IMG/VR virus record: IMGVR_UViG_3300033183_000491
Coordinates: 124,001-188,000 of that record
DNA: 64,000 nucleotides
Strand: one strand, 5' to 3'
Position 1 is the first letter of the stretch, and the number at the start of each line of letters is the position of its first letter. The notes beneath the pieces are model-generated. The model searched no databases. It was not told the DNA's origin and worked only from the letters and a program-made list of their open reading frames with translations. A program made the translations under genes and the position numbers. Shown here piece after piece: positions 1 to 64,000 of this stretch.

Positions 1-24
1 ATAATTCCAATGTTTCTTTTTTTA

Positions 25-2019
25 TTATGATTCTTCGCCATCATCACTTCCCTTATTTTCAAACATATTATCGTCTATAATTATATCATAATCTTTGTCG
101 TTATTTTCTTTTAATAATTTATTTGTATTAATATTTAAAGAATCAGACATTCTTTCTAAATCTTTTGACATTCTAAAAGAGATTTGTTTATCAATAAAAT
201 CATTAATAACCGGACTTTGTGGCATTACATTGTCATTAAGTCCTGAAGAATAAAGCCCTAAACTTTCAGATGAATCTACTGATATTGGATTTAGAGTTCC
301 ACCGTAACCTTTTTCAGACGAAGCTGATGCGAGTGGGTTTTGTGATTTTCCTTTTTTCTTAGAGGCTACTCTTGTAAATTTACCTCTAGTTTTTGGTGAA
401 GCTTTTATCGGGTTTTTATCATTGTTTGATCCCGCATTTTTCATATCTTCAGCGTCCATTTCTTCAATCATTTCGTCATATTGAGAAAGTTCTTCTTCAG
501 ACATTAAATTACCATTTTTAATCTCTCCAGAGAATAAATCAACTCCCCCACCTATTTCTTCAGGGGCTTGTTGATCTTGTTGACCTTCATCACCAAAAAT
601 ATCTGAATCTGACTCTGGGAGCTGTAATCCTTCTAGCTCCATTTCTCTAAGTTTGTCTTTTTCTCTACCTTTTTCAATTCGAGAAATTTCATCATCGTTA
701 AGGTCAATAATATGTTTTCTAATCCACTCTCTATCTACAAAACCTTCGGGAGCTTGAGAAGCTATTTCAAATTTAGTTCTTATTAGCTCTAGTTTTTGTT
801 GTTGAGCAACACTTGAAGGATTACAAAGTTTAAGCTCGAAGTCTAAAATAGATTCATTTGTATAACCATGTGAATATAAATGAATCATTGCTATTTTGTT
901 TAATTCAGATATTAATGTTTTTTGAATTCTTTGAATAGTTCTACTGAATCTGATATCTTCTTGTGCAAGAGTTGCTTTAGACCCGATGTCTTCATCATAA
1001 CCCAAATAAGCTTTAGGAATTTTAAGTGCAGCAAATAGTTTTTTCTGAATATATTCAACATCTTCGATCGCTGTAGTATTTGAACCTCCAGCGAGTGTAT
1101 CAATCCTTGTTCCACTTTCTCCACCTCTTACTGGTAAGAAATAATCTTCATCAACTGAAAGTGGGTTATATCTTAAGTCTACTTGTCCTGTATTTTTGTC
1201 GACAACTGCATTTCTTTTAAGAGAACTTTGAGCTTGTTCAAGATAGTCAGATATATTTTCAGGAGGAATATTACCTACGTCAATATAAAAAACTCTTCTT
1301 TCAGGAGATCTAATGACTCTGTAAACAAGCATGGCATCTTCAATAAGGATTAATTGACGCCAGACTCTTCTTGCTCCTTCAAGTACAGAAGCTCCATAAG
1401 GTAAAAATGCGTCATTACCTAGAAGTCTAAAGTGAGAAACTTGCCAGTTTTCTAAAACTCTATTTCCTTGTGTAACCCATCTAAAGCGGACTGCACCCGG
1501 ATCATCAGGGTCAAATCCTTCTTCTCTTTCAATCTCAGAAATAGGAATTGGAAAACAATTAACAACACCAAATTCAGGATGAATATCATTAAACAGAAAG
1601 AAATCTCCATATTTACATAAGTTTCTTACCCACATAACGAGATTAAAGTCAATATTAAGAGTATCATAAAAAAGTTCGTTTAGAAGTTTTTTGATCATTC
1701 TGTTTTCTGAATAGATGTTTAGTATATTACCTTCAACATCAGGAGAAACACATTCTTCAGCATAAATGTCTAACGCCGAAGCTATTTCTGGTGTTCCTTC
1801 CATTTCTGAAAAGTCTGAATATCTTGCCATTCTGTCATAAGAACCGTAAGCTCTAAGAGTACTATTATAAACATCACTGTGAGCTTTTTTAAAAACTTCT
1901 AACGAAGATTTTGAATATGATTGCTTATTTAAGTTTTTAACTTTTCTTTTAACAACAGGACCTGATCTAAAAAGGTCTGTTAGTTTTTTGAATAAGTTAT
2001 TATTACTTTTATCTGCCAT
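25..2019 (-). CDS. gp20: Portal protein, T4 gp20-like, with long acidic/low-complexity C-terminal extension
   Basis: gp20 hallmark motifs EDAMLVYRVIRSPERRVFYIDVGNIP, EDYFLPVRGG, DVEYIQKKLFAALKIPKAYL and EDIRFSRTIQRIQ; directly downstream of TerL. Confidence 0.95.
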   Translation of the reverse strand: MADKSNNNLFKKLTDLFRSGPVVKRKVKNLNKQSYSKSSLEVFKKAHSDVYNSTLRAYGSYDRMARYSDFSEMEGTPEIASALDIYAEECVSPDVEGNILNIYSENRMIKKLLNELFYDTLNIDFNLVMWVRNLCKYGDFFLFNDIHPEFGVVNCFPIPISEIEREEGFDPDDPGAVRFRWVTQGNRVLENWQVSHFRLLGNDAFLPYGASVLEGARRVWRQLILIEDAMLVYRVIRSPERRVFYIDVGNIPPENISDYLEQAQSSLKRNAVVDKNTGQVDLRYNPLSVDEDYFLPVRGGESGTRIDTLAGGSNTTAIEDVEYIQKKLFAALKIPKAYLGYDEDIGSKATLAQEDIRFSRTIQRIQKTLISELNKIAMIHLYSHGYTNESILDFELKLCNPSSVAQQQKLELIRTKFEIASQAPEGFVDREWIRKHIIDLNDDEISRIEKGREKDKLREMELEGLQLPESDSDIFGDEGQQDQQAPEEIGGGVDLFSGEIKNGNLMSEEELSQYDEMIEEMDAEDMKNAGSNNDKNPIKASPKTRGKFTRVASKKKGKSQNPLASASSEKGYGGTLNPISVDSSESLGLYSSGLNDNVMPQSPVINDFIDKQISFRMSKDLERMSDSLNINTNKLLKENNDKDYDIIIDDNMFENKGSDDGEES

Positions 2020-2022
2020 CTT

Positions 2023-3657
2023 TTATTTCCTTATTAGCCAACTTAAATCTCCTAAGGGATTTCTTGGTGTTGGACGACCATTTTTATTATTATTAAAACT
2101 ACTTTGGGGCATAAAAACAGGAATCATAGGATTAACGCTATTTTGATTATTATTATAAAAAGGAGACATAGCAGTGTTATTAATATTTGTATTATTTATT
2201 TCCATACCTTTTAAAATAGCATCTGCTTGCTCAATTTGAGTAATATTATAAGTACTAGAATTATTATCTGCTAACCAGCATCCAATTGCTATTGACATTA
2301 TTAAATCGTCATTATAGCCTTTCATAGCAGTTATTTTTTTACCATTCCAAATAAAAGTTTTAAGCTCTTGGTATAACCTTGTAGAATATGTTTTAATTCT
2401 ACCATTTCTTAAACTTTCTTCTAGATTGGCTAATATTTTATCTCTACTCTCTTTACTAGTTGTAAATCCTGCTTTACCAATATTGTTCCCTTCACCATAA
2501 AGATAAGAGTATTTTTCTTTTTCTTTTGCAAAATAAATGTTTTTATAACCTAGTTCACTTAATTTAACAAGCATAGTATAACCATATGCATTGTTTTCAG
2601 GACAAACCATAGCAGTGTTAAATCTCTTTGCAGCGTCATAAACAAGAGAAGCAAATTGATCTGGTGGTATTTTTCCTTTAAATTCGCATGATACTGAAAG
2701 TGTTTTGTTATTTATAATATGAAATGTAGAATAGTCTCCACTATCTCCTCTCGCTATATCAGCAGAAAGTGTATAATTTATTCCTTCAATTGGATATTCC
2801 CAATACCAAACGTTATTATTTGGACCACTTTTTTCGATCGGATTTTTTGTTAGCATCCTTATATTTTCTAATATATCATTTCCTAAGAAAGTATCACCTG
2901 AAGATGAGAAGTCGCAGAGAAGCTCTTGTGCAACCTGCTTTTTAGACATGTTTTTAGTTTCTTTTTCAAACCATTCATCATCTCTTTCAGGGTGAACATC
3001 CCACATAAGTTTTATAGGATTAAACTTATTTTCTTTTCTTTCAGCTTTAGTATATATTTCATGATATTGACCACCAACACCATTTGGTGTAGATAATAAA
3101 ATAGCCCTACCACCTGTTGATAATGTTGGATAAAGACCCATCCATAACTCATCAAAATTTCTTACAAAAGCAGCCTCGTCTACAATTAAAAGAGAAAGTG
3201 CTTCAGAACGTCCTGCATCTTCTGAAGTTGGGACTGCTTTTATTTGTGATCCATTTGAAAATTCTATTTGTTGTTTATTGTTTGAAACAATTACTGGGAC
3301 TAACAACCATTTAGGAATTGAATTTATATAAGTTTTTACTTTTCTTATAAAGTTTTGAGCAACTGCTAATTTTGTTGCAATTACAAGAATATTTTTTTCT
3401 TTATAAAAAACTGCTTGCCAAACAGCATATGCAGCAACTAAAGTTGACAAACCTAATTGTCTAGATTTTAAAACGATATTAAACCTGTGATTATTAAAAT
3501 CTTTAACACATTCATCTTGAAAAGGAAAAGTATTAAATCTAATCAAGCCTTTTAATGGATGTTGTATTTTTAAATACTTGTTCATGAAATAAACAGGGTC
3601 TTTACCACACTTTATTATTTCAGCGACTTGACCATTTTTGGACTTGATATTAGACAT
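2023..3657 (-). CDS. terL: Terminase large subunit, T4 gp17-like
   Basis: Walker A region LKSRQLGLST, Walker B LLIVDEAAF, STPNG coupling motif, RNase H-like nuclease motifs SADIARGDSGDYS, PENNAYG and YNDDLIMS. Confidence 0.96.
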   Translation of the reverse strand: MSNIKSKNGQVAEIIKCGKDPVYFMNKYLKIQHPLKGLIRFNTFPFQDECVKDFNNHRFNIVLKSRQLGLSTLVAAYAVWQAVFYKEKNILVIATKLAVAQNFIRKVKTYINSIPKWLLVPVIVSNNKQQIEFSNGSQIKAVPTSEDAGRSEALSLLIVDEAAFVRNFDELWMGLYPTLSTGGRAILLSTPNGVGGQYHEIYTKAERKENKFNPIKLMWDVHPERDDEWFEKETKNMSKKQVAQELLCDFSSSGDTFLGNDILENIRMLTKNPIEKSGPNNNVWYWEYPIEGINYTLSADIARGDSGDYSTFHIINNKTLSVSCEFKGKIPPDQFASLVYDAAKRFNTAMVCPENNAYGYTMLVKLSELGYKNIYFAKEKEKYSYLYGEGNNIGKAGFTTSKESRDKILANLEESLRNGRIKTYSTRLYQELKTFIWNGKKITAMKGYNDDLIMSIAIGCWLADNNSSTYNITQIEQADAILKGMEINNTNINNTAMSPFYNNNQNSVNPMIPVFMPQSSFNNNKNGRPTPRNPLGDLSWLIRK

Positions 3658-3660
3658 TTT

Positions 3661-4038
3661 TTACTTAACCTCGTAAGTATATGTACATGTATATTTTAAT
3701 TTTCTATGAGGACTAAAAGGACTAACTGTTAATGTCTCAAAAGAGTCTTTATCTGATAGTTTTAGTGCTTTTAATGTTCTTCCTGAACATTTTTTAAATT
3801 CTTCTTTAATAGTTCTTAATCTAGACTTAATCATCTCGTCAGACTCTTTTTTAAGACCTACGACCTGATAATGGAGATCTGTTTCCCTAGAAGAGTTTAA
3901 AATAGTCATATAACTAATATGTAATTGGTCACCTGCTAATTTTGCTATTGTTTTTCTAGAGCCATCTTCTGATGTATAATTGTAAACATTGTCTATAGAG
4001 CTTCTTAGACCTTCTAAAACATCATATTCCATCTTCAT
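3661..4038 (-). CDS. Hypothetical protein, first gene of the terL-portal unit
   Basis: 125-aa ORF with SD AAGGA and an upstream ATAATTA/TATAAATA motif; 3-nt gap to terL. Confidence 0.75.
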   Translation of the reverse strand: MKMEYDVLEGLRSSIDNVYNYTSEDGSRKTIAKLAGDQLHISYMTILNSSRETDLHYQVVGLKKESDEMIKSRLRTIKEEFKKCSGRTLKALKLSDKDSFETLTVSPFSPHRKLKYTCTYTYEVK

Positions 4039-4061
4039 TTTCCTTTTAATATATTTATAAA

Positions 4062-4068
4062 TAATTAT
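4062..4068 (-). promoter_or_regulatory. Candidate late promoter ATAATTA, overlapping the TATTTATAAATA palindrome at 4052-4063
   Basis: 23 nt upstream of ATG 4038, the head of the terL-portal unit. Confidence 0.55.
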
Positions 4069-4101
4069 TACTTTGTAATAGTATTTATTAGATCTTCATA
4101 T

Positions 4102-4335
4102 TTAATCTTTATTTTCTTCAAAATCATAGTAATATAGATTATAACAAGATTCACATACATTGTGTTCTTTTATGTATTCAACGTCTTCAACAGAAGATAT
4201 TAAAATTTTACAATTTTTACAGTCTAAAGATAAAGGTTTATCGCCTGCAGGCCTGATGAATTTGATGTCATTTAGAATCAATTCTTCAGTTTCATTATCT
4301 ATTTTTTCCCATTTTTTGTCATGAATAGTAGACAT
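4102..4335 (-). CDS. Small CxxC-x18-CxxC (putative Zn-binding) protein; start re-called to the ATG at 4335
   Basis: CKNC...CESC; AAGGA lies about 10 nt before ATG 4335; the start overlaps the last codons of the SbcDC fusion; the longer 4398 start is buried in that gene. Confidence 0.6.
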   Translation of the reverse strand: MSTIHDKKWEKIDNETEELILNDIKFIRPAGDKPLSLDCKNCKILISSVEDVEYIKEHNVCESCYNLYYYDFEENKD

Positions 4336-7300
4336 AAGAGTCATTTCCTTTTCTTGTAATTTCAATATTTTTATCAACGATATCTTTAATAGAATCAACG
4401 TGTGATATAATCAAAATAGTTTTAAAATATTTCTTAAGACTTGTTAACAGTCTAGAACAAGATTCTATGTTTGAATCATCTAAAGCACCAAAGCCTTCAT
4501 CTATTATAAAGATATTTGATTTTGGTAACGAAGAAAGATTAATCAAAGCTACTCTAATAGCAATTGAAGTAATCATTTTCTCCATTCCACTTGCACATTC
4601 AATTACTCTCTTAGAATCTCCATAATCAATATAAACATTAAGATTATTACCTTCTTCTTCAAGATTTATATTAAATGAAGACACACCTGAAAGTATTTTA
4701 TTTATTTCTTTATTTAATTGAGGAAGACTATTATTAATAATCATTGTTGGAATTCCTTTTTTAGAAACAGAGTATGTAAATAAATCAAAAGTTTTCCATT
4801 CATCGATAATTTTATAATATTCTATTTTTTCTTTTTCAAGAGATTCAATATTAACTTCTGACGAGTAAATATCTTTACCTAAATTGGTTACAAGATTTTC
4901 TTTGTCGTATATGTCAGAAGATATCTCTTTTAATCTCTGTTTTAATTCTTTTTCTTTTATGATTAAATCATTGTTAGAAATGTCTTCTAATTCAGAACAA
5001 ATAATCTCAAGTCTTTTTAGTTTTTCATTGTTAATATTTATTTTTTCTTCATTAATAGATATTTTTTCTTTATTTCTTTCGAGATCAATATTAATCTTAT
5101 ATTCTTTATTTAAAATGTCGTTGAATTTTTTAATTTTTTCTTCTAGATCTTGTTTTTCAATAGACTTAATTGCTGAAGATATTTCTAGTACATTGTTTTC
5201 GATATCTTTAATTTCAGATACTATAGTTTCAATATTATCTTTTGAAGAATATGCATCTTTAATAAATTTGCAACTTGAGTAATTTTCATCACAAGGAACT
5301 TCTTCTAGGATTTTTAGACTATTTTTGTTTCTTTTAAGTTCTTCATCTAAGAATATTTTATTTCTTTTAATATTGTTTAATTTTAACTTTAAACTGTCTA
5401 ATTTTTCTTTGTCTTCTTTTAAGTTTTCAATTGTATAATTTCTTTTAAAATTATCTATCTTTTCTAAGGACTCTGAATCTAATTCTATTTTTCGATTTAA
5501 AGATACTAATTCTTCATTAAAAGATTTTAGTTTTTCCTTTAAATAGTTTTTTTCTTTATTAGCTTGATCTAATGTATATCCTGATGGGTGTTCATTGCTC
5601 TTTTCAATATTGTTTAGTTCTAATTTAATTTCAATCTCTTTTTCTCTTAAAGAAAAAATAATATCTTTTGTCTTTTGTTTTAAATTTTCAAGATCATCAA
5701 TTTTTTCTTTCTGATTTGAAACAAGATCGTCCCAGTTCTTTTTCTCTAAAGATTTTTGTTTATTCTTTAATACAATATAATCTTCTCTAGAGTTTTTATA
5801 TAAAGAATCATATAAGTCTAATTTAAGAAATTTAGATAAAACTGTTTTTCTAGCTGAAGATTTCTCTTGAATGAATGTATTCATTTGTCCTTGTGAAGCG
5901 AAAGTCGTATAAAGAAAATCTTCGGGAGTTCCTATTAGATTCTTTATTATTTTTTCTGTTTCTCTTCTTTGTTCTTCAGTTTGATTTTCTTCTGAAAAGT
6001 TGTCTAGACTAGAAAGATTTAAATTCGTTATAGATGAAATGTTTCCTTTTTTATCTGTTCTTTTCGTAGTACTTCTTTCAATAGTATATCTTGACTGACC
6101 TATTGATATATCAGCAATTGCTTTACAAGATCCTTTTCTAGTATTTACGATATCTTGGTTTTTTAATGATCCTCTATCAGAACTATTAAATAAACAATAC
6201 ATTAAACTACCAGGAATTGAAGATTTACCAGCTCTATTGTTTCCAAATAAACCTACTACACCTTCAAGATTATCAAAATTAATAAAGTTATCTTTTCCAT
6301 ATGAAAATGTATTATCAAACTTTAAACTATGGACAGACCAATGATTTGAGTTAGAGTCGCTTTTTTCAATTGTTACTTCATCTAAGTACTTAGAATATAA
6401 ATTGTTTACTTCATTAATTCTTTCTTCTTCGACTACATCACCAAAAAAGTCATTCAATAAATCTTTTCTTTTAGAAGAATTAGTTATATTAAAGTTTCTA
6501 TTTACAGTGGTATTTAAACTAGAAGTATCTATTTCATTTTTTCCAGTATTTTGATATACGATTTCTTTAGCAAGCTTGTCTTCTTTTAAATAATGATGTA
6601 AAAGTTTAATTTCAACTTGAGTAATACTGCTATTAGATCTAATTCTGAATCTAGATCCTTTTTTAACTGCCATTATATAGGGAAGAGTTTTCTCAACTGA
6701 TCCTTTCCAGTCAATAGTAATAAATGGATGAGGATTATCTACTGAAATGAATTTACTTTTATAATCGTTTGAGTTTTTAATTTCCCATAAAAGAAATCCT
6801 TTTTTAATGTCTTCACCGTAATTTTGTTGTACTGTTGATCCAGGATAAGCTACTCTTTTTTCGTTATCTAAATACTGTAATTTATGTATATCTCCTAGGA
6901 AAGAAAAGTCGTATCCATCAAAAAAACTTAGATTAACTTCGCCTTCTAGTTCCCAGTCAATATCGGTCTTTGATCCCCATACTGCTCCATGAAAGCATGC
7001 TATATTAATATCACCTTTGATAGGTTTAACTTTATCCCAGTTTTCTTCATCAAAACAAGAAAAAACACACCAATTAAAACCATCTATCCCAGTTGGATAG
7101 ACTCCACTATTTTTATAAAGAAAAATATTATCATTTTTTAATGCGCTGATAATTGGAGAAATTGCGTCTTGTCTATCTTTATTTAAGATTAATCCATCAT
7201 GATTTCCAAGAATAACATGCGTTGGTGCAATACTTGCGAGACTATTAAACCACCATGTTAAATTATCAATAATTTCAGGAGATATTCCTTGTGTTTTAGA

Positions 7301-7447
7301 ATGAACAATGTCACCACCAATAAAAATAATATTTGGTTTTTCTTCTTTTAGTTTTTCAAACAATTTTTCAAATACAGATCTATATTCTTCATGTCTTTTA
7401 AGACCTCTCCAATGAATATCTGATATGTGTGCGCATTTAAAAGTCAT
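4319..7447 (-). CDS. Mre11/SbcD-Rad50/SbcC fusion nuclease-ATPase
   Basis: N-terminal metallophosphoesterase motifs HISDIH, GGDIVH, GNHD, FHG, GDIHK; then Walker A GNNRAGKSS, Q-loop FASQGQ, long coiled coil with central C-x6-C, signature ASGME, Walker B FIIDEGFGALD, H-loop ISH; one uninterrupted ORF. Confidence 0.95.
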   Translation of the reverse strand: MTFKCAHISDIHWRGLKRHEEYRSVFEKLFEKLKEEKPNIIFIGGDIVHSKTQGISPEIIDNLTWWFNSLASIAPTHVILGNHDGLILNKDRQDAISPIISALKNDNIFLYKNSGVYPTGIDGFNWCVFSCFDEENWDKVKPIKGDINIACFHGAVWGSKTDIDWELEGEVNLSFFDGYDFSFLGDIHKLQYLDNEKRVAYPGSTVQQNYGEDIKKGFLLWEIKNSNDYKSKFISVDNPHPFITIDWKGSVEKTLPYIMAVKKGSRFRIRSNSSITQVEIKLLHHYLKEDKLAKEIVYQNTGKNEIDTSSLNTTVNRNFNITNSSKRKDLLNDFFGDVVEEERINEVNNLYSKYLDEVTIEKSDSNSNHWSVHSLKFDNTFSYGKDNFINFDNLEGVVGLFGNNRAGKSSIPGSLMYCLFNSSDRGSLKNQDIVNTRKGSCKAIADISIGQSRYTIERSTTKRTDKKGNISSITNLNLSSLDNFSEENQTEEQRRETEKIIKNLIGTPEDFLYTTFASQGQMNTFIQEKSSARKTVLSKFLKLDLYDSLYKNSREDYIVLKNKQKSLEKKNWDDLVSNQKEKIDDLENLKQKTKDIIFSLREKEIEIKLELNNIEKSNEHPSGYTLDQANKEKNYLKEKLKSFNEELVSLNRKIELDSESLEKIDNFKRNYTIENLKEDKEKLDSLKLKLNNIKRNKIFLDEELKRNKNSLKILEEVPCDENYSSCKFIKDAYSSKDNIETIVSEIKDIENNVLEISSAIKSIEKQDLEEKIKKFNDILNKEYKINIDLERNKEKISINEEKININNEKLKRLEIICSELEDISNNDLIIKEKELKQRLKEISSDIYDKENLVTNLGKDIYSSEVNIESLEKEKIEYYKIIDEWKTFDLFTYSVSKKGIPTMIINNSLPQLNKEINKILSGVSSFNINLEEEGNNLNVYIDYGDSKRVIECASGMEKMITSIAIRVALINLSSLPKSNIFIIDEGFGALDDSNIESCSRLLTSLKKYFKTILIISHVDSIKDIVDKNIEITRKGNDSYVYYS

Positions 7448-7460
7448 CTTGTTCCTTTTG

Positions 7461-8450
7461 TTATAGCATTGCTATTTTTCTTAATAGTAAATCGTCTTCT
7501 TTATATTCTTTTGCGTTTTCTAAACACTCTTTAAACTGTGAATGTGTCATATCACCAACATCTTCAGCAATCCTTGTATCAAGAATATTAACTTTAATAT
7601 CATATTCTTTTAAGTTTTTAGCTATTTTAAGTGATTTAAAATAAACATCTTTATCTAAAGCTAAATTAACTTCTGTTTTATTTTCAACTATTTTTTTAAA
7701 TAATTTCATGTCATAGGTTAACGAAGAACCGAATAAACATGTAGAATTGTCATTTGTTTTAATTAAATCTAAAGGTCCTTCAACTAAAGTTATTGGTCTA
7801 TTCCAATCAATATTCATTTCGTTAAAAATAATATCTTTTTTTGAAACAGATGCATTTTTATATTTAATCGGATTTGAAGAATCAACGTCGATTTTTCTCG
7901 AAGTATAAAAATTAATGTCACCATTTTCATCAAATGAAGGGATAATAAGACATCTAGAAAAATCAGAATCTAAAGAAAATCCTAATCTTAAAAACCACAT
8001 TTTATGTTTGTTAACACCTCTTTTAAGAGCATATTTAAAAACATCACGTATATCTGGGTGTCTTGAGTTAAAATTGTTAGCTAGAAGTTTAAATCCAGTA
8101 GGAATATCAACTTTTTCAATAGTGTCTTCTTCATAAGAATCTTCAAATAGATTTATGTTTAAATCAAACTTTTTATTTTGATTTTTAGACTTGAAAAGTT
8201 TTTTAGCTTCACTAACTTTGCTTTTATTAATTCTACTTACGATATAAGATACATCTGATCCTTTTTTATCACATAACCAGCAATGCCAGTAATTTTTCTC
8301 AAGATGTATAGCTAGTTTTAATTTGTTTTTATTATCATGTTTACAAAAAGGACACCAGATAGAAATGTTTAAACTGTCTTGAGTTAATCGACTATTAGAA
8401 GTTAAACTTTCAATAAAATGTATTTTGTTATGTATTTGTGAGTCTTTCAT
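7461..8450 (-). CDS. DNA primase (Zn-binding domain plus TOPRIM), T4 gp61/DnaG-like; start re-called to the ATG at 8450
   Basis: CPFCKH...WHCWLC zinc-binding domain, TOPRIM LVEGPLD and ALDKD; ATG 8450 overlaps the 3' end of the upstream resolvase gene. Confidence 0.9.
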   Translation of the reverse strand: MKDSQIHNKIHFIESLTSNSRLTQDSLNISIWCPFCKHDNKNKLKLAIHLEKNYWHCWLCDKKGSDVSYIVSRINKSKVSEAKKLFKSKNQNKKFDLNINLFEDSYEEDTIEKVDIPTGFKLLANNFNSRHPDIRDVFKYALKRGVNKHKMWFLRLGFSLDSDFSRCLIIPSFDENGDINFYTSRKIDVDSSNPIKYKNASVSKKDIIFNEMNIDWNRPITLVEGPLDLIKTNDNSTCLFGSSLTYDMKLFKKIVENKTEVNLALDKDVYFKSLKIAKNLKEYDIKVNILDTRIAEDVGDMTHSQFKECLENAKEYKEDDLLLRKIAML

Positions 8451-9015
8451 TATAAAGTGCTGCCTTGCAAATGACATAAGCGTCAGACATATCATAACAA
8501 CACTCATCAAATTTTACACTTCCTTTATTTGGTCCCCTACTAATAACCTTTTCAGGCCAATCAAATTCAAAATTATTCTTTTTAAAATCTTCTTTAACCC
8601 ACTGAAATATTTGTTCTTTTGTTGTTGAATTTAATTGTTTATTTATTTTTATTCCTAGATTCTTTCTAGCGCTGTTAACATTTATATATTCTGGGACCAC
8701 AGAATATACTACAGATGAAATATAAGAAACAATACCATTAAACCTATTAAGTTGAGATAAAGTCTTTGCTGATGAAAATCCTTTGCTAAATGATTGAAAA
8801 CTTTCTTCAATACTCAATTTAACATCTTCCTCAAAAGAATATTTTTCTTTATAACTTGTAAATAGTTCTTTTACTTTATTAGATTTATCGAATATACAAG
8901 ATATCTTCTTTAGATTTATATTCTCTAAATTAACTAAATTACCATTTGAATCTAAAAAAGATACTCCAATAATTGATGTTGATATATCTAGTCCAATATA
9001 TTTTATTTTTTCCAT
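8428..9015 (-). CDS. ruvC: RuvC-like Holliday junction resolvase (RNase H fold)
   Basis: N-terminal IGLDISTSIIG, central SIEESF, C-terminal DMSDAYVI acidic catalytic pattern. Confidence 0.8.
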   Translation of the reverse strand: MEKIKYIGLDISTSIIGVSFLDSNGNLVNLENINLKKISCIFDKSNKVKELFTSYKEKYSFEEDVKLSIEESFQSFSKGFSSAKTLSQLNRFNGIVSYISSVVYSVVPEYINVNSARKNLGIKINKQLNSTTKEQIFQWVKEDFKKNNFEFDWPEKVISRGPNKGSVKFDECCYDMSDAYVICKAALYNERLTNT

Positions 9016-12000
9016 TAATAATCCATCTTTAATCTGAAGAGGACGTTATCTGTATCTTTCTTTGGATAAGGCTTAACTATCTTAGCCTTTGCAAGAATAT
9101 TAAGATTTTCGTCATGTAAGTTTATATCAGTAATATAAACAAAATCTTCGTCAGAGTTAAATGCAGACTCATCTAATCTTAAGTCTTCAATTCTAGATTC
9201 ATTATAAGATTTATTTGTTCTTCCAGCGTAAGCAGGTAAATTTAATTCATGAACATGAAGCTTAGATGAAGACTTAAAAGTTAATTTATAATTAAATTCT
9301 CCAAAGTTTTCCAACGACGGATGTAATACTGAAATTATTCCTTCTTTATAAAAGCAATGTCCTACATAGTTCCAGTCTGCATGAGGAGTTTCAGAATCAG
9401 CTCTATACATAACTCCTTTACCATTATCTTTTAATCTAATTTTCTTTGATCCAAAAGTTCCAGCCAGATTAGTATCAAATATCTCTATAGATTCTTTTTC
9501 AATATGTCTTCCTAGTATATTAGAAGATATACAGAAAAACTTAGAATAATTTTCAGATTTAGAATTAAATAAATTGTAAATTGGAAATTCATGTTTATAA
9601 TACTGAATATAATTAGCAGCAGGTACGTTAGAATCTAATCTTTTAATATCGATACTAGGTAAATAAGAAGCTATACTATTCACAAAATCATCGTTAATTT
9701 TTCTACACATAGGATTAGATAAATCTTTAAAATATCTTCCATTTCCTATCTCAATATACGAAATATCTTGATTTAAACGATTCTTATATCTAAGAAAACT
9801 ATTATCTTGATTATCTGAAAGTGTGAAATTTTCTCTAAAATAATTGTCTAAAGAAACATTTTTAAAATTATCATAATTTTCTTTAAAACTAATATTATCA
9901 TTAACTTTAAAATCTAGTCTATTTTCTACTAATTCAAGTTCACCAAGATCTTGAGTATAATCAAACAATTCTCTATTAGAACACTCTGATAATAAATTAT
10001 TTGATTCCAAGATTTGATTGTCGTTAATAGTATTTACTAAACTTACATGACCTAAATCAAAGATATTAATTTCATCTTTATGAATATTTGGTTCTTTATT
10101 TTCTTGATAATAGTTTAAAACATTGTATCTTAATTGATTTTGTAATCCATTATCACATGGAAGAATAAAATTATTTCTGTAAGTAAAATAGTTATCAAAA
10201 AATGTAATCCTATTAGTATTATCAATCAATCTAGTTTGATATGATAATTTCTCATTATATATTTCATTAATACTAGTTCCAGATTTGACATTTGTATTTA
10301 AAAATCCTTGAGGATTTAAAAGATTATCTTCATTAAATGATAACAAATTCATTAAATTAAAAGAAGCTTGATCAGAGTTAATATCACCATTAAAGATAAC
10401 ATTTGGAGAAACTTTATTTACAAATTCATAAACAAAATTTTCAACTATTACTTCATGTCCGCCACATTTATTTGAAAAATAATGATTAACAGGACTATTA
10501 AAAAGAAGATTTCTAGTGTTCAAATCTGATACATTAAAATCATTATTGATCTCGCCATCAATTTCAGTAGATGCATCAACTAAATTATTATTACTAATAC
10601 CATTTAAATTTATTAGTGATTCTCTTTTAACTGGAGTATCATAATAATAAACAGGAATAGAAAAAATTAAATTAGGTGATGCAAAATCTTCTACAGAATT
10701 ATCGCAAATTAAGTACTTAATATCGTTAATGATTTTGTCATATATTCGAATATCGTGAATTTCTGCTGTTAAAGCAAAACTTGTGTCATTTGTAACATAA
10801 TTACTTCCGTCTAGAATTTCTTCTATTTTATTATCTAAAGATAAATCAATTTCAGATATACCTGACTCAAAATATGAATTATTTAAATTGTTACCAAATG
10901 AAATATGTTTTCTTGTATATGGTCCAATAAAATCATTGTTATTATCTTGATTTACTGAAAAGAGTTTTTTGAATATTTCATTTTGATCAATATCTAACGA
11001 GGTAAATTTATTACCAATAGTTAAATAACTTTGACCATTCACTTTCATGTAAGAATCAAAATCATTATTAAAACCATTTACAATTGTTACTGAATTAGTA
11101 TTTTGTATAACATTATCAACGAACAATTCTGTTATTAAAGAATAAGAATTTTGATTATCGTCTCCGGTTTTACTTAGCTTTATACAGACATTATGCCAAT
11201 TATTAAATTTAATAATATTATCTTTGCTTAAATAAAAAGACATTTTATTTTGACCGACTAATAAAATCTCATTAGGATTATCAATATTTTGATTAATAAA
11301 ATCAATTATTTCTGTTTTTTTATTTAAGTCATCACCTAAAACTAATAATATTCTAAATGCATCTGTTAATCCAGATGTATCTACGTTTGAACCTTTTACT
11401 AAATATATACCAATTATACCAGGAATGAATAAAATACATCCAGGATTAAAATGGTAAACTTTTTCTAAACCACCAACATTTACCTTTGAGTTTTTATTAT
11501 TTTGATTAATATAAAACGATATTGTTAGATTGTCTGAATTATTTAAAAAAGTATAAGAATTTTGATTATTTGTATACGGATTTGGATAAGCTAAACAATT
11601 CCTATGAGTCCTATCAGGATTAATACTATTGTTAATATTAAAAAAATTCAAGCAATTATAGTTTGAAAATCCCCAGTTTGGATTTAAAACTTTATGTTGT
11701 AAATTTTCTCTATAATATCTGTAAATATTTTTTATTGATTTTTTTTTATAAAATCCCTCATCGTCTACAAGGAATTTTTGCTTAACCTTTTCGACTCCAA
11801 ATTTATAATCAGTACTATTGTCTAAATAAAGACCTTTGTCTTCAAAGTTATTTATATTAAAAGAATCTTCTGTTTTAATATTATTGATAAATTCTACAAT
11901 AGAATTATTTCCAATTAATTCGTCGAATTTGTCATTAACAATGAAAGTTTTTTTTAGATTAACATCATTTATTGTATAAGAGTTTGAATCTACGAACTTT

Positions 12001-12155
12001 GCATCTAATTGACCATATGTACCTTGACCTTCAACTCCTAATGCATTATAATCATCTTGACTACAAAACTCAGAAGCTGATGTAATAGTAGTTGTAGGTT
12101 GTAATTCGATCGTATTTTTAACGATCATTTTATTATCAATTAGATTTAAAGTCAT
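9015..12155 (-). CDS. Large virion/baseplate protein with a LamG-like domain and a conserved C-terminal module
   Basis: LamG-like strands TISFYIN, WHNVCI, LFVDN, IHDIRIY; C-terminus VYITDINLHD...ILAKAKIVKPYPK...FRLKMDY shared with the next gene. Confidence 0.6.
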   Translation of the reverse strand: MTLNLIDNKMIVKNTIELQPTTTITSASEFCSQDDYNALGVEGQGTYGQLDAKFVDSNSYTINDVNLKKTFIVNDKFDELIGNNSIVEFINNIKTEDSFNINNFEDKGLYLDNSTDYKFGVEKVKQKFLVDDEGFYKKKSIKNIYRYYRENLQHKVLNPNWGFSNYNCLNFFNINNSINPDRTHRNCLAYPNPYTNNQNSYTFLNNSDNLTISFYINQNNKNSKVNVGGLEKVYHFNPGCILFIPGIIGIYLVKGSNVDTSGLTDAFRILLVLGDDLNKKTEIIDFINQNIDNPNEILLVGQNKMSFYLSKDNIIKFNNWHNVCIKLSKTGDDNQNSYSLITELFVDNVIQNTNSVTIVNGFNNDFDSYMKVNGQSYLTIGNKFTSLDIDQNEIFKKLFSVNQDNNNDFIGPYTRKHISFGNNLNNSYFESGISEIDLSLDNKIEEILDGSNYVTNDTSFALTAEIHDIRIYDKIINDIKYLICDNSVEDFASPNLIFSIPVYYYDTPVKRESLINLNGISNNNLVDASTEIDGEINNDFNVSDLNTRNLLFNSPVNHYFSNKCGGHEVIVENFVYEFVNKVSPNVIFNGDINSDQASFNLMNLLSFNEDNLLNPQGFLNTNVKSGTSINEIYNEKLSYQTRLIDNTNRITFFDNYFTYRNNFILPCDNGLQNQLRYNVLNYYQENKEPNIHKDEINIFDLGHVSLVNTINDNQILESNNLLSECSNRELFDYTQDLGELELVENRLDFKVNDNISFKENYDNFKNVSLDNYFRENFTLSDNQDNSFLRYKNRLNQDISYIEIGNGRYFKDLSNPMCRKINDDFVNSIASYLPSIDIKRLDSNVPAANYIQYYKHEFPIYNLFNSKSENYSKFFCISSNILGRHIEKESIEIFDTNLAGTFGSKKIRLKDNGKGVMYRADSETPHADWNYVGHCFYKEGIISVLHPSLENFGEFNYKLTFKSSSKLHVHELNLPAYAGRTNKSYNESRIEDLRLDESAFNSDEDFVYITDINLHDENLNILAKAKIVKPYPKKDTDNVLFRLKMDY

Positions 12156-12171
12156 ATTGTAACTCTTATGT

Positions 12172-13395
12172 TTAGTAGTCTAGTCTAACACTAATAGATA
12201 AATCAACTTCTGGATTTTTCTCTATAGGCCTTGAAGTTTTTGCTACAGCTAATAATTCACCAGAAGCATCATGAAGACCAATTGTTGTAACATAAGAGAA
12301 AGGATCATCACCTTTATCTTGAATACAACGTATATTACCATCCGCATCATGATAAGTTGGATTAGAAGAGAAATTTAACTCATTTGGTCCAACTCTACAA
12401 AAATAAATTGTAGAATTAATACTAGTTTGATTCATAAATCCAATGGCAGATAAGTTGTCTCTTCCAAATCTAGTATCAGCAATGTGATCTAATACATTAT
12501 CGATAGATCCTTTTGTCCATAAATCTGGAATAAATGATCCTTGAAAGCTAATTAGTCCACTTGCGTCATTTATAGAACTTATTGATCCTTTTACAACGTC
12601 AGTAGGAGTAAAGATTTTTTCTGCATCAAAAACAACAATTCCTTTATTATAGAAAATTAGTCCAACTTTGTTACCTGATGCATCTACTAATGATCCAATA
12701 TGACCAGATATAGTTGAAACATTTAAGTTAGATGTTGCACCTGCATCTGAATAAACAATAAAGTCTTCAGACGTATCTGAAATTTTTGTGTCAATATTAT
12801 CAACAGGATTAGCCGGATCTGCTTGTGCATCTAAACTTTTGTGTATCTTTATTGAGAATTGTAATTTTTCTAATCCATCTCTAACAAACAACCTTTTGAA
12901 ATTAATAAACAATGCATTGTTAATTCTAGTGTCATCTGTATCGTCTTCAAATGGAGTATGAAAAGAAGATTCAGCATTTCCAAGTAAAACTTGCGCATAT
13001 TGCTTATAAATACTTATTTTTTCTCTCATCATTAAAGTATCATTTGGAAATACTAATTTTCCACTGGAATCAGTCGTAGGATTTAAATCTGTAACAGTAG
13101 AACTACCTTCAAATGTTCCAATTGTAAGATCTAACATCTCATTAGAAGTTTGATATGTATGATCTTGATCAAAAACAGTTTGATATAAAGAAGAAACAAC
13201 TTCACCAGGATTTTCTAAGCCTCCAGTTTTAAATACTGAGTATTTTTTTCTAGTATTAATATCTGTTATTACAAGTTCATCATCAACAGTTTCTTCATAT
13301 TTACTAGCAATATCAACTTGTAAAACATCAACTATTTGTCTTATGAGTGACTTTTTATAAACTCTATCTGAATCTTCAAATTCAATAAATGTCAT
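12172..13395 (-). CDS. Putative baseplate/fibre-attachment structural protein
   Basis: C-terminus YVTTIGLHDASGELLAVAKTSRPIEK...VRLDY is paralogous to that of 9015..12155; structural gene context. Confidence 0.6.
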   Translation of the reverse strand: MTFIEFEDSDRVYKKSLIRQIVDVLQVDIASKYEETVDDELVITDINTRKKYSVFKTGGLENPGEVVSSLYQTVFDQDHTYQTSNEMLDLTIGTFEGSSTVTDLNPTTDSSGKLVFPNDTLMMREKISIYKQYAQVLLGNAESSFHTPFEDDTDDTRINNALFINFKRLFVRDGLEKLQFSIKIHKSLDAQADPANPVDNIDTKISDTSEDFIVYSDAGATSNLNVSTISGHIGSLVDASGNKVGLIFYNKGIVVFDAEKIFTPTDVVKGSISSINDASGLISFQGSFIPDLWTKGSIDNVLDHIADTRFGRDNLSAIGFMNQTSINSTIYFCRVGPNELNFSSNPTYHDADGNIRCIQDKGDDPFSYVTTIGLHDASGELLAVAKTSRPIEKNPEVDLSISVRLDY

Positions 13396-13412
13396 TTTAT
13401 TTTAATCCTTTT

Positions 13413-14168
13413 TTATTCGTAAGTATTACTAGAGATCATTACAGGAACAATCAAAGTTGACTTAGTAGCATTACCAATTATCTCTACATGGGTTTTAATA
13501 AAGTTTCTATTGTCGCCACTTGCTGAAGTTGCATAGTATTTGTATGAGTCAGAAGTAACTTTTCCAATAGCACTAATTGATATCTTGCCAAATTTTTGAT
13601 TTTCAAATTCAAGATCAACACCTGACTCACCAGATTCAGATACCTGATAATAAGCAATATCTCCGTCTACCTCAGGAGTTAAATCATTTACTTTTAATAA
13701 TTTATCAAAAACTTTAACAGTGAAAGTCGTATCAATTAGACCATTTTCTGATAGTGTAAAGTCTGTGTCTTGATTTACAAAAGTTTTAAAAGAAATTGTT
13801 GCATTCTTTTTAAGATTAGAAGCTGAGTTTGATGATAATGTAATAGATGTTTCTTGAAAGTCTCTAAGAGCTAAATATGGAAATGCATAAATACTAGAAG
13901 TATTATTTGACAAAAATGTTCTCAAGGGATATTTTAAAGCAATTTGTTCATCTGTTGAAGCTTCAAAGATTGGAGTGTTTTTTTCAATTTTTTCTTTTCC
14001 TATAATAAGGCCATATTTTTCTAAAATTGAATAATCTACTTCATCGTCTCCTAAAGTAAATTTTGATATACTAAAAGAATTATCATTTCTAGATAGATAC
14101 TCTCTACCTTTTTCTGTCAATACAGCATCAATAATAATATTATTGGTAGCGTGATTAATAAAACCCAT
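13413..14168 (-). CDS. Putative structural protein
   Basis: N-terminal DAVLTEKGREYL...SKFTLGDDEVDY motif shared with 24017..25018; strong SD AGGAG; upstream ATATTTA/ATAATTA motifs. Confidence 0.6.
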   Translation of the reverse strand: MGFINHATNNIIIDAVLTEKGREYLSRNDNSFSISKFTLGDDEVDYSILEKYGLIIGKEKIEKNTPIFEASTDEQIALKYPLRTFLSNNTSSIYAFPYLALRDFQETSITLSSNSASNLKKNATISFKTFVNQDTDFTLSENGLIDTTFTVKVFDKLLKVNDLTPEVDGDIAYYQVSESGESGVDLEFENQKFGKISISAIGKVTSDSYKYYATSASGDNRNFIKTHVEIIGNATKSTLIVPVMISSNTYE

Positions 14169-14197
14169 ACTAAAGTCTCCTAATTATATTTTATTTA

Positions 14198-14204
14198 TAA
14201 ATAT
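14198..14204 (-). promoter_or_regulatory. Candidate late promoter ATATTTA (palindrome at 14192-14203; second copy ATAATTA at 14181-14187)
   Basis: 29 nt upstream of ATG 14168. Confidence 0.55.
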
Positions 14205-14206
14205 TA

Positions 14207-15847
14207 TTAAATAAAATTTGTTATCTTAAAATCTTTTTCATACTTCTTTAAGTCATTTAATCTAAATATAGTAAATTTAAATTCTTCATCATTATTAAAA
14301 ACATTTTGTTTATCATCTCCAATATTAACTGATTGATAATCTGGAGTTAAATATAAAGTTATATTTTTAATATTTTTACTAATAGGTAGATTATCGATGA
14401 AATTATCATTATATTTAAAGAACATGCTTTTTGGCAATAAAGTCTCGTTCGGAGTGTTTCTTTTAGCGCCTGTATAAGCAATAAAATCATAAATTAATTT
14501 TTCTTCAAAAGGATCATAAAGAATAGCAACTTGTTCTGAATAGTTTGAAAAATAACCATGAGCATCTATTGTTCTGATTGCATAAATTGTAATTTTTCCT
14601 CTTTCATAGTCACTATCGACAAAACGATAAGGAACTTTCCCGGGAGTTCTTTGTATAATTCCTTCAATCACCCTCTCTTCAGGTTCATATAAGTCATTAT
14701 TACTATGACCTTCCAGTTGAGCAATAACTTCAAAAGGACTATCTAAATTATTTCTTTTTAATATTTGATAACCTCTTGCATCTCTTTGATAGTCTGATGG
14801 TTCATCCCATGATATTTCTAATGAAGTTTTTAACTTGTCTTTGTTTAATACTTTAAATCTTATATTATTTGGTGGAGGAGGAGCTTCGTACTCTTTACAT
14901 ACTATATCTTTTGTTACGTAAGGGTGATCACACAACAAATATTTATTAATAATACATGGATCAATTGGATCTAATTCTGAATACAGATAAACATTATAAA
15001 TTACGTACTTATAAGTTTTTCCATATTTGACTGATATATCTTCAATTTGAGAATTTATATTTAAATAATCTGCATTTTCGTCATTAGTTAAAAATTTTCC
15101 ACATAAAAATTTGTATTTTTCTTCTTCGAAGACATATTTTTCAAGTAAAAGCCCACATCTAATACCGTTATATTTAGAAAAATCGTTAGTATAGTCTTCT
15201 ATTTCATTCACAGATTTATTTAACACTTTAAGATTATTAAAAAGACTCCCGTTTTCATTTATTTGATAATTTTTTATTTCTCTATTGATTTCTATGTTAC
15301 TTGTTATTAAGTCATCATAGAAGTTATCTGATGAAACGAGATCGCTTTCTGGAAAGTCTGATGTGGAATTAATCGTATGTAAATTATTATCATAAATTTC
15401 AGGATTAAGATATGACATTCTATAAGAATATTTTATTTTTTCGTCAAAAGAACTTAGATTGTCTTTGTCATAAAACTTTTTAATTTTATTTTTTTCATTT
15501 TCATCTAATTCATTAACAATGTATTTTCTCTTAGAAGATATTTGATCTAATTTGTTAAAAAACTTTATTTGATTTCCTCGTAAAGAGTCTGAAAGAGATA
15601 ACTGGTATATAGTGTCTACAAAATTATCTCTTCTATAATCAAATTTATCTATTGCTAGATTTAAATTGCTTATTTTAATTTTTATAAATCTATTTTTAAA
15701 CTTAGAATCTGATGTCAATGTAATTTTATTGTCTTCGACGATAGTTTCTTTTTCATCATAATAATTGTAAATAAAACTAGACTCTACTTTAATGTCACTT
15801 TGTCTTCTTGAATTCAAAGAAAAAATTTGATCAATTACTTTTATCAT
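14207..15847 (-). CDS. Putative structural protein with a fibronectin type III-like domain
   Basis: PPPPNNI...LEISWDEP...GYQILKR...FVD...YAIRTID..GYFSNYS matches the FN3 W/Y pattern. Confidence 0.6.
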   Translation of the reverse strand: MIKVIDQIFSLNSRRQSDIKVESSFIYNYYDEKETIVEDNKITLTSDSKFKNRFIKIKISNLNLAIDKFDYRRDNFVDTIYQLSLSDSLRGNQIKFFNKLDQISSKRKYIVNELDENEKNKIKKFYDKDNLSSFDEKIKYSYRMSYLNPEIYDNNLHTINSTSDFPESDLVSSDNFYDDLITSNIEINREIKNYQINENGSLFNNLKVLNKSVNEIEDYTNDFSKYNGIRCGLLLEKYVFEEEKYKFLCGKFLTNDENADYLNINSQIEDISVKYGKTYKYVIYNVYLYSELDPIDPCIINKYLLCDHPYVTKDIVCKEYEAPPPPNNIRFKVLNKDKLKTSLEISWDEPSDYQRDARGYQILKRNNLDSPFEVIAQLEGHSNNDLYEPEERVIEGIIQRTPGKVPYRFVDSDYERGKITIYAIRTIDAHGYFSNYSEQVAILYDPFEEKLIYDFIAYTGAKRNTPNETLLPKSMFFKYNDNFIDNLPISKNIKNITLYLTPDYQSVNIGDDKQNVFNNDEEFKFTIFRLNDLKKYEKDFKITNFI

Positions 15848-15849
15848 AT

Positions 15850-18800
15850 TTAAATTACTTCTGACTCTATAATATAAGAAAAACTGTCAAAGAAATCATT
15901 AAAAAGTATGTTTTCTTCATCACCTATTAGTCTAATTATTTCTTCGTTTTCTTGATAATAATTTTTTATAATATTATAAATATCGTTTCTTCCTATTTGA
16001 ACAGAGAAAATGTCATATAATCTATTATCTTCGAATATCTGAGATACGTTACTTATATTTGAATATTTACTTATATTCTTAAAAAATTCTATAAAATGAG
16101 ATTGGCTTTCTATTGTTTTAATTTTTCCATTAAAGTCATTAATTTCTGATATGACTGTTTGTGACTTTTCATAGTTTTCTAAAAATGTCTGTTCAAAATC
16201 CCTTTCAGGCATAGATTCAAACAAACCAATAGATACATCTTCAATTGTATTTGTGCCTTCATTAAAACTTAGAATGTGATTTTCATCTATATTTACTTGC
16301 GTTTTCTTATTAGAATATTTAACAGCATTTGACATTAAAGAATCTGTAACTATTTTTATACTCATATTATTTTTTTCACTAACACCAAAACTCAAGATGT
16401 CTTTTTCTAATCTAAATAATCTTTCATTATTGACTTTTTCTAGTAATCTTTTTTGTATAAATGAATTTACAAAAGAAAAACTTTCTACGTTATATCTTTC
16501 TTTTAGATCTCTTTTAGAAGTATCATAATAAGCTATAAAATCATCTATAAAAATTCCTTCGTTATAATCTCGACTTCCTTCTAAAAGTTTTACGTGAGAA
16601 GGAGTAATTTCTGTTAAAATTGGGGTATAAAATTTATAAATTGAAGGAATATAAATGTTGGGATATTTGTGATTAATTATATTAAATTTTAACTTCAAAA
16701 TTCTCTTGTCAGACAACACTTCAGCTAAGTCATAATCTATTCCTAATCTTATAATATCATATCTCGTATTTAAGTTGTTTAGTAATAAAGATCCTTGATT
16801 TGAAAGTTTACTGATACATTCTTCGTTTTCAATAAATGTACTAAAATATTCTATTGTATTGTCTTTAAGTAATTCATCAAAGTTTTGCTTTAAGTCTTTT
16901 CTTGGGTCTAGATTTATTTTATCTATAAATTTAGAAAATTCTTTTGTTTGATAATAATAATAGTCATTTAATTTTTTAGATACCAGATTAAGCCTAATAT
17001 CGCTTCTGATTATATTTTTTGTATTTGATGAATCTAAAATATTGTCTAAGTTGTTTGTATTTTCAATAATAGACAAAACACTCGATGGATTATTGTTTAA
17101 TTTTTCTAATTCTACTAGATAACTTGAAATTGAATCGAATGACATAATTTCCACGAGATCTGAATTATTTAAAGATTTTTCTATATTAAGGAAATCTGCA
17201 TGAAATTTCGTAAACATAATATCTAAAAATCTCTCATCAGACTCTGAAAATTTCGAGTCCCATTTGTATTTATAATTTCCAGATGATACTAATTTATCAA
17301 TTCCTAATAGATCAAATATATCTTTATTCCACATATCATTTTTAAGAGATATATTATATTGATTTAAATCATAATCATCTAAGAATTTAGGAATACTTTT
17401 AATTATAGACCCTTCAATAACTAAATCAAATATAGAACTATAAATATTACAAGCTATTTTAATAAGATCAAATATTGCTTTACTTTCTTTAGATGAGTCT
17501 TTTACGTAAGAAAATATTTCTTCAATGGAACTAATATTATTAATATCTTCAATAAAATTAGTCTTAGTATATTTAAGAGACTCTATAATAAAATTATTTA
17601 AAAAAGACTTAAAAGGAGATTGATTGTCTAAATTTTTAAGTGAATAATCTTTTATTTTTTCTTTTCGTGAAGTATAATAACCATCTAAATTATCTTGAAG
17701 ATCATCAATACTTTTAGGATTATCTCCACTGAAAGATTTTCGATTTTCTGTTACTAATTGTAATTTTCCATAATAGTTTGTTTCTTGGTCCATATAAAAA
17801 GATCTAAGACTTTCATCACTATTCACGCCTTTTGATGACCTATATATTAAATCAATTATAGCTTCATTATCATTATAATTGAATGAAGTTTTAGTATTTC
17901 CTAATTCACCTGTAACGTCTATACCGTTGTTCAAGTAAACATCATAATTATAAAACTGTGAATAAACAAATTCATAAAGACCTTCTCCAGAATACCCTCC
18001 ATTAAAATATTTAAATCGATTATAATCAACAATTAAATAACCTAGTTTGTTTTCATTAGACGTATCTCTAATTCTGTAAGAAGAACAACCCATATCCGTT
18101 ACATCAATATAAGTGCAGTATTTAGAAGAAATAAAAGGAAAACTTAAAGTATAAGTACTTCCAGGTAACACACCAAAGTCAAAGTCATGATCTAAAATAT
18201 CAAATCGATAACCAGATTCTCCAAAATAAACATTCTCAGGATTATAATACTCGGAATTCTGTGATGGAAAGTTTTGATTTAAAGTAAAATATGTTGTAGG
18301 AAATTCTACAGTTCTCAAAGTATAACTTTTTTGTCTTTGAATGTTTTCAAATGAATAGACACTCTTAATATATTTTTCGTATGAATTATTAGATAACTCG
18401 TTCAATTCATTAAAGTCTTCTTTGTTAACAAATAAATTTTTGTAAGACATTAAAGCTGATGATATCATAACATCGGACATGTCTTTATTTTGATCATGCA
18501 TAATAGCGTCTGATATGAGTTTATCATAACAAAGATTCATTCTATCTTCCGGCGTAAAAGAAGAATCAAAAGAATCTTTAAAAATATTATGAATGTTTTT
18601 TATTAAATGTTGTATTAAGATAGAAGAAGTTTTAAATTCGCTGTCTGTATAATATAAAGAAATAAAATCTTTTAGTTGATCTTTATTAATAGGAAAAACA
18701 ATGTTTTCATTACCGTCGACAAAATAATCAACAGTATTCTTTATATCACCACCTTCAGAAAAATCAAAGTTTTTATAATTTTCCCCACCAGAAGTTTTAA

Positions 18801-21330
18801 TAAATTCACTGTCTTCAAGAGTGCTTATAGATGTTTTAAACAAGTCTGAATATAGGAGACCTAGATATGGTTTACTGTTTTCTACATTATTTACTTTTTT
18901 TGATTTAGATTTAAATTCTTCAAGATAATCTAAAACACTTGATTGATTAGAATTATTTAATTTTATCTTTTTAAGATTAAAAAGACTGTTTCTAATATCG
19001 AAAGCTATTTTTACCCATCCATCTTTTTTAAACCCTACCTTTTTTAAACTTTCAATTGATAATTCTGTGTCATTTTTATCATCTTGATCAAAAGTTGAAG
19101 ATTGTAATATAACTCTATCACTTAAAAATTCGTTTTCTTTTGTTAAAGAATCGTCGTATTTTATAAATTTATCTTTTATTTTTTTAGAATCAAATTCATT
19201 TAAGGTATTTTCAAATAGAACAAATCCTTTAGACGAATATCCTAAACTAATTTCTTTTCGATCTTTTATAAATCTTGAATCGTCGTTGTATAAAGAAGGA
19301 TGAAAGTAATTAATTTTTGATGAATTGTATGCGGGAGTAAAATTATCTTCTTTGACATTAATCTCAAAAAAGGTAGATACCTTTTGATCTTCAAGAAAAT
19401 TTTCTCTATTATCTTCTATATCAAAAGTTCTTATTACAAAATCTTTATTTTTAAATTTTCCTTCTTTTTTATAATAGTCTCTTAAAGATCTTTGAATAAA
19501 GTCAAACTTAATCGGATTAATAAAATGTCTTTCATACTCGTCATTTACGTCAAAATCAGCTTTATCGCCAAGAGAACTCTCTTTATCCTTACGCAAGAAG
19601 TCATTTCCATCTAAGCAAACCTTTAGTATAGGTAAATTACCAACCAAGTCTATAGAAGAAAAATTATTTATAGGTGAATCATAATTTCTATTTAAAAAAT
19701 ATAAGAATTTTGTTGAATTTAAAATATTTTTACTGTTACTAAATCCTATAATTGTTTTATTTTCATTTATACCATGCTCAAAAAAGTCAAAATCTGTTTC
19801 ATATATTGAACTCTCTTTTTCGTCTCCTATGTTTACGATGAAATCACTTATAAGTCTAATCCTAGGGAACAACATCGGATTATAATATCTTGATTTTACA
19901 GTTTGATTAATAAAACCTGACTCATCTACGACGAATTTTTCTTTTAAAAATAAATCAGGTGAAGCAGATCTTGTAGAAGAATGTTTAAACGATAGTGATT
20001 TTTCACTAAGAATATTAGTTAAGTACAGACTATCTTGAAATACTTCATATGATTTTTGATTTAAAGAAGATATTTTTCCATTTCCATCTTTCTTAAATCT
20101 TTCTAAAGAATTAAACCTAGGATATTTGTTCAAGTTAAAAAAATCTTTATTTGAAATACTTAAAGAATAAGCATCATCATTGTTATAGCTATTTAAAACA
20201 TTATTACTATTAGTCTCGATTGAAATAATACTATTTAATTTTATATAAGGGACTTGATTAAATGATAGACTGTCAACGAATCTTAAAAGATCATTTCCTG
20301 ATGTTGATTCCAAACTCTTATCAGACCAAAAATCATATGATAAAGAATCTTTATAAAATCCATTCAAAGATAAGCTTGTATTTAGTAAAATCTGACCAAT
20401 TAATCTATCAGAATTAATAGGTATTTTATTTTCTGAAGAATTTTTTAAATAACTTTCCTTCGAATCATGTAAAGAAACAAGTAAATCAAATATTTCATGC
20501 GACGAGTGTTCTGATCTAAAAGTAAACTCTTCAGTATTATAAAAAAAACTATCTATATTTCTATTAGATTCTTTTATATTTTGATCACCCCTAAATAAAT
20601 CAATGTTACTATTATCAATCAATTCAAAAGCTAATTTTCCTAACGAGGAAGACGAGTTTCCATTTAGGTAGAAATCAGATATCTTATTACCAAAATTGTA
20701 GTTTGTTCTTATTAAGTCAATCTTTTCTAAAGTATTGTCAACACTAGAATAAACTAAATTTAAATTGTTATTAAGGGACGTTAGATTATTTATATGATCT
20801 TCTCTTAAAAATTCACTATTTTCGCTTTTGATGAAATATCTTTCACTATTAGGTTTTTGAATATTATTCAGATAATCTTTTTTAAGATTAAATATTTCAT
20901 CTGAATATATGCTACATTGATTTGTAAGTCTGCCATTTTCATTAATGATAGATTTAGCTTTTACAATTTCATGACTTAAAACATTAGGTAAACTAATATT
21001 GTTAAAAGAATCTTCGTTTGAAGACAATATTTTTGATAAATTATTTAGTATAAAATTGTAACTATCAATGTCGCTATTTTGAAAATAAAAGTCTCTTTGA
21101 GATTGATTTGATACTAGAAAATTAATTGCATTATTAGATGACTCTGTTTGACCGATTAAATGATCTTTTTCTGTAATATCAAGAACGTCTCGAATCGATC
21201 TTTCTTGAGCCTGTCTCGATGTAGATTCTAATTCTCTTGCATTAGGGATCGAACTAGATATAGTCTCTCTTACAAGATTATAACTTTGAGGTCGTGCTTG
21301 ATTATTTACGCCTGATATGTTAATTGACAT
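15850..21330 (-). CDS. Very large hypothetical protein (1826 aa, N/S/D/K/I-rich), probably virion-associated
   Basis: Long ORF with SD AAGG inside the structural block; no recognisable catalytic motif. Confidence 0.7.
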   Translation of the reverse strand: MSINISGVNNQARPQSYNLVRETISSSIPNARELESTSRQAQERSIRDVLDITEKDHLIGQTESSNNAINFLVSNQSQRDFYFQNSDIDSYNFILNNLSKILSSNEDSFNNISLPNVLSHEIVKAKSIINENGRLTNQCSIYSDEIFNLKKDYLNNIQKPNSERYFIKSENSEFLREDHINNLTSLNNNLNLVYSSVDNTLEKIDLIRTNYNFGNKISDFYLNGNSSSSLGKLAFELIDNSNIDLFRGDQNIKESNRNIDSFFYNTEEFTFRSEHSSHEIFDLLVSLHDSKESYLKNSSENKIPINSDRLIGQILLNTSLSLNGFYKDSLSYDFWSDKSLESTSGNDLLRFVDSLSFNQVPYIKLNSIISIETNSNNVLNSYNNDDAYSLSISNKDFFNLNKYPRFNSLERFKKDGNGKISSLNQKSYEVFQDSLYLTNILSEKSLSFKHSSTRSASPDLFLKEKFVVDESGFINQTVKSRYYNPMLFPRIRLISDFIVNIGDEKESSIYETDFDFFEHGINENKTIIGFSNSKNILNSTKFLYFLNRNYDSPINNFSSIDLVGNLPILKVCLDGNDFLRKDKESSLGDKADFDVNDEYERHFINPIKFDFIQRSLRDYYKKEGKFKNKDFVIRTFDIEDNRENFLEDQKVSTFFEINVKEDNFTPAYNSSKINYFHPSLYNDDSRFIKDRKEISLGYSSKGFVLFENTLNEFDSKKIKDKFIKYDDSLTKENEFLSDRVILQSSTFDQDDKNDTELSIESLKKVGFKKDGWVKIAFDIRNSLFNLKKIKLNNSNQSSVLDYLEEFKSKSKKVNNVENSKPYLGLLYSDLFKTSISTLEDSEFIKTSGGENYKNFDFSEGGDIKNTVDYFVDGNENIVFPINKDQLKDFISLYYTDSEFKTSSILIQHLIKNIHNIFKDSFDSSFTPEDRMNLCYDKLISDAIMHDQNKDMSDVMISSALMSYKNLFVNKEDFNELNELSNNSYEKYIKSVYSFENIQRQKSYTLRTVEFPTTYFTLNQNFPSQNSEYYNPENVYFGESGYRFDILDHDFDFGVLPGSTYTLSFPFISSKYCTYIDVTDMGCSSYRIRDTSNENKLGYLIVDYNRFKYFNGGYSGEGLYEFVYSQFYNYDVYLNNGIDVTGELGNTKTSFNYNDNEAIIDLIYRSSKGVNSDESLRSFYMDQETNYYGKLQLVTENRKSFSGDNPKSIDDLQDNLDGYYTSRKEKIKDYSLKNLDNQSPFKSFLNNFIIESLKYTKTNFIEDINNISSIEEIFSYVKDSSKESKAIFDLIKIACNIYSSIFDLVIEGSIIKSIPKFLDDYDLNQYNISLKNDMWNKDIFDLLGIDKLVSSGNYKYKWDSKFSESDERFLDIMFTKFHADFLNIEKSLNNSDLVEIMSFDSISSYLVELEKLNNNPSSVLSIIENTNNLDNILDSSNTKNIIRSDIRLNLVSKKLNDYYYYQTKEFSKFIDKINLDPRKDLKQNFDELLKDNTIEYFSTFIENEECISKLSNQGSLLLNNLNTRYDIIRLGIDYDLAEVLSDKRILKLKFNIINHKYPNIYIPSIYKFYTPILTEITPSHVKLLEGSRDYNEGIFIDDFIAYYDTSKRDLKERYNVESFSFVNSFIQKRLLEKVNNERLFRLEKDILSFGVSEKNNMSIKIVTDSLMSNAVKYSNKKTQVNIDENHILSFNEGTNTIEDVSIGLFESMPERDFEQTFLENYEKSQTVISEINDFNGKIKTIESQSHFIEFFKNISKYSNISNVSQIFEDNRLYDIFSVQIGRNDIYNIIKNYYQENEEIIRLIGDEENILFNDFFDSFSYIIESEVI

Positions 21331-21344
21331 TTGATAATTAACCT

Positions 21345-24017
21345 TTATTTATAGTAAAGTTTTAAATTAGATATTTTAGTATTTTCATCTAGTAAATATG
21401 TTTTATTTGAAATGGTCTCTTCTAAACTATAATCTTTTTTAATATAATTGTTTATTAAAATTATATTCGAATTCTTATTATCTTCAATGACAGTAACACA
21501 AAATCTTTCTAATATGTTTTTAAAATATAATCTTTTATTATCACCCCAAATATTATTAAGTCTATCAACAACCCTATCAGACAATGTATGATTCTTGTTA
21601 GTGTGAGGACTATAAATCAAAAGATTATCGTTTTTAATTTTAAAACGTAAGTTATTAAACGAAAAAATACATTCTGGGTCTAAATAAACTGAGTCATTAA
21701 TAACTCTTTCAGAAATCTTTAGATTCGGCTTATTTATTGAATTATGATCAAAAGCTAACGTAACTAAATAAGAAATATTAAATCTCAAATTATCATAATT
21801 TTTATTTTCTAAGTCTTTTAATAGGCCTTTAATATCGAATTTAGCTATTAATTGATCTCTTTTTTTCTTGAAGATTACTATTGTATTGTTTTCTATTTTA
21901 AAATTGTTGAAAAATTCAAAATTTCTTTTGTCGCTAAAATTTTCTTTTGATATATTATTTAATTCCTTATTTGAATTAGAAATTGATAATCTAACACCTT
22001 CGTTTTCAAAGTTATCCTCTATAGGATTTTGTAAATTTTCATTCTCGTTATTTAAGTCTTCATTGAGAATAAAAGATTTTTCAAGCCTTTTAGAACTTAA
22101 TTTAAAAATTTCTTGAAATATTAATGTCTCGGATTTATTATAAGATTTAGAAAACAGGTATTTATTAATAATATTATTAACTTTTCTATATTTTCTCGGG
22201 AAAGATTCATTCAAGAAAACAGCAACACTTTCCTTATCTTCGTCTAACTCTGAATCATTTAATATTTTTTGAAGCATCCCATCAGGAAAAGTAATAGTGT
22301 CTATTTTAAGAACAGCATTCTTGTTATTTCCACTAAAATTAGTGAATTCATACTTAATATCTCCATTAATATCGACTAAATCAGACATTTTTCTATAATG
22401 TATTTCTTCGTAAAACTCATTTTGTGAAGTATTATAATTTACTGAATATTTTATTATTGAATTGCTCATTACATCTTCTAAAAGATAATCATTACTATCT
22501 GTATTATACCCTAAATCTTTTAAATGATTGTTTTTGCTTAATAATTTGCTTTTATTTAATGACATTTTGGGCATGTCAAGTGATAAATTTACTTGACTAA
22601 CTAAATCGTTACTAACAAAGTCAGTATTTCTATTTGTTCTATCTGATAGTAGAAAATTAGAACTAAAAGAGTCATATTTAAATGTTTTACCAAAATTTAA
22701 ATTTGGTCTTATTGAGTTAAAATCATTACGTTGAAAATCGTCTATAGACAAATTATTTTCTATTAAAGGATAAACTTGAATTCCTTTAAATTTAATGATT
22801 ATACCATTTTGATTTAGGTCTTGTTTTTTAACATAAAATATATTACTGTTTTCATTTGGAAAGAAAACATTAAAACTAAATTCTTTATTTGAGTTTGAAA
22901 GAATAACAGAAGATTCATTAAACGATAAAGTCGTATAAACTTTATCAATTTGAGTTCCACTTAACGACAAAACAAATTTTGACTCATCCAATTCAGTTAA
23001 TAAAAAACTTTTGTCTAATACGTTAAACTTTAATCTAATACTATCTAATTGGTTAATTACTTCAATTATATTTCTAAAATAGTACTTAAGAAAATTGTAT
23101 TTGAATTTTTTAAAATAAGACTTATATAAAGATAAAATTTTACTTTTAGAAATAGTTTTTTCTTTAAGGATTAAATCATTCTTGTAAGAAAATTGCAAAG
23201 AAAGAGTTTTATTATCTTCATCTACATCTAGTAGATTTTCATATAGTGAATATATTAAATCTGATCTAAATTCTTCTAATAATCTAGTAGAAAAACCAGA
23301 TATGTCAGGATATGTAAATGTTTTATTTGTTCCGTTTATTGTTATAGACAAAGATAGTCTACTTAAATTAAAATCATTTATATCTTCTAAAATAGGATTA
23401 TAAACAACACGTGGTCCATTTTCATTATTATTAGAATAATCTTCAAAGTTAATATCTAGTGAATTAGTTAAAAAATTAATGACTTCATCGTTAAAATCTT
23501 CTGACAAATAGTCTTTAAATCTTATATTTTTATTTTGTTTAAAGAGATAATTTTCAATAACATTTTTTTTATTATCTAAAAAAAAGACTTTAAAGCTATG
23601 AGCAGCACTTTCTAAAAGATCATTTAGAATATTGTCATTAGGATTTTCGCTTTCTAAATAAGCGTTATATATGTTCTCTGGAACAACTTGATAAATATCT
23701 GATAATTTTTTTGAAAAAGTATATTCTTCATATGTTCTATCGCTATTTATATTCAAGATGATTGAATCATTTTCGTATTTATATAATCTTAATTTTCTTT
23801 TGTCATTCCTAGATACAAGATTCCTATATGAAGAAATAAATCCTTCGCTTGCATCTTTAGAATATTCTAAATCTTTTGTTTTAATAACACAGATTTTAAT
23901 ATACCTTATATTCTTTGTCCTTAAAGAGTTATTATTTAAAACAAAAGTAAAATATAAATTGTTTCCATCTGAATTTATATTTTCTACGCTAAATGATTTT
24001 ATTACTGTATTACTCAT
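21345..24017 (-). CDS. Large hypothetical protein (890 aa), probably virion-associated
   Basis: TAATG stop/start overlap with the upstream gene at 24017; no recognisable motif. Confidence 0.7.
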   Translation of the reverse strand: MSNTVIKSFSVENINSDGNNLYFTFVLNNNSLRTKNIRYIKICVIKTKDLEYSKDASEGFISSYRNLVSRNDKRKLRLYKYENDSIILNINSDRTYEEYTFSKKLSDIYQVVPENIYNAYLESENPNDNILNDLLESAAHSFKVFFLDNKKNVIENYLFKQNKNIRFKDYLSEDFNDEVINFLTNSLDINFEDYSNNNENGPRVVYNPILEDINDFNLSRLSLSITINGTNKTFTYPDISGFSTRLLEEFRSDLIYSLYENLLDVDEDNKTLSLQFSYKNDLILKEKTISKSKILSLYKSYFKKFKYNFLKYYFRNIIEVINQLDSIRLKFNVLDKSFLLTELDESKFVLSLSGTQIDKVYTTLSFNESSVILSNSNKEFSFNVFFPNENSNIFYVKKQDLNQNGIIIKFKGIQVYPLIENNLSIDDFQRNDFNSIRPNLNFGKTFKYDSFSSNFLLSDRTNRNTDFVSNDLVSQVNLSLDMPKMSLNKSKLLSKNNHLKDLGYNTDSNDYLLEDVMSNSIIKYSVNYNTSQNEFYEEIHYRKMSDLVDINGDIKYEFTNFSGNNKNAVLKIDTITFPDGMLQKILNDSELDEDKESVAVFLNESFPRKYRKVNNIINKYLFSKSYNKSETLIFQEIFKLSSKRLEKSFILNEDLNNENENLQNPIEDNFENEGVRLSISNSNKELNNISKENFSDKRNFEFFNNFKIENNTIVIFKKKRDQLIAKFDIKGLLKDLENKNYDNLRFNISYLVTLAFDHNSINKPNLKISERVINDSVYLDPECIFSFNNLRFKIKNDNLLIYSPHTNKNHTLSDRVVDRLNNIWGDNKRLYFKNILERFCVTVIEDNKNSNIILINNYIKKDYSLEETISNKTYLLDENTKISNLKLYYK

Positions 24018-25018
24018 TATTCAATCACCAATGTAAACATATTGACAAAACTATAGTCATTATTAATTTTGTAAGTATATCTTTTGTTGTTTGAATTAAT
24101 TTCTTCTTTAATACTACTAGACAAATATACTTTTCCTACCAAATAAACATTTTTAAAATTATATTCTTTTTTATCATAAAACTCACCAATATTTATAAAT
24201 GATAATTTTTCTAATTTATTTGTATCACTTTCATTATTAACTAATCGATGTAATTCAAACAAAAATACGTCTTCGTCGATCATTTTGTCTTCGTTGAGAA
24301 TATATTCTAATTTAAATAATTCATCGCTTGATTTTATCATATTTAAAATATTTACAATATAGTCATTCTTATTAGTAAAATCAGGTAAATCCTGATTGAT
24401 ACTTAAACTTTTAAAAATATGATCAATATTACTTGAATTACTTTGATTGTTTTCAATTTTAAAAGAATTTCTAGGAGGTAAAACTTTATTTCTAGTTTTA
24501 TCTATAAATCTTTTATCATTTTTAATATAATCAATATTTGTCAAATTAACTGATGTATATTTGATTGTTGGATAAGAAAAAGAAGATTGGTTAAAATTAA
24601 ATTCTCCATTATTTTCATGTAAATAATCAAAGTTTATTTCTCTATTATCATAATCTGAAGATAGATTTTTATTGTCTATATACTTTAATTCTACCAATGA
24701 ATCAGATAATGTTCTGTTTGTTTGTTTATTTGTGAATAATAAGTTATCATCAATTTGGTCAAAACTTATAATAGAAGACAAACTGTATTCAGGATTTAAT
24801 ATATTATTAACATTTGTATCTACTTCGAAAGGAAGAAAATTATTTAGATTAGAAACCTTGAAGCTTTTTTCTGTATTCAAGTCTTCATTGTAAACAATAC
24901 TACTATCAGAAAAGGTGTAATATTTTAAATCAAATGTTCCTAAAGATAATTTATCCCGACCAAACTCAGTAAGCTTATAATCTATTAGTCTTTTATCTTT
25001 TTCTAGAAATCCCGACAT
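24017..25018 (-). CDS. Putative structural protein
   Basis: N-terminal IDYKLTEFGRDKL...YYTFSDSSIVY is paralogous to 13413..14168; SD AAGGA. Confidence 0.6.
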   Translation of the reverse strand: MSGFLEKDKRLIDYKLTEFGRDKLSLGTFDLKYYTFSDSSIVYNEDLNTEKSFKVSNLNNFLPFEVDTNVNNILNPEYSLSSIISFDQIDDNLLFTNKQTNRTLSDSLVELKYIDNKNLSSDYDNREINFDYLHENNGEFNFNQSSFSYPTIKYTSVNLTNIDYIKNDKRFIDKTRNKVLPPRNSFKIENNQSNSSNIDHIFKSLSINQDLPDFTNKNDYIVNILNMIKSSDELFKLEYILNEDKMIDEDVFLFELHRLVNNESDTNKLEKLSFINIGEFYDKKEYNFKNVYLVGKVYLSSSIKEEINSNNKRYTYKINNDYSFVNMFTLVIE

Positions 25019-25044
25019 TTATATAGTCCTTCTAACATAATACA

Positions 25045-28000
25045 TTAAATATCTAAAAATGTTAAGTTGTCTGTACTATAATATGAATTTTTATTTGTAT
25101 TAAAACTTAATAATTCTTCGCCTGATATTATACTAAAGTTTTCATATAATACATTTGGTCCAGATTTTTTCAAGCTTATGTCACAAGATTTAAATTTACC
25201 AGGAACAGTTATATCAAAATTAATTTTATATATTTCTGATGCACTCTCAGAATCATTATAAGAAGATTCAACATTAAAATCAGATATTGAATTTACTGAA
25301 AGAATAATTTGGTCAACGATGTCAAATATTCTTTTTTTAACATCATTGAATTTTGGTGGCAAAGTTGTATCAAAATTTAAATTTTCAAAATCATCAGTTA
25401 TACTTTCAGGAAAATTTAAATAATAGTAATAGTCATCATTCTCATATACTAGACCAGAAGGTAATCCATTTGTATATGCTAATTTGTCATCTGCTATCTG
25501 AAGTATGAACTTTACTTTTTTTGAATCATTGTCAGTAATATCAAATTTTAGCTGATGTATATCTGATGAATAATTTCCACTTATATCTTCCCAAGAAAAA
25601 ACATCTTTTTCTAAGAAAATCTTTTCTAATAAGAAATTCTTTCCAGTAAAACTTTGTATATTAGTAAAATCTAAAGATATACTTCCCGAAACTTTACATG
25701 GATCTTTTTGAAGATAGTATCCCTTCATGAATCTTTTATTAACATTCTTATACTTAGAATCTATGAAGTCATAAATTGTATTATATAACAACTTGTCAGA
25801 TATCATCCCATATTTAGTCTTGTTGAAATAATGTTTAAGAATATAAATAGAATTAAGATTTTCTGCTATTTTATAATAATCGCTTTTAATATCTAACCCA
25901 TTTCTAAAGATTGACTGTAAATTGTAATCTTCATTACTGTAAGATCCATCATTTACATTAGGAAGACTAAATCTATCACCAAGTTTAATTTTATTTTTTG
26001 ATGAATTTATCTTTTTTGTAATAGTAAATCCACTTCTTCCAAAAGAATTCCTGTCATAATAGTTTTGTTCAATTATTGGACTATTACTTCCGAATTTATC
26101 TACAACTTCTAAATTAGAAAATCCTATTCTCTTAGATCTTTTATATTTTTTTATAGATTTATTAGTAATTTTCTTTTTGGAATCATTTTCTAAGTAATGT
26201 CCAATCAAATGAACTTTAAATGGATAATTTTCTGAATTTGATATTTTAACTAAGTCTTCGCCAAATCTTACATTATTTGGTAAATCTTCGTCTTCATGGG
26301 TTTTAAAAGAAGGTGTCAAAGAGACACCAAAAACTAATCTATCTTCAGGAAGAAGAATATAGTTACTTTCTTCATAAGAATTTTCATTAATATTAATTTG
26401 AACACCATTTACATCATTAATTGTCTCTTTTGTTCCAGAATTATCTAAATTTTCTCCTGGTAGAGATCTTTTAGAATCAATATCAATATTAGTACGATTA
26501 CCTTCAGGTTTTTCAGGGTAAATATTAAATTTAGTAAACTTAGATAAATTTTTGTTCTTATAAAAGTGTTTAACAGGAGAAATAACCATTATTTTTTCAT
26601 CTGTATAAATACATTCTGAATTATTGTTTTCGTCTTGAAGAGGTGTCTGAGATTTGTTAATTACTAAATCAACTGTTTCTGTAATTTTGTCTAAATTAAT
26701 AATATGATTATCTGGATTATTCTTCCCAGCAGAATAATTTGCTATTGTAATTGAAGATATTAAGTCTCTTTGTTGAAGACTGTTTGTTTTGTTATCGATT
26801 CCGTCAATCTCGTTTAGATGGATATACTGGCTTTCATGAATACTGTCACCAAGAACTTGTCCATGATAAGACATGTCACTAATTTCAGATTCATTAAAAG
26901 TTCTATTTTCTTCTTTATTGTTTGTAGTAAAAATTGAATCATTACTGTAATCAATTGGACTTATCGTTAATGTATTTTCATCTTGATCATAATACCTTGT
27001 AGTTAAAGAATCCTTTAAAACAGAAGTATTTAGATTACCTTTTTGATTTATTAAAAAGAAATTAACAAAATTTATACTAGGAGTGATATCACTAATACCT
27101 GAAGTTAAAGACCAATTTGACATTGTTAACTCTAAGCATATCTTTTCTATTACAAAAGGTTTTGTAATATATTCTGATGCGTTTATTGTATGTCTATCTT
27201 TAGGACTAAACTTTGATTCATGTGGAAATCCAAAATTATTAATTGGGATAGATCCGTAAGATACTTTTTTAATATTATCTGATTCTTGTGGATTAGAAAC
27301 TATGTCTAAGACAATATTTCTGGGGGTTATCCCGCTAAAACAAATAGGAGATTTTTCTATAAAGGTTCCGATATCTGACTTATAATCTGATGAGATGTTT
27401 CCTAAATAATCATAAGGTCCAAAATTATTCTTTATATACTTTGGGTTGTAAAAATATGCTGTATTACCATTAAAAGAATAATAAGATGTTCCGTCTGGAA
27501 AAGAAATTTGTCTAGTATTTTCATTCTTACTAAAAGACAAATATAAATCAAAATTATTGCTTTTTCTTAAATTGTAATCCAAAGTAATTATATCATTATC
27601 CTCAAGAGAACTAAAGTCCCCTGAAGTAGTAATATTACTTTCATCAATATTTTCAAATCTTCCTTTTAATTGAAGATTTCCAGTTTCTTCATAACAGACA
27701 TAGCTTGAATCTAAATAGTTTTCTTTTAGTAAATGGTTATACACAAAAATTTCAGGACTTTGTGTTGAAATTTCTAAATCTTCGTCGTTAATTGAAATTT
27801 TGTTAGGAGAAGATAAAACTTTGTTTTGTTCTAAAAAATTTATATCATTTAAATATTTTTGTTCAATTCCGAATCTTAGAGATACTTCTTTTTCAATAAA
27901 ATTTATTGTTTTATTATCATCGTAAGGTTTTGAAGAATCATTACTAGTATCACCATGAATTATTTCGTTAGAAAAGAAGTCATGAGACAGATCTTGATTA

Positions 28001-28122
28001 ACTTTTAATTTTCTAGTATCATAAGTCATAACTCCAGATTTAAACATACTGTTAACTAAACCTGAACTTTGGTTGATTTTATTGTAACCAAAACTATTTG
28101 TTTTATGTCTTATTTTTGGCAT
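25045..28122 (-). CDS. Large hypothetical structural protein (1025 aa)
   Basis: TAATG overlap with the upstream gene at 28122; beta-rich composition; structural context. Confidence 0.65.
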   Translation of the reverse strand: MPKIRHKTNSFGYNKINQSSGLVNSMFKSGVMTYDTRKLKVNQDLSHDFFSNEIIHGDTSNDSSKPYDDNKTINFIEKEVSLRFGIEQKYLNDINFLEQNKVLSSPNKISINDEDLEISTQSPEIFVYNHLLKENYLDSSYVCYEETGNLQLKGRFENIDESNITTSGDFSSLEDNDIITLDYNLRKSNNFDLYLSFSKNENTRQISFPDGTSYYSFNGNTAYFYNPKYIKNNFGPYDYLGNISSDYKSDIGTFIEKSPICFSGITPRNIVLDIVSNPQESDNIKKVSYGSIPINNFGFPHESKFSPKDRHTINASEYITKPFVIEKICLELTMSNWSLTSGISDITPSINFVNFFLINQKGNLNTSVLKDSLTTRYYDQDENTLTISPIDYSNDSIFTTNNKEENRTFNESEISDMSYHGQVLGDSIHESQYIHLNEIDGIDNKTNSLQQRDLISSITIANYSAGKNNPDNHIINLDKITETVDLVINKSQTPLQDENNNSECIYTDEKIMVISPVKHFYKNKNLSKFTKFNIYPEKPEGNRTNIDIDSKRSLPGENLDNSGTKETINDVNGVQININENSYEESNYILLPEDRLVFGVSLTPSFKTHEDEDLPNNVRFGEDLVKISNSENYPFKVHLIGHYLENDSKKKITNKSIKKYKRSKRIGFSNLEVVDKFGSNSPIIEQNYYDRNSFGRSGFTITKKINSSKNKIKLGDRFSLPNVNDGSYSNEDYNLQSIFRNGLDIKSDYYKIAENLNSIYILKHYFNKTKYGMISDKLLYNTIYDFIDSKYKNVNKRFMKGYYLQKDPCKVSGSISLDFTNIQSFTGKNFLLEKIFLEKDVFSWEDISGNYSSDIHQLKFDITDNDSKKVKFILQIADDKLAYTNGLPSGLVYENDDYYYYLNFPESITDDFENLNFDTTLPPKFNDVKKRIFDIVDQIILSVNSISDFNVESSYNDSESASEIYKINFDITVPGKFKSCDISLKKSGPNVLYENFSIISGEELLSFNTNKNSYYSTDNLTFLDI

Positions 28123-29045
28123 TAATCTATACTTTCGCTAAATAAAAAAGAACTTGTCCCAGAAGACAAAGAGTAATCATAATTTTTTCCTCTTGGAGAA
28201 TATAAAATCGACTCTTCGACTGCTTTGTTTATATCTCTATTTTCCAATATAGTATTGTTTATAACTTCGTCTGTAAATACATATCTATTAAATTTATTCT
28301 CTAAAGATTTTTGATTTTCGTTATAAGATTTATCAATAAATGGACTGATATGTTTTTCTTCATATGCGAAATACCTAACTTCAGGTGATTTAATATTTTT
28401 CTTGACATATGTCACTGTGTTTATAATCACACCATTGATAGGATTAACATTTTGATTAATTTTACTAACAACAATCTCGTCTAATTCGTTAAAGATAAAA
28501 CTGGGATTTACGTTATCTTCATAATGATATACAGTAGGATCAAATTTTGAATAATGACTTTGGATATTTAAATTATTGCCAAAAGCATCAGAAGATTTCC
28601 CTAACATATCTCCTCTAAAACCTTTAAGTTTATCAATATGATCTTCTGACATTTGAATTTTTTTAATGTTACCAAAAACATCGACTCTATTCGTTCTAGT
28701 AAAAAAATTATCGTAATTAAAAGAAAAAGGATATACTGAATCTGGCAAATTATGATTATTTATAATAATTTCAGATGAAAAAGAGTTTCTATCTACAAAT
28801 GGAGATTCCTCATATGGATGGCTTTTAAATCCTATTTTTATACTTGAAAACTTGTTTTTAACCTTAACAAATTTTCTCGTAGGAGTATCTAAAAAAGGCT
28901 CTAAATTAAAACTTTCAGAATAAAGCTCGTTATATTTCTCTTCTGTTATATAAATTTCATTTGTATCTATAGTATTAGACTTTTTAAAATTAAATCTAAT
29001 TCTTTTACTATTTTGATAACTTTGGAATCTTGATAAGTTTCTCAT
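28122..29045 (-). CDS. Hypothetical protein (307 aa)
   Basis: SD AAGGA upstream; translationally coupled to the next gene. Confidence 0.65.
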   Translation of the reverse strand: MRNLSRFQSYQNSKRIRFNFKKSNTIDTNEIYITEEKYNELYSESFNLEPFLDTPTRKFVKVKNKFSSIKIGFKSHPYEESPFVDRNSFSSEIIINNHNLPDSVYPFSFNYDNFFTRTNRVDVFGNIKKIQMSEDHIDKLKGFRGDMLGKSSDAFGNNLNIQSHYSKFDPTVYHYEDNVNPSFIFNELDEIVVSKINQNVNPINGVIINTVTYVKKNIKSPEVRYFAYEEKHISPFIDKSYNENQKSLENKFNRYVFTDEVINNTILENRDINKAVEESILYSPRGKNYDYSLSSGTSSFLFSESID

Positions 29046-29054
29046 TCATCATCC

Positions 29055-32000
29055 TTAATTTGAGATTTTTTTCTTAATAACAGATTTTTCTTTTCTATCT
29101 AAGACATCGTCTGTTCTATATTTAATAATACTTCGATTATAATCTTGATATCTAAATTCTTCTGAAGATGAAAAAGGTAATCGACTATCACTATTTTTAT
29201 GAGTAAATTTATTTCTTTCAAGAATATGAGATTCATATACAAAATTAAACCCTAAATAATTTACTCTTGAAGGTATTGCTTCATATAACAAATCTTCTAA
29301 GACGTTATCAAAATATTTATATACTTGATATAACATATTAAAATTTATTTCTTCATCTGATTTTAATCTCTCGAAATATTTATCTCTTAAAGATCTAAAG
29401 TCAAAATAATCTTGTTCATATAAATAAGTTGATTTTGATAAAACATCTGTGAAATATTCGTTGATAGATAGTAATTTAGATATATCTTTATTTAAAAAAT
29501 TAACTGCGGAAAAATCTATGTAAAGTCTTTGATCATCATGATACAAATATTCAGGATGCAATTGTGTAGATTCACTTAAATTATAATTCTTATATTGATC
29601 TTTAAAATAATTTTCATCAAAAGAATTAATGTAAACCTTGTTTGAATTAGATAAAGTATCTATTTCATTGTTCTGTTCTAAAAGAATAAATTTGTCCTTT
29701 GATAACACTCTATCAGAGTTGATACTATTACCAGTATACAAATTATCTCCGATATAAATAAATGGAGATCCATCACTTGATGTAAACAAATTGTCTGTGG
29801 AAAAATTATTTAAATATATAAAATTATTATTAATATTTAACAATTCGTCAAATTTTTCTGTCATGTCAACGTTTAATATTAGTCCTTCTGACGGATTATA
29901 AATATTACCAGAATCTTTTGATGTAATATTACTTCCAATAAAATCAATGTCTTTTGATTTAATTCTTATAATTTCATCTTCAATGTATTTTGAATATATT
30001 CTTTGTTTTGTTATTCTTCCTTCAAAATTACCTTCAATATTATCTGAATCGTAATTATAGTCTCCAATATTAAAACTCATAATCTCACGAGATAAATATG
30101 GATAATTGTCTAATTCAATACTTAATCCAAATGACTTAACATATGATAAACTTCCTGAGGGAGTTATTAATAAATGGTATTCGTATTTATTTCTTGATAT
30201 ATTGAATCTTTTTCTTAGAACTAAATGGTATAAGACTCCATTTAATAAATTTATATTATTTAATGATTCTTCATGCGTTGAAGTTCCATCTGACAATGAT
30301 AACGTTAAAGTACCATTATCGATAAAATTGTTTAGTCTCTCAAATTTAACGTTAATAAAATTAGATTTTATATTATTGTTTTCTAAATCTACTTTTAATA
30401 ATGTTTGGATATTATTGTATTTTTTTATTTTGTTCTTGTCAAATTGTATATAAGATTCATATGTCCAATCAATTCCAACATTGTTTATTTTACGTTGGAT
30501 ATTGTCTGATGATAAAAATATCCGATTATTATAAAAACGATCTTCTTGACTTGTTAAAGTCTTATCTTCAAATATTTTTTCATGTTTATTAAAATCAACA
30601 AACTTTAAGTCTTTTGTCCTGGAAACGAATTGATTTGTTATATTAAATCTATTCTGTCCTGTAATTTCTTTGATAGAAATAAATTTATCTGCTTCTAGTC
30701 CGAAAGAATTAAAAACTGATCTAATACTCCTAGAAGTCCCTTTAGACATTAAATAATCTTTGGAATTTAAAATAAATCTTTTCCATAGAATATTTTGAAT
30801 CTGTCTAATACTAGTGTCTGATAATATTTCTTCGTGAGTTAAATTTTTATTGTTTAACTTTTCTTCAATAGGAAAGTGGTACATCTCTCTAAATTTAAAT
30901 CCCATTTGATTTAAAGTTAAAGGTAATATAATACCATCAATTTTTTTATTCGTATTAACAGAATCATAGCTAAAATCTAACATTTCAGTAAAGCTGTCAA
31001 TATACATCTTAATTTGATCAAAAAATCTTGCCCATATTGATATTAACTTAATAATTTCTTGATTTATAGATTTTTCTGTTCCGAAAACATTTTCTGATTT
31101 TTTAGTTTTAGTACTAACATATATTTCTTCTATATTATCATAATCTGAGCCTTCAAGAAATATATTTTTAGGAAAAAGTTTCCAGAAAGAATTTGGATTT
31201 TCTAAATCATATTCGCTAGCAAGATTTAGCAAATTATTTTTTTGTGTTTGAGACATCGAAGAAAATAAAACAGGATTTAGATTAATATTTTCATATTTTA
31301 AAGGAGTGTCATTGTTGTTATAGTTTCTAGTAAAAGAAGTAAAATCTTCTAAAGTAAAAATTCTATTGTTTTCAACGTCTAAAACTTCATGAATTAACCC
31401 GTGAAGTTTATTACCTGAATAATCAATTATCAGATTATTATTTGGATAATTTCCACCGGGTTCATTAAATTTATAATATAATACTAAATCAGAAGTTGAA
31501 TAAGAGTTTTCATCTTTAAATTTTAAAATATCATTATATTCTCTTTTATCACCTATAAAAATTTTTAAATCATCTAAAAATCCATAAAATCCTGTCTCGA
31601 AATTTTTTTGTTCATTATTAACGGTTACAGAAATATCTTTAGAAGATCCAATATACAAGCCAGATGTCTTAAAATTTTCATTATTAAAATCAAGACTAAA
31701 ATTTCTTATATCACCATTAATATCTTCATTATTAATATAAGAAATCTTTCTCCCATTCAGATAAAAATTATATACTTTTTCTATATCATTATCTACTAAT
31801 AGATTATTAGTTATTTCAAAAAATACATGTTGAAATGTATCTTCTTCGATTTCGTATGACATTTTAAAAAAACTATTATTTTCTTCAAAATAAAAATGTA
31901 ATTTACATGGATTCCTTGTTAATGTAATAAAAAATCCATATGAATCACTGTGTTTTTGAAGAATACATTCTTCATTAGAGATGGTTAAACTGCTAGAATC

Positions 32001-32546
32001 TTTAGGTTTAATCCAAAAATCAAAAGAAATAGATTTACCATTAGGATTAAAATTATCTAATATTTTATTTCCTGTATAATCTTTAAGGATACTTCCACGT
32101 GCATCTTTTATTACAACAGCTGTGTTTCCATTAAATTCTAAATAATTTAAAGATTTTTCTACTTTGTTGTCAAGAATATATTTTGTAAATCCATCTAGTT
32201 TTTTTAGATATTGATCAATTTTATATTTTGAACTATCATATGGAAATTCGTTTATAGATTTATCAAATGCATAGTTGACTTTTTCTACAGCTGAGTCAAA
32301 AAAGACATGATTAGAAAAGTCTTCATAATCAATACTTTCAATCTGTTGAGTACTTATAAAACCATCGTATCCATCAATTCTTTCAAAAAAGTCTGTTTCA
32401 TTACTTAAATACAAATCTAAGAATGATTTAAAGTCTGAGTTTTCAAGAGACTTTTTAGAAGTCACATACTTGTTGTGAGATTTTCTTTTGTTTGTATTTT
32501 GTATAGTATTAGCAAAATCTTTTTTAAGAGAAACTATGTTTGACAT
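29055..32546 (-). CDS. Baseplate wedge-like protein (gp7/P2 gpI-like core) with two LamG-like domains
   Basis: LWKRFILNSKDYLMSKGTSRSIRSVFNSFG resembles the K-GT-x2-I wedge motif; LamG-like strands ISFDFWIKP, FQHVF, FYLNG, GFLDDLKIF and WTYESYI, YHLVL, FEGRITKQRIY. Confidence 0.6.
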   Translation of the reverse strand: MSNIVSLKKDFANTIQNTNKRKSHNKYVTSKKSLENSDFKSFLDLYLSNETDFFERIDGYDGFISTQQIESIDYEDFSNHVFFDSAVEKVNYAFDKSINEFPYDSSKYKIDQYLKKLDGFTKYILDNKVEKSLNYLEFNGNTAVVIKDARGSILKDYTGNKILDNFNPNGKSISFDFWIKPKDSSSLTISNEECILQKHSDSYGFFITLTRNPCKLHFYFEENNSFFKMSYEIEEDTFQHVFFEITNNLLVDNDIEKVYNFYLNGRKISYINNEDINGDIRNFSLDFNNENFKTSGLYIGSSKDISVTVNNEQKNFETGFYGFLDDLKIFIGDKREYNDILKFKDENSYSTSDLVLYYKFNEPGGNYPNNNLIIDYSGNKLHGLIHEVLDVENNRIFTLEDFTSFTRNYNNNDTPLKYENINLNPVLFSSMSQTQKNNLLNLASEYDLENPNSFWKLFPKNIFLEGSDYDNIEEIYVSTKTKKSENVFGTEKSINQEIIKLISIWARFFDQIKMYIDSFTEMLDFSYDSVNTNKKIDGIILPLTLNQMGFKFREMYHFPIEEKLNNKNLTHEEILSDTSIRQIQNILWKRFILNSKDYLMSKGTSRSIRSVFNSFGLEADKFISIKEITGQNRFNITNQFVSRTKDLKFVDFNKHEKIFEDKTLTSQEDRFYNNRIFLSSDNIQRKINNVGIDWTYESYIQFDKNKIKKYNNIQTLLKVDLENNNIKSNFINVKFERLNNFIDNGTLTLSLSDGTSTHEESLNNINLLNGVLYHLVLRKRFNISRNKYEYHLLITPSGSLSYVKSFGLSIELDNYPYLSREIMSFNIGDYNYDSDNIEGNFEGRITKQRIYSKYIEDEIIRIKSKDIDFIGSNITSKDSGNIYNPSEGLILNVDMTEKFDELLNINNNFIYLNNFSTDNLFTSSDGSPFIYIGDNLYTGNSINSDRVLSKDKFILLEQNNEIDTLSNSNKVYINSFDENYFKDQYKNYNLSESTQLHPEYLYHDDQRLYIDFSAVNFLNKDISKLLSINEYFTDVLSKSTYLYEQDYFDFRSLRDKYFERLKSDEEINFNMLYQVYKYFDNVLEDLLYEAIPSRVNYLGFNFVYESHILERNKFTHKNSDSRLPFSSSEEFRYQDYNRSIIKYRTDDVLDRKEKSVIKKKISN

Positions 32547-34390
32547 TATATAAACCTTAGAATCGTATTGTCATTTAAAACTTTTTTATATAATCCTGTT
32601 AAAGGATCTACAAATTTAAAAATAAAATTAACTCTCTTGTTTTTAAAATTCTCTGAAGAGAATAAATTCATATTATAATGTCGTCCATTAAAGTTTAATT
32701 GTGTAAAGTAACCATCTTCTTTAATAAGAGTTACTCCAGAATCAACATCGTACATTTCATATGTAATATCGCCAAGATCTTCTGAATAAAGCTTGGTAGG
32801 AACATTTACTGACTTGTATTGTTTGTTTATGTCAATAAAACTTATTTTTAAGTTTGTAAAAGTATTATTTGCTTTTAAATCCTTTTGAAGTAAATCTATT
32901 GATACTCTAATATTTCTGTCTCCAAAAGATATTTCTTCTTCACTAGATTCAGGAAGATAAAACTTTTCTTTGTCTTTTTTAATTACAGATTGATTTCCGT
33001 CACCGTCTTCATAAAAATATTCTAGTTCTATATTTGCATAACCGTAATTAGAAATTTGTGAATTAAAAATAGAATCATTACTCAATTGACTAATACTAGT
33101 ATCAGACAAAATAAACTTTCTAATACCAATAATTTCTTCGCCTTTATAATTGTATATTGTACTTCCTGTAATTTCTATGTCTGAAAGGATGTTTGTATCA
33201 TCGTCACCAATAAAATTAAATCTTAGTTTAACATCGCTGTTTTCAATAAAATTAGAAGTTTTATTTCCTTTAATGTTCAAGCAGAAAAAAGTTTCTTCAT
33301 TATCAAAATATCTTTTTTTACCTGTTAAAATATTTTCAATTTCTCTATCATCTATCTTTAATATTAGTTGTGGAACAAACTGTTTATTTTTTAGATTTCT
33401 GCTTCCAAACCTTTTAACAAAGTATGTGTTGCTATCAAAGAGATATTCTAAGGGAAAGTGTATTACAAAGTTATTTTTATCGAAACTAGCTGTTTCTTTA
33501 AAAAACTCATGAATGTAGTTAGTAATATCAAAGTTTAAATCTTCTTTTCCTGTGTCTATATCATTATTAGAAAACTGAGAATTGACATTTTCAAACAAAT
33601 CGCTTCCAGAAACTATTCCGGGATTATTCCAAGAAATATTATTTGTACTATCAAGAACACTAAAGTTTGCATCGTCTATATCTGAAAAGTGGACGACATC
33701 TTTACCAAGGCCTTCTTTAAAATCATTGTTTAAAACACTTAACCCTAAAGAAAAGTTTTTAGGTCTTGTTGAAGATTGGCCAACATCTATTAGTTTAATA
33801 AAAGCAGAAAATTTTGTAGTATTACTAAATACTGAATTTGCTATTTTTGTAATATCAGGTAAATGTGTATTTTTTAATTCATTTAAATCAAAGCTTAATA
33901 ATCCTGCAGAATGTTCAAATCTTATAAAATTGTATTTTCCTAGATTAACCCCAGAAACTGTTATTTCTGTGTCTCCAGATTCACCAGATTTGTCTTGTTT
34001 TAAAAGAATTGAATTATCATATAGTTTACTGGAAGTTATTCCAAAGTTATTAACTGCATTGATTACGTTGATTGTATTTGTAACTGTATCATCAATCGTT
34101 AATCCTATATTTATTAATATATTATCTCCTACAACTAATGCATCATTATCAAATTCAAAAGTCTTAGATGTTCCAGAAGAATCGATTAGACTAAAAGTAT
34201 CTCCGTCATTAGGTTGTAATGAAGATTTAAATTCCAAAAGACCTCTTGCGTTTGTCTTTTTATTTTCTCCTGATATTTTAAATAGATCTATAGTTGAACT
34301 TTGACCAACATTTGAATAAAGTCCATCATTACTATAAGTCTTAATATCAGTAACGTAAGTATCTTTAACTGGATTTTGTATAATTATCAT
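32546..34390 (-). CDS. Baseplate-associated protein with DNRLRE-like beta-sandwich motifs
   Basis: PVKDTYV...RGLLEF / LLSFDL...LILK pattern; lies immediately after the gp6-like gene (TAA-ATG abutting). Confidence 0.5.
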   Translation of the reverse strand: MIIIQNPVKDTYVTDIKTYSNDGLYSNVGQSSTIDLFKISGENKKTNARGLLEFKSSLQPNDGDTFSLIDSSGTSKTFEFDNDALVVGDNILINIGLTIDDTVTNTINVINAVNNFGITSSKLYDNSILLKQDKSGESGDTEITVSGVNLGKYNFIRFEHSAGLLSFDLNELKNTHLPDITKIANSVFSNTTKFSAFIKLIDVGQSSTRPKNFSLGLSVLNNDFKEGLGKDVVHFSDIDDANFSVLDSTNNISWNNPGIVSGSDLFENVNSQFSNNDIDTGKEDLNFDITNYIHEFFKETASFDKNNFVIHFPLEYLFDSNTYFVKRFGSRNLKNKQFVPQLILKIDDREIENILTGKKRYFDNEETFFCLNIKGNKTSNFIENSDVKLRFNFIGDDDTNILSDIEITGSTIYNYKGEEIIGIRKFILSDTSISQLSNDSIFNSQISNYGYANIELEYFYEDGDGNQSVIKKDKEKFYLPESSEEEISFGDRNIRVSIDLLQKDLKANNTFTNLKISFIDINKQYKSVNVPTKLYSEDLGDITYEMYDVDSGVTLIKEDGYFTQLNFNGRHYNMNLFSSENFKNKRVNFIFKFVDPLTGLYKKVLNDNTILRFI

Positions 34391-36235
34391 TTAACCACTC
34401 ACAATCTCAATGTCACTCGCGTATTTTAATTGAAATATTCCGCCTTTAGGTGGAGTTATAATACCTTCATCATATCGGTCAAATACAGAGAATGAGTTAT
34501 TATTATAGAACCTATTAGTATTATTCAAATTAATTCTACTAAGATTTTCATTTGTTATTGATCTAACAATTGTTTTAAAGTTAGAAGAAATTGTTAAAAC
34601 TCCCGGTGTGTCTAATGCAATTTTAACAATTTTATTTACGTTTATTGGCTCACCAATTTGAAGTTTTTCGAATCTCATTAATGTAAATATTTTTGTCTGA
34701 ACTTCAGAAACGACATCTTTTTGATCGTAATTAGACGATATTTTAATTTTTAAGTAAACAGAAATATTAAATACATCTGCATCAATAATATTATATGTGT
34801 CACCAATTAACCTATATTCATTTAAAAACTTTGATAAATTATATTTTAAAGCATCGTTTGCTTTTACATAATAGCCTTCGTCATTACTACAAACAATATA
34901 TAAATCTTTTGCAGATTTTGAATAAGGATTATCTAAAATTGCTACTTTTTTTACTCTTCCAAAGTCTGAAGGCATGCTGTATATTCTTGCTAACAAATCT
35001 TCGTGTGTAACAATTCGTGATTGGGATTTCATTGAAGAGCTAATATGGTCTTTTAAGTCTTCAAGAGATAAAGCATTTGTTCCACCTACAGCTTCTCTTT
35101 CATTTTCAACAGAAACAGAGTTTATAATAAAGTCTGTGTTGAATCCTTCTTGTTCAAGATTCGGGAAGTTATAGATTAGATTATCAATTGAATTAATACT
35201 TCTAGCTTGAACGTTATGATCTTCTCCACCCCCAAATTTATATTTTACATTTAAAACCTTACCAGCAGGTGAAACACCTAAGCTGCTACTTCCTAAAAGT
35301 TTTTTAGGGTCCAAAGAAAAGTTATTTATATAATCTCGGGAAAGTAATGGTAGAGAAAGTTCCTCTGGGTTTGTTAAAATTCCGTCTTCAATAATCTTGT
35401 TTGATCCACTATTACCAAATCTTAATGAAGTCAAGCCATTTTCGAAGTCTCTTTCAATAGTATACTTGAAAGATGCAGGAACAATATTAATAAAACTTGA
35501 ATCTCCTATTTGCGTTTTTTCGTATATAGTATCTTGTGACAAGAATTCAACTTCTTTGTATTCATTCAAATCCGAGGAATTGTCTACTACTTTTAGAATT
35601 TTTGTAACATTATCGTTGTTTAATGTAAAAGTTAAAAATTCTCCTTCGCTATTTTCATTAAAAGCAAAAGATTCATTTGTTATCTGTCCTGACGTGCATA
35701 TTCCACTTTTTCTAAGCAAAAGATATCTATTTCCTCCAGAATCAACGTCTCTTAAAATCTCTGGATTTTTTGAAAAATCAACGTCTTCTTCTAAAATAAA
35801 AGTTATGTCTCCAATAGAACTTAATTGTGTTTCTCTTTTGAAGACAGGGCAATAACTAATATCAGGATCATCAGTATTATTAACAGCAGGTACTAAAACA
35901 TAGAAATATACTTCAACACTAGATGGTGAAGCGAGACCTGATGTAACATTAGCTTTTCTTAAATGATTTAGAATACTATATTCTGAAGATGCTGTTTCAT
36001 AATCTAATTCATTAATTTGTTGATCAATATAATATGTTAAAGATTCACCAACAATTGCAGCAAAATCTAATAACATTCCTCCGAGAGAAGCCTCAGAAAA
36101 ATCAGAGATCTTGTCAGGAAAGTTGCTCTTAGCATAATCTAAAAGCTCACTTTTAAACTCTTCTTTATTTTTGTTAATTAATCTTTTTCTATTAAAGTAA
36201 TTTTTTTCTTTATTTAAGATACTTACGTTTGCCAA
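34391..36235 (-). CDS. gp6: Baseplate wedge protein, T4 gp6/baseplate J-like (TTG start)
   Basis: SDFSEASLGGMLLDFAAIVGESLTYYIDQQINE, LRFGN, YKFGGG, AVGGTN, SRIVTHEDL; SD GAGG before TTG; follows the gp25-like gene. Confidence 0.88.
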   Translation of the reverse strand: MANVSILNKEKNYFNRKRLINKNKEEFKSELLDYAKSNFPDKISDFSEASLGGMLLDFAAIVGESLTYYIDQQINELDYETASSEYSILNHLRKANVTSGLASPSSVEVYFYVLVPAVNNTDDPDISYCPVFKRETQLSSIGDITFILEEDVDFSKNPEILRDVDSGGNRYLLLRKSGICTSGQITNESFAFNENSEGEFLTFTLNNDNVTKILKVVDNSSDLNEYKEVEFLSQDTIYEKTQIGDSSFINIVPASFKYTIERDFENGLTSLRFGNSGSNKIIEDGILTNPEELSLPLLSRDYINNFSLDPKKLLGSSSLGVSPAGKVLNVKYKFGGGEDHNVQARSINSIDNLIYNFPNLEQEGFNTDFIINSVSVENEREAVGGTNALSLEDLKDHISSSMKSQSRIVTHEDLLARIYSMPSDFGRVKKVAILDNPYSKSAKDLYIVCSNDEGYYVKANDALKYNLSKFLNEYRLIGDTYNIIDADVFNISVYLKIKISSNYDQKDVVSEVQTKIFTLMRFEKLQIGEPINVNKIVKIALDTPGVLTISSNFKTIVRSITNENLSRINLNNTNRFYNNNSFSVFDRYDEGIITPPKGGIFQLKYASDIEIVSG

Positions 36236-36239
36236 TTTA

Positions 36240-36728
36240 TTACCTCGACGTTAATAATTTAATTATTAATACATTTTTTTCTTCAATAGAATCAATAGTA
36301 TAATTAATTTTTATTTCATAGTATTTTGGATTGTCGAATGATTCCGGAATTTCAACTGAAGTATAATTTACTAGATTAACAAAAGGCATATATGTACTGA
36401 CAGAATTTTGTATTTCTGACATTGCAATACTCTCAATGTTTTCTAGATCTGTTCTATTATATATGTCAATTAAATTTGTCCCAAAGTTAGGAGAACAGAG
36501 ATATTCTCCTTTTCTTGTCAAAATTAAATTTTTTAAATTATTTTTAACTTGATCTTCAATTGTATATGTCATCTCAAAAAGAGATTCATTACTTAATTTT
36601 TTAGGTGTTAAAGGTAATTTAATTCCTAAAGGTTGTTTGTTAGACTCAAGTATTTTATTTTTATACTTTTCTTTTTTAACAAAATCTTTTCTAAGTTTTC
36701 CTGTATTTTTAAATTTTATCTTTGACAT
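36240..36728 (-). CDS. gp25: Baseplate gp25/GPW-like protein
   Basis: DQVKNNLKNLILTRKGE...PNFGTNL...IQNSVSTYMP...IKINY is typical of the GPW_gp25 family. Confidence 0.88.
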   Translation of the reverse strand: MSKIKFKNTGKLRKDFVKKEKYKNKILESNKQPLGIKLPLTPKKLSNESLFEMTYTIEDQVKNNLKNLILTRKGEYLCSPNFGTNLIDIYNRTDLENIESIAMSEIQNSVSTYMPFVNLVNYTSVEIPESFDNPKYYEIKINYTIDSIEEKNVLIIKLLTSR

Positions 36729-36757
36729 TTAAAAACCTAAACTGAATTATCAAAATA

Positions 36758-36764
36758 TAATTAT
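36758..36764 (-). promoter_or_regulatory. Candidate late promoter ATAATTA within the palindrome ATATAATTATAT (36755-36766)
   Basis: 29 nt upstream of the gp25-like ATG at 36728. Confidence 0.55.
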
Positions 36765-36780
36765 ATGTTTTTAAAATAAG

Positions 36781-38613
36781 TCATGATGTTTTAGTAAACT
36801 TACTAAGTATTTTATTAAGATTATTTTCAATATTATTTAGTCTGTTTATAAGGTCTTCTTCGTTACTAGCCTTAAAATTATCAATTTGAGTCTGATATGC
36901 ATCAATTTTAATATTAGACATTTTAGATATAGATGTCGTATAAGTTTGGATTAAACTTGCAGATTGAGCTGAAATTGGAGTACCTGATAAACTTGATCCA
37001 AATGTGTTAATCCCGTTTAATAAATTATCTAATGTGTCTTTAGTAAATTTATCGATCTCTTTTGATTGCTTAAACAAGTCTTTTATTAAGATTAAACTTT
37101 CTTTTTGGATATTTAATATTTCTTTTAAAAATGCCTCTAATTGTTCACCTAAGACTAAACTTTGCATTTCTGATGAATATCCTAAATATAATGAAGCATT
37201 TACTCCATGACTATTTAAACTAGATCTAGAATAATCTCCAATAACAATTTTATCTGCGTTTATATGAATATTTCCACCTTCAGATAAAGATAAATAACTC
37301 GGGTTTTCTCCATTTGGGTTTATAAGAGTAACACTACCAGATGAATTTCTATGTGAACTTATTGTTATATTATCTGAAATTGCACTTATACTTGAAAGTA
37401 ATTCATTATTATGAGAGTTATTTGATGTATAATCTGGGATAAGAGTTATATAATTTTTATTTTTATTTTCGTTGATTGAAAAAGAATTTAATATTTGAGG
37501 TATATTAAACGATATATTCTTTTTAAGACTTACACTCTCTTCGCTTAAATCTGATATTACTAAAGACGATTTATTTTCTTTGATATCGTTAATTTTTTTA
37601 CTACTAAGTTTTTCTCTGATATCGCTCGATAAATTCTCATTGTTTATAAATTGATTTTTTGATTTAACTGTTTCGAAAAATAAACCATTGTTAATTTCTG
37701 GATTACATTCTTTATATAAACTTATAATTGAACCATCTTCATCTATAGAGTTATCTTTATTTATTAATTTTACTTTTCTTGAAGACTCAAAACTATTTTC
37801 TTTGTATTTTTCTTTAACACCTGATATTATTTGTATCTTTCCAGATTTGCTTTCGGTAAAATCAGTATTAGAATTTATATCTTTTTTGTTTTTTATAGTA
37901 TTAGAGCTCAAACTTAATAAAGTATTATATGTTCCTTGGAAAACAACATCTTCAGTATTTACCGAAAGATTACTTGATGGCTTGAGTTTTAGATTTTCAA
38001 GCTCTTTTTTATAGTACTGATTTGTCAATATTTCTTTAGATGTATCCGTAACAGGAAGAATATCTAACGAATATATTGCATCTTCTGTGTTACCAAAATA
38101 TTCATTTTCTAACTCTATTACCTCTAAAATTCCTACATCGCTGTTTTCATAGTCTTCGATATCATCTTCTTCACCTCTAAAAAATACTTTTTCTCTATCT
38201 GAAAAGCAATATGAAGTATCTTCAGTATTTAAAAAGCTGTGAACTCTTCCTAAATAATACCCATCGATGTTATAAGATTTTTCTATCGTGTTGTTTTGAG
38301 AATCAGAATTATATCTATAAAACCAGACTGTTTCTCCTACTTTTACTGGAAAGTTAACATGTGAAGATAAAAAAGGAATTGCAATATTAGTATATTTTCC
38401 TGAGATATTTTTTCCGGCTTTGAAGTTTTCATTTATACAAAAAACAGTCTTTTCTGGTAAAGAAGATATAAAATTTGTAAAAACTTTGTTGTTTAAATCT
38501 GACTTTTGGAAAAAGTAATTATATATGTTTTTTTCAATTAGGTCTTTTATAATACTTTTAGGATCATTAGAATTGTCTTTGATAATATATACAACTTTAG
38601 ATTGAACAAACAT
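36781..38613 (-). CDS. Putative baseplate central spike/hub protein (gp5/VgrG-like N-terminal OB fold)
   Basis: PFLSSHVNFPVKVGETVW...YYLGRV, EDVVFQGTYN, beta-repeat middle, SLVLGEQL followed by a coiled coil; directly upstream of gp25-gp6. Confidence 0.5.
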   Translation of the reverse strand: MFVQSKVVYIIKDNSNDPKSIIKDLIEKNIYNYFFQKSDLNNKVFTNFISSLPEKTVFCINENFKAGKNISGKYTNIAIPFLSSHVNFPVKVGETVWFYRYNSDSQNNTIEKSYNIDGYYLGRVHSFLNTEDTSYCFSDREKVFFRGEEDDIEDYENSDVGILEVIELENEYFGNTEDAIYSLDILPVTDTSKEILTNQYYKKELENLKLKPSSNLSVNTEDVVFQGTYNTLLSLSSNTIKNKKDINSNTDFTESKSGKIQIISGVKEKYKENSFESSRKVKLINKDNSIDEDGSIISLYKECNPEINNGLFFETVKSKNQFINNENLSSDIREKLSSKKINDIKENKSSLVISDLSEESVSLKKNISFNIPQILNSFSINENKNKNYITLIPDYTSNNSHNNELLSSISAISDNITISSHRNSSGSVTLINPNGENPSYLSLSEGGNIHINADKIVIGDYSRSSLNSHGVNASLYLGYSSEMQSLVLGEQLEAFLKEILNIQKESLILIKDLFKQSKEIDKFTKDTLDNLLNGINTFGSSLSGTPISAQSASLIQTYTTSISKMSNIKIDAYQTQIDNFKASNEEDLINRLNNIENNLNKILSKFTKTS

Positions 38614-38626
38614 ATTAAACCTTTTA

Positions 38627-39004
38627 TTAATTATTTATTTTATCAAATATATCATCAACAGAAATTTCAGCTGATTTTTCTTCTTCTTTTGAAATCAATT
38701 CAGCTAATTTTAATATTTGATCATTTGATTTACTCATTCTTTCAATATACTTCGATAAAATTGAACCAATATTCATATGCTCGTTAGTCCCACCAGACAT
38801 TGAAATATATGCATCATTAAATAATAACTTTGCTTTTTCTCTATCTTCGACAGAGTTTTCATATATTTCTTTCCAAAGCATTTTTTTCTTGTCTTCAAGT
38901 GTATCAAGATTTTCTAAAATATCAGAGAAGTTTTTAATTTTTTCTTCTTTTGATTCCATTTTGTCCATTTTGTTTGATATCGATTCAACTTGTTCTGGTT
39001 TCAT
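38627..39004 (-). CDS. All-helical protein, candidate small terminase (T4 gp16-like)
   Basis: MSKSNDQILKLAE resembles the recalled T4 gp16 helix MTTTNREILKLHK; size and helical pattern fit. Confidence 0.4.
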   Translation of the reverse strand: MKPEQVESISNKMDKMESKEEKIKNFSDILENLDTLEDKKKMLWKEIYENSVEDREKAKLLFNDAYISMSGGTNEHMNIGSILSKYIERMSKSNDQILKLAELISKEEEKSAEISVDDIFDKINN

Positions 39005-39013
39005 GTTATTCCT

Positions 39014-39718
39014 TTAAAATATGTCAAACATCTTATCTGGTCCAGCTACTTTTTTATAGTGCTTTCTTATTGAAGATAAAGAAGAACTTAGTTCTGAACT
39101 ATTTAGGCCAGAAATTTCTCTCAAATATACGAAAATAGCTCTTTTATTTAAATAGTCTAAATTATCTACATTAGTAAATATCTGTTGTATAGCTTTAATA
39201 CACCTTATATCTTTTTCATCTTTTAGTTGATCTTCGATATAAAGAAGCATTTCATCTATTACACTCGGTATATTTTCTTTTCTTTCTTTTTCATCGGGCG
39301 ATAATTCTATACTAGTCTCTGAAAGATATTTCTTGTCTGAAAATGATAAGTTTTCTGGAGCATTTAATGATACACTTCTATTCGCGTTTTTTGCTAATCG
39401 TCTAGAATTAATCGTTAACCAGTTTTTTGCGACAACATTAAAATAAGAAAAAGCTTTCGTACCATTTTCAGGATTCCACTTGTTAATTGTTTCAAATAAA
39501 AAGGTAGAACAATCGTTTTTTAAATGGCCAATATCTTCTATAGAAGCTTTAAATTTATAAACAGACACTAAACTGTGAACTAATTCATTAAAAGCTGGCA
39601 TTATATGATGTTCATATATTTTATCTTTTTCTTTTTTAGAATCAGTCTTTTGATAGAGAACTATTTTTTCTTGTGTCTCCATCGTGAAATATTGTTTTCT
39701 TTTTCTTTTTTTGGCCAA
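39014..39718 (-). CDS. gp55: Phage RNA polymerase sigma factor, T4 gp55-like (TTG start)
   Basis: YFT...QEKIV, PAFNELVHSLV..YKF, region-2-like KWNPENGTKAFSYFNVVAKNWL; C-terminal HTH-like segment; SD AAGGA before TTG. Confidence 0.75.
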   Translation of the reverse strand: MAKKRKRKQYFTMETQEKIVLYQKTDSKKEKDKIYEHHIMPAFNELVHSLVSVYKFKASIEDIGHLKNDCSTFLFETINKWNPENGTKAFSYFNVVAKNWLTINSRRLAKNANRSVSLNAPENLSFSDKKYLSETSIELSPDEKERKENIPSVIDEMLLYIEDQLKDEKDIRCIKAIQQIFTNVDNLDYLNKRAIFVYLREISGLNSSELSSSLSSIRKHYKKVAGPDKMFDIF

Positions 39719-39730
39719 TTTACTATTCCT

Positions 39731-40030
39731 TTAAATATTTTCTTCTTCTTTTTCTTCTTCATCAATAAATTTATTATTACTTAAATTAGAAGAAATTTCT
39801 AAGACTATATCTTTTACTTCTTTAATTTCTCCTAGAAGTCTTCTAATTTCTGGACTATCAAAAAATAAAGGAATCTCTAAGATTTCACTTATTCTATTGT
39901 ACTTGTCATCTATTTTATCTAAAGAATCTTCAATTACATCTTGCATCCTGATTATGACTAATGCAAATTTAATACAGAAAAAAGCAAAAAATAAAAGTAA
40001 AAAAGATAGTATTGAAATTATTGTTATCAT
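39731..40030 (-). CDS. Small membrane-anchored coiled-coil protein
   Basis: Hydrophobic N-terminus IIISILSFLLLFFAFFCIKFALVII, then a helical acidic tail; upstream TATAAT. Confidence 0.7.
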   Translation of the reverse strand: MITIISILSFLLLFFAFFCIKFALVIIRMQDVIEDSLDKIDDKYNRISEILEIPLFFDSPEIRRLLGEIKEVKDIVLEISSNLSNNKFIDEEEKEEENI

Positions 40031-40049
40031 TTTTAAGTTCTCAAAATCT

Positions 40050-40055
40050 ATTATA
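40050..40055 (-). promoter_or_regulatory. Sigma70-type -10 hexamer TATAAT for the 99-aa/sigma/125-aa unit
   Basis: Exact TATAAT 19 nt before ATG 40030; no convincing -35. Confidence 0.4.
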
Positions 40056-40064
40056 TATTTCTTA

Positions 40065-40096
40065 TTTTATTAAACTTAAAACTTTGTTTAATAAAA
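40065..40096. repeat. 11-bp inverted repeat with 10-nt spacer (operator-like or weak hairpin)
   Basis: TTTTATTAAAC (40065-40075) / GTTTAATAAAA (40086-40096). Confidence 0.7.
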
Positions 40097-40112
40097 ATCT
40101 TTAGACGAAAAA

Positions 40113-40946
40113 TTATTTACAATGAATAGTATTTTTAAAATCACAAAACATACAAGAATTTTTATTTTTCAGGAAAAGATTTTTTTCAACAGTTTTAATC
40201 ATACTTCTAACTAGTTTTTGAGATTTTTCTAAGTTTTTTGGCCCGCTAGAAACTTTAATCAATTGACATGATTTTCCAACTGTTTTTACCTTTTTTAATA
40301 AAATAAATCCACATTGAATATCTTTCATTTGAATTTCATTTTTAGTTCCCCAAAAATGCTTATAAAGAATAACTTGTGCTTGCGTGTTAAAGTCTCTTTG
40401 TTTTTCCAAAGACCATCCTCTACCATTTGATGTTTTCCAATCTAATACCCAATATTTATATTTTCCTTTATACGGAACCTTAATGATACAGTCAATATAT
40501 CCTTTAAATTTCGTATCAATAGACTCTATACTTTCATATAACGCCTCTTCGGCAGATTGATATTCCCAATCTGGGAAAGTTTCATCTAAGAAATCAGGAA
40601 CAGATCTTATACTAGTCTCTGCCCATTGTAACCAGTCTTTTAATTTATTATGTTTATATTTCCATCCCTGCAATTCAGCTCTTTGAGTTTGTAATTGAAT
40701 AAAATCTTCTGCGTCAAATCCATGTTCATCCCAAGCTAATTTAATCTTATTTTGAGCTTCTTCGATTTTAAGTTCTTTTGTTTTAAGATAATGTTCGCAT
40801 GCATCATGAATTATTGTTCCATAATGTAAATGTGGGCTTTCTTCAAAAGTTGTTAATTTATCAATATATAATAATTTATGTCTCCAAGAACATTCTTTCC
40901 ATTGTTTAACTTCAGAATAAGATACATGTTCCTTCATTATAGTCAT
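40113..40946 (-). CDS. PD-(D/E)XK exonuclease, Cas4/AddB/RecB-like, with a 1+3 Cys (Fe-S) pattern
   Basis: SYSEVKQWKEC, GTIIH, E...GYID...LDWKT, QVILY, C-terminal CMFCDFKNTIHC; SD GAGAGG. Confidence 0.88.
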   Translation of the reverse strand: MTIMKEHVSYSEVKQWKECSWRHKLLYIDKLTTFEESPHLHYGTIIHDACEHYLKTKELKIEEAQNKIKLAWDEHGFDAEDFIQLQTQRAELQGWKYKHNKLKDWLQWAETSIRSVPDFLDETFPDWEYQSAEEALYESIESIDTKFKGYIDCIIKVPYKGKYKYWVLDWKTSNGRGWSLEKQRDFNTQAQVILYKHFWGTKNEIQMKDIQCGFILLKKVKTVGKSCQLIKVSSGPKNLEKSQKLVRSMIKTVEKNLFLKNKNSCMFCDFKNTIHCK

Positions 40947-40968
40947 AACAGACCTCTCTTTCGTTTAT

Positions 40969-40974
40969 ATTATA
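40969..40974 (-). promoter_or_regulatory. Sigma70-type -10 hexamer TATAAT for the Cas4-like gene
   Basis: Exact TATAAT 22 nt before ATG 40946; TTTATA lies 18 nt upstream. Confidence 0.4.
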
Positions 40975-41012
40975 TAAAATTTTATTTACATTTATAAATC
41001 ATTTTAAACTGA

Positions 41013-41019
41013 ATATTTA
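41013..41019 (+). promoter_or_regulatory. Candidate late promoter ATATTTA
   Basis: 38 nt upstream of the plus-strand fibre gene ATG at 41058. Confidence 0.5.
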
Positions 41020-41057
41020 GATTAGCGATTTATTATTTTTTAGAAAGGCATAATTCT

Positions 41058-42995
41058 ATGGCAAACTACACACTCGGAAACGGTGACGGAATCCAGATTT
41101 GGAATCAAAGTAGTGCATCTACTAAGATTGCTCAAGGAAGTGATTCTGTTGAAATTAACGATATTGTAATTTCAGGTAATTCACCAAAACTTACAGTTCC
41201 TGTCGGGAGTCTATATTTAGGTGCAACGCAGATTACTGTTGAGGCGACAGAACTTAATACACTTGATGGTTTAACAGCTTCTACTACAGAACTTAATTAC
41301 TTAGATATTACTACTTTAGGTACAGCGCAAGCATCAAAAGCAATTACTGTTGATGGTTCATCACAAGTAGATGCTAGTGCAATCACATTTACAGATTTAG
41401 GTACAGTTACTACTGTTGATATTAATGGTGGTACTCTTGACGGAGTAACTATTGGAGGAGCTTCTGCAGGTGCAGGTACATTTACATCTTTAGATTGTAA
41501 TGACGGAGCATTTGCGATTGCAAATCTAGACATTGATGGCGGGACTGATATTGGTGCTGCTTTAGTCGATAGTGACTTATTTATTGTTGACGATGGAGCA
41601 GGTGGAACAAATAGAAAATCTGAATTATCACGTCTTAAAACTTATTTAGAGACATCATCACTTTCATTTTCTGGAGCAAATACATTTGAAAACGCTACAG
41701 GACAAACTTTCCAAGGTGATGAAGGAAACGCAGCTTCAATTTATCTTAAGGCAGATCAAGGTGATGATGCAGGTGACTCTTGGGAAATCTCTGTTGCTGA
41801 TGGTGGCGTATTAACATTCGGAAATGACTCAGCAGTTCAAGGAACTTATGCAGCTCACGTTACTCTTACACCAAATGCAGTCGCTGGTTCATCTTCAGCA
41901 TTATTTGCTGGAAATCTTACAGTTAATGGTGACCTTACTGTTAATGGTGATACAACTACACTTAGTACTTCTACTTTAACTGTCGAAGACATCAATATCG
42001 TAGTTGCAAATGGAGCAGCAGACGCAGCAGCAGCTGATGGTGCTGGTTTAACTATTGACGGTGCAGATGCTACTTTAACTTGGGTTAATGCTAGTTCTCA
42101 TCTCGCTTTTAATAAAGATGTTAACTTCATTACAGACGGTATCAAGATTAATGGAACAGCAGTTACTGCTACTGCAGCAGAACTTAATACATTAGATGGA
42201 ATCACAGCTAATGTTGGTGAACTTAATGTTCTTGACGGAATTACAGCTTCAACTTCAGAACTTAATCTTCTCGATGCAACAGCAGGATCAACATTAGCTT
42301 TAGCAGCTGGTGACGGTCTTATTATCAATGATGCATCTGATGGTAATGCAACAAAGAAAGTGCTTGTTAGCGATCTTACAAGTTTCTTTGCTACAAGTGG
42401 TTCTACAACAGCTGATAATATTACATCAGGATCAAGTGCAGTAGAAATTACTACGACTTCTGGTGACGTTGTAGTAGATGCCCCTACAGGACAAAGCGTT
42501 AATCTTCAAGTTAATGGCTCTGACGTTATTGAAGTTGCTGGTGGACGCGTTGACGTTTCACAACCTCTTATTCTTACAAATGCAGGTCTTAGCTTACAAC
42601 CAGCTGCAACACACCCAGCATTCTCTGTTGGACACGTTCTTGCTTTTGAAAGTAATGCTGCAAATGGTGGTTTAGAACTTGCAGATTGTGACGATACAGC
42701 AACTAGTTATCTAAATGCTCCTTTAGGTATTGCTTTAGAAACTTCTGCAGAAAACAGCACAAGTGCTATTATGGTTCATACTCTTCATGGTGCACGTGTT
42801 AATGTACAAATTTCTTCAAGTACAACAGCACAAGGACAATGGATTTACCTAAGCGACACACCCGGTGTTGCTACAACAACAGCACCGACAAGCGGTATGG
42901 TTTGGAGACTAGGTCTTTGTGTAGAACATAATGGAACTGCTGTAACTGATACTGATATTATTTGGATGCCACAATTCTTAGTAGATCTAGGATAA
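41058..42995 (+). CDS. Fibre protein with 13-aa ELNxLD repeats and a C-terminal beta-clip-like module
   Basis: G/A/T/S/D-rich; ELNTLDG repeats; DGGTDIG..LVDSDLFIVDDG module shared with 43743..45944; SD AAAGG. Confidence 0.75.
   Translation: MANYTLGNGDGIQIWNQSSASTKIAQGSDSVEINDIVISGNSPKLTVPVGSLYLGATQITVEATELNTLDGLTASTTELNYLDITTLGTAQASKAITVDGSSQVDASAITFTDLGTVTTVDINGGTLDGVTIGGASAGAGTFTSLDCNDGAFAIANLDIDGGTDIGAALVDSDLFIVDDGAGGTNRKSELSRLKTYLETSSLSFSGANTFENATGQTFQGDEGNAASIYLKADQGDDAGDSWEISVADGGVLTFGNDSAVQGTYAAHVTLTPNAVAGSSSALFAGNLTVNGDLTVNGDTTTLSTSTLTVEDINIVVANGAADAAAADGAGLTIDGADATLTWVNASSHLAFNKDVNFITDGIKINGTAVTATAAELNTLDGITANVGELNVLDGITASTSELNLLDATAGSTLALAAGDGLIINDASDGNATKKVLVSDLTSFFATSGSTTADNITSGSSAVEITTTSGDVVVDAPTGQSVNLQVNGSDVIEVAGGRVDVSQPLILTNAGLSLQPAATHPAFSVGHVLAFESNAANGGLELADCDDTATSYLNAPLGIALETSAENSTSAIMVHTLHGARVNVQISSSTTAQGQWIYLSDTPGVATTTAPTSGMVWRLGLCVEHNGTAVTDTDIIWMPQFLVDLG
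42180..42275 (+). repeat. 39-nt (13-aa) tandem repeat, three units; two further units at 41250-41300
   Basis: GAACTTAAT recurs at 42180, 42219 and 42258, and at 41250 and 41289 (period 39), encoding ELNxLD. Confidence 0.85.
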
Positions 42996-43011
42996 AATAG
43001 GTATAATTAAT

Positions 43012-43070
43012 ATCTCCAGTAATATATTTATTAACATCAATCCTAATTAAAATAATATATTACTGGAGAT
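43012..43070 (+). promoter_or_regulatory. Perfect 17-bp inverted repeat sequestering the SD of the 126-aa gene, with an internal ATATTTA (43024-43030)
   Basis: ATCTCCAGTAATATATT (43012-43028) is the exact reverse complement of AATATATTACTGGAGAT (43054-43070); GGAG at 43065-43068; ATG at 43075. Confidence 0.85.
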
Positions 43071-43074
43071 TTAA

Positions 43075-43455
43075 ATGTCAAGTAAAGAAAAAATTCTAAG
43101 AATAGGTTTAGGCGAAGCAATTTCAAGATTAATGAAACTTGAAAGTATGAGATCAAATAGACTTCACCCAATGCCAAGTCAAGCAATTGCTGAAAGAGAA
43201 ATGCTTTATTTAGCTCTAAATGAGATTAAAATTGATCTTGGTTTCGATTGTGATGATGATGGTCTTCCTGATTCTGTTGAAATTTTTGAACAAAGTGCTC
43301 GATCTTCTTGTTGCCGACTAGTTCAGTCTGAAGATAGTGGTCCGAAAAAGTCTAGAATTAATAGAGCAAAAGTTCAAAGAGGACAAGTTACAAAACAAGA
43401 AAAACCTAAAGAAGAAATCAAAAAGGCAAGAAAATCTCGCTCTAGAAAGAAATAA
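43075..43455 (+). CDS. Hypothetical protein with a DxDxDG-like loop and a K/R-rich C-terminal tail
   Basis: DCDDDGLPDS; tail KKARKSRSRKK; SD GGAG lies inside a 17-bp hairpin. Confidence 0.75.
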   Translation: MSSKEKILRIGLGEAISRLMKLESMRSNRLHPMPSQAIAEREMLYLALNEIKIDLGFDCDDDGLPDSVEIFEQSARSSCCRLVQSEDSGPKKSRINRAKVQRGQVTKQEKPKEEIKKARKSRSRKK

Positions 43456-43482
43456 ATATAATACTTGAAAGGAGTCACAGAT

Positions 43483-43746
43483 TTGTCTCTGTTTGAACTT
43501 TTATTTTGCTATGGATTAACATTTGGAATGATGAATAAAACATCATGGATTCAAAACAGAATTCAAATTTTAGATGATATGTTAGCTTGCTCATATTGCA
43601 CTGGGTTTCATGCAGGCTGGATTAGTCTTTTGCTTTTACATCCTACATTATTTAAAGACCCACAAACTATTTTGTTTTGGGCCTTTGTTTCTTCGTCATT
43701 TAGTTATATTATAGACACTTTTGTTGCCTATTTAGAAGATAATTAA
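43483..43746 (+). CDS. Small membrane protein, DUF1360-like (CxxC in a hydrophobic segment); start re-called to the TTG at 43483
   Basis: MLACSYCTGFHAGW resembles the DUF1360 LLxCxxCxxxW motif; 2-3 hydrophobic stretches; AAGGAG 8 nt before TTG 43483. Confidence 0.6.
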   Translation: MSLFELLFCYGLTFGMMNKTSWIQNRIQILDDMLACSYCTGFHAGWISLLLLHPTLFKDPQTILFWAFVSSSFSYIIDTFVAYLEDN

Positions 43747-45944
43747 ATGATAAACCAGTTTGATCCATCACAAATAGCAGTAATGCTTGAATATTGACTT
43801 GATAGGGCGAATGTTGCAGCACCATCAATAGTTTCTGAACCACTTGGATCAACAGTAATTGTATTTGCTGACAGGTTCTTTATTTGATATTTGTAACCGC
43901 TTCCTGCTGTTGCAGCTGCTGGTAAATTAACTGTAATATCAACTGAAGGTGTCAACAAGAATACTTCTTCGATTCCTGATGTTGTTGAAATAGTGTATGT
44001 TGAGCTTGGTGATGCTGAAGTAATTGTCGGAACTGATCCTCCACCACCTCCACCTGCAGCAGCTGCCCAATGTAAACCATTTGCAGTTGTATATGTTAAC
44101 ACATCATTGTCAGCAGGAGATTCTACAGAAACATCAAGTGCATTTAATTCTGTTGCAGATGAAGTAACAATATCTCCATCTAAGAAAAGTCCTGAATCGA
44201 CACCATTATGAGCAAGAATATTAACTTTCGATTTAAATGAGTCTCCAGAGATACCATCAATTTGAAGACCCGCGTTAAATCCTGGTATTGCATAAAGATG
44301 AAGACGACCAACATCTAAATTGCTTCCTGCAGCTGGGTCTAAAATTCTACAATTGATATTGGCATATATATTGTTTGCACCTGATGCGCCGGTAACATTT
44401 CCTTTGAAAGTAACACTACCAATAATATCATTTGCTGCAGGACTTGCCGAGTCAGCTTTAAAAGTAATATTTGCAGAAGATGAACCAGTATAATCACTAA
44501 GTAATGTAAAACTTGGATCATTGATACTAGCACCACTCATCTTTAAAATCAAGCCATCATCAGCGTCATGTTCAAGTCTAATTTCTTGATCATTACCAAA
44601 ATATAAAATTGAACCATCACCAAGGTATAGGTCTGACCAAGTATTAGATGCACTCCCTAAAGTTCTTCCGTTATTTGTTCCAGGGTACAAGTTTCCTGAA
44701 ATTTCTGTGTTAGTTCCTCCTAAAATATTTGTACCTGTTTGGCCAACACAAGTTGTAATAGGCGCGTAAAATTCTGCACGACCGTTTTGATTTCTATTAA
44801 AATTTAAAACGTCGATTGGTGAAGACCCTGTATTTGTGTGTTTAAGAGTAAATGCTCCTGAACCTGAATTGTTTATTATAAGGCTTCCAGAAGATGTTTC
44901 AATATTAACATTTGTACTTGCTGTTGTAATATCACTAGCAGCAACACTACCGCCTCCTGCGACTGTAAACGTACCTGTGTCTGTTGCAGAAGCATCTCCA
45001 CTTACAGATGAGAAAATATATTTCTTAAGTCTTGTAAGAGCAGACTTTCTGTTTGTTCCTGCTGCACCATCATCAACAATAAATAAATCACTGTCAACAA
45101 GATCAGCACCAATATCTGTACCACCATCTAAATCAAGTGATGTTAAAGAAACTTTATTTGCATCTGAGATTGTGTTTAACTTTGCATTTTCAATCGAACC
45201 TGCTAACATTGCATTAGTAATGCCGCTTGCAGAAACGTCGAGTGTATTTCCTGTTTTAGTTAATCCATCTCCTGCGATAATTTCTCCTGCTCCACTAAAT
45301 TGTGAGAAATCAAGAGAATCAGTCCCTACAACATCGCTTCCTGTGTTTGACGTACAAACAAATCCTTTATCTGCATTAACTGTTCCTTCTTCAACAAAGA
45401 CGAAAATACCAGCAGCTGCATCTGAAGCTGATAGGTCATCTGCTCTTGTCGGTGCGCCAGAAGCTGCAACAATATAGATACCATTTTCAGAAGCTGTAGA
45501 CTGATCTTTAACAAGTATTCTGTCACCAGTTGCCAGTGTAACTGAGGTGTCTAATGTGTCACCATTTTCTAGATCTGTAGCTAGTGTAACTGGACCAGTT
45601 GTAGCTGCTCTTACAGAAGATTTTACGTCTAATCCTTGTAATACAGAATCAACATAAGCTTTAGTTGCAGCATCACTTGAAGCTGAAGGCGCGCCAACAT
45701 TAACAATTCTTTGTGAACTTAAAGAAAGTTGTCCTGTAAGAGTAGCATTAGCAAGTGATGAAGACCCTGCAACAGTAAGTCCTTGTTCAATTGTCAAAGG
45801 TGCATCTTTTACTTTAAGAACATTACTCTCTTCAGTGATAGATGATGTTCCATAAACTGATTTTGTTTGGTGAACTTCGTTCCATAATTTTGAGCTGCTT
45901 CCTAGCGTGCCAACATTATTGACTTTAGGTACTAAATTAGCCAT
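43743..45944 (-). CDS. Mosaic fibre protein (733 aa)
   Basis: DAATKAYVD..., DRILVKDQ..ENGIY module, AGDGLTKTGN, DGGTDIG module, C-terminal LP..A...IKN...TIDG...DGSNWFII domain. Confidence 0.8.
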   Translation of the reverse strand: MANLVPKVNNVGTLGSSSKLWNEVHQTKSVYGTSSITEESNVLKVKDAPLTIEQGLTVAGSSSLANATLTGQLSLSSQRIVNVGAPSASSDAATKAYVDSVLQGLDVKSSVRAATTGPVTLATDLENGDTLDTSVTLATGDRILVKDQSTASENGIYIVAASGAPTRADDLSASDAAAGIFVFVEEGTVNADKGFVCTSNTGSDVVGTDSLDFSQFSGAGEIIAGDGLTKTGNTLDVSASGITNAMLAGSIENAKLNTISDANKVSLTSLDLDGGTDIGADLVDSDLFIVDDGAAGTNRKSALTRLKKYIFSSVSGDASATDTGTFTVAGGGSVAASDITTASTNVNIETSSGSLIINNSGSGAFTLKHTNTGSSPIDVLNFNRNQNGRAEFYAPITTCVGQTGTNILGGTNTEISGNLYPGTNNGRTLGSASNTWSDLYLGDGSILYFGNDQEIRLEHDADDGLILKMSGASINDPSFTLLSDYTGSSSANITFKADSASPAANDIIGSVTFKGNVTGASGANNIYANINCRILDPAAGSNLDVGRLHLYAIPGFNAGLQIDGISGDSFKSKVNILAHNGVDSGLFLDGDIVTSSATELNALDVSVESPADNDVLTYTTANGLHWAAAAGGGGGGSVPTITSASPSSTYTISTTSGIEEVFLLTPSVDITVNLPAAATAGSGYKYQIKNLSANTITVDPSGSETIDGAATFALSSQYSSITAICDGSNWFII

Positions 45945-45968
45945 TATCTTTCCTTTTCGATTTATTTA

Positions 45969-45975
45969 TAAATAT
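45969..45975 (-). promoter_or_regulatory. Candidate late promoter ATATTTA (palindrome TATTTATAAATA at 45963-45974)
   Basis: 24 nt upstream of the fibre gene ATG at 45944. Confidence 0.55.
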
Positions 45976-45992
45976 AAAGTAATTTTTCTTAA

Positions 45993-46268
45993 TTAAGTTT
46001 TTGGCGTAATATCGCCATTTTCGTCTAATTCAAAGTTATCATCTGTATTTTGAAGTATATCATCAGGTAAATTTACTGTAAGCGTTCCTGAATTGTTTGT
46101 TTCATCGATATCAACAAGAAACAAGCCAGTACCGTTTGTTAAGTCGTCTTGAATAGTATAATCAGATCCGTTAGCTATAAAAAGACTACCGTCTCCAACG
46201 ACTTTTGTGCTTAAAGCAAATCCGTTATTGTTTTCATCGACGTTTATTTTTTTAATTCCGTAAGACAT
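45993..46268 (-). CDS. Small hypothetical protein, possible fibre adaptor
   Basis: SD AAGGA; C-terminal FELDENGDITP is similar to FEFDSEGNVMP of 57715..58239. Confidence 0.6.
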   Translation of the reverse strand: MSYGIKKINVDENNNGFALSTKVVGDGSLFIANGSDYTIQDDLTNGTGLFLVDIDETNNSGTLTVNLPDDILQNTDDNFELDENGDITPKT

Positions 46269-46287
46269 TTTTAATCCTTATAAAATA

Positions 46288-49200
46288 TTAAATTATTTCC
46301 CAAGAGTCTACACCATCGCTAATCAAATCTAAACTTTGTCCTGGTGTTTGTGAATCTGTCATAACAAAAGAAGCTAATCCTTCAATATTATCGCCACTAT
46401 AAGGTATGACGGTTAGAAGGTTTGTTCCAGCTTTGAATTTGATCCTTAGTTGCTGGCCAGCTACTGTACTACTTACTTGGGGTAATGTAATGTTAATAGC
46501 TGAATTTGTTGTATTTACGCTATAGTGGTAATTTATTTGTGCATTAAATGATGTTGTCTTTGCTGAATATGTATAATGCATATTCGTTAATTGTGAACCA
46601 TCGACAGCAGGAAGTTTAGCATTAGCATCTAATTGTACAATATTATTAGCAGCAGTTCCTACGTCTAAGGCAGCAGCAGTTCCTAATGTTGGTAAGTCTG
46701 TCCAGCTTAAGACTCCGTTTCCATCTGTTCTAAGAACTTGATTTAAGTTTCCGCTAGATGTAGGAAGTGTCAGAGTATAATTTGCTGCAGCAGAGTGTGC
46801 TGGTCCTTGAATAGCTACCCAGTGTGTATTTTGTTCACACTTAAATCTAATTAGACCACTACCTCTTGTTGAGTTACCTTGAAGTGTAACATACCCTGCA
46901 CCGTTTGGATCAAGGTTGATGTGATATCCTAAACTTGTTGTTCTAATATCATATCCCCCAAGATCTAGATGTCCTCCTAGTACAGGCGAAGAATCTTCTG
47001 ATAGTGATTCAATGCCTCCTGTAGAATCAGACCATACAACATGTCCATTTGCATTATCCCAAGTTAAAACTTGTCCATCAGTAGGTGTATCATGACCAAT
47101 CTGAGTAACTTGACCATCTTGATTTGCTTTTAAGAACGTGTTGTGTGTAAAGTTACCCCAGTTTGACCCTAGATATGCACCAAAAACTCCTTTTGTTGAA
47201 TTAAATTCAATATCAAAGTCTGTATTAAGATCTGTATCAGCACCTTTAACTTTTTCAATATGGAAGAATGGATAAGGACCAGATAAGTCAATTCTTCTAG
47301 ATGAATCTGTAAATATAAACTTTCTACTTGCAGATTGAAGTACTAAATTAGAGTCTGAATTGTTTCCATAAGAATCAGCGATCAGTGCTTGTTGTGTACC
47401 TAAAACAAGAGACTTAGCTTGCGCAGTAACTGCTGATTCACCTGTAATCAAGATTTCAGATCCAGGATAGCCTGTTCCTCCAGCTCCTTCTGATGTTAAA
47501 GTCGTAAGAGTTCTTAAATTCATTCCGTCTTTAAATCTAATTTGTCGAGTATAATCTCCATTACTTAAAGATGAACTTATGACAAGAGAATCTGCAACAC
47601 CATTTAGATTAAAATCAATGTCTGCACTTGCAGAAGCGTTTGTTATTTCTATATTACCTGTACTACCAAGAGTCAATGTTCCGTTAGATGTTTCAAAAGC
47701 AATATTTCCACTGCCTTGAGTAATATCATCAGCAGAAGTTGATGTAGCTAATCCACTAACAAAATTAGCTTTGGTCATTTTCTTAAGATTGTTATTATCT
47801 TCAGAATCTGCTAATAAAATAATGTCATTGTCGTTAATTGCAAGTTTTTCAGTTTGACCTGTTAATGCTAAAGATTCTAAACTAAGTGTACCTGTACTTG
47901 TAATAGAAGCATCGCCAGAAACTTTTCCAAAGTTATAAGCAGCAATACTAGATGCTTCTACTTGATAGTTTATTCCTGAAGCTTCGTTATCTACTATAAA
48001 TAGATCTGAGTCTGTAATAGAAGCTAAATTATTTCCTCCATCAATATCAATAGAACTTAAAGCGACTTTGTTAGCAACTGTGAGAGTATTAAGCTTAGAG
48101 TTAGCAATACTCCCTGCAAGCATTGCACTTGTAATTCCGCCGCTTTTAACTTTAATGTTGTCATTAACATCTATTTCGATAGAAGCGTTATCCACATTAG
48201 CATCAATAACATTGCCATTCTTTGTTAAGCCAGCACCAGCGTCAACTTGGCCAGCTGAAGAGAATTGATAAACTGAAACGTCATCTGTTCCAACTACAAA
48301 TGTTGATGGATCTGAGACAACTTGAACCCATCCTGTACCTTCATTTGTCGTACCACTAGCAACAAATACGTATGCACCAGGAATTTCGTTAGATTCGTCA
48401 CAATATCCACATCGTGTCAAAATCCAGTCAGTAGCAGCGTCACCTATTTGTGATACATAATATCGACCATTTTGAAATGCTGATGTTTGGTCTTTTAATA
48501 AGACGCCGTCATATTGTGCCCAAGTAGTTACACCATCAATGTCTAATGTAGCACTTGCTCCTAGATTAAGAGTTGCACCTACACCATCATCTGCAATTCC
48601 ATTATCATATGTTCCTACTAAGTTTTGTGTTGTTGCAGCAAGAACTGAAGGTTTTGCAATGATTCCTTGTGCTACTTCGTCAACGTAAGCTTTATTAGCA
48701 GCATCACCATTTTCAGTTGGATTTGCAAGATTTGTAATCTTATTAGAGTTAAGATTTAAATCAACACTTTGTCCTGTTAAATCAACCGATGCTATTTCTG
48801 TATTGGAAGAGATCACCAGATTACCTGAGTTAACACTTATTTCAACGTTTGATGTATTGTTTGAATCTAACGTCCCCTTATCAACACGATCAATCTGGAG
48901 ATATTTTGGAGCTGTGACTGCATATGGATTGACTCTTGTATTAATCTTAAGACTGTTCTTTGATGCCATTAAGATTTCGCCGTCTGTTTGTGTACCATCA
49001 CCTGCTACTAAATGTAATCCGTGTGCAGATTGAGTCACAACATCCATTCCAATGTTACCACCAGTTATAAATCTTGTATTACGAGTTCCTGCGTGTGATG
49101 ACTGATTATACGCGTCATTTGTAAAAATACCTGCATAACTCTGCACATTACCTTCAGGGTCAGCCTCACCTACATCGTTTGTATGCGCTGCACCTTTAAC

Positions 49201-49746
49201 TCTTAATGCAGTTGCATTATCTTTTTGACCAATAATAACACCACTTGCTGTTAAGTCTTGACCTATTTGGACGTGTGACGAAGAGTTACCAATTAAAATA
49301 TCACTACTACTACCTATTTCAGATGAAATCCTTAGTTCTCCTGAAGTGTTGTTTATTAAGGAGTTGGTTCCATCGTGAGTTATAACTAAATCACTATCAG
49401 AACCCCATTTTAATTGAAAAGTATCTGGAATAATTGACGAAGAATTTTGGTCAAATGTTAATACTTTTGAATTCTCTGCTTGTCCTAATACAGATAAATC
49501 ATTATAATTCAACTCTAAAGAAGATGCAGTTATTCCTAATGACAAGATCGAATTATCAGGATTCTTGTTTATCCAAAATCCTTGTGTAGAGTCGTATATT
49601 AAAAAATGATTATCTTGAATATTATTTATATTGACATTGTTTAGATTATTAATATTACCGAGTGATAACAATTCTTCTACTTCGATTACTTCTGATGACA
49701 GTAGACTTGGATTGTCAATGTCACTATTAATAAAAATCGTATTCAT
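46288..49746 (-). CDS. Mosaic fibre protein (1152 aa)
   Basis: DAANKAYVD, VLLKDQ..QNGRY module, AGAGLTKNGN, SPVLGGHLD, GQVLTWD, C-terminal domain ending DGVDSWEII as in the 733-aa fibre. Confidence 0.8.
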   Translation of the reverse strand: MNTIFINSDIDNPSLLSSEVIEVEELLSLGNINNLNNVNINNIQDNHFLIYDSTQGFWINKNPDNSILSLGITASSLELNYNDLSVLGQAENSKVLTFDQNSSSIIPDTFQLKWGSDSDLVITHDGTNSLINNTSGELRISSEIGSSSDILIGNSSSHVQIGQDLTASGVIIGQKDNATALRVKGAAHTNDVGEADPEGNVQSYAGIFTNDAYNQSSHAGTRNTRFITGGNIGMDVVTQSAHGLHLVAGDGTQTDGEILMASKNSLKINTRVNPYAVTAPKYLQIDRVDKGTLDSNNTSNVEISVNSGNLVISSNTEIASVDLTGQSVDLNLNSNKITNLANPTENGDAANKAYVDEVAQGIIAKPSVLAATTQNLVGTYDNGIADDGVGATLNLGASATLDIDGVTTWAQYDGVLLKDQTSAFQNGRYYVSQIGDAATDWILTRCGYCDESNEIPGAYVFVASGTTNEGTGWVQVVSDPSTFVVGTDDVSVYQFSSAGQVDAGAGLTKNGNVIDANVDNASIEIDVNDNIKVKSGGITSAMLAGSIANSKLNTLTVANKVALSSIDIDGGNNLASITDSDLFIVDNEASGINYQVEASSIAAYNFGKVSGDASITSTGTLSLESLALTGQTEKLAINDNDIILLADSEDNNNLKKMTKANFVSGLATSTSADDITQGSGNIAFETSNGTLTLGSTGNIEITNASASADIDFNLNGVADSLVISSSLSNGDYTRQIRFKDGMNLRTLTTLTSEGAGGTGYPGSEILITGESAVTAQAKSLVLGTQQALIADSYGNNSDSNLVLQSASRKFIFTDSSRRIDLSGPYPFFHIEKVKGADTDLNTDFDIEFNSTKGVFGAYLGSNWGNFTHNTFLKANQDGQVTQIGHDTPTDGQVLTWDNANGHVVWSDSTGGIESLSEDSSPVLGGHLDLGGYDIRTTSLGYHINLDPNGAGYVTLQGNSTRGSGLIRFKCEQNTHWVAIQGPAHSAAANYTLTLPTSSGNLNQVLRTDGNGVLSWTDLPTLGTAAALDVGTAANNIVQLDANAKLPAVDGSQLTNMHYTYSAKTTSFNAQINYHYSVNTTNSAINITLPQVSSTVAGQQLRIKFKAGTNLLTVIPYSGDNIEGLASFVMTDSQTPGQSLDLISDGVDSWEII

Positions 49747-49790
49747 TTAATTTACCTTTATATTTTAATATTTTTATCTTGTTATGCTAT

Positions 49791-52700
49791 TTATCTTGAC
49801 GAACCAATAAATTGCCAAACGTAAGCATCAACTTCATCGATTATGTCACCCGGTGCAGTAGTTGTCCAGTTATCATTACCATGAACTTTAGTTATGTTTC
49901 CAAAACTATTTCTTGTCAATTCGAAAGTCAGTAATAAAGAACTAGAAGCTCGTAGGGAAAGAGACGTGTTTTTATAAAAATTAAGTCTATCATATGATGC
50001 ATAGGCACCGTGGCTCAACTTTCCAATAAACGTACATTGAGGAAATGAATTTTCTTTTGTTATAGCTCCCGGATTACCGTATTTATTGTCATCTGGATGC
50101 GGATAGACTCCAAAAGGAACCCAAATAGAGCCGTTAAAATTTGGCCCTCTGTCAACTTTTATAGTTATACGTGATCCAAATCCATAAGACGTTCTAACGC
50201 TTTCAGCAGATGGTAAATATATTTTTCTAGTTATATTATCTACATTATAAAAATTACCTAAAATAGCTAATCTATAAAAATCAAAACCGCTTTTAATTGA
50301 CATATAATATTCCTCGATAGTCCTTGAAGAAGCTTCAAAAGAAACATTTGCGATTGAATTAGTATCTTCTAAATCTAGTTGGACTGTGAGATTATCGTCA
50401 TTTATATTATAAGAGTTTAAATCACCTCCAGACAAGCTAGAGACGCTAAGAGATCCTACTGAAGCTGATATGTGTTGCTTTATAGCTTCTGCTGTTGCTA
50501 AATTTGAGTGTTTATCTGGTATATCATCTGATAAGTTATCTAAGACATTGACTTCACTAACATTTTGTGGGTTTGTTAAAGTTCCTACGTATCCTAGAAC
50601 TTTATTAGGATTAACTTTTTCAAGTTTTGATTTTGTGACTGCATTCTCATTTATCTTGGATGTTATAATTGCATTGTCACTAATATTTACAGATTGAATT
50701 GTTCCTTTTATAAGGGATGTACCTGATGAGTCGAACTTTAATACTTTATTAGAATCTTCAGAAGAACCTGTTAACGCTGATGGGAGTGTTACATCTTCGA
50801 CTTCATCAATATAATTTTCAATTAACCAACAATATTTGTTATTATATTCTTCTATAAAAGTAATTACTACTTTTTTAATTCCTTCTCCAGAAAATTTAAT
50901 TGTTTTTTGATTCGTAAAACCAAATTCCAAGTAATTACTATTATTAGTTGCATCTGATCTTTGCCATATATCATTTTGAGAAGAATTAATAATTAATTTT
51001 TGTAAGGCAATATCTGTAAAGTAAAAAGTCTTTTTGTCGCCGTTTATAAATCCATTTTCATAAGCTTCCAGTGCAGATGGTATATTCACAGACCTTGTAG
51101 TAGTCGCTCCAGTATCTCCTAAAGTTACTGAGTTTTTTTGTCGCCAAAGTGAAATATTGCTAAACTCTATAGGAGCTTGTGTTCCAGTTAGTTCATAATA
51201 AGAGTTATCATGAAAATCTTTTTTATCTAAAATACTAGCAAACCACCTTGTCCCATCGTATAAAAATTCTTTCGGGGAATGAAAATCTGTTCCATTATAA
51301 TAGATAACTAAATCATTTCCTAAATCTACTTTTACATTTAATTTTAAACTTGAAAATCTTCCTCTATTATTATGACTCTCTTCATAATAAGAATTCGGTG
51401 AATCGGGATAAGACATTGATATTTTTACAATGTCACCTTCTGATATGTCATTGAAACTTGTTAAGTTAAAAGTAAATAAAGATCCATCACTAACATTATC
51501 TTTAATATGATAGTGTTTGTTAGCTTTATATATATCACCTGGGTTAACAGTCGGAGTGATTAAACCAGCATTTGTAACAGGAATATATTCTAAATCATTA
51601 GGGATGTTTAAGCCTGACTTAAATTCAGAAATTGTAACTTTTTTATGTGTAGTAGATTCACTATCTTTTAAAACAATTAAGTCGTTATCTGTTACACTAT
51701 CATTTATTGAAAGCGGATTAAAATTCTCAATATCAAAACTATTTGCTGATTTTATATCAGAAAATGCAACTTTTTTAAGTAATGTAGATGAATCATCATA
51801 TACCAAGAAAGTATCGTCATCAGATAAAGGGCCATCACTGTTTGGATCGTTTGGATCTGAGTTGTAAAGAGTTTGTTCACTTATTGATTTTGAAGTTAAC
51901 GAAGAAGATAATTTTTGTACGCCATTGTCATCAACTACGCTAAATCCAACTTGACCTATCGAATCAGTAATATCTGCTCTTATATAATTTTTTAATACAG
52001 ATGCAGTGGATTTTGTTGTTAAACCATTTGGTGAATTAGCGCTAACATCTCTTACAATAAATAAATCATCATCAGCAATTGAATTTAAAACTGTATCGAT
52101 ATCATCCGGGTTAATTGCATTTTCGTTCACTGAAGAAGCTATAATATCTCCTGATATTTTACTAACAGGAATATCGGGAAGTCTAGCTACGTCAATTGTA
52201 CCAGTAAGAAGAGTAGAATCTACATTTTTTATTTTTAGATAATTATTATCAGGATCAACTTCGATTGATGTACCATCTGTTTTAACATCAAATACATTAC
52301 CTGTTTTTGATAAAGCAGCCCCAGCTTCGGTTTGGCCTGCCGCAGAGAATTTTGCAAATAAGATATCGTCATTTCCAACTGTATCAGCTGTTTCAGGCGA
52401 AGTACATATAAACCCAGATTGAGCATAAGTGTCACCTTCTTCGACAAATACAAACTTGGCTGAGACTTCATCGTTTAATTCAAAATCACTAGACCTTACA
52501 GCAGCACCTGATGCTTGAACTATATAAATACCATTATCGCGAGGGTCATTTTGATCTCTAACTAAAATTCTATCACCTGTTGAAACATTAACACCATCAA
52601 TCAAATCATTATTTTCAAGTTGGTCTGCAAGATTTATATTTGTTGTAGTTGCAAGCCTTACAGGTTGTAATACCTCTCTAAGACCTTGTACAACAAGATC

Positions 52701-54161
52701 AACATATTGTTTGTTTGCAGCGTCAGCATCATTTTGCGGTTGCTCTACAAGCGTTAAAGAGTTTAAAGATGCATCACCATTTGATTGAATATAATTTGTT
52801 AAATCAGGTAAATCAGCTGCTGTGATAAAGTCTGTAATTTCATCGTCTGTAACATAGTTGTCTAAACTAGATGAAGTTAAGAATCCCTGGTCTGAAACCC
52901 AGCCTTGAGTTGCAAAATATGCTGTTCTAGTGTCAATCTCTGATTGTGTTGGATCGTTAAACTTATATGTAAAAGTGAGTGGAATATTGTTGTTTGTAAA
53001 GAAAGTATCGTCAACATTTTCTATTCTTAAACTTTTTCCTCCTTGTGTTTCAAGACTTAGTTTTGTGTCTCCATTTGTGTTAGATGTAACTACTAAAACA
53101 TTACCACTGTCAGTACTTTGCAATTTTAATTTTGCATTGTCTGCTGCAGAGTCAGATTTTGCAATCATTCTTAATTCATCTGCTGATGTTTTAATAGAGT
53201 GAGTACCAACTGAAAGATCTCCTCCTAGAACTGGTGCAGGATCATCTTCGACTGCTTCTAATCCACCACTTCCTAGTTTAACCCATTTCATATTTGAAGT
53301 AGCAGTTCTAGAACTTCCATCTGTATGTGGAACTGTAAAGAATATCTTTTGAGTATTACTATCACCTTTTAATACAGCAACTCTTACTCCAGAAAAGTCA
53401 CTCGTAGCAATTAAGTCATTTGCTCTAACTGCAGGACCTTCTGCTGCAGAAACGATGTAAATACCATTTTCAGAAGGTGTGGCCTGATCTTTGACTAGGA
53501 CTCTGTCACCTGTTGTTAGAATCTGTCCATCAATCTCAATCCCGTTTACAAGTGCCGTTGTTAAATCAATCGGTTCTGTTGTTGCAAACTTAACATCTTC
53601 TAATGACGTAGTTACATTTTCATAGACCAAGCTCTCATTGACTAAAGTACCAATTTGTAAATTTTTAGATGCATTATCAATTCTTAAGTTTGAACTACCA
53701 AGATTTAAACCATCGTTAAGGAGATAAAGATCACGAATTGGTAAACTAGAAAGACCAAGATCAAAATCGCTTACTCTAGGAACAAAGTGACCTTGATCAT
53801 TTATGTACCACTTTTCATCACCTGATATTGAAAAAGATATTTTGTTCTCTAATGGGTCTGATGTCTTAATCGCTTCAACACTTGTCTGAGCACCTTCTTC
53901 ACCTTCGAAAATTTTATCGACCTGAGATGATCCTGCTGAAGAAGAACTTATTTTATAATGAATTCCTGATCCATCTTCAAAATTTTCTATGGTAATATTA
54001 TCTCCAGAAACTAATAAAGGTGCACCAGATGTGTTATTCAGGGTATCAGTTTTCATTTCTTGGATTAATCCAAGAGTTGCATTAATTCCTGCCCATCTTC
54101 TTGTTGGAAGGCCTAATTTTCCTTCACTATCTTGTCTAGGTACTAAATTCTTAGTTGCCAT
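49791..54161 (-). CDS. Mosaic fibre protein (1456 aa)
   Basis: N-terminus NLVPR..GKLG...W as in the 733-aa fibre; two DR(V/I)LV(K/R)DQ..NGIY modules; three DxD.(F/L)(I/L)V.D...KK modules; SD AGGAG. Confidence 0.8.
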   Translation of the reverse strand: MATKNLVPRQDSEGKLGLPTRRWAGINATLGLIQEMKTDTLNNTSGAPLLVSGDNITIENFEDGSGIHYKISSSSAGSSQVDKIFEGEEGAQTSVEAIKTSDPLENKISFSISGDEKWYINDQGHFVPRVSDFDLGLSSLPIRDLYLLNDGLNLGSSNLRIDNASKNLQIGTLVNESLVYENVTTSLEDVKFATTEPIDLTTALVNGIEIDGQILTTGDRVLVKDQATPSENGIYIVSAAEGPAVRANDLIATSDFSGVRVAVLKGDSNTQKIFFTVPHTDGSSRTATSNMKWVKLGSGGLEAVEDDPAPVLGGDLSVGTHSIKTSADELRMIAKSDSAADNAKLKLQSTDSGNVLVVTSNTNGDTKLSLETQGGKSLRIENVDDTFFTNNNIPLTFTYKFNDPTQSEIDTRTAYFATQGWVSDQGFLTSSSLDNYVTDDEITDFITAADLPDLTNYIQSNGDASLNSLTLVEQPQNDADAANKQYVDLVVQGLREVLQPVRLATTTNINLADQLENNDLIDGVNVSTGDRILVRDQNDPRDNGIYIVQASGAAVRSSDFELNDEVSAKFVFVEEGDTYAQSGFICTSPETADTVGNDDILFAKFSAAGQTEAGAALSKTGNVFDVKTDGTSIEVDPDNNYLKIKNVDSTLLTGTIDVARLPDIPVSKISGDIIASSVNENAINPDDIDTVLNSIADDDLFIVRDVSANSPNGLTTKSTASVLKNYIRADITDSIGQVGFSVVDDNGVQKLSSSLTSKSISEQTLYNSDPNDPNSDGPLSDDDTFLVYDDSSTLLKKVAFSDIKSANSFDIENFNPLSINDSVTDNDLIVLKDSESTTHKKVTISEFKSGLNIPNDLEYIPVTNAGLITPTVNPGDIYKANKHYHIKDNVSDGSLFTFNLTSFNDISEGDIVKISMSYPDSPNSYYEESHNNRGRFSSLKLNVKVDLGNDLVIYYNGTDFHSPKEFLYDGTRWFASILDKKDFHDNSYYELTGTQAPIEFSNISLWRQKNSVTLGDTGATTTRSVNIPSALEAYENGFINGDKKTFYFTDIALQKLIINSSQNDIWQRSDATNNSNYLEFGFTNQKTIKFSGEGIKKVVITFIEEYNNKYCWLIENYIDEVEDVTLPSALTGSSEDSNKVLKFDSSGTSLIKGTIQSVNISDNAIITSKINENAVTKSKLEKVNPNKVLGYVGTLTNPQNVSEVNVLDNLSDDIPDKHSNLATAEAIKQHISASVGSLSVSSLSGGDLNSYNINDDNLTVQLDLEDTNSIANVSFEASSRTIEEYYMSIKSGFDFYRLAILGNFYNVDNITRKIYLPSAESVRTSYGFGSRITIKVDRGPNFNGSIWVPFGVYPHPDDNKYGNPGAITKENSFPQCTFIGKLSHGAYASYDRLNFYKNTSLSLRASSSLLLTFELTRNSFGNITKVHGNDNWTTTAPGDIIDEVDAYVWQFIGSSR

Positions 54162-54194
54162 ATTCTACAATCTCCTAGATATTTCTTTTAATAC

Positions 54195-54201
54195 TAATTA
54201 T
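54195..54201 (-). promoter_or_regulatory. Candidate late promoter ATAATTA flanked by a 7-bp inverted repeat (54188-54208)
   Basis: 33 nt upstream of the 1456-aa fibre gene ATG; arms TTAATAC/GTATTAA. Confidence 0.5.
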
Positions 54202-54243
54202 GTATTAATGTTTGTTTAACTTAGATAATATCAAATAAATTTT

Positions 54244-54825
54244 TTAACTGTTTAAATTGTATCCATTAGGTGCGAATGGATTATAAAAATAAAATCCTGT
54301 GCCGTCTCTTCCTGTAGTGCCTAAAGCTGCACTTTGAGACGATCCTGTAGGTCCGCTAAAGTCGATTCTAAATGCATCTCCTCCACCTCGGTCACCTACC
54401 ATTGCTTTAATAGGATAATAAACACCAGCACTTAAGCTAATCGATCCATCACCATTGATTTCACCGTGTGCTCCTCCTGCATCACAAAGAGCATTATTTT
54501 TATTTAGGTCCCACTCTAGGCTTTTTGCATCATCACCAATCCATAAGTATCCAGCATCGTCACATCTAATTCTAAATTCCCAAGTCCCTGTAACATCTGG
54601 TTTAAAAAGGCCGCAAACTACGTGTGTATCTAAGTCTGCTATAACAGACGATCTGTTGATCTGAGTTAAAGCTCCTTCACCTGACCAAGAAGAGTCCAGG
54701 TTTCCTTCTAACCTGCTTGGATCATCATTTGTCCCGGGATGATCACCTGAAGTGTCTGCATTTATGTATGCATCAAACTTTCTAATATAAAGTCCACTTT
54801 TAAGTTGTTTTCTAAATATAAACAT
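54244..54825 (-). CDS. Stand-alone PA14/GLEYA carbohydrate-binding domain protein
   Basis: GLFKPDVTGTWEFRIRCDDAGYLWIG...HG...ISLSAGVYYPI...GGG is the PA14 consensus; TAATG overlap with the upstream fibre gene. Confidence 0.85.
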   Translation of the reverse strand: MFIFRKQLKSGLYIRKFDAYINADTSGDHPGTNDDPSRLEGNLDSSWSGEGALTQINRSSVIADLDTHVVCGLFKPDVTGTWEFRIRCDDAGYLWIGDDAKSLEWDLNKNNALCDAGGAHGEINGDGSISLSAGVYYPIKAMVGDRGGGDAFRIDFSGPTGSSQSAALGTTGRDGTGFYFYNPFAPNGYNLNS

Positions 54826-57692
54826 TAGTTCCTCGTAAAGAATAAGTTAGCTCTTAACCCTTGCGCATTTGCAGGTGTAGCTGTTATAGCTAAAGTTAAT
54901 GCATCACCTGCGTCACAAGAAGAATTAGAAACAGTTGTTGTTGAGCCAGACGTTGTTGTTGTTCCTAAAGTTAAAGTAATCATAGACAAACTATCAGTTG
55001 TGTTTGTTAAAGTTACTGTTACATCACCAGAAGTTGTATGTTGGTCTAGATATAATTCTAATTTAGAAACTGTAAGACCAAACGGACAATTAAATCTGAA
55101 TGCATTCGTATCTGTTTGTAGATCAACCCCTGGAATACTCAATTCTGCAACAATAACTTCTTCGGGTTTGTCCCAAGTTAAAGAAGAACCATTATACATT
55201 AAAAAGTCATTTGTTGAAGGAGCTTCGACAGAAGTATCTAATTTGTTTAGTTCATCTGCAGTAGATGTTACTAATGTACTTCCAAGAGTTAAGCCTTCGT
55301 CCACGCCGTTATGACGAGGTATAATCGTTATACAACCGTCAGCAGTTCCATCAATTCTAAACCCTTCGTATCCACCACCATTTCCTCCACCTTGAACGTA
55401 TATATTGAGTCGGCCTTCTTCAGCACCAACTGTAGTGTCAATCATTTGAGTTCTAATCTTTGAAAACTCATGAATTCCGCCACCGGCATTTTCTCCATAA
55501 AACTCTATAGTCCCTGCATATCCTGCGCCAGTTGAATAATTTTGAATTCTTAAAGTAGGACCTAAAGAGTTTGTATCACCATTTTCAGTCGATATAGTAA
55601 ATCTAGGCTCAAAAGTCCCTGAGGCAGAAGATGGCATCGACATAGTTAATCCTTCATCAGGACTATGTCTAAGATAAACGTCGCTGTCATTTCCAAATTT
55701 AATATAAGAACCGTCTCCTAAGTATAAATATTTCCACTCAGCATTGACAGCACCTAAATTATACGTATTAACTGCTGAAGGTAGTAGATGTCCTGTGATT
55801 CCAAACCCATTAGGATCTAAGTTGCCACCTAATTGAGGTGTTGTATCATCAACTAAGTCTGAGCTACCTGAAGAAGCTGTTGCAAAAGTTAGCTGGCCAC
55901 TTCCATTTGTTTGTAAAACTTGTCCAGAAGTTCCATCGGACGTTGGAAATGAATATGCATTATTAAATGTAATAATACCAGTTTCATCAATTTTGAGTCT
56001 GTTAGAAGTTGTACCGCCTGTTCCTGTATTAAATTCTAACGTACCACCATAAGTTGAACCGCTTACTGTTGCACTTGATTTAATTACTGCACTTTCTAGA
56101 AAAGACGTTCCATTGTGGCCATACATTACAAATTTACCAAGCTCGTCTGCAGCAGAAACTGCAGTTGGTGTCGAAACTGTTCCCCTTGCTTTTTGTAATA
56201 AAACATCAGGACCATCTGCAGATGTATGATACTGGTCTATTCTCATTGAACCTTCATATTGTACGTCTCCCACTAAGTGTAATGTTCTTGCGGGAGAACT
56301 AGTTCCAATACCTATACGATCATTTGTTGTATCTATCGTTAATAAATCTGTAGACAATACACTAGAACCATCACTATTAGCAACCAATATAGCATTATTA
56401 GTTAAAGTAGAAGGCATTGAGTAACCATCACCAACCAAAAAAGTTCCTGATAAGTCTGGTAAAGTTAAAGTTCTGTTTGATGAAAGAGAGCTTTGGCCTT
56501 GAATTTGTATGTAGTTTGTTCCGTGTTTTTCGCCTGTTCCATCTTCATATATTCTTAAGGGATTATCATAATGAAAACCAACAGAGTTAACGTCAATCCA
56601 CATACGTGCATTTTCTGGGTGTGCTCCAGTTCCACCAGATGCATCTGATGCACCTTTGTCTGGGAGTTCGAGATAAAAACCAACTCTTCTATTTGCAGCA
56701 CCTGCTTGATCATCAATTGCCCCAAACCATTGTTCATACCATAATTGGCCTTGTCCGTATTGTCTTGTGTTAGAAGAGTACCAATTTGCAAACTTTACCT
56801 TTACAGTATCTTCATTGTAAGCAAAAAATTGCGACCCTGATCCTCCGAGAGATAGCCTATTAGATACTGTGATATTCTGTGATGTCAATAAACCATTACT
56901 ATCAGCACCTCCAGTATTGTTCCAAGTTAGATTTGAACTTAAAGACACGCTAGAACTGTCACTATTAGATGTCAAGACAGCGTTATTAGTAAGTGTTGAA
57001 GGCAATTGATAGCTACTCTGTGTAGACTGATTCGATGCATTACCAATAAAGAATTTACCTTCATTTAAGTTAGGTGTAGCATTTGTTCTTCCCGCACCTC
57101 CAACCAAAACCTCACCATTATTCACATGAGCTTTTACAATTTTACCAATGTTTTGAATTAAGTTAGATCCTGTTGGTGCTGATGTTTGGAATCCTCCTGC
57201 AGTTGTAGAGCTTACATAAAGTGTGTCACCCTCACTATTCGCACCGTCTGTATCGATACCTTTAAATAAACCGCTGTAAACAACATATCCTTCAGCTTCA
57301 GCTGCAATATCGTTTTGAACAAAACCAAAAGCAGGCATTGTTGCAGAAGAATTTGACTGCGCTAAAGAAACTTCTGGTTTATTACCACTATGTCCTGATA
57401 TGTAAACTAATTGTCCTTTAGTTAAAGCAGTTGTAGTAGAAGGGTTTTTTACCGGGAATGATAACGCTTTTGGCAAAGAGTCACCTTGTAAAAGAGCAAT
57501 ATCTCCATCTTCGTCAGGAAAGTTAATTGTTCTATCATCAGTAGGATCAGTAACTGTTAATTGTAATTCAAAATCGTTACTAGTTTCTCCTTCAAATGCT
57601 AGCCCACCTGAACCAATAACTATTCTATCAGTTGGTTTTAAGACCTTTTTTGATCCATTTTCATAATATACAAACTTATCAATATCTGCCAT
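54825..57692 (-). CDS. Mosaic fibre protein (955 aa)
   Basis: TDPTDDRTINFPD, beta-clip-like GQLVYIS...PAFG...GDTLYVS...IQNIG, RIGIGTSSP, FPTSDGTSGQVL, TPQLGGNLD, WKYLYLGDG, ELNKLD. Confidence 0.8.
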   Translation of the reverse strand: MADIDKFVYYENGSKKVLKPTDRIVIGSGGLAFEGETSNDFELQLTVTDPTDDRTINFPDEDGDIALLQGDSLPKALSFPVKNPSTTTALTKGQLVYISGHSGNKPEVSLAQSNSSATMPAFGFVQNDIAAEAEGYVVYSGLFKGIDTDGANSEGDTLYVSSTTAGGFQTSAPTGSNLIQNIGKIVKAHVNNGEVLVGGAGRTNATPNLNEGKFFIGNASNQSTQSSYQLPSTLTNNAVLTSNSDSSSVSLSSNLTWNNTGGADSNGLLTSQNITVSNRLSLGGSGSQFFAYNEDTVKVKFANWYSSNTRQYGQGQLWYEQWFGAIDDQAGAANRRVGFYLELPDKGASDASGGTGAHPENARMWIDVNSVGFHYDNPLRIYEDGTGEKHGTNYIQIQGQSSLSSNRTLTLPDLSGTFLVGDGYSMPSTLTNNAILVANSDGSSVLSTDLLTIDTTNDRIGIGTSSPARTLHLVGDVQYEGSMRIDQYHTSADGPDVLLQKARGTVSTPTAVSAADELGKFVMYGHNGTSFLESAVIKSSATVSGSTYGGTLEFNTGTGGTTSNRLKIDETGIITFNNAYSFPTSDGTSGQVLQTNGSGQLTFATASSGSSDLVDDTTPQLGGNLDPNGFGITGHLLPSAVNTYNLGAVNAEWKYLYLGDGSYIKFGNDSDVYLRHSPDEGLTMSMPSSASGTFEPRFTISTENGDTNSLGPTLRIQNYSTGAGYAGTIEFYGENAGGGIHEFSKIRTQMIDTTVGAEEGRLNIYVQGGGNGGGYEGFRIDGTADGCITIIPRHNGVDEGLTLGSTLVTSTADELNKLDTSVEAPSTNDFLMYNGSSLTWDKPEEVIVAELSIPGVDLQTDTNAFRFNCPFGLTVSKLELYLDQHTTSGDVTVTLTNTTDSLSMITLTLGTTTTSGSTTTVSNSSCDAGDALTLAITATPANAQGLRANLFFTRN

Positions 57693-57714
57693 TTTAATTT
57701 ATTCTTTCTATTTT

Positions 57715-58239
57715 CTATTCTGTTTGACAAGCGTTGACATACATGTCTTCATCGATAGGCATAACGTTGCCTTCACTGTCAAATTCAAAATATCTGTCTG
57801 ATGCTGTTTCTCTTATCGTCATAGTATATTGTATGTGTTCTAAAGTTCCTTCGTCATTAAAAGTATTAAGGTCTAAAGCAAACAATCCTGTTGTTCCATC
57901 TAGTATGTTTGTTGGAATAAGATTATTTTCATCTAAAGGATCAATTTGCCACAAAGAATCTTCAGACCTATCGTTATAAAGATGTCCTCTTATGATAACA
58001 TCTCCTCCAAATTCTACGACAGAATCTGGTAAGTTATTTTTCTTTCCACAGATTTTTCCGCTTACATAAAGATAAGTTGATTCGTCAACATTTTGAAGCA
58101 TGCTTTCTGGAATAGATCCACGATCATCTAATGCTAATTCTGGAGTATTAGGATAGACAATTAATTTTGGCCCTGTTTCACCAGAACCAATTATCTTTGA
58201 GGTTTTAATTTGATTAGCTAAAAAGTCTCTTGCTGCCAT
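57715..58239 (-). CDS. Hypothetical protein, possible fibre adaptor
   Basis: SD AAGG; FEFDSEGNVMP motif shared with 45993..46268; directly precedes the 955-aa fibre gene. Confidence 0.65.
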   Translation of the reverse strand: MAARDFLANQIKTSKIIGSGETGPKLIVYPNTPELALDDRGSIPESMLQNVDESTYLYVSGKICGKKNNLPDSVVEFGGDVIIRGHLYNDRSEDSLWQIDPLDENNLIPTNILDGTTGLFALDLNTFNDEGTLEHIQYTMTIRETASDRYFEFDSEGNVMPIDEDMYVNACQTE

Positions 58240-58244
58240 AATAT

Positions 58245-58463
58245 TTACCTTGATATAACTATATAATGAACATTTATTTCACTATTACTGGATTTGTTTA
58301 TTTTAAAATTATTTGTAGAAGTTTCTGATATGAAAATGTTTTCGCATGAATCAGAAGTTATTTTTATTACTGGGATTTGATTATAATTACTAGTAAGATT
58401 TACTATTTTTTCACTTTCATTAGAAAGAATTGTAACTTTTCCAGTCTCAAATTCAACTGCCAT
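58245..58463 (-). CDS. Small H-type-lectin-like beta-sandwich protein
   Basis: YNQIPVIKIT...NIFIS..STNNFKI...VHYIVI; paralogous to 58466..58792; SD GGAG. Confidence 0.5.
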   Translation of the reverse strand: MAVEFETGKVTILSNESEKIVNLTSNYNQIPVIKITSDSCENIFISETSTNNFKINKSSNSEINVHYIVISR

Positions 58464-58465
58464 AA

Positions 58466-58792
58466 TTATTCTCCTTCATAAACATGGATATGAACTTTTC
58501 CCGTAAAGTTATTTGAACTTTCAACAGTAATACTAGAAGTAGTTAGAGAAGTAATAAACACGTTGACATTTTCATCTTCAGGTGTTAAAGCAATAACAGG
58601 AAGAGAATTATAATTTTCTGTAAAGAAATAATCCTCACTATAAGAGTTTACAAAGTCTATCGTAGCAACTTCAACTTTGATACCTCCTGCATCTATAACT
58701 TCTTGAGTTGTTAGATATTGTTTATAAATTGGCTTGACACGAATAAGCGGATAATTTTTTCTTAATCTATTTGCATCGAATAATTTAGACAT
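58466..58792 (-). CDS. Small protein with an H-type-lectin-like beta-sandwich
   Basis: FTENYNSLPVIALT...NVFITSLTTSSITV...VHIHV; SD AAGGA. Confidence 0.5.
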   Translation of the reverse strand: MSKLFDANRLRKNYPLIRVKPIYKQYLTTQEVIDAGGIKVEVATIDFVNSYSEDYFFTENYNSLPVIALTPEDENVNVFITSLTTSSITVESSNNFTGKVHIHVYEGE

Positions 58793-58801
58793 TTTTATTC
58801 C

Positions 58802-60130
58802 TTAAAGTTTTGCTGCAACTATATTTGCAAGATCTGATCTATATCCCTTAGTGAAATTAATATGACCTGTTAAAGATTCTTCTTTTAATTTTTCAACTGT
58901 AAGAGTTAATCCATTCGATAATTTATTAATATAAGGTAAATCAACTTGTTCTATATCACCTAACAAAATTATTTTTGAATTTTTGCCTGTTCTAGTAATT
59001 ACAGTTTTTAATTCATGGACAGTTGCATTTTGAGCTTCGTCAACAATCATTACAGAGTCATTAAAACTTCTTCCTCTGATATGTGATAAAGGTGCTACGT
59101 CAATCTGACCTTTTTCCATCATCATTTCGAAATAAGAAAGATCTCCAAATTGATTTCTAAAGTTATCTACAATTGGTGATAACCAAGGAGACATCTTTTC
59201 ATTTAAGTCTCCGGGCAAGAAGCCAATATCTTTCCCTACTGTCTGAATAGGTCTTGTAAATATGATTCTTTTCTTTGAACCTTTTTCTATAAACTTTAAT
59301 GCAGTCATTAAAGCTAAGTATGTCTTACCACTACCAGGAACGCCTGTTAGAGAAACTAAAGGTATATTTTCATCTAATAAAAGACTTAAAGCAAATATTT
59401 GTTCTTTATTTTTAGGTTCAATACCAGAATTTTTATATAACTCTTTTTTTCCGTCCAAAACAATCAAACGATCATCTTTTCTTATTAGAAGACATGATTG
59501 ATTACTTCCGTTGTTAGATTTAAGAATTAAAAATTCATTTTCAGAAATGTCTATATTATAGTTTTCTTCAACAAGGTCTTCTTTTATCTTCAAATGATTA
59601 CCAGAATAGGCTCTGTTTATAACATCTGGGTCAACTAATAGTTCAACATACCCTTGGAATAAATTGTCTTTCTGCACAAATTCGTAATCTGCATAATAAT
59701 CATCTGCTTCTATTCCTACAGAATCACATTTTACTCTTAGATTAATGTCTTTAGTAATTAAAACAACTTTATTACTTAAATTTTTAAAATAGTTTGCATT
59801 AGAAATTATTTTATTATCATTTTGGTTTTGATCTAATCCTTGTAAACCTGACCAATCACATTCAGCATTTACTGTTATTGATATATCTTTATCTTCAACA
59901 TATATTCCTGAATGTAGGCTTCCTAATTTTCTTAAATCGTCTAGATATCTATTAAAAAATCTAGCATGTTCTCCTAAAATACCCTCTCTTGTTTTAAATT
60001 TATCTAGTTCTTCTAAAACAACTAAAGGTATTACTATATCATTTCCTTTCATATTAAACAAAGAAAATTTGTCATAAAGTAAAACGCTAGTGTCAACAAT
60101 AAAAGTTTTTCTAATATGTTTTTTACTCAT
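58802..60130 (-). CDS. phoH: PIN-PhoH protein (PhoH2/YlaK type)
   Basis: PIN motifs VDTSVLL, LEELD, DNKII, ITKDINLR; PhoH motifs GVPGSGKT, RGRSF, IVDEAQN, LLGDIEQVD. Confidence 0.93.
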   Translation of the reverse strand: MSKKHIRKTFIVDTSVLLYDKFSLFNMKGNDIVIPLVVLEELDKFKTREGILGEHARFFNRYLDDLRKLGSLHSGIYVEDKDISITVNAECDWSGLQGLDQNQNDNKIISNANYFKNLSNKVVLITKDINLRVKCDSVGIEADDYYADYEFVQKDNLFQGYVELLVDPDVINRAYSGNHLKIKEDLVEENYNIDISENEFLILKSNNGSNQSCLLIRKDDRLIVLDGKKELYKNSGIEPKNKEQIFALSLLLDENIPLVSLTGVPGSGKTYLALMTALKFIEKGSKKRIIFTRPIQTVGKDIGFLPGDLNEKMSPWLSPIVDNFRNQFGDLSYFEMMMEKGQIDVAPLSHIRGRSFNDSVMIVDEAQNATVHELKTVITRTGKNSKIILLGDIEQVDLPYINKLSNGLTLTVEKLKEESLTGHINFTKGYRSDLANIVAAKL

Positions 60131-60157
60131 TATCTAGTAAAATCTTTCTTTTAAATC

Positions 60158-60163
60158 TATAAT
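60158..60163 (+). promoter_or_regulatory. Sigma70-type -10 hexamer TATAAT for the stand-alone sigma-4 gene
   Basis: Exact TATAAT 39 nt before ATG 60203, in a divergent intergenic region. Confidence 0.35.
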
Positions 60164-60167
60164 AAAA

Positions 60168-60174
60168 TAAATAT
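60168..60174 (-). promoter_or_regulatory. Candidate late promoter ATATTTA upstream of the PIN-PhoH/lectin/fibre unit
   Basis: 37 nt upstream of ATG 60130. Confidence 0.45.
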
Positions 60175-60202
60175 CAAATTTATTAGAAAGGTTTATTAAA
60201 TA

Positions 60203-60466
60203 ATGAGTAATAATACAGATAGTTTAAATAATGTAACATGCTATAATGCACATAAACTAAAAAACAAAAGCTGTAAAAATAAAAAATGCAGATACTGGCA
60301 TGATCTAAACGATGATGACAATAACTGCATTTTAAACAAGGTAAATTCTGATAAGGATTTTACTTTGCAAGAAATAGGCGATTTATTTGGTATTACTAGA
60401 ATGAGAGTATGTCAAATCGAGAAAGGAATTCTCGATAAAATTAAAAAGAACTTAACTCTTGCCTAG
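60203..60466 (+). CDS. Stand-alone sigma-70 region 4 HTH protein with a Cys/His-rich N-terminus
   Basis: FTLQEIGDLFGITRMRVCQIEK matches sigma70 region 4.2 (TLEEVG..F.VTRERIRQIE); CxxxH..CxxxxCxxWH..C in the N-terminus. Confidence 0.85.
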   Translation: MSNNTDSLNNVTCYNAHKLKNKSCKNKKCRYWHDLNDDDNNCILNKVNSDKDFTLQEIGDLFGITRMRVCQIEKGILDKIKKNLTLA

Positions 60467-60676
60467 AGTAAATTTAACAAAATCTCCAGTGAATCCTTTT
60501 AGGTGTCGGAGGCTTTTTCTAAGTCTAACTCCTGCAGCTTTGTTTCCTTTATTAGCTTTCAAAGAATCTGATTCAATACTTTCTACTAAAAGTTTTAGAT
60601 GATCAAAGTGATCACTAATAGACTCAAGAGTAATTTCTTCTGTTGTAACTTCATTTTCTGTAGTCTCTGTTGACAT
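60452..60676 (-). CDS. Histone H1-like (Hc1 family) small DNA-binding protein
   Basis: KGNKAAGVRLRKSL matches the recalled KGNKAAGTRARK motif of short Hc1-family proteins; SD AAGGAG. Confidence 0.7.
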   Translation of the reverse strand: MSTETTENEVTTEEITLESISDHFDHLKLLVESIESDSLKANKGNKAAGVRLRKSLRHLKGFTGDFVKFTLGKS

Positions 60677-60685
60677 GTTTTCTCC

Positions 60686-60907
60686 TTAAATAATTAGATT
60701 TTCTTTTTTAATTTCAACGTTTTCTTCAGTAGGTCTTACTATCTTGTGGATAGATCTCATCATTTCTGTGTTTTCTAACTCATATGATAGTATCTCAATA
60801 ATTTTAATAATTTCTTTATCATTAACACCAAAATTAACAATTTCAGATGTAATATTTCTACATTTTTCGATTGATTTAATATCTTCAATTTTACTTGCAT
60901 CTAACAT
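60686..60907 (-). CDS. Hypothetical protein (73 aa)
   Basis: TAATG overlap with the upstream gene at 60907; operon context. Confidence 0.65.
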   Translation of the reverse strand: MLDASKIEDIKSIEKCRNITSEIVNFGVNDKEIIKIIEILSYELENTEMMRSIHKIVRPTEENVEIKKENLII

Positions 60908-61374
60908 TACAAATACCTTTGTGTAACTTCTTTTTTAAGTTTAAATTTTCCATCATTAAATTCTATGAGATTAATTACTATATTATTATCAATTTCATTT
61001 TTGTTTAATACTAAAATGCCACTTTCACCACTTTCGATCAAATATTCTGTTAATTCCCAGTCTGAAATGTGGCATTGATTTTTTTCTAAAAGACTAACTA
61101 AAGTATCTAAGTTATTAGACAATAAATTAAATTTTATATCTTCTTTTGTGTTTATAAGAGATACTAAACTCTCGTTTCCCCATTTAATTTCACTTTTACA
61201 AACTTCGGTAACAAAGTGAATAATGTTACAATTTTCACACATAACATATTTTTCTTCAACATTGTTATCATTCATTTTAGAAAAAACTGGGAATTTGTGA
61301 TAAACTGGTTTTGTTTTATTTTTAAATAAAGAAAGTGTACATTGACACTCTATAAGATGTTTTATGTAATTCAT
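60907..61374 (-). CDS. Hypothetical Cys/His-containing (putative Zn-binding) protein
   Basis: KHLIECQC and CENCNIIH..TEVC; ATGA-type overlap with the chaperonin-like gene. Confidence 0.7.
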   Translation of the reverse strand: MNYIKHLIECQCTLSLFKNKTKPVYHKFPVFSKMNDNNVEEKYVMCENCNIIHFVTEVCKSEIKWGNESLVSLINTKEDIKFNLLSNNLDTLVSLLEKNQCHISDWELTEYLIESGESGILVLNKNEIDNNIVINLIEFNDGKFKLKKEVTQRYL

Positions 61375-62576
61375 AAATTTTCTCTTTTATTTTGTATGAC
61401 AATATAACCAATAGAATCTAAAGTATTTTTTAATTTATTTCCTAATATTTTAGTAGACTCTATACATTTTTTAGAATATAAATTTTCTTTGTACTCTTTA
61501 AGACCATAGATAGCTAAATTGTTATAGCAGACGATTAAATATTTGATCTCTGTTAACATTTCTATGTTAGACCTAGGAATTAATATTTCAACTATGTTTG
61601 TGTTAATCCTAGACTTTCTCTTGAACAAATATTCTTTTAAGTCAGAATCATTACAATTATTGATTTTTTTATTTATTTCTTCGTTTAATTCTTTGTTTGG
61701 ATTAAATATTTCAATAGAATCTTGCTTAATCTTTAATAAACCTGAAGATGATTTTTTAACTGAGTCTTTATAAATTCCGTCACCTGACTCTGCATTAATC
61801 ATACTACAACCTAAAACTTTTGACAAGTCTTCTAGTTTAAAAGGATCTTCGTTTTCAAATTTTACAATATATGGTAAAACATATATGTTATTTCTTAAAA
61901 TAATACTTTTAATTGCATTTGAAGCGTTATCTGACAAACCCCTGCAAAAAACTATCAAAGATAAATTGTTATCTTTTGCTTTATCCATTAAAGGAATCAA
62001 TTCAGATTCTCTTTCAATATATGCATCCATTACAGATATTAAAAAAGTTTGAGTTTTAGTTTTATTTTTACTAAAATATATTGAACTAAAATCCTTATGT
62101 ATAGAAATGTCAAACACTGGATTTTTATTTTTTTTAACTGTAATATTGTTATTATCTGAAGGATTGCAGATCAATGTTGCATTTGGTCCAGAAAATTCTA
62201 AAACATTTTTAAGTAACTCAAAACTTCTTTTTGATGTAGTTTGAGAAAAATATTTGTAAACATTTTCTAAATTTTTTTCTACATCTTTAAAACCTTGAAA
62301 TATATTTTCTTTCTTTAAGAACAAACCAACAATATAATTTGAAAGATAATACGATCCTCCAGGATATAATCTTTCTGATTTGATAAAATAGTTTAGTAAA
62401 ATATCACAATATGGAAGATTTTTAAAATCTTTATTTGAAGAAATATATCTAAAGTAGCTGAATTTTGATTTATGAATTCTATTACTAGAAAGAATCCTCA
62501 ACTTGTCATTAGAAAATTTATTATTTAAATTGTTAAGAAAAACAATAGTTTTTATCAAATTTTTATTTTCAATCAT
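61371..62576 (-). CDS. Degenerate GroEL/Cpn60-like protein: apical domain retained, ATP-binding motif absent
   Basis: ISVMDAYIERESELIPLMDKAKDNNLSLIVFCRGLSDNA...KLEDLSKVLGC aligns by eye with GroEL [39 protein letters not shown]...MLQDIATLTGG; no GDGTT motif; only 401 aa. Confidence 0.7.
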   Translation of the reverse strand: MIENKNLIKTIVFLNNLNNKFSNDKLRILSSNRIHKSKFSYFRYISSNKDFKNLPYCDILLNYFIKSERLYPGGSYYLSNYIVGLFLKKENIFQGFKDVEKNLENVYKYFSQTTSKRSFELLKNVLEFSGPNATLICNPSDNNNITVKKNKNPVFDISIHKDFSSIYFSKNKTKTQTFLISVMDAYIERESELIPLMDKAKDNNLSLIVFCRGLSDNASNAIKSIILRNNIYVLPYIVKFENEDPFKLEDLSKVLGCSMINAESGDGIYKDSVKKSSSGLLKIKQDSIEIFNPNKELNEEINKKINNCNDSDLKEYLFKRKSRINTNIVEILIPRSNIEMLTEIKYLIVCYNNLAIYGLKEYKENLYSKKCIESTKILGNKLKNTLDSIGYIVIQNKRENL

Positions 62577-62582
62577 AGAAAT

Positions 62583-62596
62583 ATTATAATATTATA
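62583..62596 (-). promoter_or_regulatory. Tandem TATAAT hexamers; the proximal one lies 6 nt before the ATG (leaderless-type geometry)
   Basis: Coding strand reads TATAAT-AT-TATAAT-ATTTCT-ATG with no SD. Confidence 0.45.
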
Positions 62597-63070
62597 TTAT
62601 TTGATGTTTAATAAAGCCCAATCTAAAACTTCACTTAAATAATCAGGTAACTTATTTTTTATAGTCAAAGAATTAGATTCCCAAATAAATCCTTTATGTT
62701 CTTTAAATAAAGTTTTTTCATTCGGCAATATTTTAATATTTTTATTTAAATCAGGAATTCCTTGAATATCTTCAACATCTAGGATGTATTCTCCTATATA
62801 CATAACTAATCCATCACTGAATGTTTTATTTATATTATCTAGACAAACGTAATTTTTATTTATCTTTAATGAAGATTCTTCTTCAGTCTCTCTTATCGCA
62901 CATGAGTATGAGTCTTCATAAGGATCAATTGCTCCTTTTGGAAAATCATACATATCATTATTGTCGATTAACAATAAAAACAATATATCGTTAGGTTTAT
63001 CTAAAATAATATTTTTTCTATTATCAAAATAAATTACAAAACCTGCTCCAGTAATCTCTTTGTTTAACAT
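62597..63070 (-). CDS. Nudix hydrolase (Ap4A hydrolase-like)
   Basis: Nudix box FPKGAIDPYEDSYSCAIRETEEES; downstream EHKGFIW. Confidence 0.9.
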   Translation of the reverse strand: MLNKEITGAGFVIYFDNRKNIILDKPNDILFLLLIDNNDMYDFPKGAIDPYEDSYSCAIRETEEESSLKINKNYVCLDNINKTFSDGLVMYIGEYILDVEDIQGIPDLNKNIKILPNEKTLFKEHKGFIWESNSLTIKNKLPDYLSEVLDWALLNIK

Positions 63071-63077
63071 AATTTTC

Positions 63078-64000
63078 TCACGCTATTATATAACTTTCAA
63101 TAAAATTCTTTGGGAGATAGTGTTTATTTTTAGAATAAACTCTTTCCCAGTCTTTATCAAGTATATATGTTATTGCTTCGTCATCTTCAGATCTTATACT
63201 TCTACCGACACTTTGAATAACAGTCCTTATAGTCTGAAGGTCATACCACCATTTCCATTTTTTGATTTTTTTGCCAACAACTTTATCGCCTAAATATGGA
63301 AATGGTATCTTGCATAATATTTGAAATTTTGATAAATCGCCTTTTAAATTAACGCCTTCAGCCATAGAAGGTGATAATAATATAGTAGGTTCTTTTGAGT
63401 TAATATGCCTTTCTAATATTTTATCTCTATTTTCACCAAAAGCAATTAAAATCCTTCTAGACTTTATTTTTTTCTTAAGAAACTCTGCGATTTTTATATT
63501 GTGAGTATGAATTATACCTTTATCTTTAGGGTGATTTTTTATTATTTCTTTTATCATAGAAACCATTACAGGTAAAGTTTTATCAATGTTTTTCATAGAC
63601 ATACTTCCTGATGGTGAATATATTATTGGACTTTTGTTCGGTTCAAAAGGAGATTCTTCTCTAACGAAAACTGTCTTTTCAGTAGGAAGCCCTAACGTTA
63701 GTGAGAAACCTTCGTGAGACAAAATAGTAGCTGACATGAAGATTACATAGTCTGCATATTTCATCAAATAGTCATGAGCATATTCAGCAACTTCAATAGG
63801 TTTAAAAATAAATTTTCTATAACTTCCGTTACTATTGTCTATATCAAAAACCCAATTATCTTTATCATATAAATTAATAAAGTTTAATATTTTTTTCTCG
63901 TGTGAAACGAGCATATCATATCTTTTTGTTATTTTTGTAAACTCTTCTAATTTTTGAGTAGACAATCCAAATTTTTCCATTTGAGAAGATATAAACTTAA
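63078..64000 (-). CDS. DinG/YoaA/XPD-family SF2 helicase, C-terminal part (5' end lies outside the window)
   Basis: IFMSATI, KGIIHT, EGVNLKGD..KFQILCKIPFP, motif VI QSVGRSIRSEDD; the frame stays open from ATG 63980 to the window edge. Confidence 0.88.
   Translation of the reverse strand, partial: KFISSQMEKFGLSTQKLEEFTKITKRYDMLVSHEKKILNFINLYDKDNWVFDIDNSNGSYRKFIFKPIEVAEYAHDYLMKYADYVIFMSATILSHEGFSLTLGLPTEKTVFVREESPFEPNKSPIIYSPSGSMSMKNIDKTLPVMVSMIKEIIKNHPKDKGIIHTHNIKIAEFLKKKIKSRRILIAFGENRDKILERHINSKEPTILLSPSMAEGVNLKGDLSKFQILCKIPFPYLGDKVVGKKIKKWKWWYDLQTIRTVIQSVGRSIRSEDDEAITYILDKDWERVYSKNKHYLPKNFIESYIIA

What the first reader, a model, noticed from the sequence alone, without database searches (positions are those of the whole stretch)
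60203..60466. Free-standing sigma-70 region 4 with a Cys/His cluster: a split sigma, gp33 analogue or anti-sigma
Seen: an 87-aa gene with a near-canonical region 4.2 helix-turn-helix and four Cys plus His residues in front. It is one of only four plus-strand genes, has its own TATAAT, and is 20 kb from a gp55-like sigma whose own C-terminal HTH is degenerate. Known: region 4 binds the -35 element and the RNAP beta-flap; T4 replaces that function with gp33 and hijacks it with AsiA. Inference: this protein could supply region 4 in trans to the phage sigma, or compete with host sigma70 for the flap to shut off host and early transcription.
Basis: partly seen in the sequence, partly recalled or inferred. 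Interest (0 to 1): 0.6.

Follow-up and report, generated by a model that had tools for sequence, protein, structure and literature searches.

The report
Free-standing sigma region 4.2 with Cys4
A marine jumbo phage encodes an 87-residue protein that is only the promoter -35-reading helix-turn-helix of a sigma factor behind a four-cysteine metal site, and the same phage's own sigma factor lacks exactly that piece, so sigma may be built from separate parts here, although a second small protein next to the sigma gene competes for the role.

Summary
The gene is real (window 60203-60466, +, 87 aa). Residues 50-82 match Pfam Sigma70_r4 above threshold, but only region 4.2. Four cysteines (C13, C24, C29, C42) are invariant down to 26% identity; the histidines are not. 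The family is large, viral and always small.

The window lies in a complete 239,550-bp phage genome with no RNA polymerase. Outside the window this genome encodes a 249-aa RpoD/RpoS-like sigma that stops just after region 4.1. That truncation holds in 75 of 77 related phage loci. The 87-aa protein is the only good region 4.2 in the genome. A complex prediction with the sigma tail gave weak support (0.54; best control 0.02).

Two results weaken this. All 75 truncated sigmas are followed directly by an ~85-aa protein ("A3") with a faint 4.2-like helix-turn-helix. The 87-aa gene always lies divergent to PIN-PhoH, as regulators often do.

The phage has about 40 GTGTAA-N17-TATAAT promoters and essentially no TTGACA ones. 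Which protein reads that box is open. The gp33-analogue, anti-sigma and "234-aa gp55-like sigma" readings are unsupported.

Verdict: new variant of a known kind; interest 0.6.

The parts
60203..60466 (+). Gene for the 87-aa Cys4 + sigma region 4.2 protein ('ZnR4')
   Evidence: ORF. PF04545 scores 38.5 bits against a cut-off of 24.1. 85 homologous clusters. 278 IMG/VR loci.
60239..60328 (+). Cys4 module, C13-x10-C24-x4-C29-x12-C42, with W32 and N41; presumed metal site (Zn or Fe-S not distinguished)
   Evidence: The four Cys are invariant in alignments A1 and A6. No structural or family match for residues 1-45. AF2 pLDDT here is 58-71.
60350..60448 (+). Region 4.2 helix-turn-helix (aa 50-82). 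The recognition helix reads T-R-M-R-V-C-Q-I-E, against T-R-E-R-I-R-Q-I-E in sigma70.
   Evidence: Pfam model positions 18-50. PDB profile hits to SigA/RpoD region 4. Superposition 46-87 on sigma70 564-605 puts M67 at E585 and C70 at R588. The helix is invariant in the close clade.
60135..60163 (+). Promoter-like site TAGTAA-N17-TATAAT for the gene; it overlaps the 5' end of the divergent PhoH gene region
   Evidence: Read from the sequence. Equivalent nTGTA[AC]-N16-18-TAnnnT sites lie upstream of the gene in 21 of 64 distinct related loci, against 2.3 +/- 1.5 in shuffles. The generic TTGACA-based scan does not list it.
60185..60191 (+). Ribosome-binding site AGAAAGG, 11 nt before the ATG
   Evidence: Read from the sequence. 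The same GAAAGG(T/A)TT element precedes both divergent genes in related loci.
58802..60130 (-). Divergent neighbour: PIN + PhoH ATPase fusion, 72-bp shared intergenic region
   Evidence: PF02562 at 1.2e-53 and PF13638 at 1e-27. Same divergent arrangement in 79 of 80 related loci.
60452..60676 (-). Convergent neighbour: Hc1 histone H1-like protein; its 3' end overlaps the ZnR4 gene by 15 nt
   Evidence: PF07432 at 4.2e-11. Present next to the gene in 66 of 80 loci.
39014..39718 (-).
   Evidence: No hit in Pfam, PHROGs, NCBIfam or PDB. hhalign against the phage sigma gives E 0.066 over region 2.1-2.2 only.

Best explanation
The 87-aa protein is a detachable sigma region-4 module. Its C-terminal 42 residues are a primary-sigma-type -35-reading helix-turn-helix. 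In front, a four-cysteine metal-binding module replaces the region 4.1 helices.

The phage has no RNA polymerase of its own. It brings an RpoD/RpoS-like sigma that ends after region 4.1.

The most likely mechanism (inferred, not shown) has three steps.
1. The small protein docks on the holoenzyme that carries this 4.2-less sigma. It would contact the region 4.1 stub and tail of the sigma and the beta-flap.
2. It lays its recognition helix on a -35-type element at the canonical 17-bp distance from the -10 element.
3. It thereby sets which phage promoters are used. Two base-contact positions are changed (sigma70 E585 to M, R588 to C), so it should not read TTGACA.

Two points are not settled. 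One is whether it reads the TGTAA box of the roughly 40 GTGTAA-N17-TATAAT promoters. The other is whether it alternates on the same sigma core with the divergent helix-turn-helix protein (A3) encoded right after the sigma gene.
For: Shown:
- Only region 4.2 is present, and it is of the primary-sigma type.
- The genome is complete and lacks an RNAP beta homologue.
- The genome's sigma has regions 1.2, 2 and 3 but only positions 2-18 of the region 4 model.
- On one RpoD model (NF004208, 631 positions) the sigma covers 377-588 and the 87-aa protein covers 584-618, so the two abut.
- A six-frame scan finds no other good region 4.2 in this genome, nor in five related genomes.
- The truncation is ancient. 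The 120 closest sigma clusters are 247-254 aa without PF04545. In IMG/VR, 75 of 77 loci stop 11-38 residues after RLRFG.
- Both genes are present in both complete genomes examined (G000, G044) and in G001, G003, G005, G040, G046, G050, G052, G054 and G055.
- Complex prediction of sigma residues 190-249 with the 87-aa protein scored 0.54 in three runs. The best of three controls scored 0.02. The tool's verdict is 'weak support'. That mark was reached by 58 of 80 solved complexes and 2 of 110 mismatched pairs. At 0.60 or under, only 7 of those 80 solved complexes reached it, as did both mismatches. Runs agree in at least 83% of contacts and the partner pLDDT is at least 71.
- GTGTA[AT]-N17-TATAAT occurs 34 times against 0.63 expected and is strictly spacing-dependent. 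TTGACA-N17-TATAAT occurs 0 times.
- The same box is conserved in relatives with different GC content: G001 has 37 against 1 control and G004 has 26 against 0.
- The recognition helix T-R-M-R-V/I-C-Q-I-E-K is invariant in the clade.

Precedents for multi-subunit sigmas are SigO/RsoA, Tn916 Sig7/Sig8, T4 gp55/gp33 and SPO1 gp33/gp34 (bioRxiv 10.64898/2026.10.01.756105). 'Minimal' single-HTH sigmas have been noted in group 2 jumbo phages (PMC7824862).
Against: - The gene lies about 81 kb (circular distance) from the sigma gene. A different small protein (A3) follows the truncated sigma directly in 75 of 75 loci, often with overlapping stop and start. The two full-length sigmas in the set have no A3.
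- A3 aligns weakly on the 4.2 helix-turn-helix (hhalign probability 23%, E 9e-4). It keeps Arg and Asn at the sigma70 R588 and Q589 positions, which suits the G kept at the third position of the box. The 87-aa protein has Cys at that position (the residue-to-base assignment is from my memory of the sigma70 genetics and the Taq sigma4-DNA structure).
- Co-occurrence may only mean that both are core genes of one clade. Three contigs estimated 71-87% complete carry the sigma without the small gene.
- The complex score is in the range the tool calls more often wrong than right without a strong prior. It may also simply reassemble a remembered region 4 fold.
- No fusion of the Cys4 module to a full sigma appears among the best 150 representatives.
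- The conserved divergent pairing with PhoH suggests a local regulator.
Confidence: 0.4

Rival explanations
1. Autonomous transcription regulator derived from sigma region 4. The true missing piece of the split sigma is the adjacent A3 protein. The 87-aa protein binds DNA on its own. It would act either at the shared control region with PIN-PhoH (autoregulation or a switch between two overlapping divergent promoters) or on TGTAA boxes, to shut off the early/middle promoter class later in infection.
For: - Divergent PhoH/ZnR4 arrangement in 79 of 80 loci, with the gene always on the opposite strand to its neighbours.
- The two -10-like elements lie back to back in the 72-bp spacer.
- A3 is linked to the truncated sigma in 75 of 75 loci and is absent from the 2 intact sigmas.
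- A3 shows a weak region 4.2-like alignment and an Atlas lead.
- No second promoter class with a distinct -35 was found that the protein could serve.
- Late-region promoters look like TAATATATAATA without a -35 element.
Against: - The strict 17-bp spacing of the TGTAA box argues for a reader fixed on the polymerase. This is the only canonical region 4.2 fold in the genome.
- A3 has no detectable fold match to sigma4.
- No conserved palindromic operator was seen in the intergenic region beyond the two mirrored ribosome-binding regions.
- The complex prediction with the sigma tail stood well above its controls.
Confidence: 0.3
2. Region 4 mimic used against the host. The protein would compete with host sigma70 region 4 for the beta-flap tip, or for factors that dock on region 4. 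This would divert host RNAP from host promoters to phage promoters, a one-protein analogue of T4 AsiA/MotA sigma appropriation.
For: - The helix-turn-helix is 33-45% identical to primary sigma region 4.2.
- The phage depends on host RNAP.
- Phage promoters avoid TTGACA altogether.
- Its own promoter has a TTG/TGTAA-type -35 in many clades, which could be used early.
- The sigma-A3 operon itself sits behind a GTGTAA promoter in 20 of 20 AT-rich-clade loci, so something else must read that box first.
Against: - The region 4.1 helices that form much of the flap-binding surface are missing and replaced.
- There is no similarity to AsiA, MotA or gp33.
- The host is unknown, so no flap model could be tested.
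- There is no direct evidence of any kind.
Confidence: 0.15
3. Anti-sigma factor or redox/metal sensor. The Cys4 site would bind Zn or an Fe-S cluster and gate binding to a sigma, as in ZAS anti-sigmas or WhiB-like proteins.
For: - Four invariant cysteines and an invariant tryptophan.
- WhiB-sigma4 complexes appear among the structural neighbours, but only because they contain sigma4.
Against: - No HxxxCxxC motif and no CxxC-x5-C spacing.
- No Pfam hit to anti-sigma or WhiB families, even at E up to 10.
- The conserved half of the protein is a DNA-reading helix, not an anti-sigma fold.
Confidence: 0.05

Closest known systems
Region 4.2 (domain sigma4) of primary and group 2/3 sigma70-family factors (RpoD, SigA, RpoS, RpoH)
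   Same: Same helix-turn-helix, with the T-L-x-E-I-G ... T-R-x-R-x-x-Q-I-E signature. It passes the Pfam threshold and superposes on sigma70 564-605.
   Different: It stands alone at 87 aa and has no regions 1-3. A Cys4 module replaces region 4.1. Base-contact positions E585 and R588 are Met and Cys.
Two-subunit (split) sigma factors: B. subtilis SigO-RsoA, Tn916 Sig7-Sig8
   Same: Promoter recognition is divided between a region 2-bearing protein and a small region 4 protein. Here a sigma without 4.2 and a free 4.2 sit in one genome.
   Different: - Known cases split between regions 2 and 4 and are encoded side by side.
- Here the break is inside region 4.
- The sigma keeps regions 1.2, 2, 3 and 4.1.
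- The gene is about 81 kb away.
- A third protein (A3) occupies the adjacent position.
- Association with RNAP is untested.
T4 late and middle systems (gp55 + gp33 + gp45; AsiA + MotA)
   Same: A phase-specific phage takeover of host RNAP using small proteins that act at the beta-flap and region 4 position. Late promoters also appear to lack a -35 element here.
   Different: There is no sequence or profile similarity to gp33, gp55, AsiA or MotA. gp33 does not read DNA, whereas this protein keeps a DNA-reading helix.
'Minimal sigma factor' with a single HTH in group 2 jumbo phages (Iyer et al. 2021, PMC7824862)
   Same: A small phage protein consisting essentially of one sigma-type helix-turn-helix, in RNAP-less jumbo phages that also carry an RpoD-like sigma.
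   Different: That paper does not, in the passages read, describe the Cys4 module, the 4.2-less partner sigma, the A3 protein or the promoter class. I did not test whether its 'minimal sigma' is this same family.

Membership tests
Pfam Sigma70_r4 (PF04545) domain | Profile score at or above the gathering threshold | tested here: met
   38.5 bits against 24.1, E 8.2e-10. All 85 relatives carry the precomputed PF04545 label.
Pfam Sigma70_r4 (PF04545) domain | Full domain, including the region 4.1 helices (model positions 1-17) | tested here: not met
   Only model positions 18-50 align. Structural matches cover residues 46-87 only.
Complete sigma70-family sigma factor | Region 2 (core binding, -10 recognition) | tested here: not met
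   The protein has no PF04542 match. The only region 2 in the genome is in the 249-aa protein at 25,962-26,711.
Two-subunit (split) sigma factor | Two proteins whose domains add up to a complete sigma | tested here: met
   The sigma has regions 1.2, 2, 3 and 4.1 and this protein has 4.2. They abut on RpoD model NF004208, at 377-588 and 584-618.
Two-subunit (split) sigma factor | The two genes are adjacent or co-transcribed | tested here: not met
   The genes lie at 26 kb and 184 kb of a 239.5-kb genome. The adjacent gene is A3.
Two-subunit (split) sigma factor | Physical association of the two subunits | tested here: inconclusive
   Complex prediction scored 0.54 against a best control of 0.02, verdict 'weak support'. 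The mark was reached by 58 of 80 solved complexes and 2 of 110 mismatched pairs. At 0.60 or under, only 7 of those 80 solved complexes reached it, as did both mismatches. No contacts were reported.
Two-subunit (split) sigma factor | Both subunits bind RNAP and are required for transcription from the cognate promoter | not testable with these tools
   Needs pull-downs and in vitro transcription.
T4 gp33-like late co-activator | Sequence or profile similarity to gp33 | tested here: not met
   No such family in the Pfam, PHROG or NCBIfam scans. No gp33 structure appeared among the structural matches listed.
Zinc-binding anti-sigma (ZAS) domain | HxxxCxxC motif in an anti-sigma helical domain | tested here: not met
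   The spacing is C-x10-C-x4-C-x12-C and the histidines are not conserved. No anti-sigma Pfam hit at E up to 10.
WhiB-like Fe-S proteins | C-xn-C-x2-C-x5-C cluster motif and a WhiB profile match | tested here: not met
   The Cys spacing differs and there is no WhiB hit. The metal identity itself was not testable.

The most novel reading that the evidence does not exclude
One sigma core (regions 1.2-4.1) uses two exchangeable -35-reading subunits. These are the co-translated A3 protein and the distantly encoded Cys4-region 4.2 protein. The phage would then switch promoter classes by swapping a 10-kDa piece of sigma rather than the whole factor, with the Cys4 site making the swap sensitive to metal or redox state. 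This would be a sigma factor split inside region 4 with modular -35 specificity, conserved across an abundant clade of marine jumbo phages.
Probability: 0.15. Interest if true: 0.85.

Novelty: new variant of a known kind. Interest (0 to 1): 0.6.

Why it matters
Sigma factors are textbook single-chain proteins, and the few split ones divide between regions 2 and 4. Here a widespread, uncultured clade of 200-300-kb marine phages carries four linked features:
- a sigma cut inside region 4;
- a tightly linked small partner of unknown fold (A3);
- a separate canonical region 4.2 on a Cys4 scaffold;
- a strong promoter class with normal geometry but a non-canonical -35 box.

If the small protein does plug into the holoenzyme, it would show that -35 recognition can be a separable and possibly exchangeable or metal-gated subunit. 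It would also give a compact, orthogonal promoter/reader pair for engineering. If it does not, it is still a clear case of a sigma domain recruited as an independent regulator.

In both cases the system is directly testable with three small proteins and one promoter.

Tried and rejected
- Phage reference collection: megablast of 4 kb around the gene and tblastn of the protein both found nothing, so no cultured relative could be used.
hhalign against the phage sigma was insignificant. I dropped it as the partner.
- I considered the 316-aa protein that also hits Sigma70_r4 weakly (genome ~18.6-19.6 kb). It is a NUMOD/HTH homing-endonuclease-like protein.
- A3 as an obvious sigma4: the first hhalign with 4 sequences found nothing. 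A PDB profile search found nothing. Foldseek and VIA-align found no fold match, best Z 4.9. Only the deeper profile comparison gave a weak alignment.
- Rosetta-stone search for a sigma carrying the Cys4 module: none in the best 150 representatives. The four long hits are sigmas with duplicated canonical region 4.
- Context of distant family members with a canonical T-R-E-R-I-R-Q-I-E helix: the contigs are only 1.3-3.1 kb and uninformative.
- Search for a second -35 class among non-GTGTA promoters: no positional motif.
- The generic TTGACA/TATAAT and terminator scan around the gene gave counts no better than shuffles and no terminator.
- Atlas search of the Cys module returned only viral 'Sigma-70 region 4' small-protein clusters, with all scores below the level the tool treats as more than a lead.
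- Complex prediction returned 'weak support' only. I use it as a hint, not as proof.
- Read-mapping tools were not used. No alternative genetic code was needed.

Full report
**1. What is at the coordinates**

Window 60203-60466 (+) is an 87-codon ORF with an ATG start.
- An AGAAAGG ribosome-binding site lies 11 nt upstream.
- TATAAT lies at 60158-60163.
- TAGTAA lies at 60135-60140, exactly 17 bp before the TATAAT.

The gene is the only plus-strand gene for about 16 kb. It is divergent to a PIN-PhoH fusion (58802-60130, -). It is convergent with an Hc1 histone-H1-like gene (60452-60676, -), which it overlaps by 15 nt.

**2. The protein**

*The helix-turn-helix.*
- Pfam Sigma70_r4 matches at 38.5 bits (cut-off 24.1). 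The match covers only residues 50-82 and model positions 18-50, which is region 4.2.
- NCBIfam models place it at the very C-terminus of RpoH, FliA, RpoD and RpoS.
- A family profile finds primary sigma region 4 structures first, E 2e-7.
- An AF2 model (mean pLDDT 71; 80-91 over the helix-turn-helix) has helices at 13-20, 43-48, 55-62 and 66-86.
- Residues 46-87 of the model superpose on E. coli sigma70 564-605 and Thermus SigA 374-415. The rmsd is 1.6-3.2 A over 37-42 residues at 33-36% identity. Nothing matches residues 1-45.
- That register puts M67 at sigma70 E585 and C70 at R588. R66, R68 and Q71 keep the sigma70 residues.

*The cysteines.*
- In 32 relatives the recognition helix is invariant, and so are C13, C24, C29 and C42.
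- In a wider set down to 26% identity the four cysteines and N41 stay invariant and W32 nearly so. H17 is lost.
- Some distant members revert to the canonical T-R-E-R-I-R-Q-I-E helix.
- The Cys spacing fits neither the zinc anti-sigma motif nor the WhiB motif.
- Which metal binds cannot be told from sequence.

**3. The family**
- There are 85 clusters at 90% identity, all 55-106 aa, from marine metagenomes.
- There are 278 loci in IMG/VR.
- There are 144 clusters at 50% identity with E<=1e-10, essentially all 37-145 aa.
- The four long hits are ordinary sigmas with duplicated canonical region 4. No fusion of the Cys4 module to a sigma was seen.
- The Atlas labels the neighbouring clusters as viral.
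- Synteny is rigid. PhoH is divergent in 79 of 80 loci, the 155-aa neighbour is present in 75 and Hc1 in 66.

**4. The genome**

The window is bases 124,001-188,000 of a complete 239,550-bp virus record. It has 29% GC and a 141-bp terminal repeat. The window holds the portal, terminase and other virion genes. No RNAP beta homologue is found, so the phage depends on host polymerase.

The gene content recalls the recently described aquatic 'moraphages' (PMC12619734): a sigma, PhoH, an H1-like histone, T4-like structural genes and no RNAP. I did not test membership.

**5. The key lead: a sigma that lacks region 4.2**

A six-frame scan finds one strong Sigma70_r2 in the genome, at 25,962-26,711 (-).
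- It is a 249-aa protein with regions 1.2, 2 and 3. Of region 4 it has only model positions 2-18.
- It ends 24 residues after the R-L-R-F-G motif.
- Its best NCBIfam matches are RpoS and RpoD. It covers RpoD model positions 377-588 of 631. The 87-aa protein covers 584-618 of the same model.
- No other good region 4.2 exists in this genome or in five related ones.

The truncation is not a defect of this genome.
- The 120 closest sigma clusters are 247-254 aa and lack PF04545.
- In 77 IMG/VR loci at 35-84% identity, 75 stop 11-38 residues after R-L-R-F-G.
- Both genes occur together in both complete genomes seen (G000, G044) and in nine larger fragments.
- Fragments lacking one gene are mostly explicable by contig ends. 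Three contigs rated 71-87% complete have the sigma only.

A complex prediction of sigma residues 190-249 with the 87-aa protein gave 0.53-0.54 in three runs, against 0.00-0.02 for three controls. The tool's verdict is 'weak support'.
- That mark was reached by 58 of 80 solved complexes and 2 of 110 mismatched pairs.
- At 0.60 or under it was reached by only 7 of those 80 solved complexes and by both mismatches.
- Runs agree in at least 83% of contacts, and the partner pLDDT is at least 71.
- Because regions 4.1 and 4.2 normally form one domain, the score may reflect a remembered fold.

**6. The complication: the A3 protein**

Directly after the truncated sigma lies a conserved 84-97-aa gene, which I call A3. 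Stop and start often overlap.
- It is present in all 75 truncated loci. It is absent from the two loci whose sigma is full-length.
- The family has 116 clusters and no Pfam label.
- Its AF2 model (pLDDT 78.6) is a beta-hairpin plus four helices with no fold match.
- A deeper profile-profile comparison aligns its helix-loop-helix on the 4.2 helix-turn-helix of the 87-aa family. It needs a 7-residue insertion in the turn, and gives probability 23% and E 9e-4. An Atlas lead points the same way.
- In that alignment the invariant R36 and N37 of A3 sit at the sigma70 R588 and Q589 positions.

A3 is therefore at least as good a candidate for the sigma's missing piece.

**7. Promoters**

*Class I (early/middle).* Upstream regions are enriched for GTGTAA and TATAAT.
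- GTGTA[AT]-N17-TATAAT occurs 34 times against 0.63 expected. It occurs 6 times at N18 and at most once at any other spacing from 10 to 25.
- TTGACA-N17-TATAAT occurs 0 times.
- With looser -10 and spacing rules there are about 45 sites. They lie at 206-237 kb (+; many small genes) and 5-77 kb (-; includes the sigma-A3 operon). None falls in the virion region that fills the window.
- A conserved A-A-A-C-C-A-T-A-A-G-G follows the -10 element in many of them.
- The box is conserved in relatives of different GC content: G001 has 37 against 1 control and G004 has 26 against 0.
- It precedes the sigma gene in 20 of 20 AT-rich-clade loci. One clade uses GTGCAA instead.

*The 87-aa gene's own promoter.* Upstream of this gene, 21 of 64 distinct loci have nTGTA[AC]-N16-18-TAnnnT (shuffles give 2.3 +/- 1.5). 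The first base is usually T rather than G.

*Late genes.* Virion genes are preceded by TAATATATAATA-like sites without a -35 element.

**8. Weighing the explanations**

The strict 17-bp geometry says the TGTAA box is read by something fixed on the holoenzyme at the region 4 position.
- For the 87-aa protein: it is the only canonical 4.2 fold, its invariant helix matches an invariant box, its altered contact residues match a non-TTGACA box, and the sigma-A3 operon lies behind that box.
- For A3: its physical linkage to the sigma, and its retained Arg at the position that (from my memory of the R588/-33 and R584/-31 genetics) reads the G that the box keeps.
- For an autonomous regulator: the divergent pairing with PhoH.

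I put these at 0.40 for a polymerase-docked region 4 module, 0.30 for an autonomous regulator with A3 as the sigma partner, 0.15 for a host-directed region 4 mimic, and 0.05 for an anti-sigma or sensor.

**9. Relation to what is known**

Split sigmas are known: SigO-RsoA, Tn916 Sig7-Sig8, T4 gp55/gp33 and SPO1 gp33/gp34. Iyer et al. noted 'minimal' single-HTH sigmas beside RpoD-like ones in RNAP-less jumbo phages. Four literature searches found no description of a sigma cut between 4.1 and 4.2, of the Cys4 module, of A3 or of the GTGTAA promoter class. The library does not cover subscription journals.

I therefore rate this a new variant of a known kind.

Noticed in passing
outside the window: genome G000:C1:25,718-26,711 (-) (locus L005 831-1824): A 249-aa RpoD/RpoS-like sigma lacking region 4.2 is followed by an overlapping 84-aa gene (A3) of unknown fold. 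The pair is conserved in 75 of 75 truncated-sigma loci and sits next to a GroEL-like gene.
   Followed up: yes
outside the window: G000:C1 about 206-237 kb (+) and 5-77 kb (-): About 45 promoters of the form GTGTA[AT]-N17-TATAAT, often followed by AAACCATAAGG. The conserved stretch after the -10 element is unexplained.
   Followed up: partly
window about 40,050-40,060 and 40,970-40,985 (upstream of the genes at 39731-40030 and 40113-40946), and other virion genes: Late-type promoter-like sites resembling TAATATATAATA lie 20-45 nt before start codons and have no -35 element.
   Followed up: partly
window 60452-60676 (-): An Hc1 histone H1-like protein gene, convergent with the finding and overlapping it by 15 nt. 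It is conserved in 66 of 80 related loci, and the same domain is reported in moraphages.
   Followed up: partly
window 60131-60202 and the equivalent spacers in L007-L035: The divergent PhoH and ZnR4 genes have mirrored 5' regions (AAACCTTTC ... GAAAGGTTT, up to 13 bp each in some loci). Their -10-like elements lie back to back. This may be only two similar ribosome-binding regions, or an operator.
   Followed up: partly
window 58802-60130 (-): PhoH is fused to an N-terminal PIN nuclease domain (PF13638 + PF02562).
   Followed up: no
outside the window: G000:C1 about 18,630-19,580 (+) (L002 1300-2250): A 316-aa protein with tandem HTH, NUMOD1 and NUMOD3 motifs, probably a homing endonuclease. 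It is the source of the weak extra Sigma70_r4 hits in the genome scan.
   Followed up: partly
window 39014-39718 (-): A 234-aa ORF starting with TTG. By eye and in a weak hhalign it has a stretch resembling sigma region 2.1-2.2, but there is no significant match anywhere. A divergent late sigma is not excluded.
   Followed up: partly

What the first reader, a model, noticed from the sequence alone, without database searches (positions are those of the whole stretch)
61371..62576. A GroEL-like protein that keeps the substrate-binding apical domain but has lost the ATPase
Seen: residues of about 120-300 align by eye with the GroEL intermediate and apical domains. The position expected for GDGTTT reads ERLYPGGSYY, and the protein is about 140 aa shorter than GroEL. 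Known: jumbo phages such as EL and OBP encode full, ATP-active chaperonins, and isolated GroEL apical fragments (minichaperones) retain some ATP-independent chaperone activity. Inference: this may be an ATP-independent holdase or capsid-specific adaptor, an inactive subunit of a hetero-oligomeric phage chaperonin, or a dominant modulator of host GroEL. The two small coupled genes downstream (60907-61374, 60686-60907) are candidate partners.
Basis: partly seen in the sequence, partly recalled or inferred. Interest (0 to 1): 0.7.

Follow-up and report, generated by a model that had tools for sequence, protein, structure and literature searches.

The report
ATPase-dead short GroEL paralog in phage
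This marine jumbo-phage gene encodes a shrunken copy of the protein-folding machine GroEL that has lost its ATP site yet is strongly conserved, always alongside an intact phage GroEL, which points to an undescribed non-catalytic helper in viral protein folding.

Summary

The ATP site is destroyed across the family: D87->Pro, D52->Ser, D398->Tyr/Ser/Asn, the GGG loop is replaced, and the C-terminal nucleotide-contact segments are deleted.

It is not a pseudogene. dN/dS is 0.05-0.10 in unsaturated pairs, and the family has 294 clusters (50% identity) at E <= 1e-10, all viral or metagenomic and unannotated.

New context: the window is part of a complete 239.5-kb jumbo phage that also encodes an intact full-length Cpn60 and no GroES. 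Both genes are present in 6 of 6 related genomes that are at least 74% complete. The short gene always precedes a coupled pair of unknown genes (orf155-orf73; 79 loci).

The function is inferred: an ATP-independent client-binding partner of the phage's own chaperonin system. Oligomeric state and partners remain untested. I rate it a new variant of a known kind, of moderate to high interest.

The parts
61371..62576 (-). Short chaperonin-like gene (401 aa): ATPase-dead GroEL/Cpn60 paralog
   Evidence: ORF; 44 close homologs; fold matches GroEL; profile homology E 3.4e-23; dN/dS 0.05-0.10
62277..62576 (-). aa 1-100: remnant of the N-terminal half of the equatorial domain (helices A-C, stem-loop hairpin aa 28-35, shortened helix D); about 30-40 aa around GroEL helices D/E are missing
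   Evidence: Secondary structure of the model; hhalign gaps between target 92/93 and GroEL ~108-127; offset analysis of family members
62346..62375 (-). aa 68-77 ERLYPGGSYY: degenerate phosphate loop at the GDGTTT position (E68, P72 invariant; G73 nearly invariant; P72 replaces the Mg-binding D87)
   Evidence: Profile-profile alignment; column counts P 38/38 close family, 147/167 wide family
62127..62276 (-). aa 101-150: first segment of the intermediate domain (GroEL ~141-190)
   Evidence: hhalign target 110 = GroEL 150; HMMER alignment to PDB GroELs
61599..62126 (-). aa 151-326: complete apical domain (GroEL 190-374); helix-H hydrophobics kept (I194, M197); invariant K223 at the V263 position; family-specific D184, E188, E192, R212, G213
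61506..61598 (-). aa 327-357: second intermediate-domain segment (GroEL ~375-409, helix M); the catalytic D398 position is Y346 (S/N/Y/C in the family)
   Evidence: hhalign; column counts
61374..61505 (-). aa 358-401: remnant of the C-terminal half of the equatorial domain (short hairpin plus one long helix); the GGG414-416 position reads YKE, and about 90-100 aa of GroEL (helices carrying the inter-ring contacts and the N479/A480/D495 nucleotide contacts) are absent
   Evidence: Model secondary structure; VIA-align places the model C-terminus at GroEL 519-527; hhalign and counts
60907..61374 (-). orf155: conserved Cys/His protein of unknown fold; its start overlaps the stop of the short chaperonin gene (ATGA)
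   Evidence: Junction read directly; homologs downstream on the same strand in 79 loci; invariant H6 C10 C12 H26 C46 C49 H53; AF2 pLDDT 92.5 with no PDB fold match
60686..60907 (-). orf73: small helical protein, always translationally coupled to orf155 (TAATG junction here)
   Evidence: Junction; gap -8 to +11 nt in 77 of 79 loci; only weak profile hits
62597..63070 (-). NUDIX hydrolase gene immediately upstream (context)
   Evidence: Pfam PF00293 E 5.9e-6, PHROG nudix; syntenic in close relatives
63078..63998 (-). C-terminal part of a DinG/Rad3-type helicase gene, running off the window (context); it lies upstream here but downstream of the triad in distant relatives
   Evidence: Pfam Helicase_C_2 E 1.8e-19, phrog_2488 E 2.2e-70; position shift
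60452..60676 (-). Hc1 histone-H1-like protein gene (context; conserved downstream of the triad)
   Evidence: Pfam PF07432 E 4.3e-11; present in most related loci
58802..60130 (-). PIN-PhoH (PhoH2-type) gene (context)
   Evidence: Pfam PhoH E 1.2e-53 and PIN_4 E 1e-27

Best explanation
The gene encodes a 'pseudo-chaperonin': a paralog of group-I chaperonin (GroEL/Cpn60). It keeps complete apical and intermediate domains on a pared-down equatorial domain from which the nucleotide pocket and the inter-ring contact helices have been removed.

Shown:
- It has the chaperonin fold over its whole length.
- All three catalytic or Mg-binding acids (D52, D87, D398) and the GGG loop are replaced family-wide, and the C-terminal nucleotide-contact segments are deleted. 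It therefore cannot bind or hydrolyse ATP the way GroEL does.
- It is under strong purifying selection.
- It is a conserved gene of a large, deep lineage of uncultured marine jumbo phages.
- Every sufficiently complete genome of that lineage also encodes an intact, motif-complete full-length Cpn60 and no GroES.
- It always lies upstream of the coupled orf155-orf73 pair.

Inferred: it works without ATP as a client-binding module (holdase or adaptor) of the phage's own chaperonin system. It would capture a specific phage client on a remodelled apical face, which keeps the helix-H hydrophobics but carries an invariant Lys at the V263 position and a conserved acidic/basic cluster. It would then act beside, or hand over to, the ATP-driven full-length Cpn60. 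The retained stem-loop hairpin and C-terminal segment make ring-type self-association plausible, but this is unproven.

My confidence that it is an ATPase-dead chaperonin paralog under selection is above 0.9. The figure given below applies to the whole statement, including the inferred mechanism.
For: Fold:
- Foldseek finds GroEL at E 3e-17, with 456 hits at E <= 0.001.

Homology:
- Profile searches of PDB return only GroEL chains.
- hhalign gives E 3.4e-23 over 354 columns.
- The family profile hits canonical phage GroELs at E 1e-24 to 1e-37.
- Distant members hit phrog_5725 and NCBIfam GroEL models.

ATP-site loss:
- D87->P in 38/38 close and 147/167 wide-family sequences; D52->S/T/N; D398->S/N/Y/C; GGG variable.
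- No GDGTTT-like motif in any of 191 family sequences.

Selection:
- omega is 0.105 (dS 0.04), 0.046 (dS 0.51) and 0.065-0.074 (81% aa identity), equal to orf155 and PhoH in the same pairs.

Breadth:
- 723, 294 and 32 clusters at E <= 1e-3, 1e-10 and 1e-30.
- Atlas clusters are 100% viral and labelled 'hypothetical protein'.

Co-residence:
- Full-length Cpn60 is present in G000 (100% complete), G001 (84%), G007 (84%), G008 (99%), G010 (100%) and G012 (74%), plus G013 (60%). It is absent only from records that are at most 61% complete.
- All seven full-length copies keep every ATP motif.
- No Cpn10 was found in 6 of 6 genomes.

Apical face: residue mapping.

Triad synteny: 79 loci.
Against: - No experiment or direct computation shows client binding, oligomerisation or contact with the full-length Cpn60. 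The homodimer prediction gave no answer.
- The two chaperonin genes are 80-160 kb apart, not in one operon.
- Co-residence could simply reflect shared ancestry of one phage lineage, because the genomes are phylogenetically non-independent.
- The immediate neighbours (helicase, NUDIX, Hc1, sigma region 4, PIN-PhoH) are nucleic-acid-related rather than morphogenetic. The always-linked orf155-orf73 pair has no chaperone signature.
- The short paralog evolves about three times faster in amino-acid sequence than the full-length Cpn60 (38-66% against 74-94% identity across the same samples), which is unusual for a tightly docked partner.
- The conserved E68-x3-P72-G73 motif shows that some function remains at the old phosphate-loop site. 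A cryptic ligand there is not excluded.
Confidence: 0.45

Rival explanations
1. Stand-alone assembly chaperone. The short protein acts by itself, as a monomer or its own small ring, as an ATP-independent holdase for particular virion proteins such as the very large fibre- or decoration-like proteins encoded just downstream. It would have no functional tie to the full-length Cpn60.
Against: Co-residence with an intact Cpn60 in 6 of 6 near-complete genomes. Between the gene and the fibre genes lie unrelated genes (Hc1, sigma r4, PIN-PhoH). The generic hydrophobic groove is partly replaced by charged invariant residues.
Confidence: 0.2
2. Part of a non-folding complex with orf155 and orf73. The chaperonin scaffold has been re-used as a protein-protein or nucleic-acid-related module in a transcription or chromatin-type function, working with the Cys/His protein orf155 and its coupled partner orf73.
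For: The order short gene -> orf155 -> orf73 on one strand holds in all 79 loci, although the helicase changes sides. The junction in the window is an ATGA overlap. Neighbours are Hc1, a stand-alone sigma region-4 protein and PIN-PhoH. orf73 has a weak match to archaeal RNA polymerase subunit F (E 6.5e-4). The family-specific conserved residues are charged.
Against: Direct coupling to orf155 exists only in the window's clade; elsewhere there are gaps of 0.2-2.5 kb with inserted genes. orf155 has no recognisable fold or family, so nothing ties it to transcription. The orf73 hit is far below its cut-off.
Confidence: 0.15
3. Inactive subunit of a mixed ring. The short protein co-assembles with the full-length phage Cpn60 into hetero-oligomeric rings and tunes their allostery or cavity.
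For: Strict co-residence. The stem-loop hairpin and the C-terminal segment, which form the intra-ring beta-sheet in GroEL, are retained and conserved. The tree places the short family on the side of the co-resident Cpn60s (98% SH-aLRT).
Against: No detectable sequence similarity remains in the equatorial segments of the close family. About 140 equatorial residues are missing. The short protein evolves much faster than its supposed ring partner.
Confidence: 0.1
4. Modulator or decoy of the host chaperonin system. The protein would sequester host GroES or poison host GroEL rings to redirect folding capacity to the phage.
For: The phage lineage has no GroES of its own. An aromatic cluster (F163/Y167/F168) and the helix-H hydrophobics lie in the segment that binds GroES and substrate in GroEL.
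Against: Helix I, which is needed for GroES mobile-loop binding, carries an invariant Lys at V263 and polar residues at V264. The host is unknown. The exact equivalence of the aromatic cluster depends on which alignment is used (differ).
Confidence: 0.07
5. Decaying pseudogene or chance ORF.
For: No Pfam or PHROG hit for the protein itself; fast amino-acid divergence.
Against: Intact ORFs of 369-463 aa in 79 loci. omega is 0.05-0.10. There are invariant family-specific residues across sequences only 10-20% identical. The model is confident (pLDDT 87). Near-identical sequence occurs in metagenomes from about ten studies.
Confidence: 0.01

Closest known systems
GroEL/Cpn60, group-I chaperonin (Pfam PF00118), including the phage's own full-length copy (phrog_5725)
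   Same: Same three-domain fold over the whole chain. Homologous by profile comparison. Conserved structural residues are shared, for example D291 = D250 and R368 = R320.
   Different: About 145 aa shorter. The nucleotide pocket is destroyed and the inter-ring helices deleted. It does not reach the Pfam, PHROG or NCBIfam thresholds. The apical helix I has an invariant Lys at the V263 position.
Jumbo-phage chaperonins that work without a co-chaperonin (phage EL gp146, OBP gp246, AR9 gp228; PMC7185714, PMC9598537; Marine et al. 2017, PMC5649160, 'GroEL-only' clade)
   Different: Those proteins are full-length, ATP-dependent folding machines. This one lacks the ATP site and a third of the equatorial domain. 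Marine et al. analysed only full-length sequences and discarded those missing key regions.
GroEL 'minichaperones' (engineered apical fragments 191-345/376; PDB 1KID, 1FYA, 1LA1, 3VZ6)
   Different: Minichaperones are laboratory fragments of one domain. This is a natural, selected protein that also keeps the intermediate domain and an equatorial remnant, and its groove residues are changed.
Chlamydial variant chaperonins GroEL2/GroEL3 (NCBIfam NF038370/NF038369; PMC1892554)
   Same: They are divergent GroEL paralogs kept beside a canonical GroEL, with differences in the ATP-binding/hydrolysis and GroES-binding regions. GroEL3 is the only NCBIfam model the target hits (E 4.2e-5).
   Different: The chlamydial proteins are full-length and bacterial. 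The target scores 22 bits against a cut-off of 600 and is not a member. It is viral and truncated.
Eukaryotic chaperonin-like proteins BBS6/MKKS, BBS10, BBS12 and the CCT-like domain of PIKfyve (my own knowledge, not tested here)
   Same: They illustrate the same concept: degenerate chaperonin paralogs or domains, without normal ATPase function, that serve as assembly factors or binding modules alongside a true chaperonin.
   Different: Those derive from group-II chaperonins in eukaryotes. There is no specific sequence relationship to this family.

Membership tests
Group-I chaperonin GroEL/Cpn60 (PF00118) | Three-domain chaperonin subunit fold (equatorial-intermediate-apical) | tested here: met
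   [not shown]
Group-I chaperonin GroEL/Cpn60 (PF00118) | Sequence reaches the curated family threshold | tested here: not met
   No Pfam hit at E <= 1; no PHROG hit; NCBIfam 22 bits against cut-offs of 350-600. Homology is seen only by profile-profile comparison (E 3.4e-23)
Group-I chaperonin GroEL/Cpn60 (PF00118) | ATP-binding/hydrolysis residues: GDGTTT loop with D87, D52, D398, GGG414-416, N479/A480/D495 | tested here: not met
   P72, S37, Y346 and Y362-K363-E364 stand at these positions, and the C-terminal contact segments are absent. No GDGTTT-like motif in 191 family sequences. All motifs are intact in the seven co-resident full-length Cpn60s
Group-I chaperonin GroEL/Cpn60 (PF00118) | Complete equatorial domain with inter-ring contacts (helix D K105/A109; 434-464 region) | tested here: not met
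   About 30-40 aa around helices D/E and about 90-100 aa of the C-terminal equatorial half are missing
Group-I chaperonin GroEL/Cpn60 (PF00118) | Hydrophobic substrate/GroES-binding groove of apical helices H and I (L234, L237, L259, V263, V264; Y199, Y203, F204) | tested here: inconclusive
   Helix H is kept hydrophobic (I194, M197). Helix I is changed (K223 invariant at V263; polar residues at V264). An aromatic cluster F163/Y167/F168 is present, but its equivalence to Y199/Y203/F204 differs between alignments
Group-I chaperonin GroEL/Cpn60 (PF00118) | Assembly into heptameric rings | tested here: inconclusive
   The two-copy complex prediction returned 'no answer'. The size limit excludes a heptamer. 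The stem-loop and C-terminal segment are conserved
Group-I chaperonin GroEL/Cpn60 (PF00118) | Works with a Cpn10/GroES co-chaperonin | tested here: not met
   No PF00166 match at E <= 1 in this genome or in five related genomes. Use of a host GroES is not testable
GroES-independent jumbo-phage chaperonins (EL gp146 type) | Full-length subunit with ATP-dependent cycle | tested here: not met
   Length 401 against about 545-558 aa; ATP site lost. The description applies instead to the co-resident gene at G000:C1:27040-28542
GroEL minichaperone (isolated apical domain) | Consists of the apical domain only | tested here: not met
   The apical domain is aa ~151-326 of 401. Intermediate and equatorial remnants are modelled with high confidence and align to GroEL
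GroEL minichaperone (isolated apical domain) | ATP-independent chaperone (holdase) activity | not testable with these tools
   Needs an aggregation-suppression or refolding assay
Chlamydial variant chaperonins GroEL2/GroEL3 | Degenerate paralog co-existing with a canonical GroEL | tested here: met
   Co-residence in 6 of 6 near-complete genomes; degenerate ATP residues
Chlamydial variant chaperonins GroEL2/GroEL3 | Sequence membership (NF038369/NF038370) and full length | tested here: not met
   22.4 bits against a cut-off of 600; 401 aa against a 506-533-position model

The most novel reading that the evidence does not exclude
The short protein is an obligate non-catalytic component of a two-gene viral chaperonin system. 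In this GroES-less jumbo-phage lineage it would either enter the rings of the full-length Cpn60 or form its own ring that docks on them as a lid or client-delivery adaptor. That would take the place of a co-chaperonin and would be a chaperonin architecture not known from cells or cultured phages.
Probability: 0.2. Interest if true: 0.8.

Novelty: new variant of a known kind. Interest (0 to 1): 0.6.

Why it matters
Chaperonins are among the best-understood molecular machines, and phage-encoded versions are studied as minimal, co-chaperonin-free variants.

This is a large, unannotated family (hundreds of 50%-identity clusters) of naturally truncated, ATPase-dead GroEL paralogs, conserved under purifying selection and always paired with an intact GroES-less Cpn60. 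It shows that viruses have evolved a 'pseudo-chaperonin', comparable in concept to pseudo-enzymes and to the eukaryotic BBS chaperonin-like proteins.

It offers three things:
1. A natural experiment on what the apical and intermediate domains can do without ATP.
2. A candidate answer to how GroES-less phage chaperonins recruit or release clients.
3. A stepwise evolutionary series of equatorial-domain reduction (about 460 aa to about 400 aa to about 385 aa).

In practical terms, the family is invisible to Pfam and PHROG annotation and was filtered out of earlier virome surveys of chaperonins. A family model would therefore re-annotate many 'hypothetical proteins' in marine jumbo phages.

Tried and rejected
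- Pfam, PHROG and PADLOC scans of the target gave nothing. NCBIfam gave only a sub-threshold GroEL3 hit.
- tblastn of the target and of two distant members against 50,697 phage records found no member of the short family. Only canonical GroELs were hit, by P0151.
- hhalign in global mode failed, giving a meaningless 2-column alignment. With the close family alone, the equatorial segments gave no signal. This was resolved with the wider family profile.
- Complex prediction of two copies of the target returned 'no answer', with a score of 0.00 against a mark of 0.42. It is no evidence for or against self-association.
- The hetero-pair with the full-length Cpn60 and the pair with orf155 could not be run, because the cap is one job.
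A tighter subgroup, A5, worked.
- The first dN/dS script timed out. In the rerun, deep pairs are saturated (dS above 1) and their omega of 0.3-0.5 is not interpretable, so only the unsaturated pairs are used.
- No RNA sequencing run was listed for the gene, so expression is unverified.
- The 72-aa ORF in the GroES position upstream of the full-length Cpn60 shows no Cpn10 similarity.
- My first recalled E. coli groL coordinates were wrong and were corrected.
- The tree cannot be rooted, and the short family sits on a branch of 3 substitutions per site with deviant composition. I treat the grouping with co-resident Cpn60s as suggestive only.
Full report
1. THE OBSERVATION

The ORF is present exactly as described: window 61371-62576, minus strand, ATG start, 401 aa. 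Its stop overlaps the start of the next gene in an ATGA junction. That gene's stop in turn overlaps the start of the third gene in a TAATG junction. The window is AT-rich (23-26% GC around the gene), and there is no Shine-Dalgarno-like sequence before the start.

The protein itself has no Pfam or PHROG hit, even at permissive thresholds.
- phmmer against all PDB sequences returns a single hit, a GroEL, over the apical domain (E 0.035).
- A profile of 38 homologs returns only GroEL/Cpn60 chains (best E 1.6e-5, profile 83-331 = GroEL 124-379).
- Profile-profile comparison with a Cpn60 alignment gives E 4e-5 for target 113-345 = GroEL 153-393.

2. FOLD

The protein is therefore a whole chaperonin subunit with all three domains, not an apical fragment. 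The equatorial domain is reduced. The model keeps helices equivalent to A-C, the stem-loop hairpin (aa 28-35), a shortened helix D, helix M, a short hairpin and one long C-terminal helix.

3. THE ATP SITE

An exhaustive HMM search (below) gave a more diverse family alignment of 167 sequences (Neff 7.1). With it, hhalign against Cpn60 reaches probability 99.5%, E 3.4e-23, over 354 columns (target 31-392 = E. coli GroEL 46-461).

| GroEL residue(s) | Target | Family |
|---|---|---|
| D87 (Mg-binding) | P72 | Pro in 38/38 close and 147/167 wide-family sequences |
| D52 | S37 | Ser/Thr/Asn |
| D398 (catalytic) | Y346 | Ser/Asn/Tyr/Cys |
| G414-G415-G416 | Y362-K363-E364 | variable |

The GroEL segments carrying N479/A480 and I493/D495 have no counterpart. 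None of 191 family sequences has a GDGTTT-like motif. The nucleotide pocket as known from GroEL is gone.

In its place the family has its own nearly universal motif, E68-x3-P72-G73 (95%, 88% and 83% in the wide family). This shows constraint at that site, but of a different kind.

4. THE APICAL FACE

- The helix-H positions L234 and L237 remain hydrophobic (I194, M197).
- On helix I, the V263 position is Lys in 38/38 close and 110/167 wide-family sequences, and V264 is polar in the close family.
- D184, E188, E192, R212 and G213 are family-specific near-invariants.
- D250 and R320 (= GroEL D291 and R368) are invariant in both families.
- An aromatic cluster (F163, Y167, F168) lies in the segment that corresponds to GroEL Y199/Y203/F204. 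The residue-by-residue equivalence differs between two alignments, so I do not rely on it.

The binding face is therefore remodelled rather than simply kept. I read this (inference) as a shift from promiscuous hydrophobic capture towards a specific partner.

5. A REAL, SELECTED GENE FAMILY

- The word-indexed search found 44 homologs of 394-409 aa at 37-99% identity, all from metagenomes and none with a Pfam domain.
- The exhaustive HMM search of 1.84 billion cluster representatives found 723 clusters at E <= 1e-3, 294 at E <= 1e-10 and 32 at E <= 1e-30. The 150 listed are all 481 aa or shorter.
- ESM Atlas neighbours are 'hypothetical protein' clusters, 100% viral.
- Distant members match the generic phage GroEL family phrog_5725 (E down to 1.5e-21) and NCBIfam GroEL models, but not Pfam.
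- Nei-Gojobori dN/dS for pairs that are not saturated is 0.105 (dS 0.04), 0.046 (dS 0.51) and 0.065-0.074 (81% aa identity). These are the same as for the neighbouring orf155 and PhoH genes.
- Near-identical DNA is found in marine, seawater and estuary metagenomes from about ten studies.

The pseudogene alternative is refuted.

6. STEPWISE REDUCTION

Family members of 450-480 aa track GroEL almost one-to-one through the N-terminal equatorial half (offset about 8 residues) and lack only the C-terminal equatorial part. The ~400-aa subgroup (which includes the target) and the ~385-aa subgroup have lost a further 30-50 residues around helices D and E. The ATP motif is absent in all of them.

7. 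GENOME CONTEXT

The window is positions 124001-188000 of a 239,550-bp virus record with direct terminal repeats, estimated 100% complete. A search of the whole genome with the Cpn60 model finds one full-length gene at 27040-28542 (543 aa). There is no Cpn10/GroES.

That full-length protein belongs to phrog_5725 (E 2.6e-131). Its best cultured relative is a Flavobacterium phage GroEL at 40% identity. It keeps every ATP-site motif and the canonical apical residues.

8. CO-RESIDENCE

Related viral contigs carrying the short gene were fetched: 21 close loci and 54 distant loci, including contigs of 160-340 kb.

| Record | Completeness | Full-length Cpn60 |
|---|---|---|
| G000 | 100% | yes |
| G001 | 84% | yes |
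| G007 | 84% | yes |
| G008 | 99% | yes |
| G010 | 100% | yes |
| G012 | 74% | yes |
| G013 | 60% | yes |
| all others | at most 61% | none found |

Sources. None of the six genomes that are at least 74% complete has a Cpn10. All seven co-resident Cpn60s are motif-complete and lack the Gly-Met tail.

Close relatives of the full-length Cpn60 (74-94% identity) occur in many of the same samples that yield the short paralog at 38-66% identity. Both genes therefore span the clade, and the short one evolves roughly three times faster.

Conversely, four cultured GroEL-encoding phages have no second, short copy; the family profile hits only their canonical GroEL.

A maximum-likelihood tree puts the short family in one clan (100% SH-aLRT) on a very long branch (3.0 substitutions per site), attached on the side of the co-resident Cpn60s. 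The split against bacterial and cultured-phage GroELs has 98% support. This is consistent with an old duplication within the phage lineage, but it is vulnerable to long-branch and compositional artefacts.

9. NEIGHBOURS

In all 21 close loci the gene order is helicase - NUDIX - short chaperonin - orf155 - orf73 - Hc1 - (sigma region 4, opposite strand) - PIN-PhoH. In the 54 distant loci the helicase lies downstream instead, but the short gene is still followed on the same strand by orf155 and orf73.

Across 79 loci with all three genes complete:
- The orf155-orf73 gap is -8 to +11 nt in 77 of 79 loci.
- The gap from the short gene to orf155 is 8 nt or less in 21 loci, 207-341 nt in 31 loci, and 0.7-2.5 kb in 27 loci.

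orf155 and orf73 are therefore an obligate pair. Their linkage to the short chaperonin gene is universal in order and strand, but translational coupling is clade-specific.

orf155 has seven invariant Cys/His residues and a very confident model (pLDDT 92.5), but no structural relative in the PDB. Its role is unknown.

Downstream of PIN-PhoH lie four virion-type proteins of 733-1456 aa and a baseplate wedge gene.

10. HOW IT MOST LIKELY WORKS

Shown: chaperonin fold, no GroEL-type ATP site, no inter-ring contact region, selection, and lineage-wide pairing with an intact GroES-less Cpn60.

Inferred: an ATP-independent binding module of the phage's chaperonin system, that is, a holdase or adaptor for a specific client that acts beside or upstream of the ATP-driven Cpn60. 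I put this at 0.45.

The rivals are:
- an independent assembly chaperone (0.2);
- a non-folding complex with orf155/orf73 (0.15);
- an inactive subunit of mixed rings (0.1);
- a modulator of the host GroEL/GroES (0.07);
- a pseudogene (0.01).

The only complex prediction allowed (two copies of the target) gave no answer and counts neither way.

11. COMPARISON WITH WHAT IS KNOWN, AND NOVELTY

The protein is homologous to GroEL but fails its defining functional features (ATP site, full equatorial domain, curated sequence thresholds). I do not file it as a chaperonin in the functional sense.

It resembles three known things in concept:
- Engineered minichaperones, though it has more than the apical domain.
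- The degenerate chlamydial GroEL2/3 paralogs (PMC1892554), though it is truncated and viral.
- The eukaryotic BBS chaperonin-like proteins (my own knowledge).

The main survey of viral chaperonins analysed only full-length GroELs and discarded sequences lacking key regions (PMC5649160). A comparative study of jumbo phages does not mention such a protein. I found no description of this family in the searchable literature.

I rate it a new variant of a known kind, with interest 0.6.

Noticed in passing
[not shown]
   Followed up: partly
window 60686-60907 (-): orf73 is translationally coupled to orf155 in 77 of 79 loci. It has a weak, sub-threshold match to archaeal RNA polymerase subunit F (NCBIfam E 6.5e-4). 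With the adjacent Hc1 and sigma region-4 genes, this hints at a transcription- or chromatin-related cluster.
   Followed up: no
window 60203-60466 (+): An 87-aa stand-alone sigma-70 region-4 protein with a Cys-rich N-terminus. It converges on, and overlaps by 15 nt, the 3' end of the Hc1 histone-like gene (60452-60676, -), and is conserved in this position in related phages.
   Followed up: no
L001:423-1172 (-) and L001:179-433 (-) (same genome, beside the full-length Cpn60): A 249-aa sigma factor with regions 1.2, 2 and 3 but only a marginal region 4. It is followed by an overlapping 84-aa ORF. Together with the separate region-4 protein in the window, this may indicate split or modular sigma factors in this phage.
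   Followed up: no
L001:3075-3293 (-) (same genome): A 72-aa ORF sits immediately upstream of the full-length Cpn60, in the position where GroES lies in Flavobacterium phage immuto, and is conserved in relative G001. It shows no Cpn10 similarity in Pfam or PHROGs, so whether it is an unrecognised co-chaperonin is open.
   Followed up: partly
window 43743-57692 (-): Four very large genes (733, 1152, 1456 and 955 aa). The first three share repeated head-decoration or tail-fibre-like modules (phrog_2647, phrog_30390, phrog_27782). This block has clearly higher GC (0.35-0.37) than the rest of the window (0.23-0.26).
   Followed up: partly
window 58802-60130 (-): A PIN-PhoH fusion (PhoH2 type; PhoH E 1.2e-53, PIN_4 E 1e-27), strongly conserved across the lineage (64-86% identity). 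It is useful as a marker gene for this phage group.
   Followed up: no
L031:1003-5466 (distant relative): A distant member of the lineage encodes the DUF444 - SpoVR - PrkA trio and a peroxiredoxin just upstream of its short chaperonin gene. An RNaseH-like gene and a peptide deformylase lie between that gene and orf155.
   Followed up: no
window 62577-62596 and 61371-61374: There is no Shine-Dalgarno-like sequence upstream of the target's start; the leader is purely A/T. Together with the Flavobacterium-phage affinity of the Cpn60, this is compatible with a host that does not use Shine-Dalgarno initiation (for example Bacteroidota). The host was not determined.
   Followed up: no
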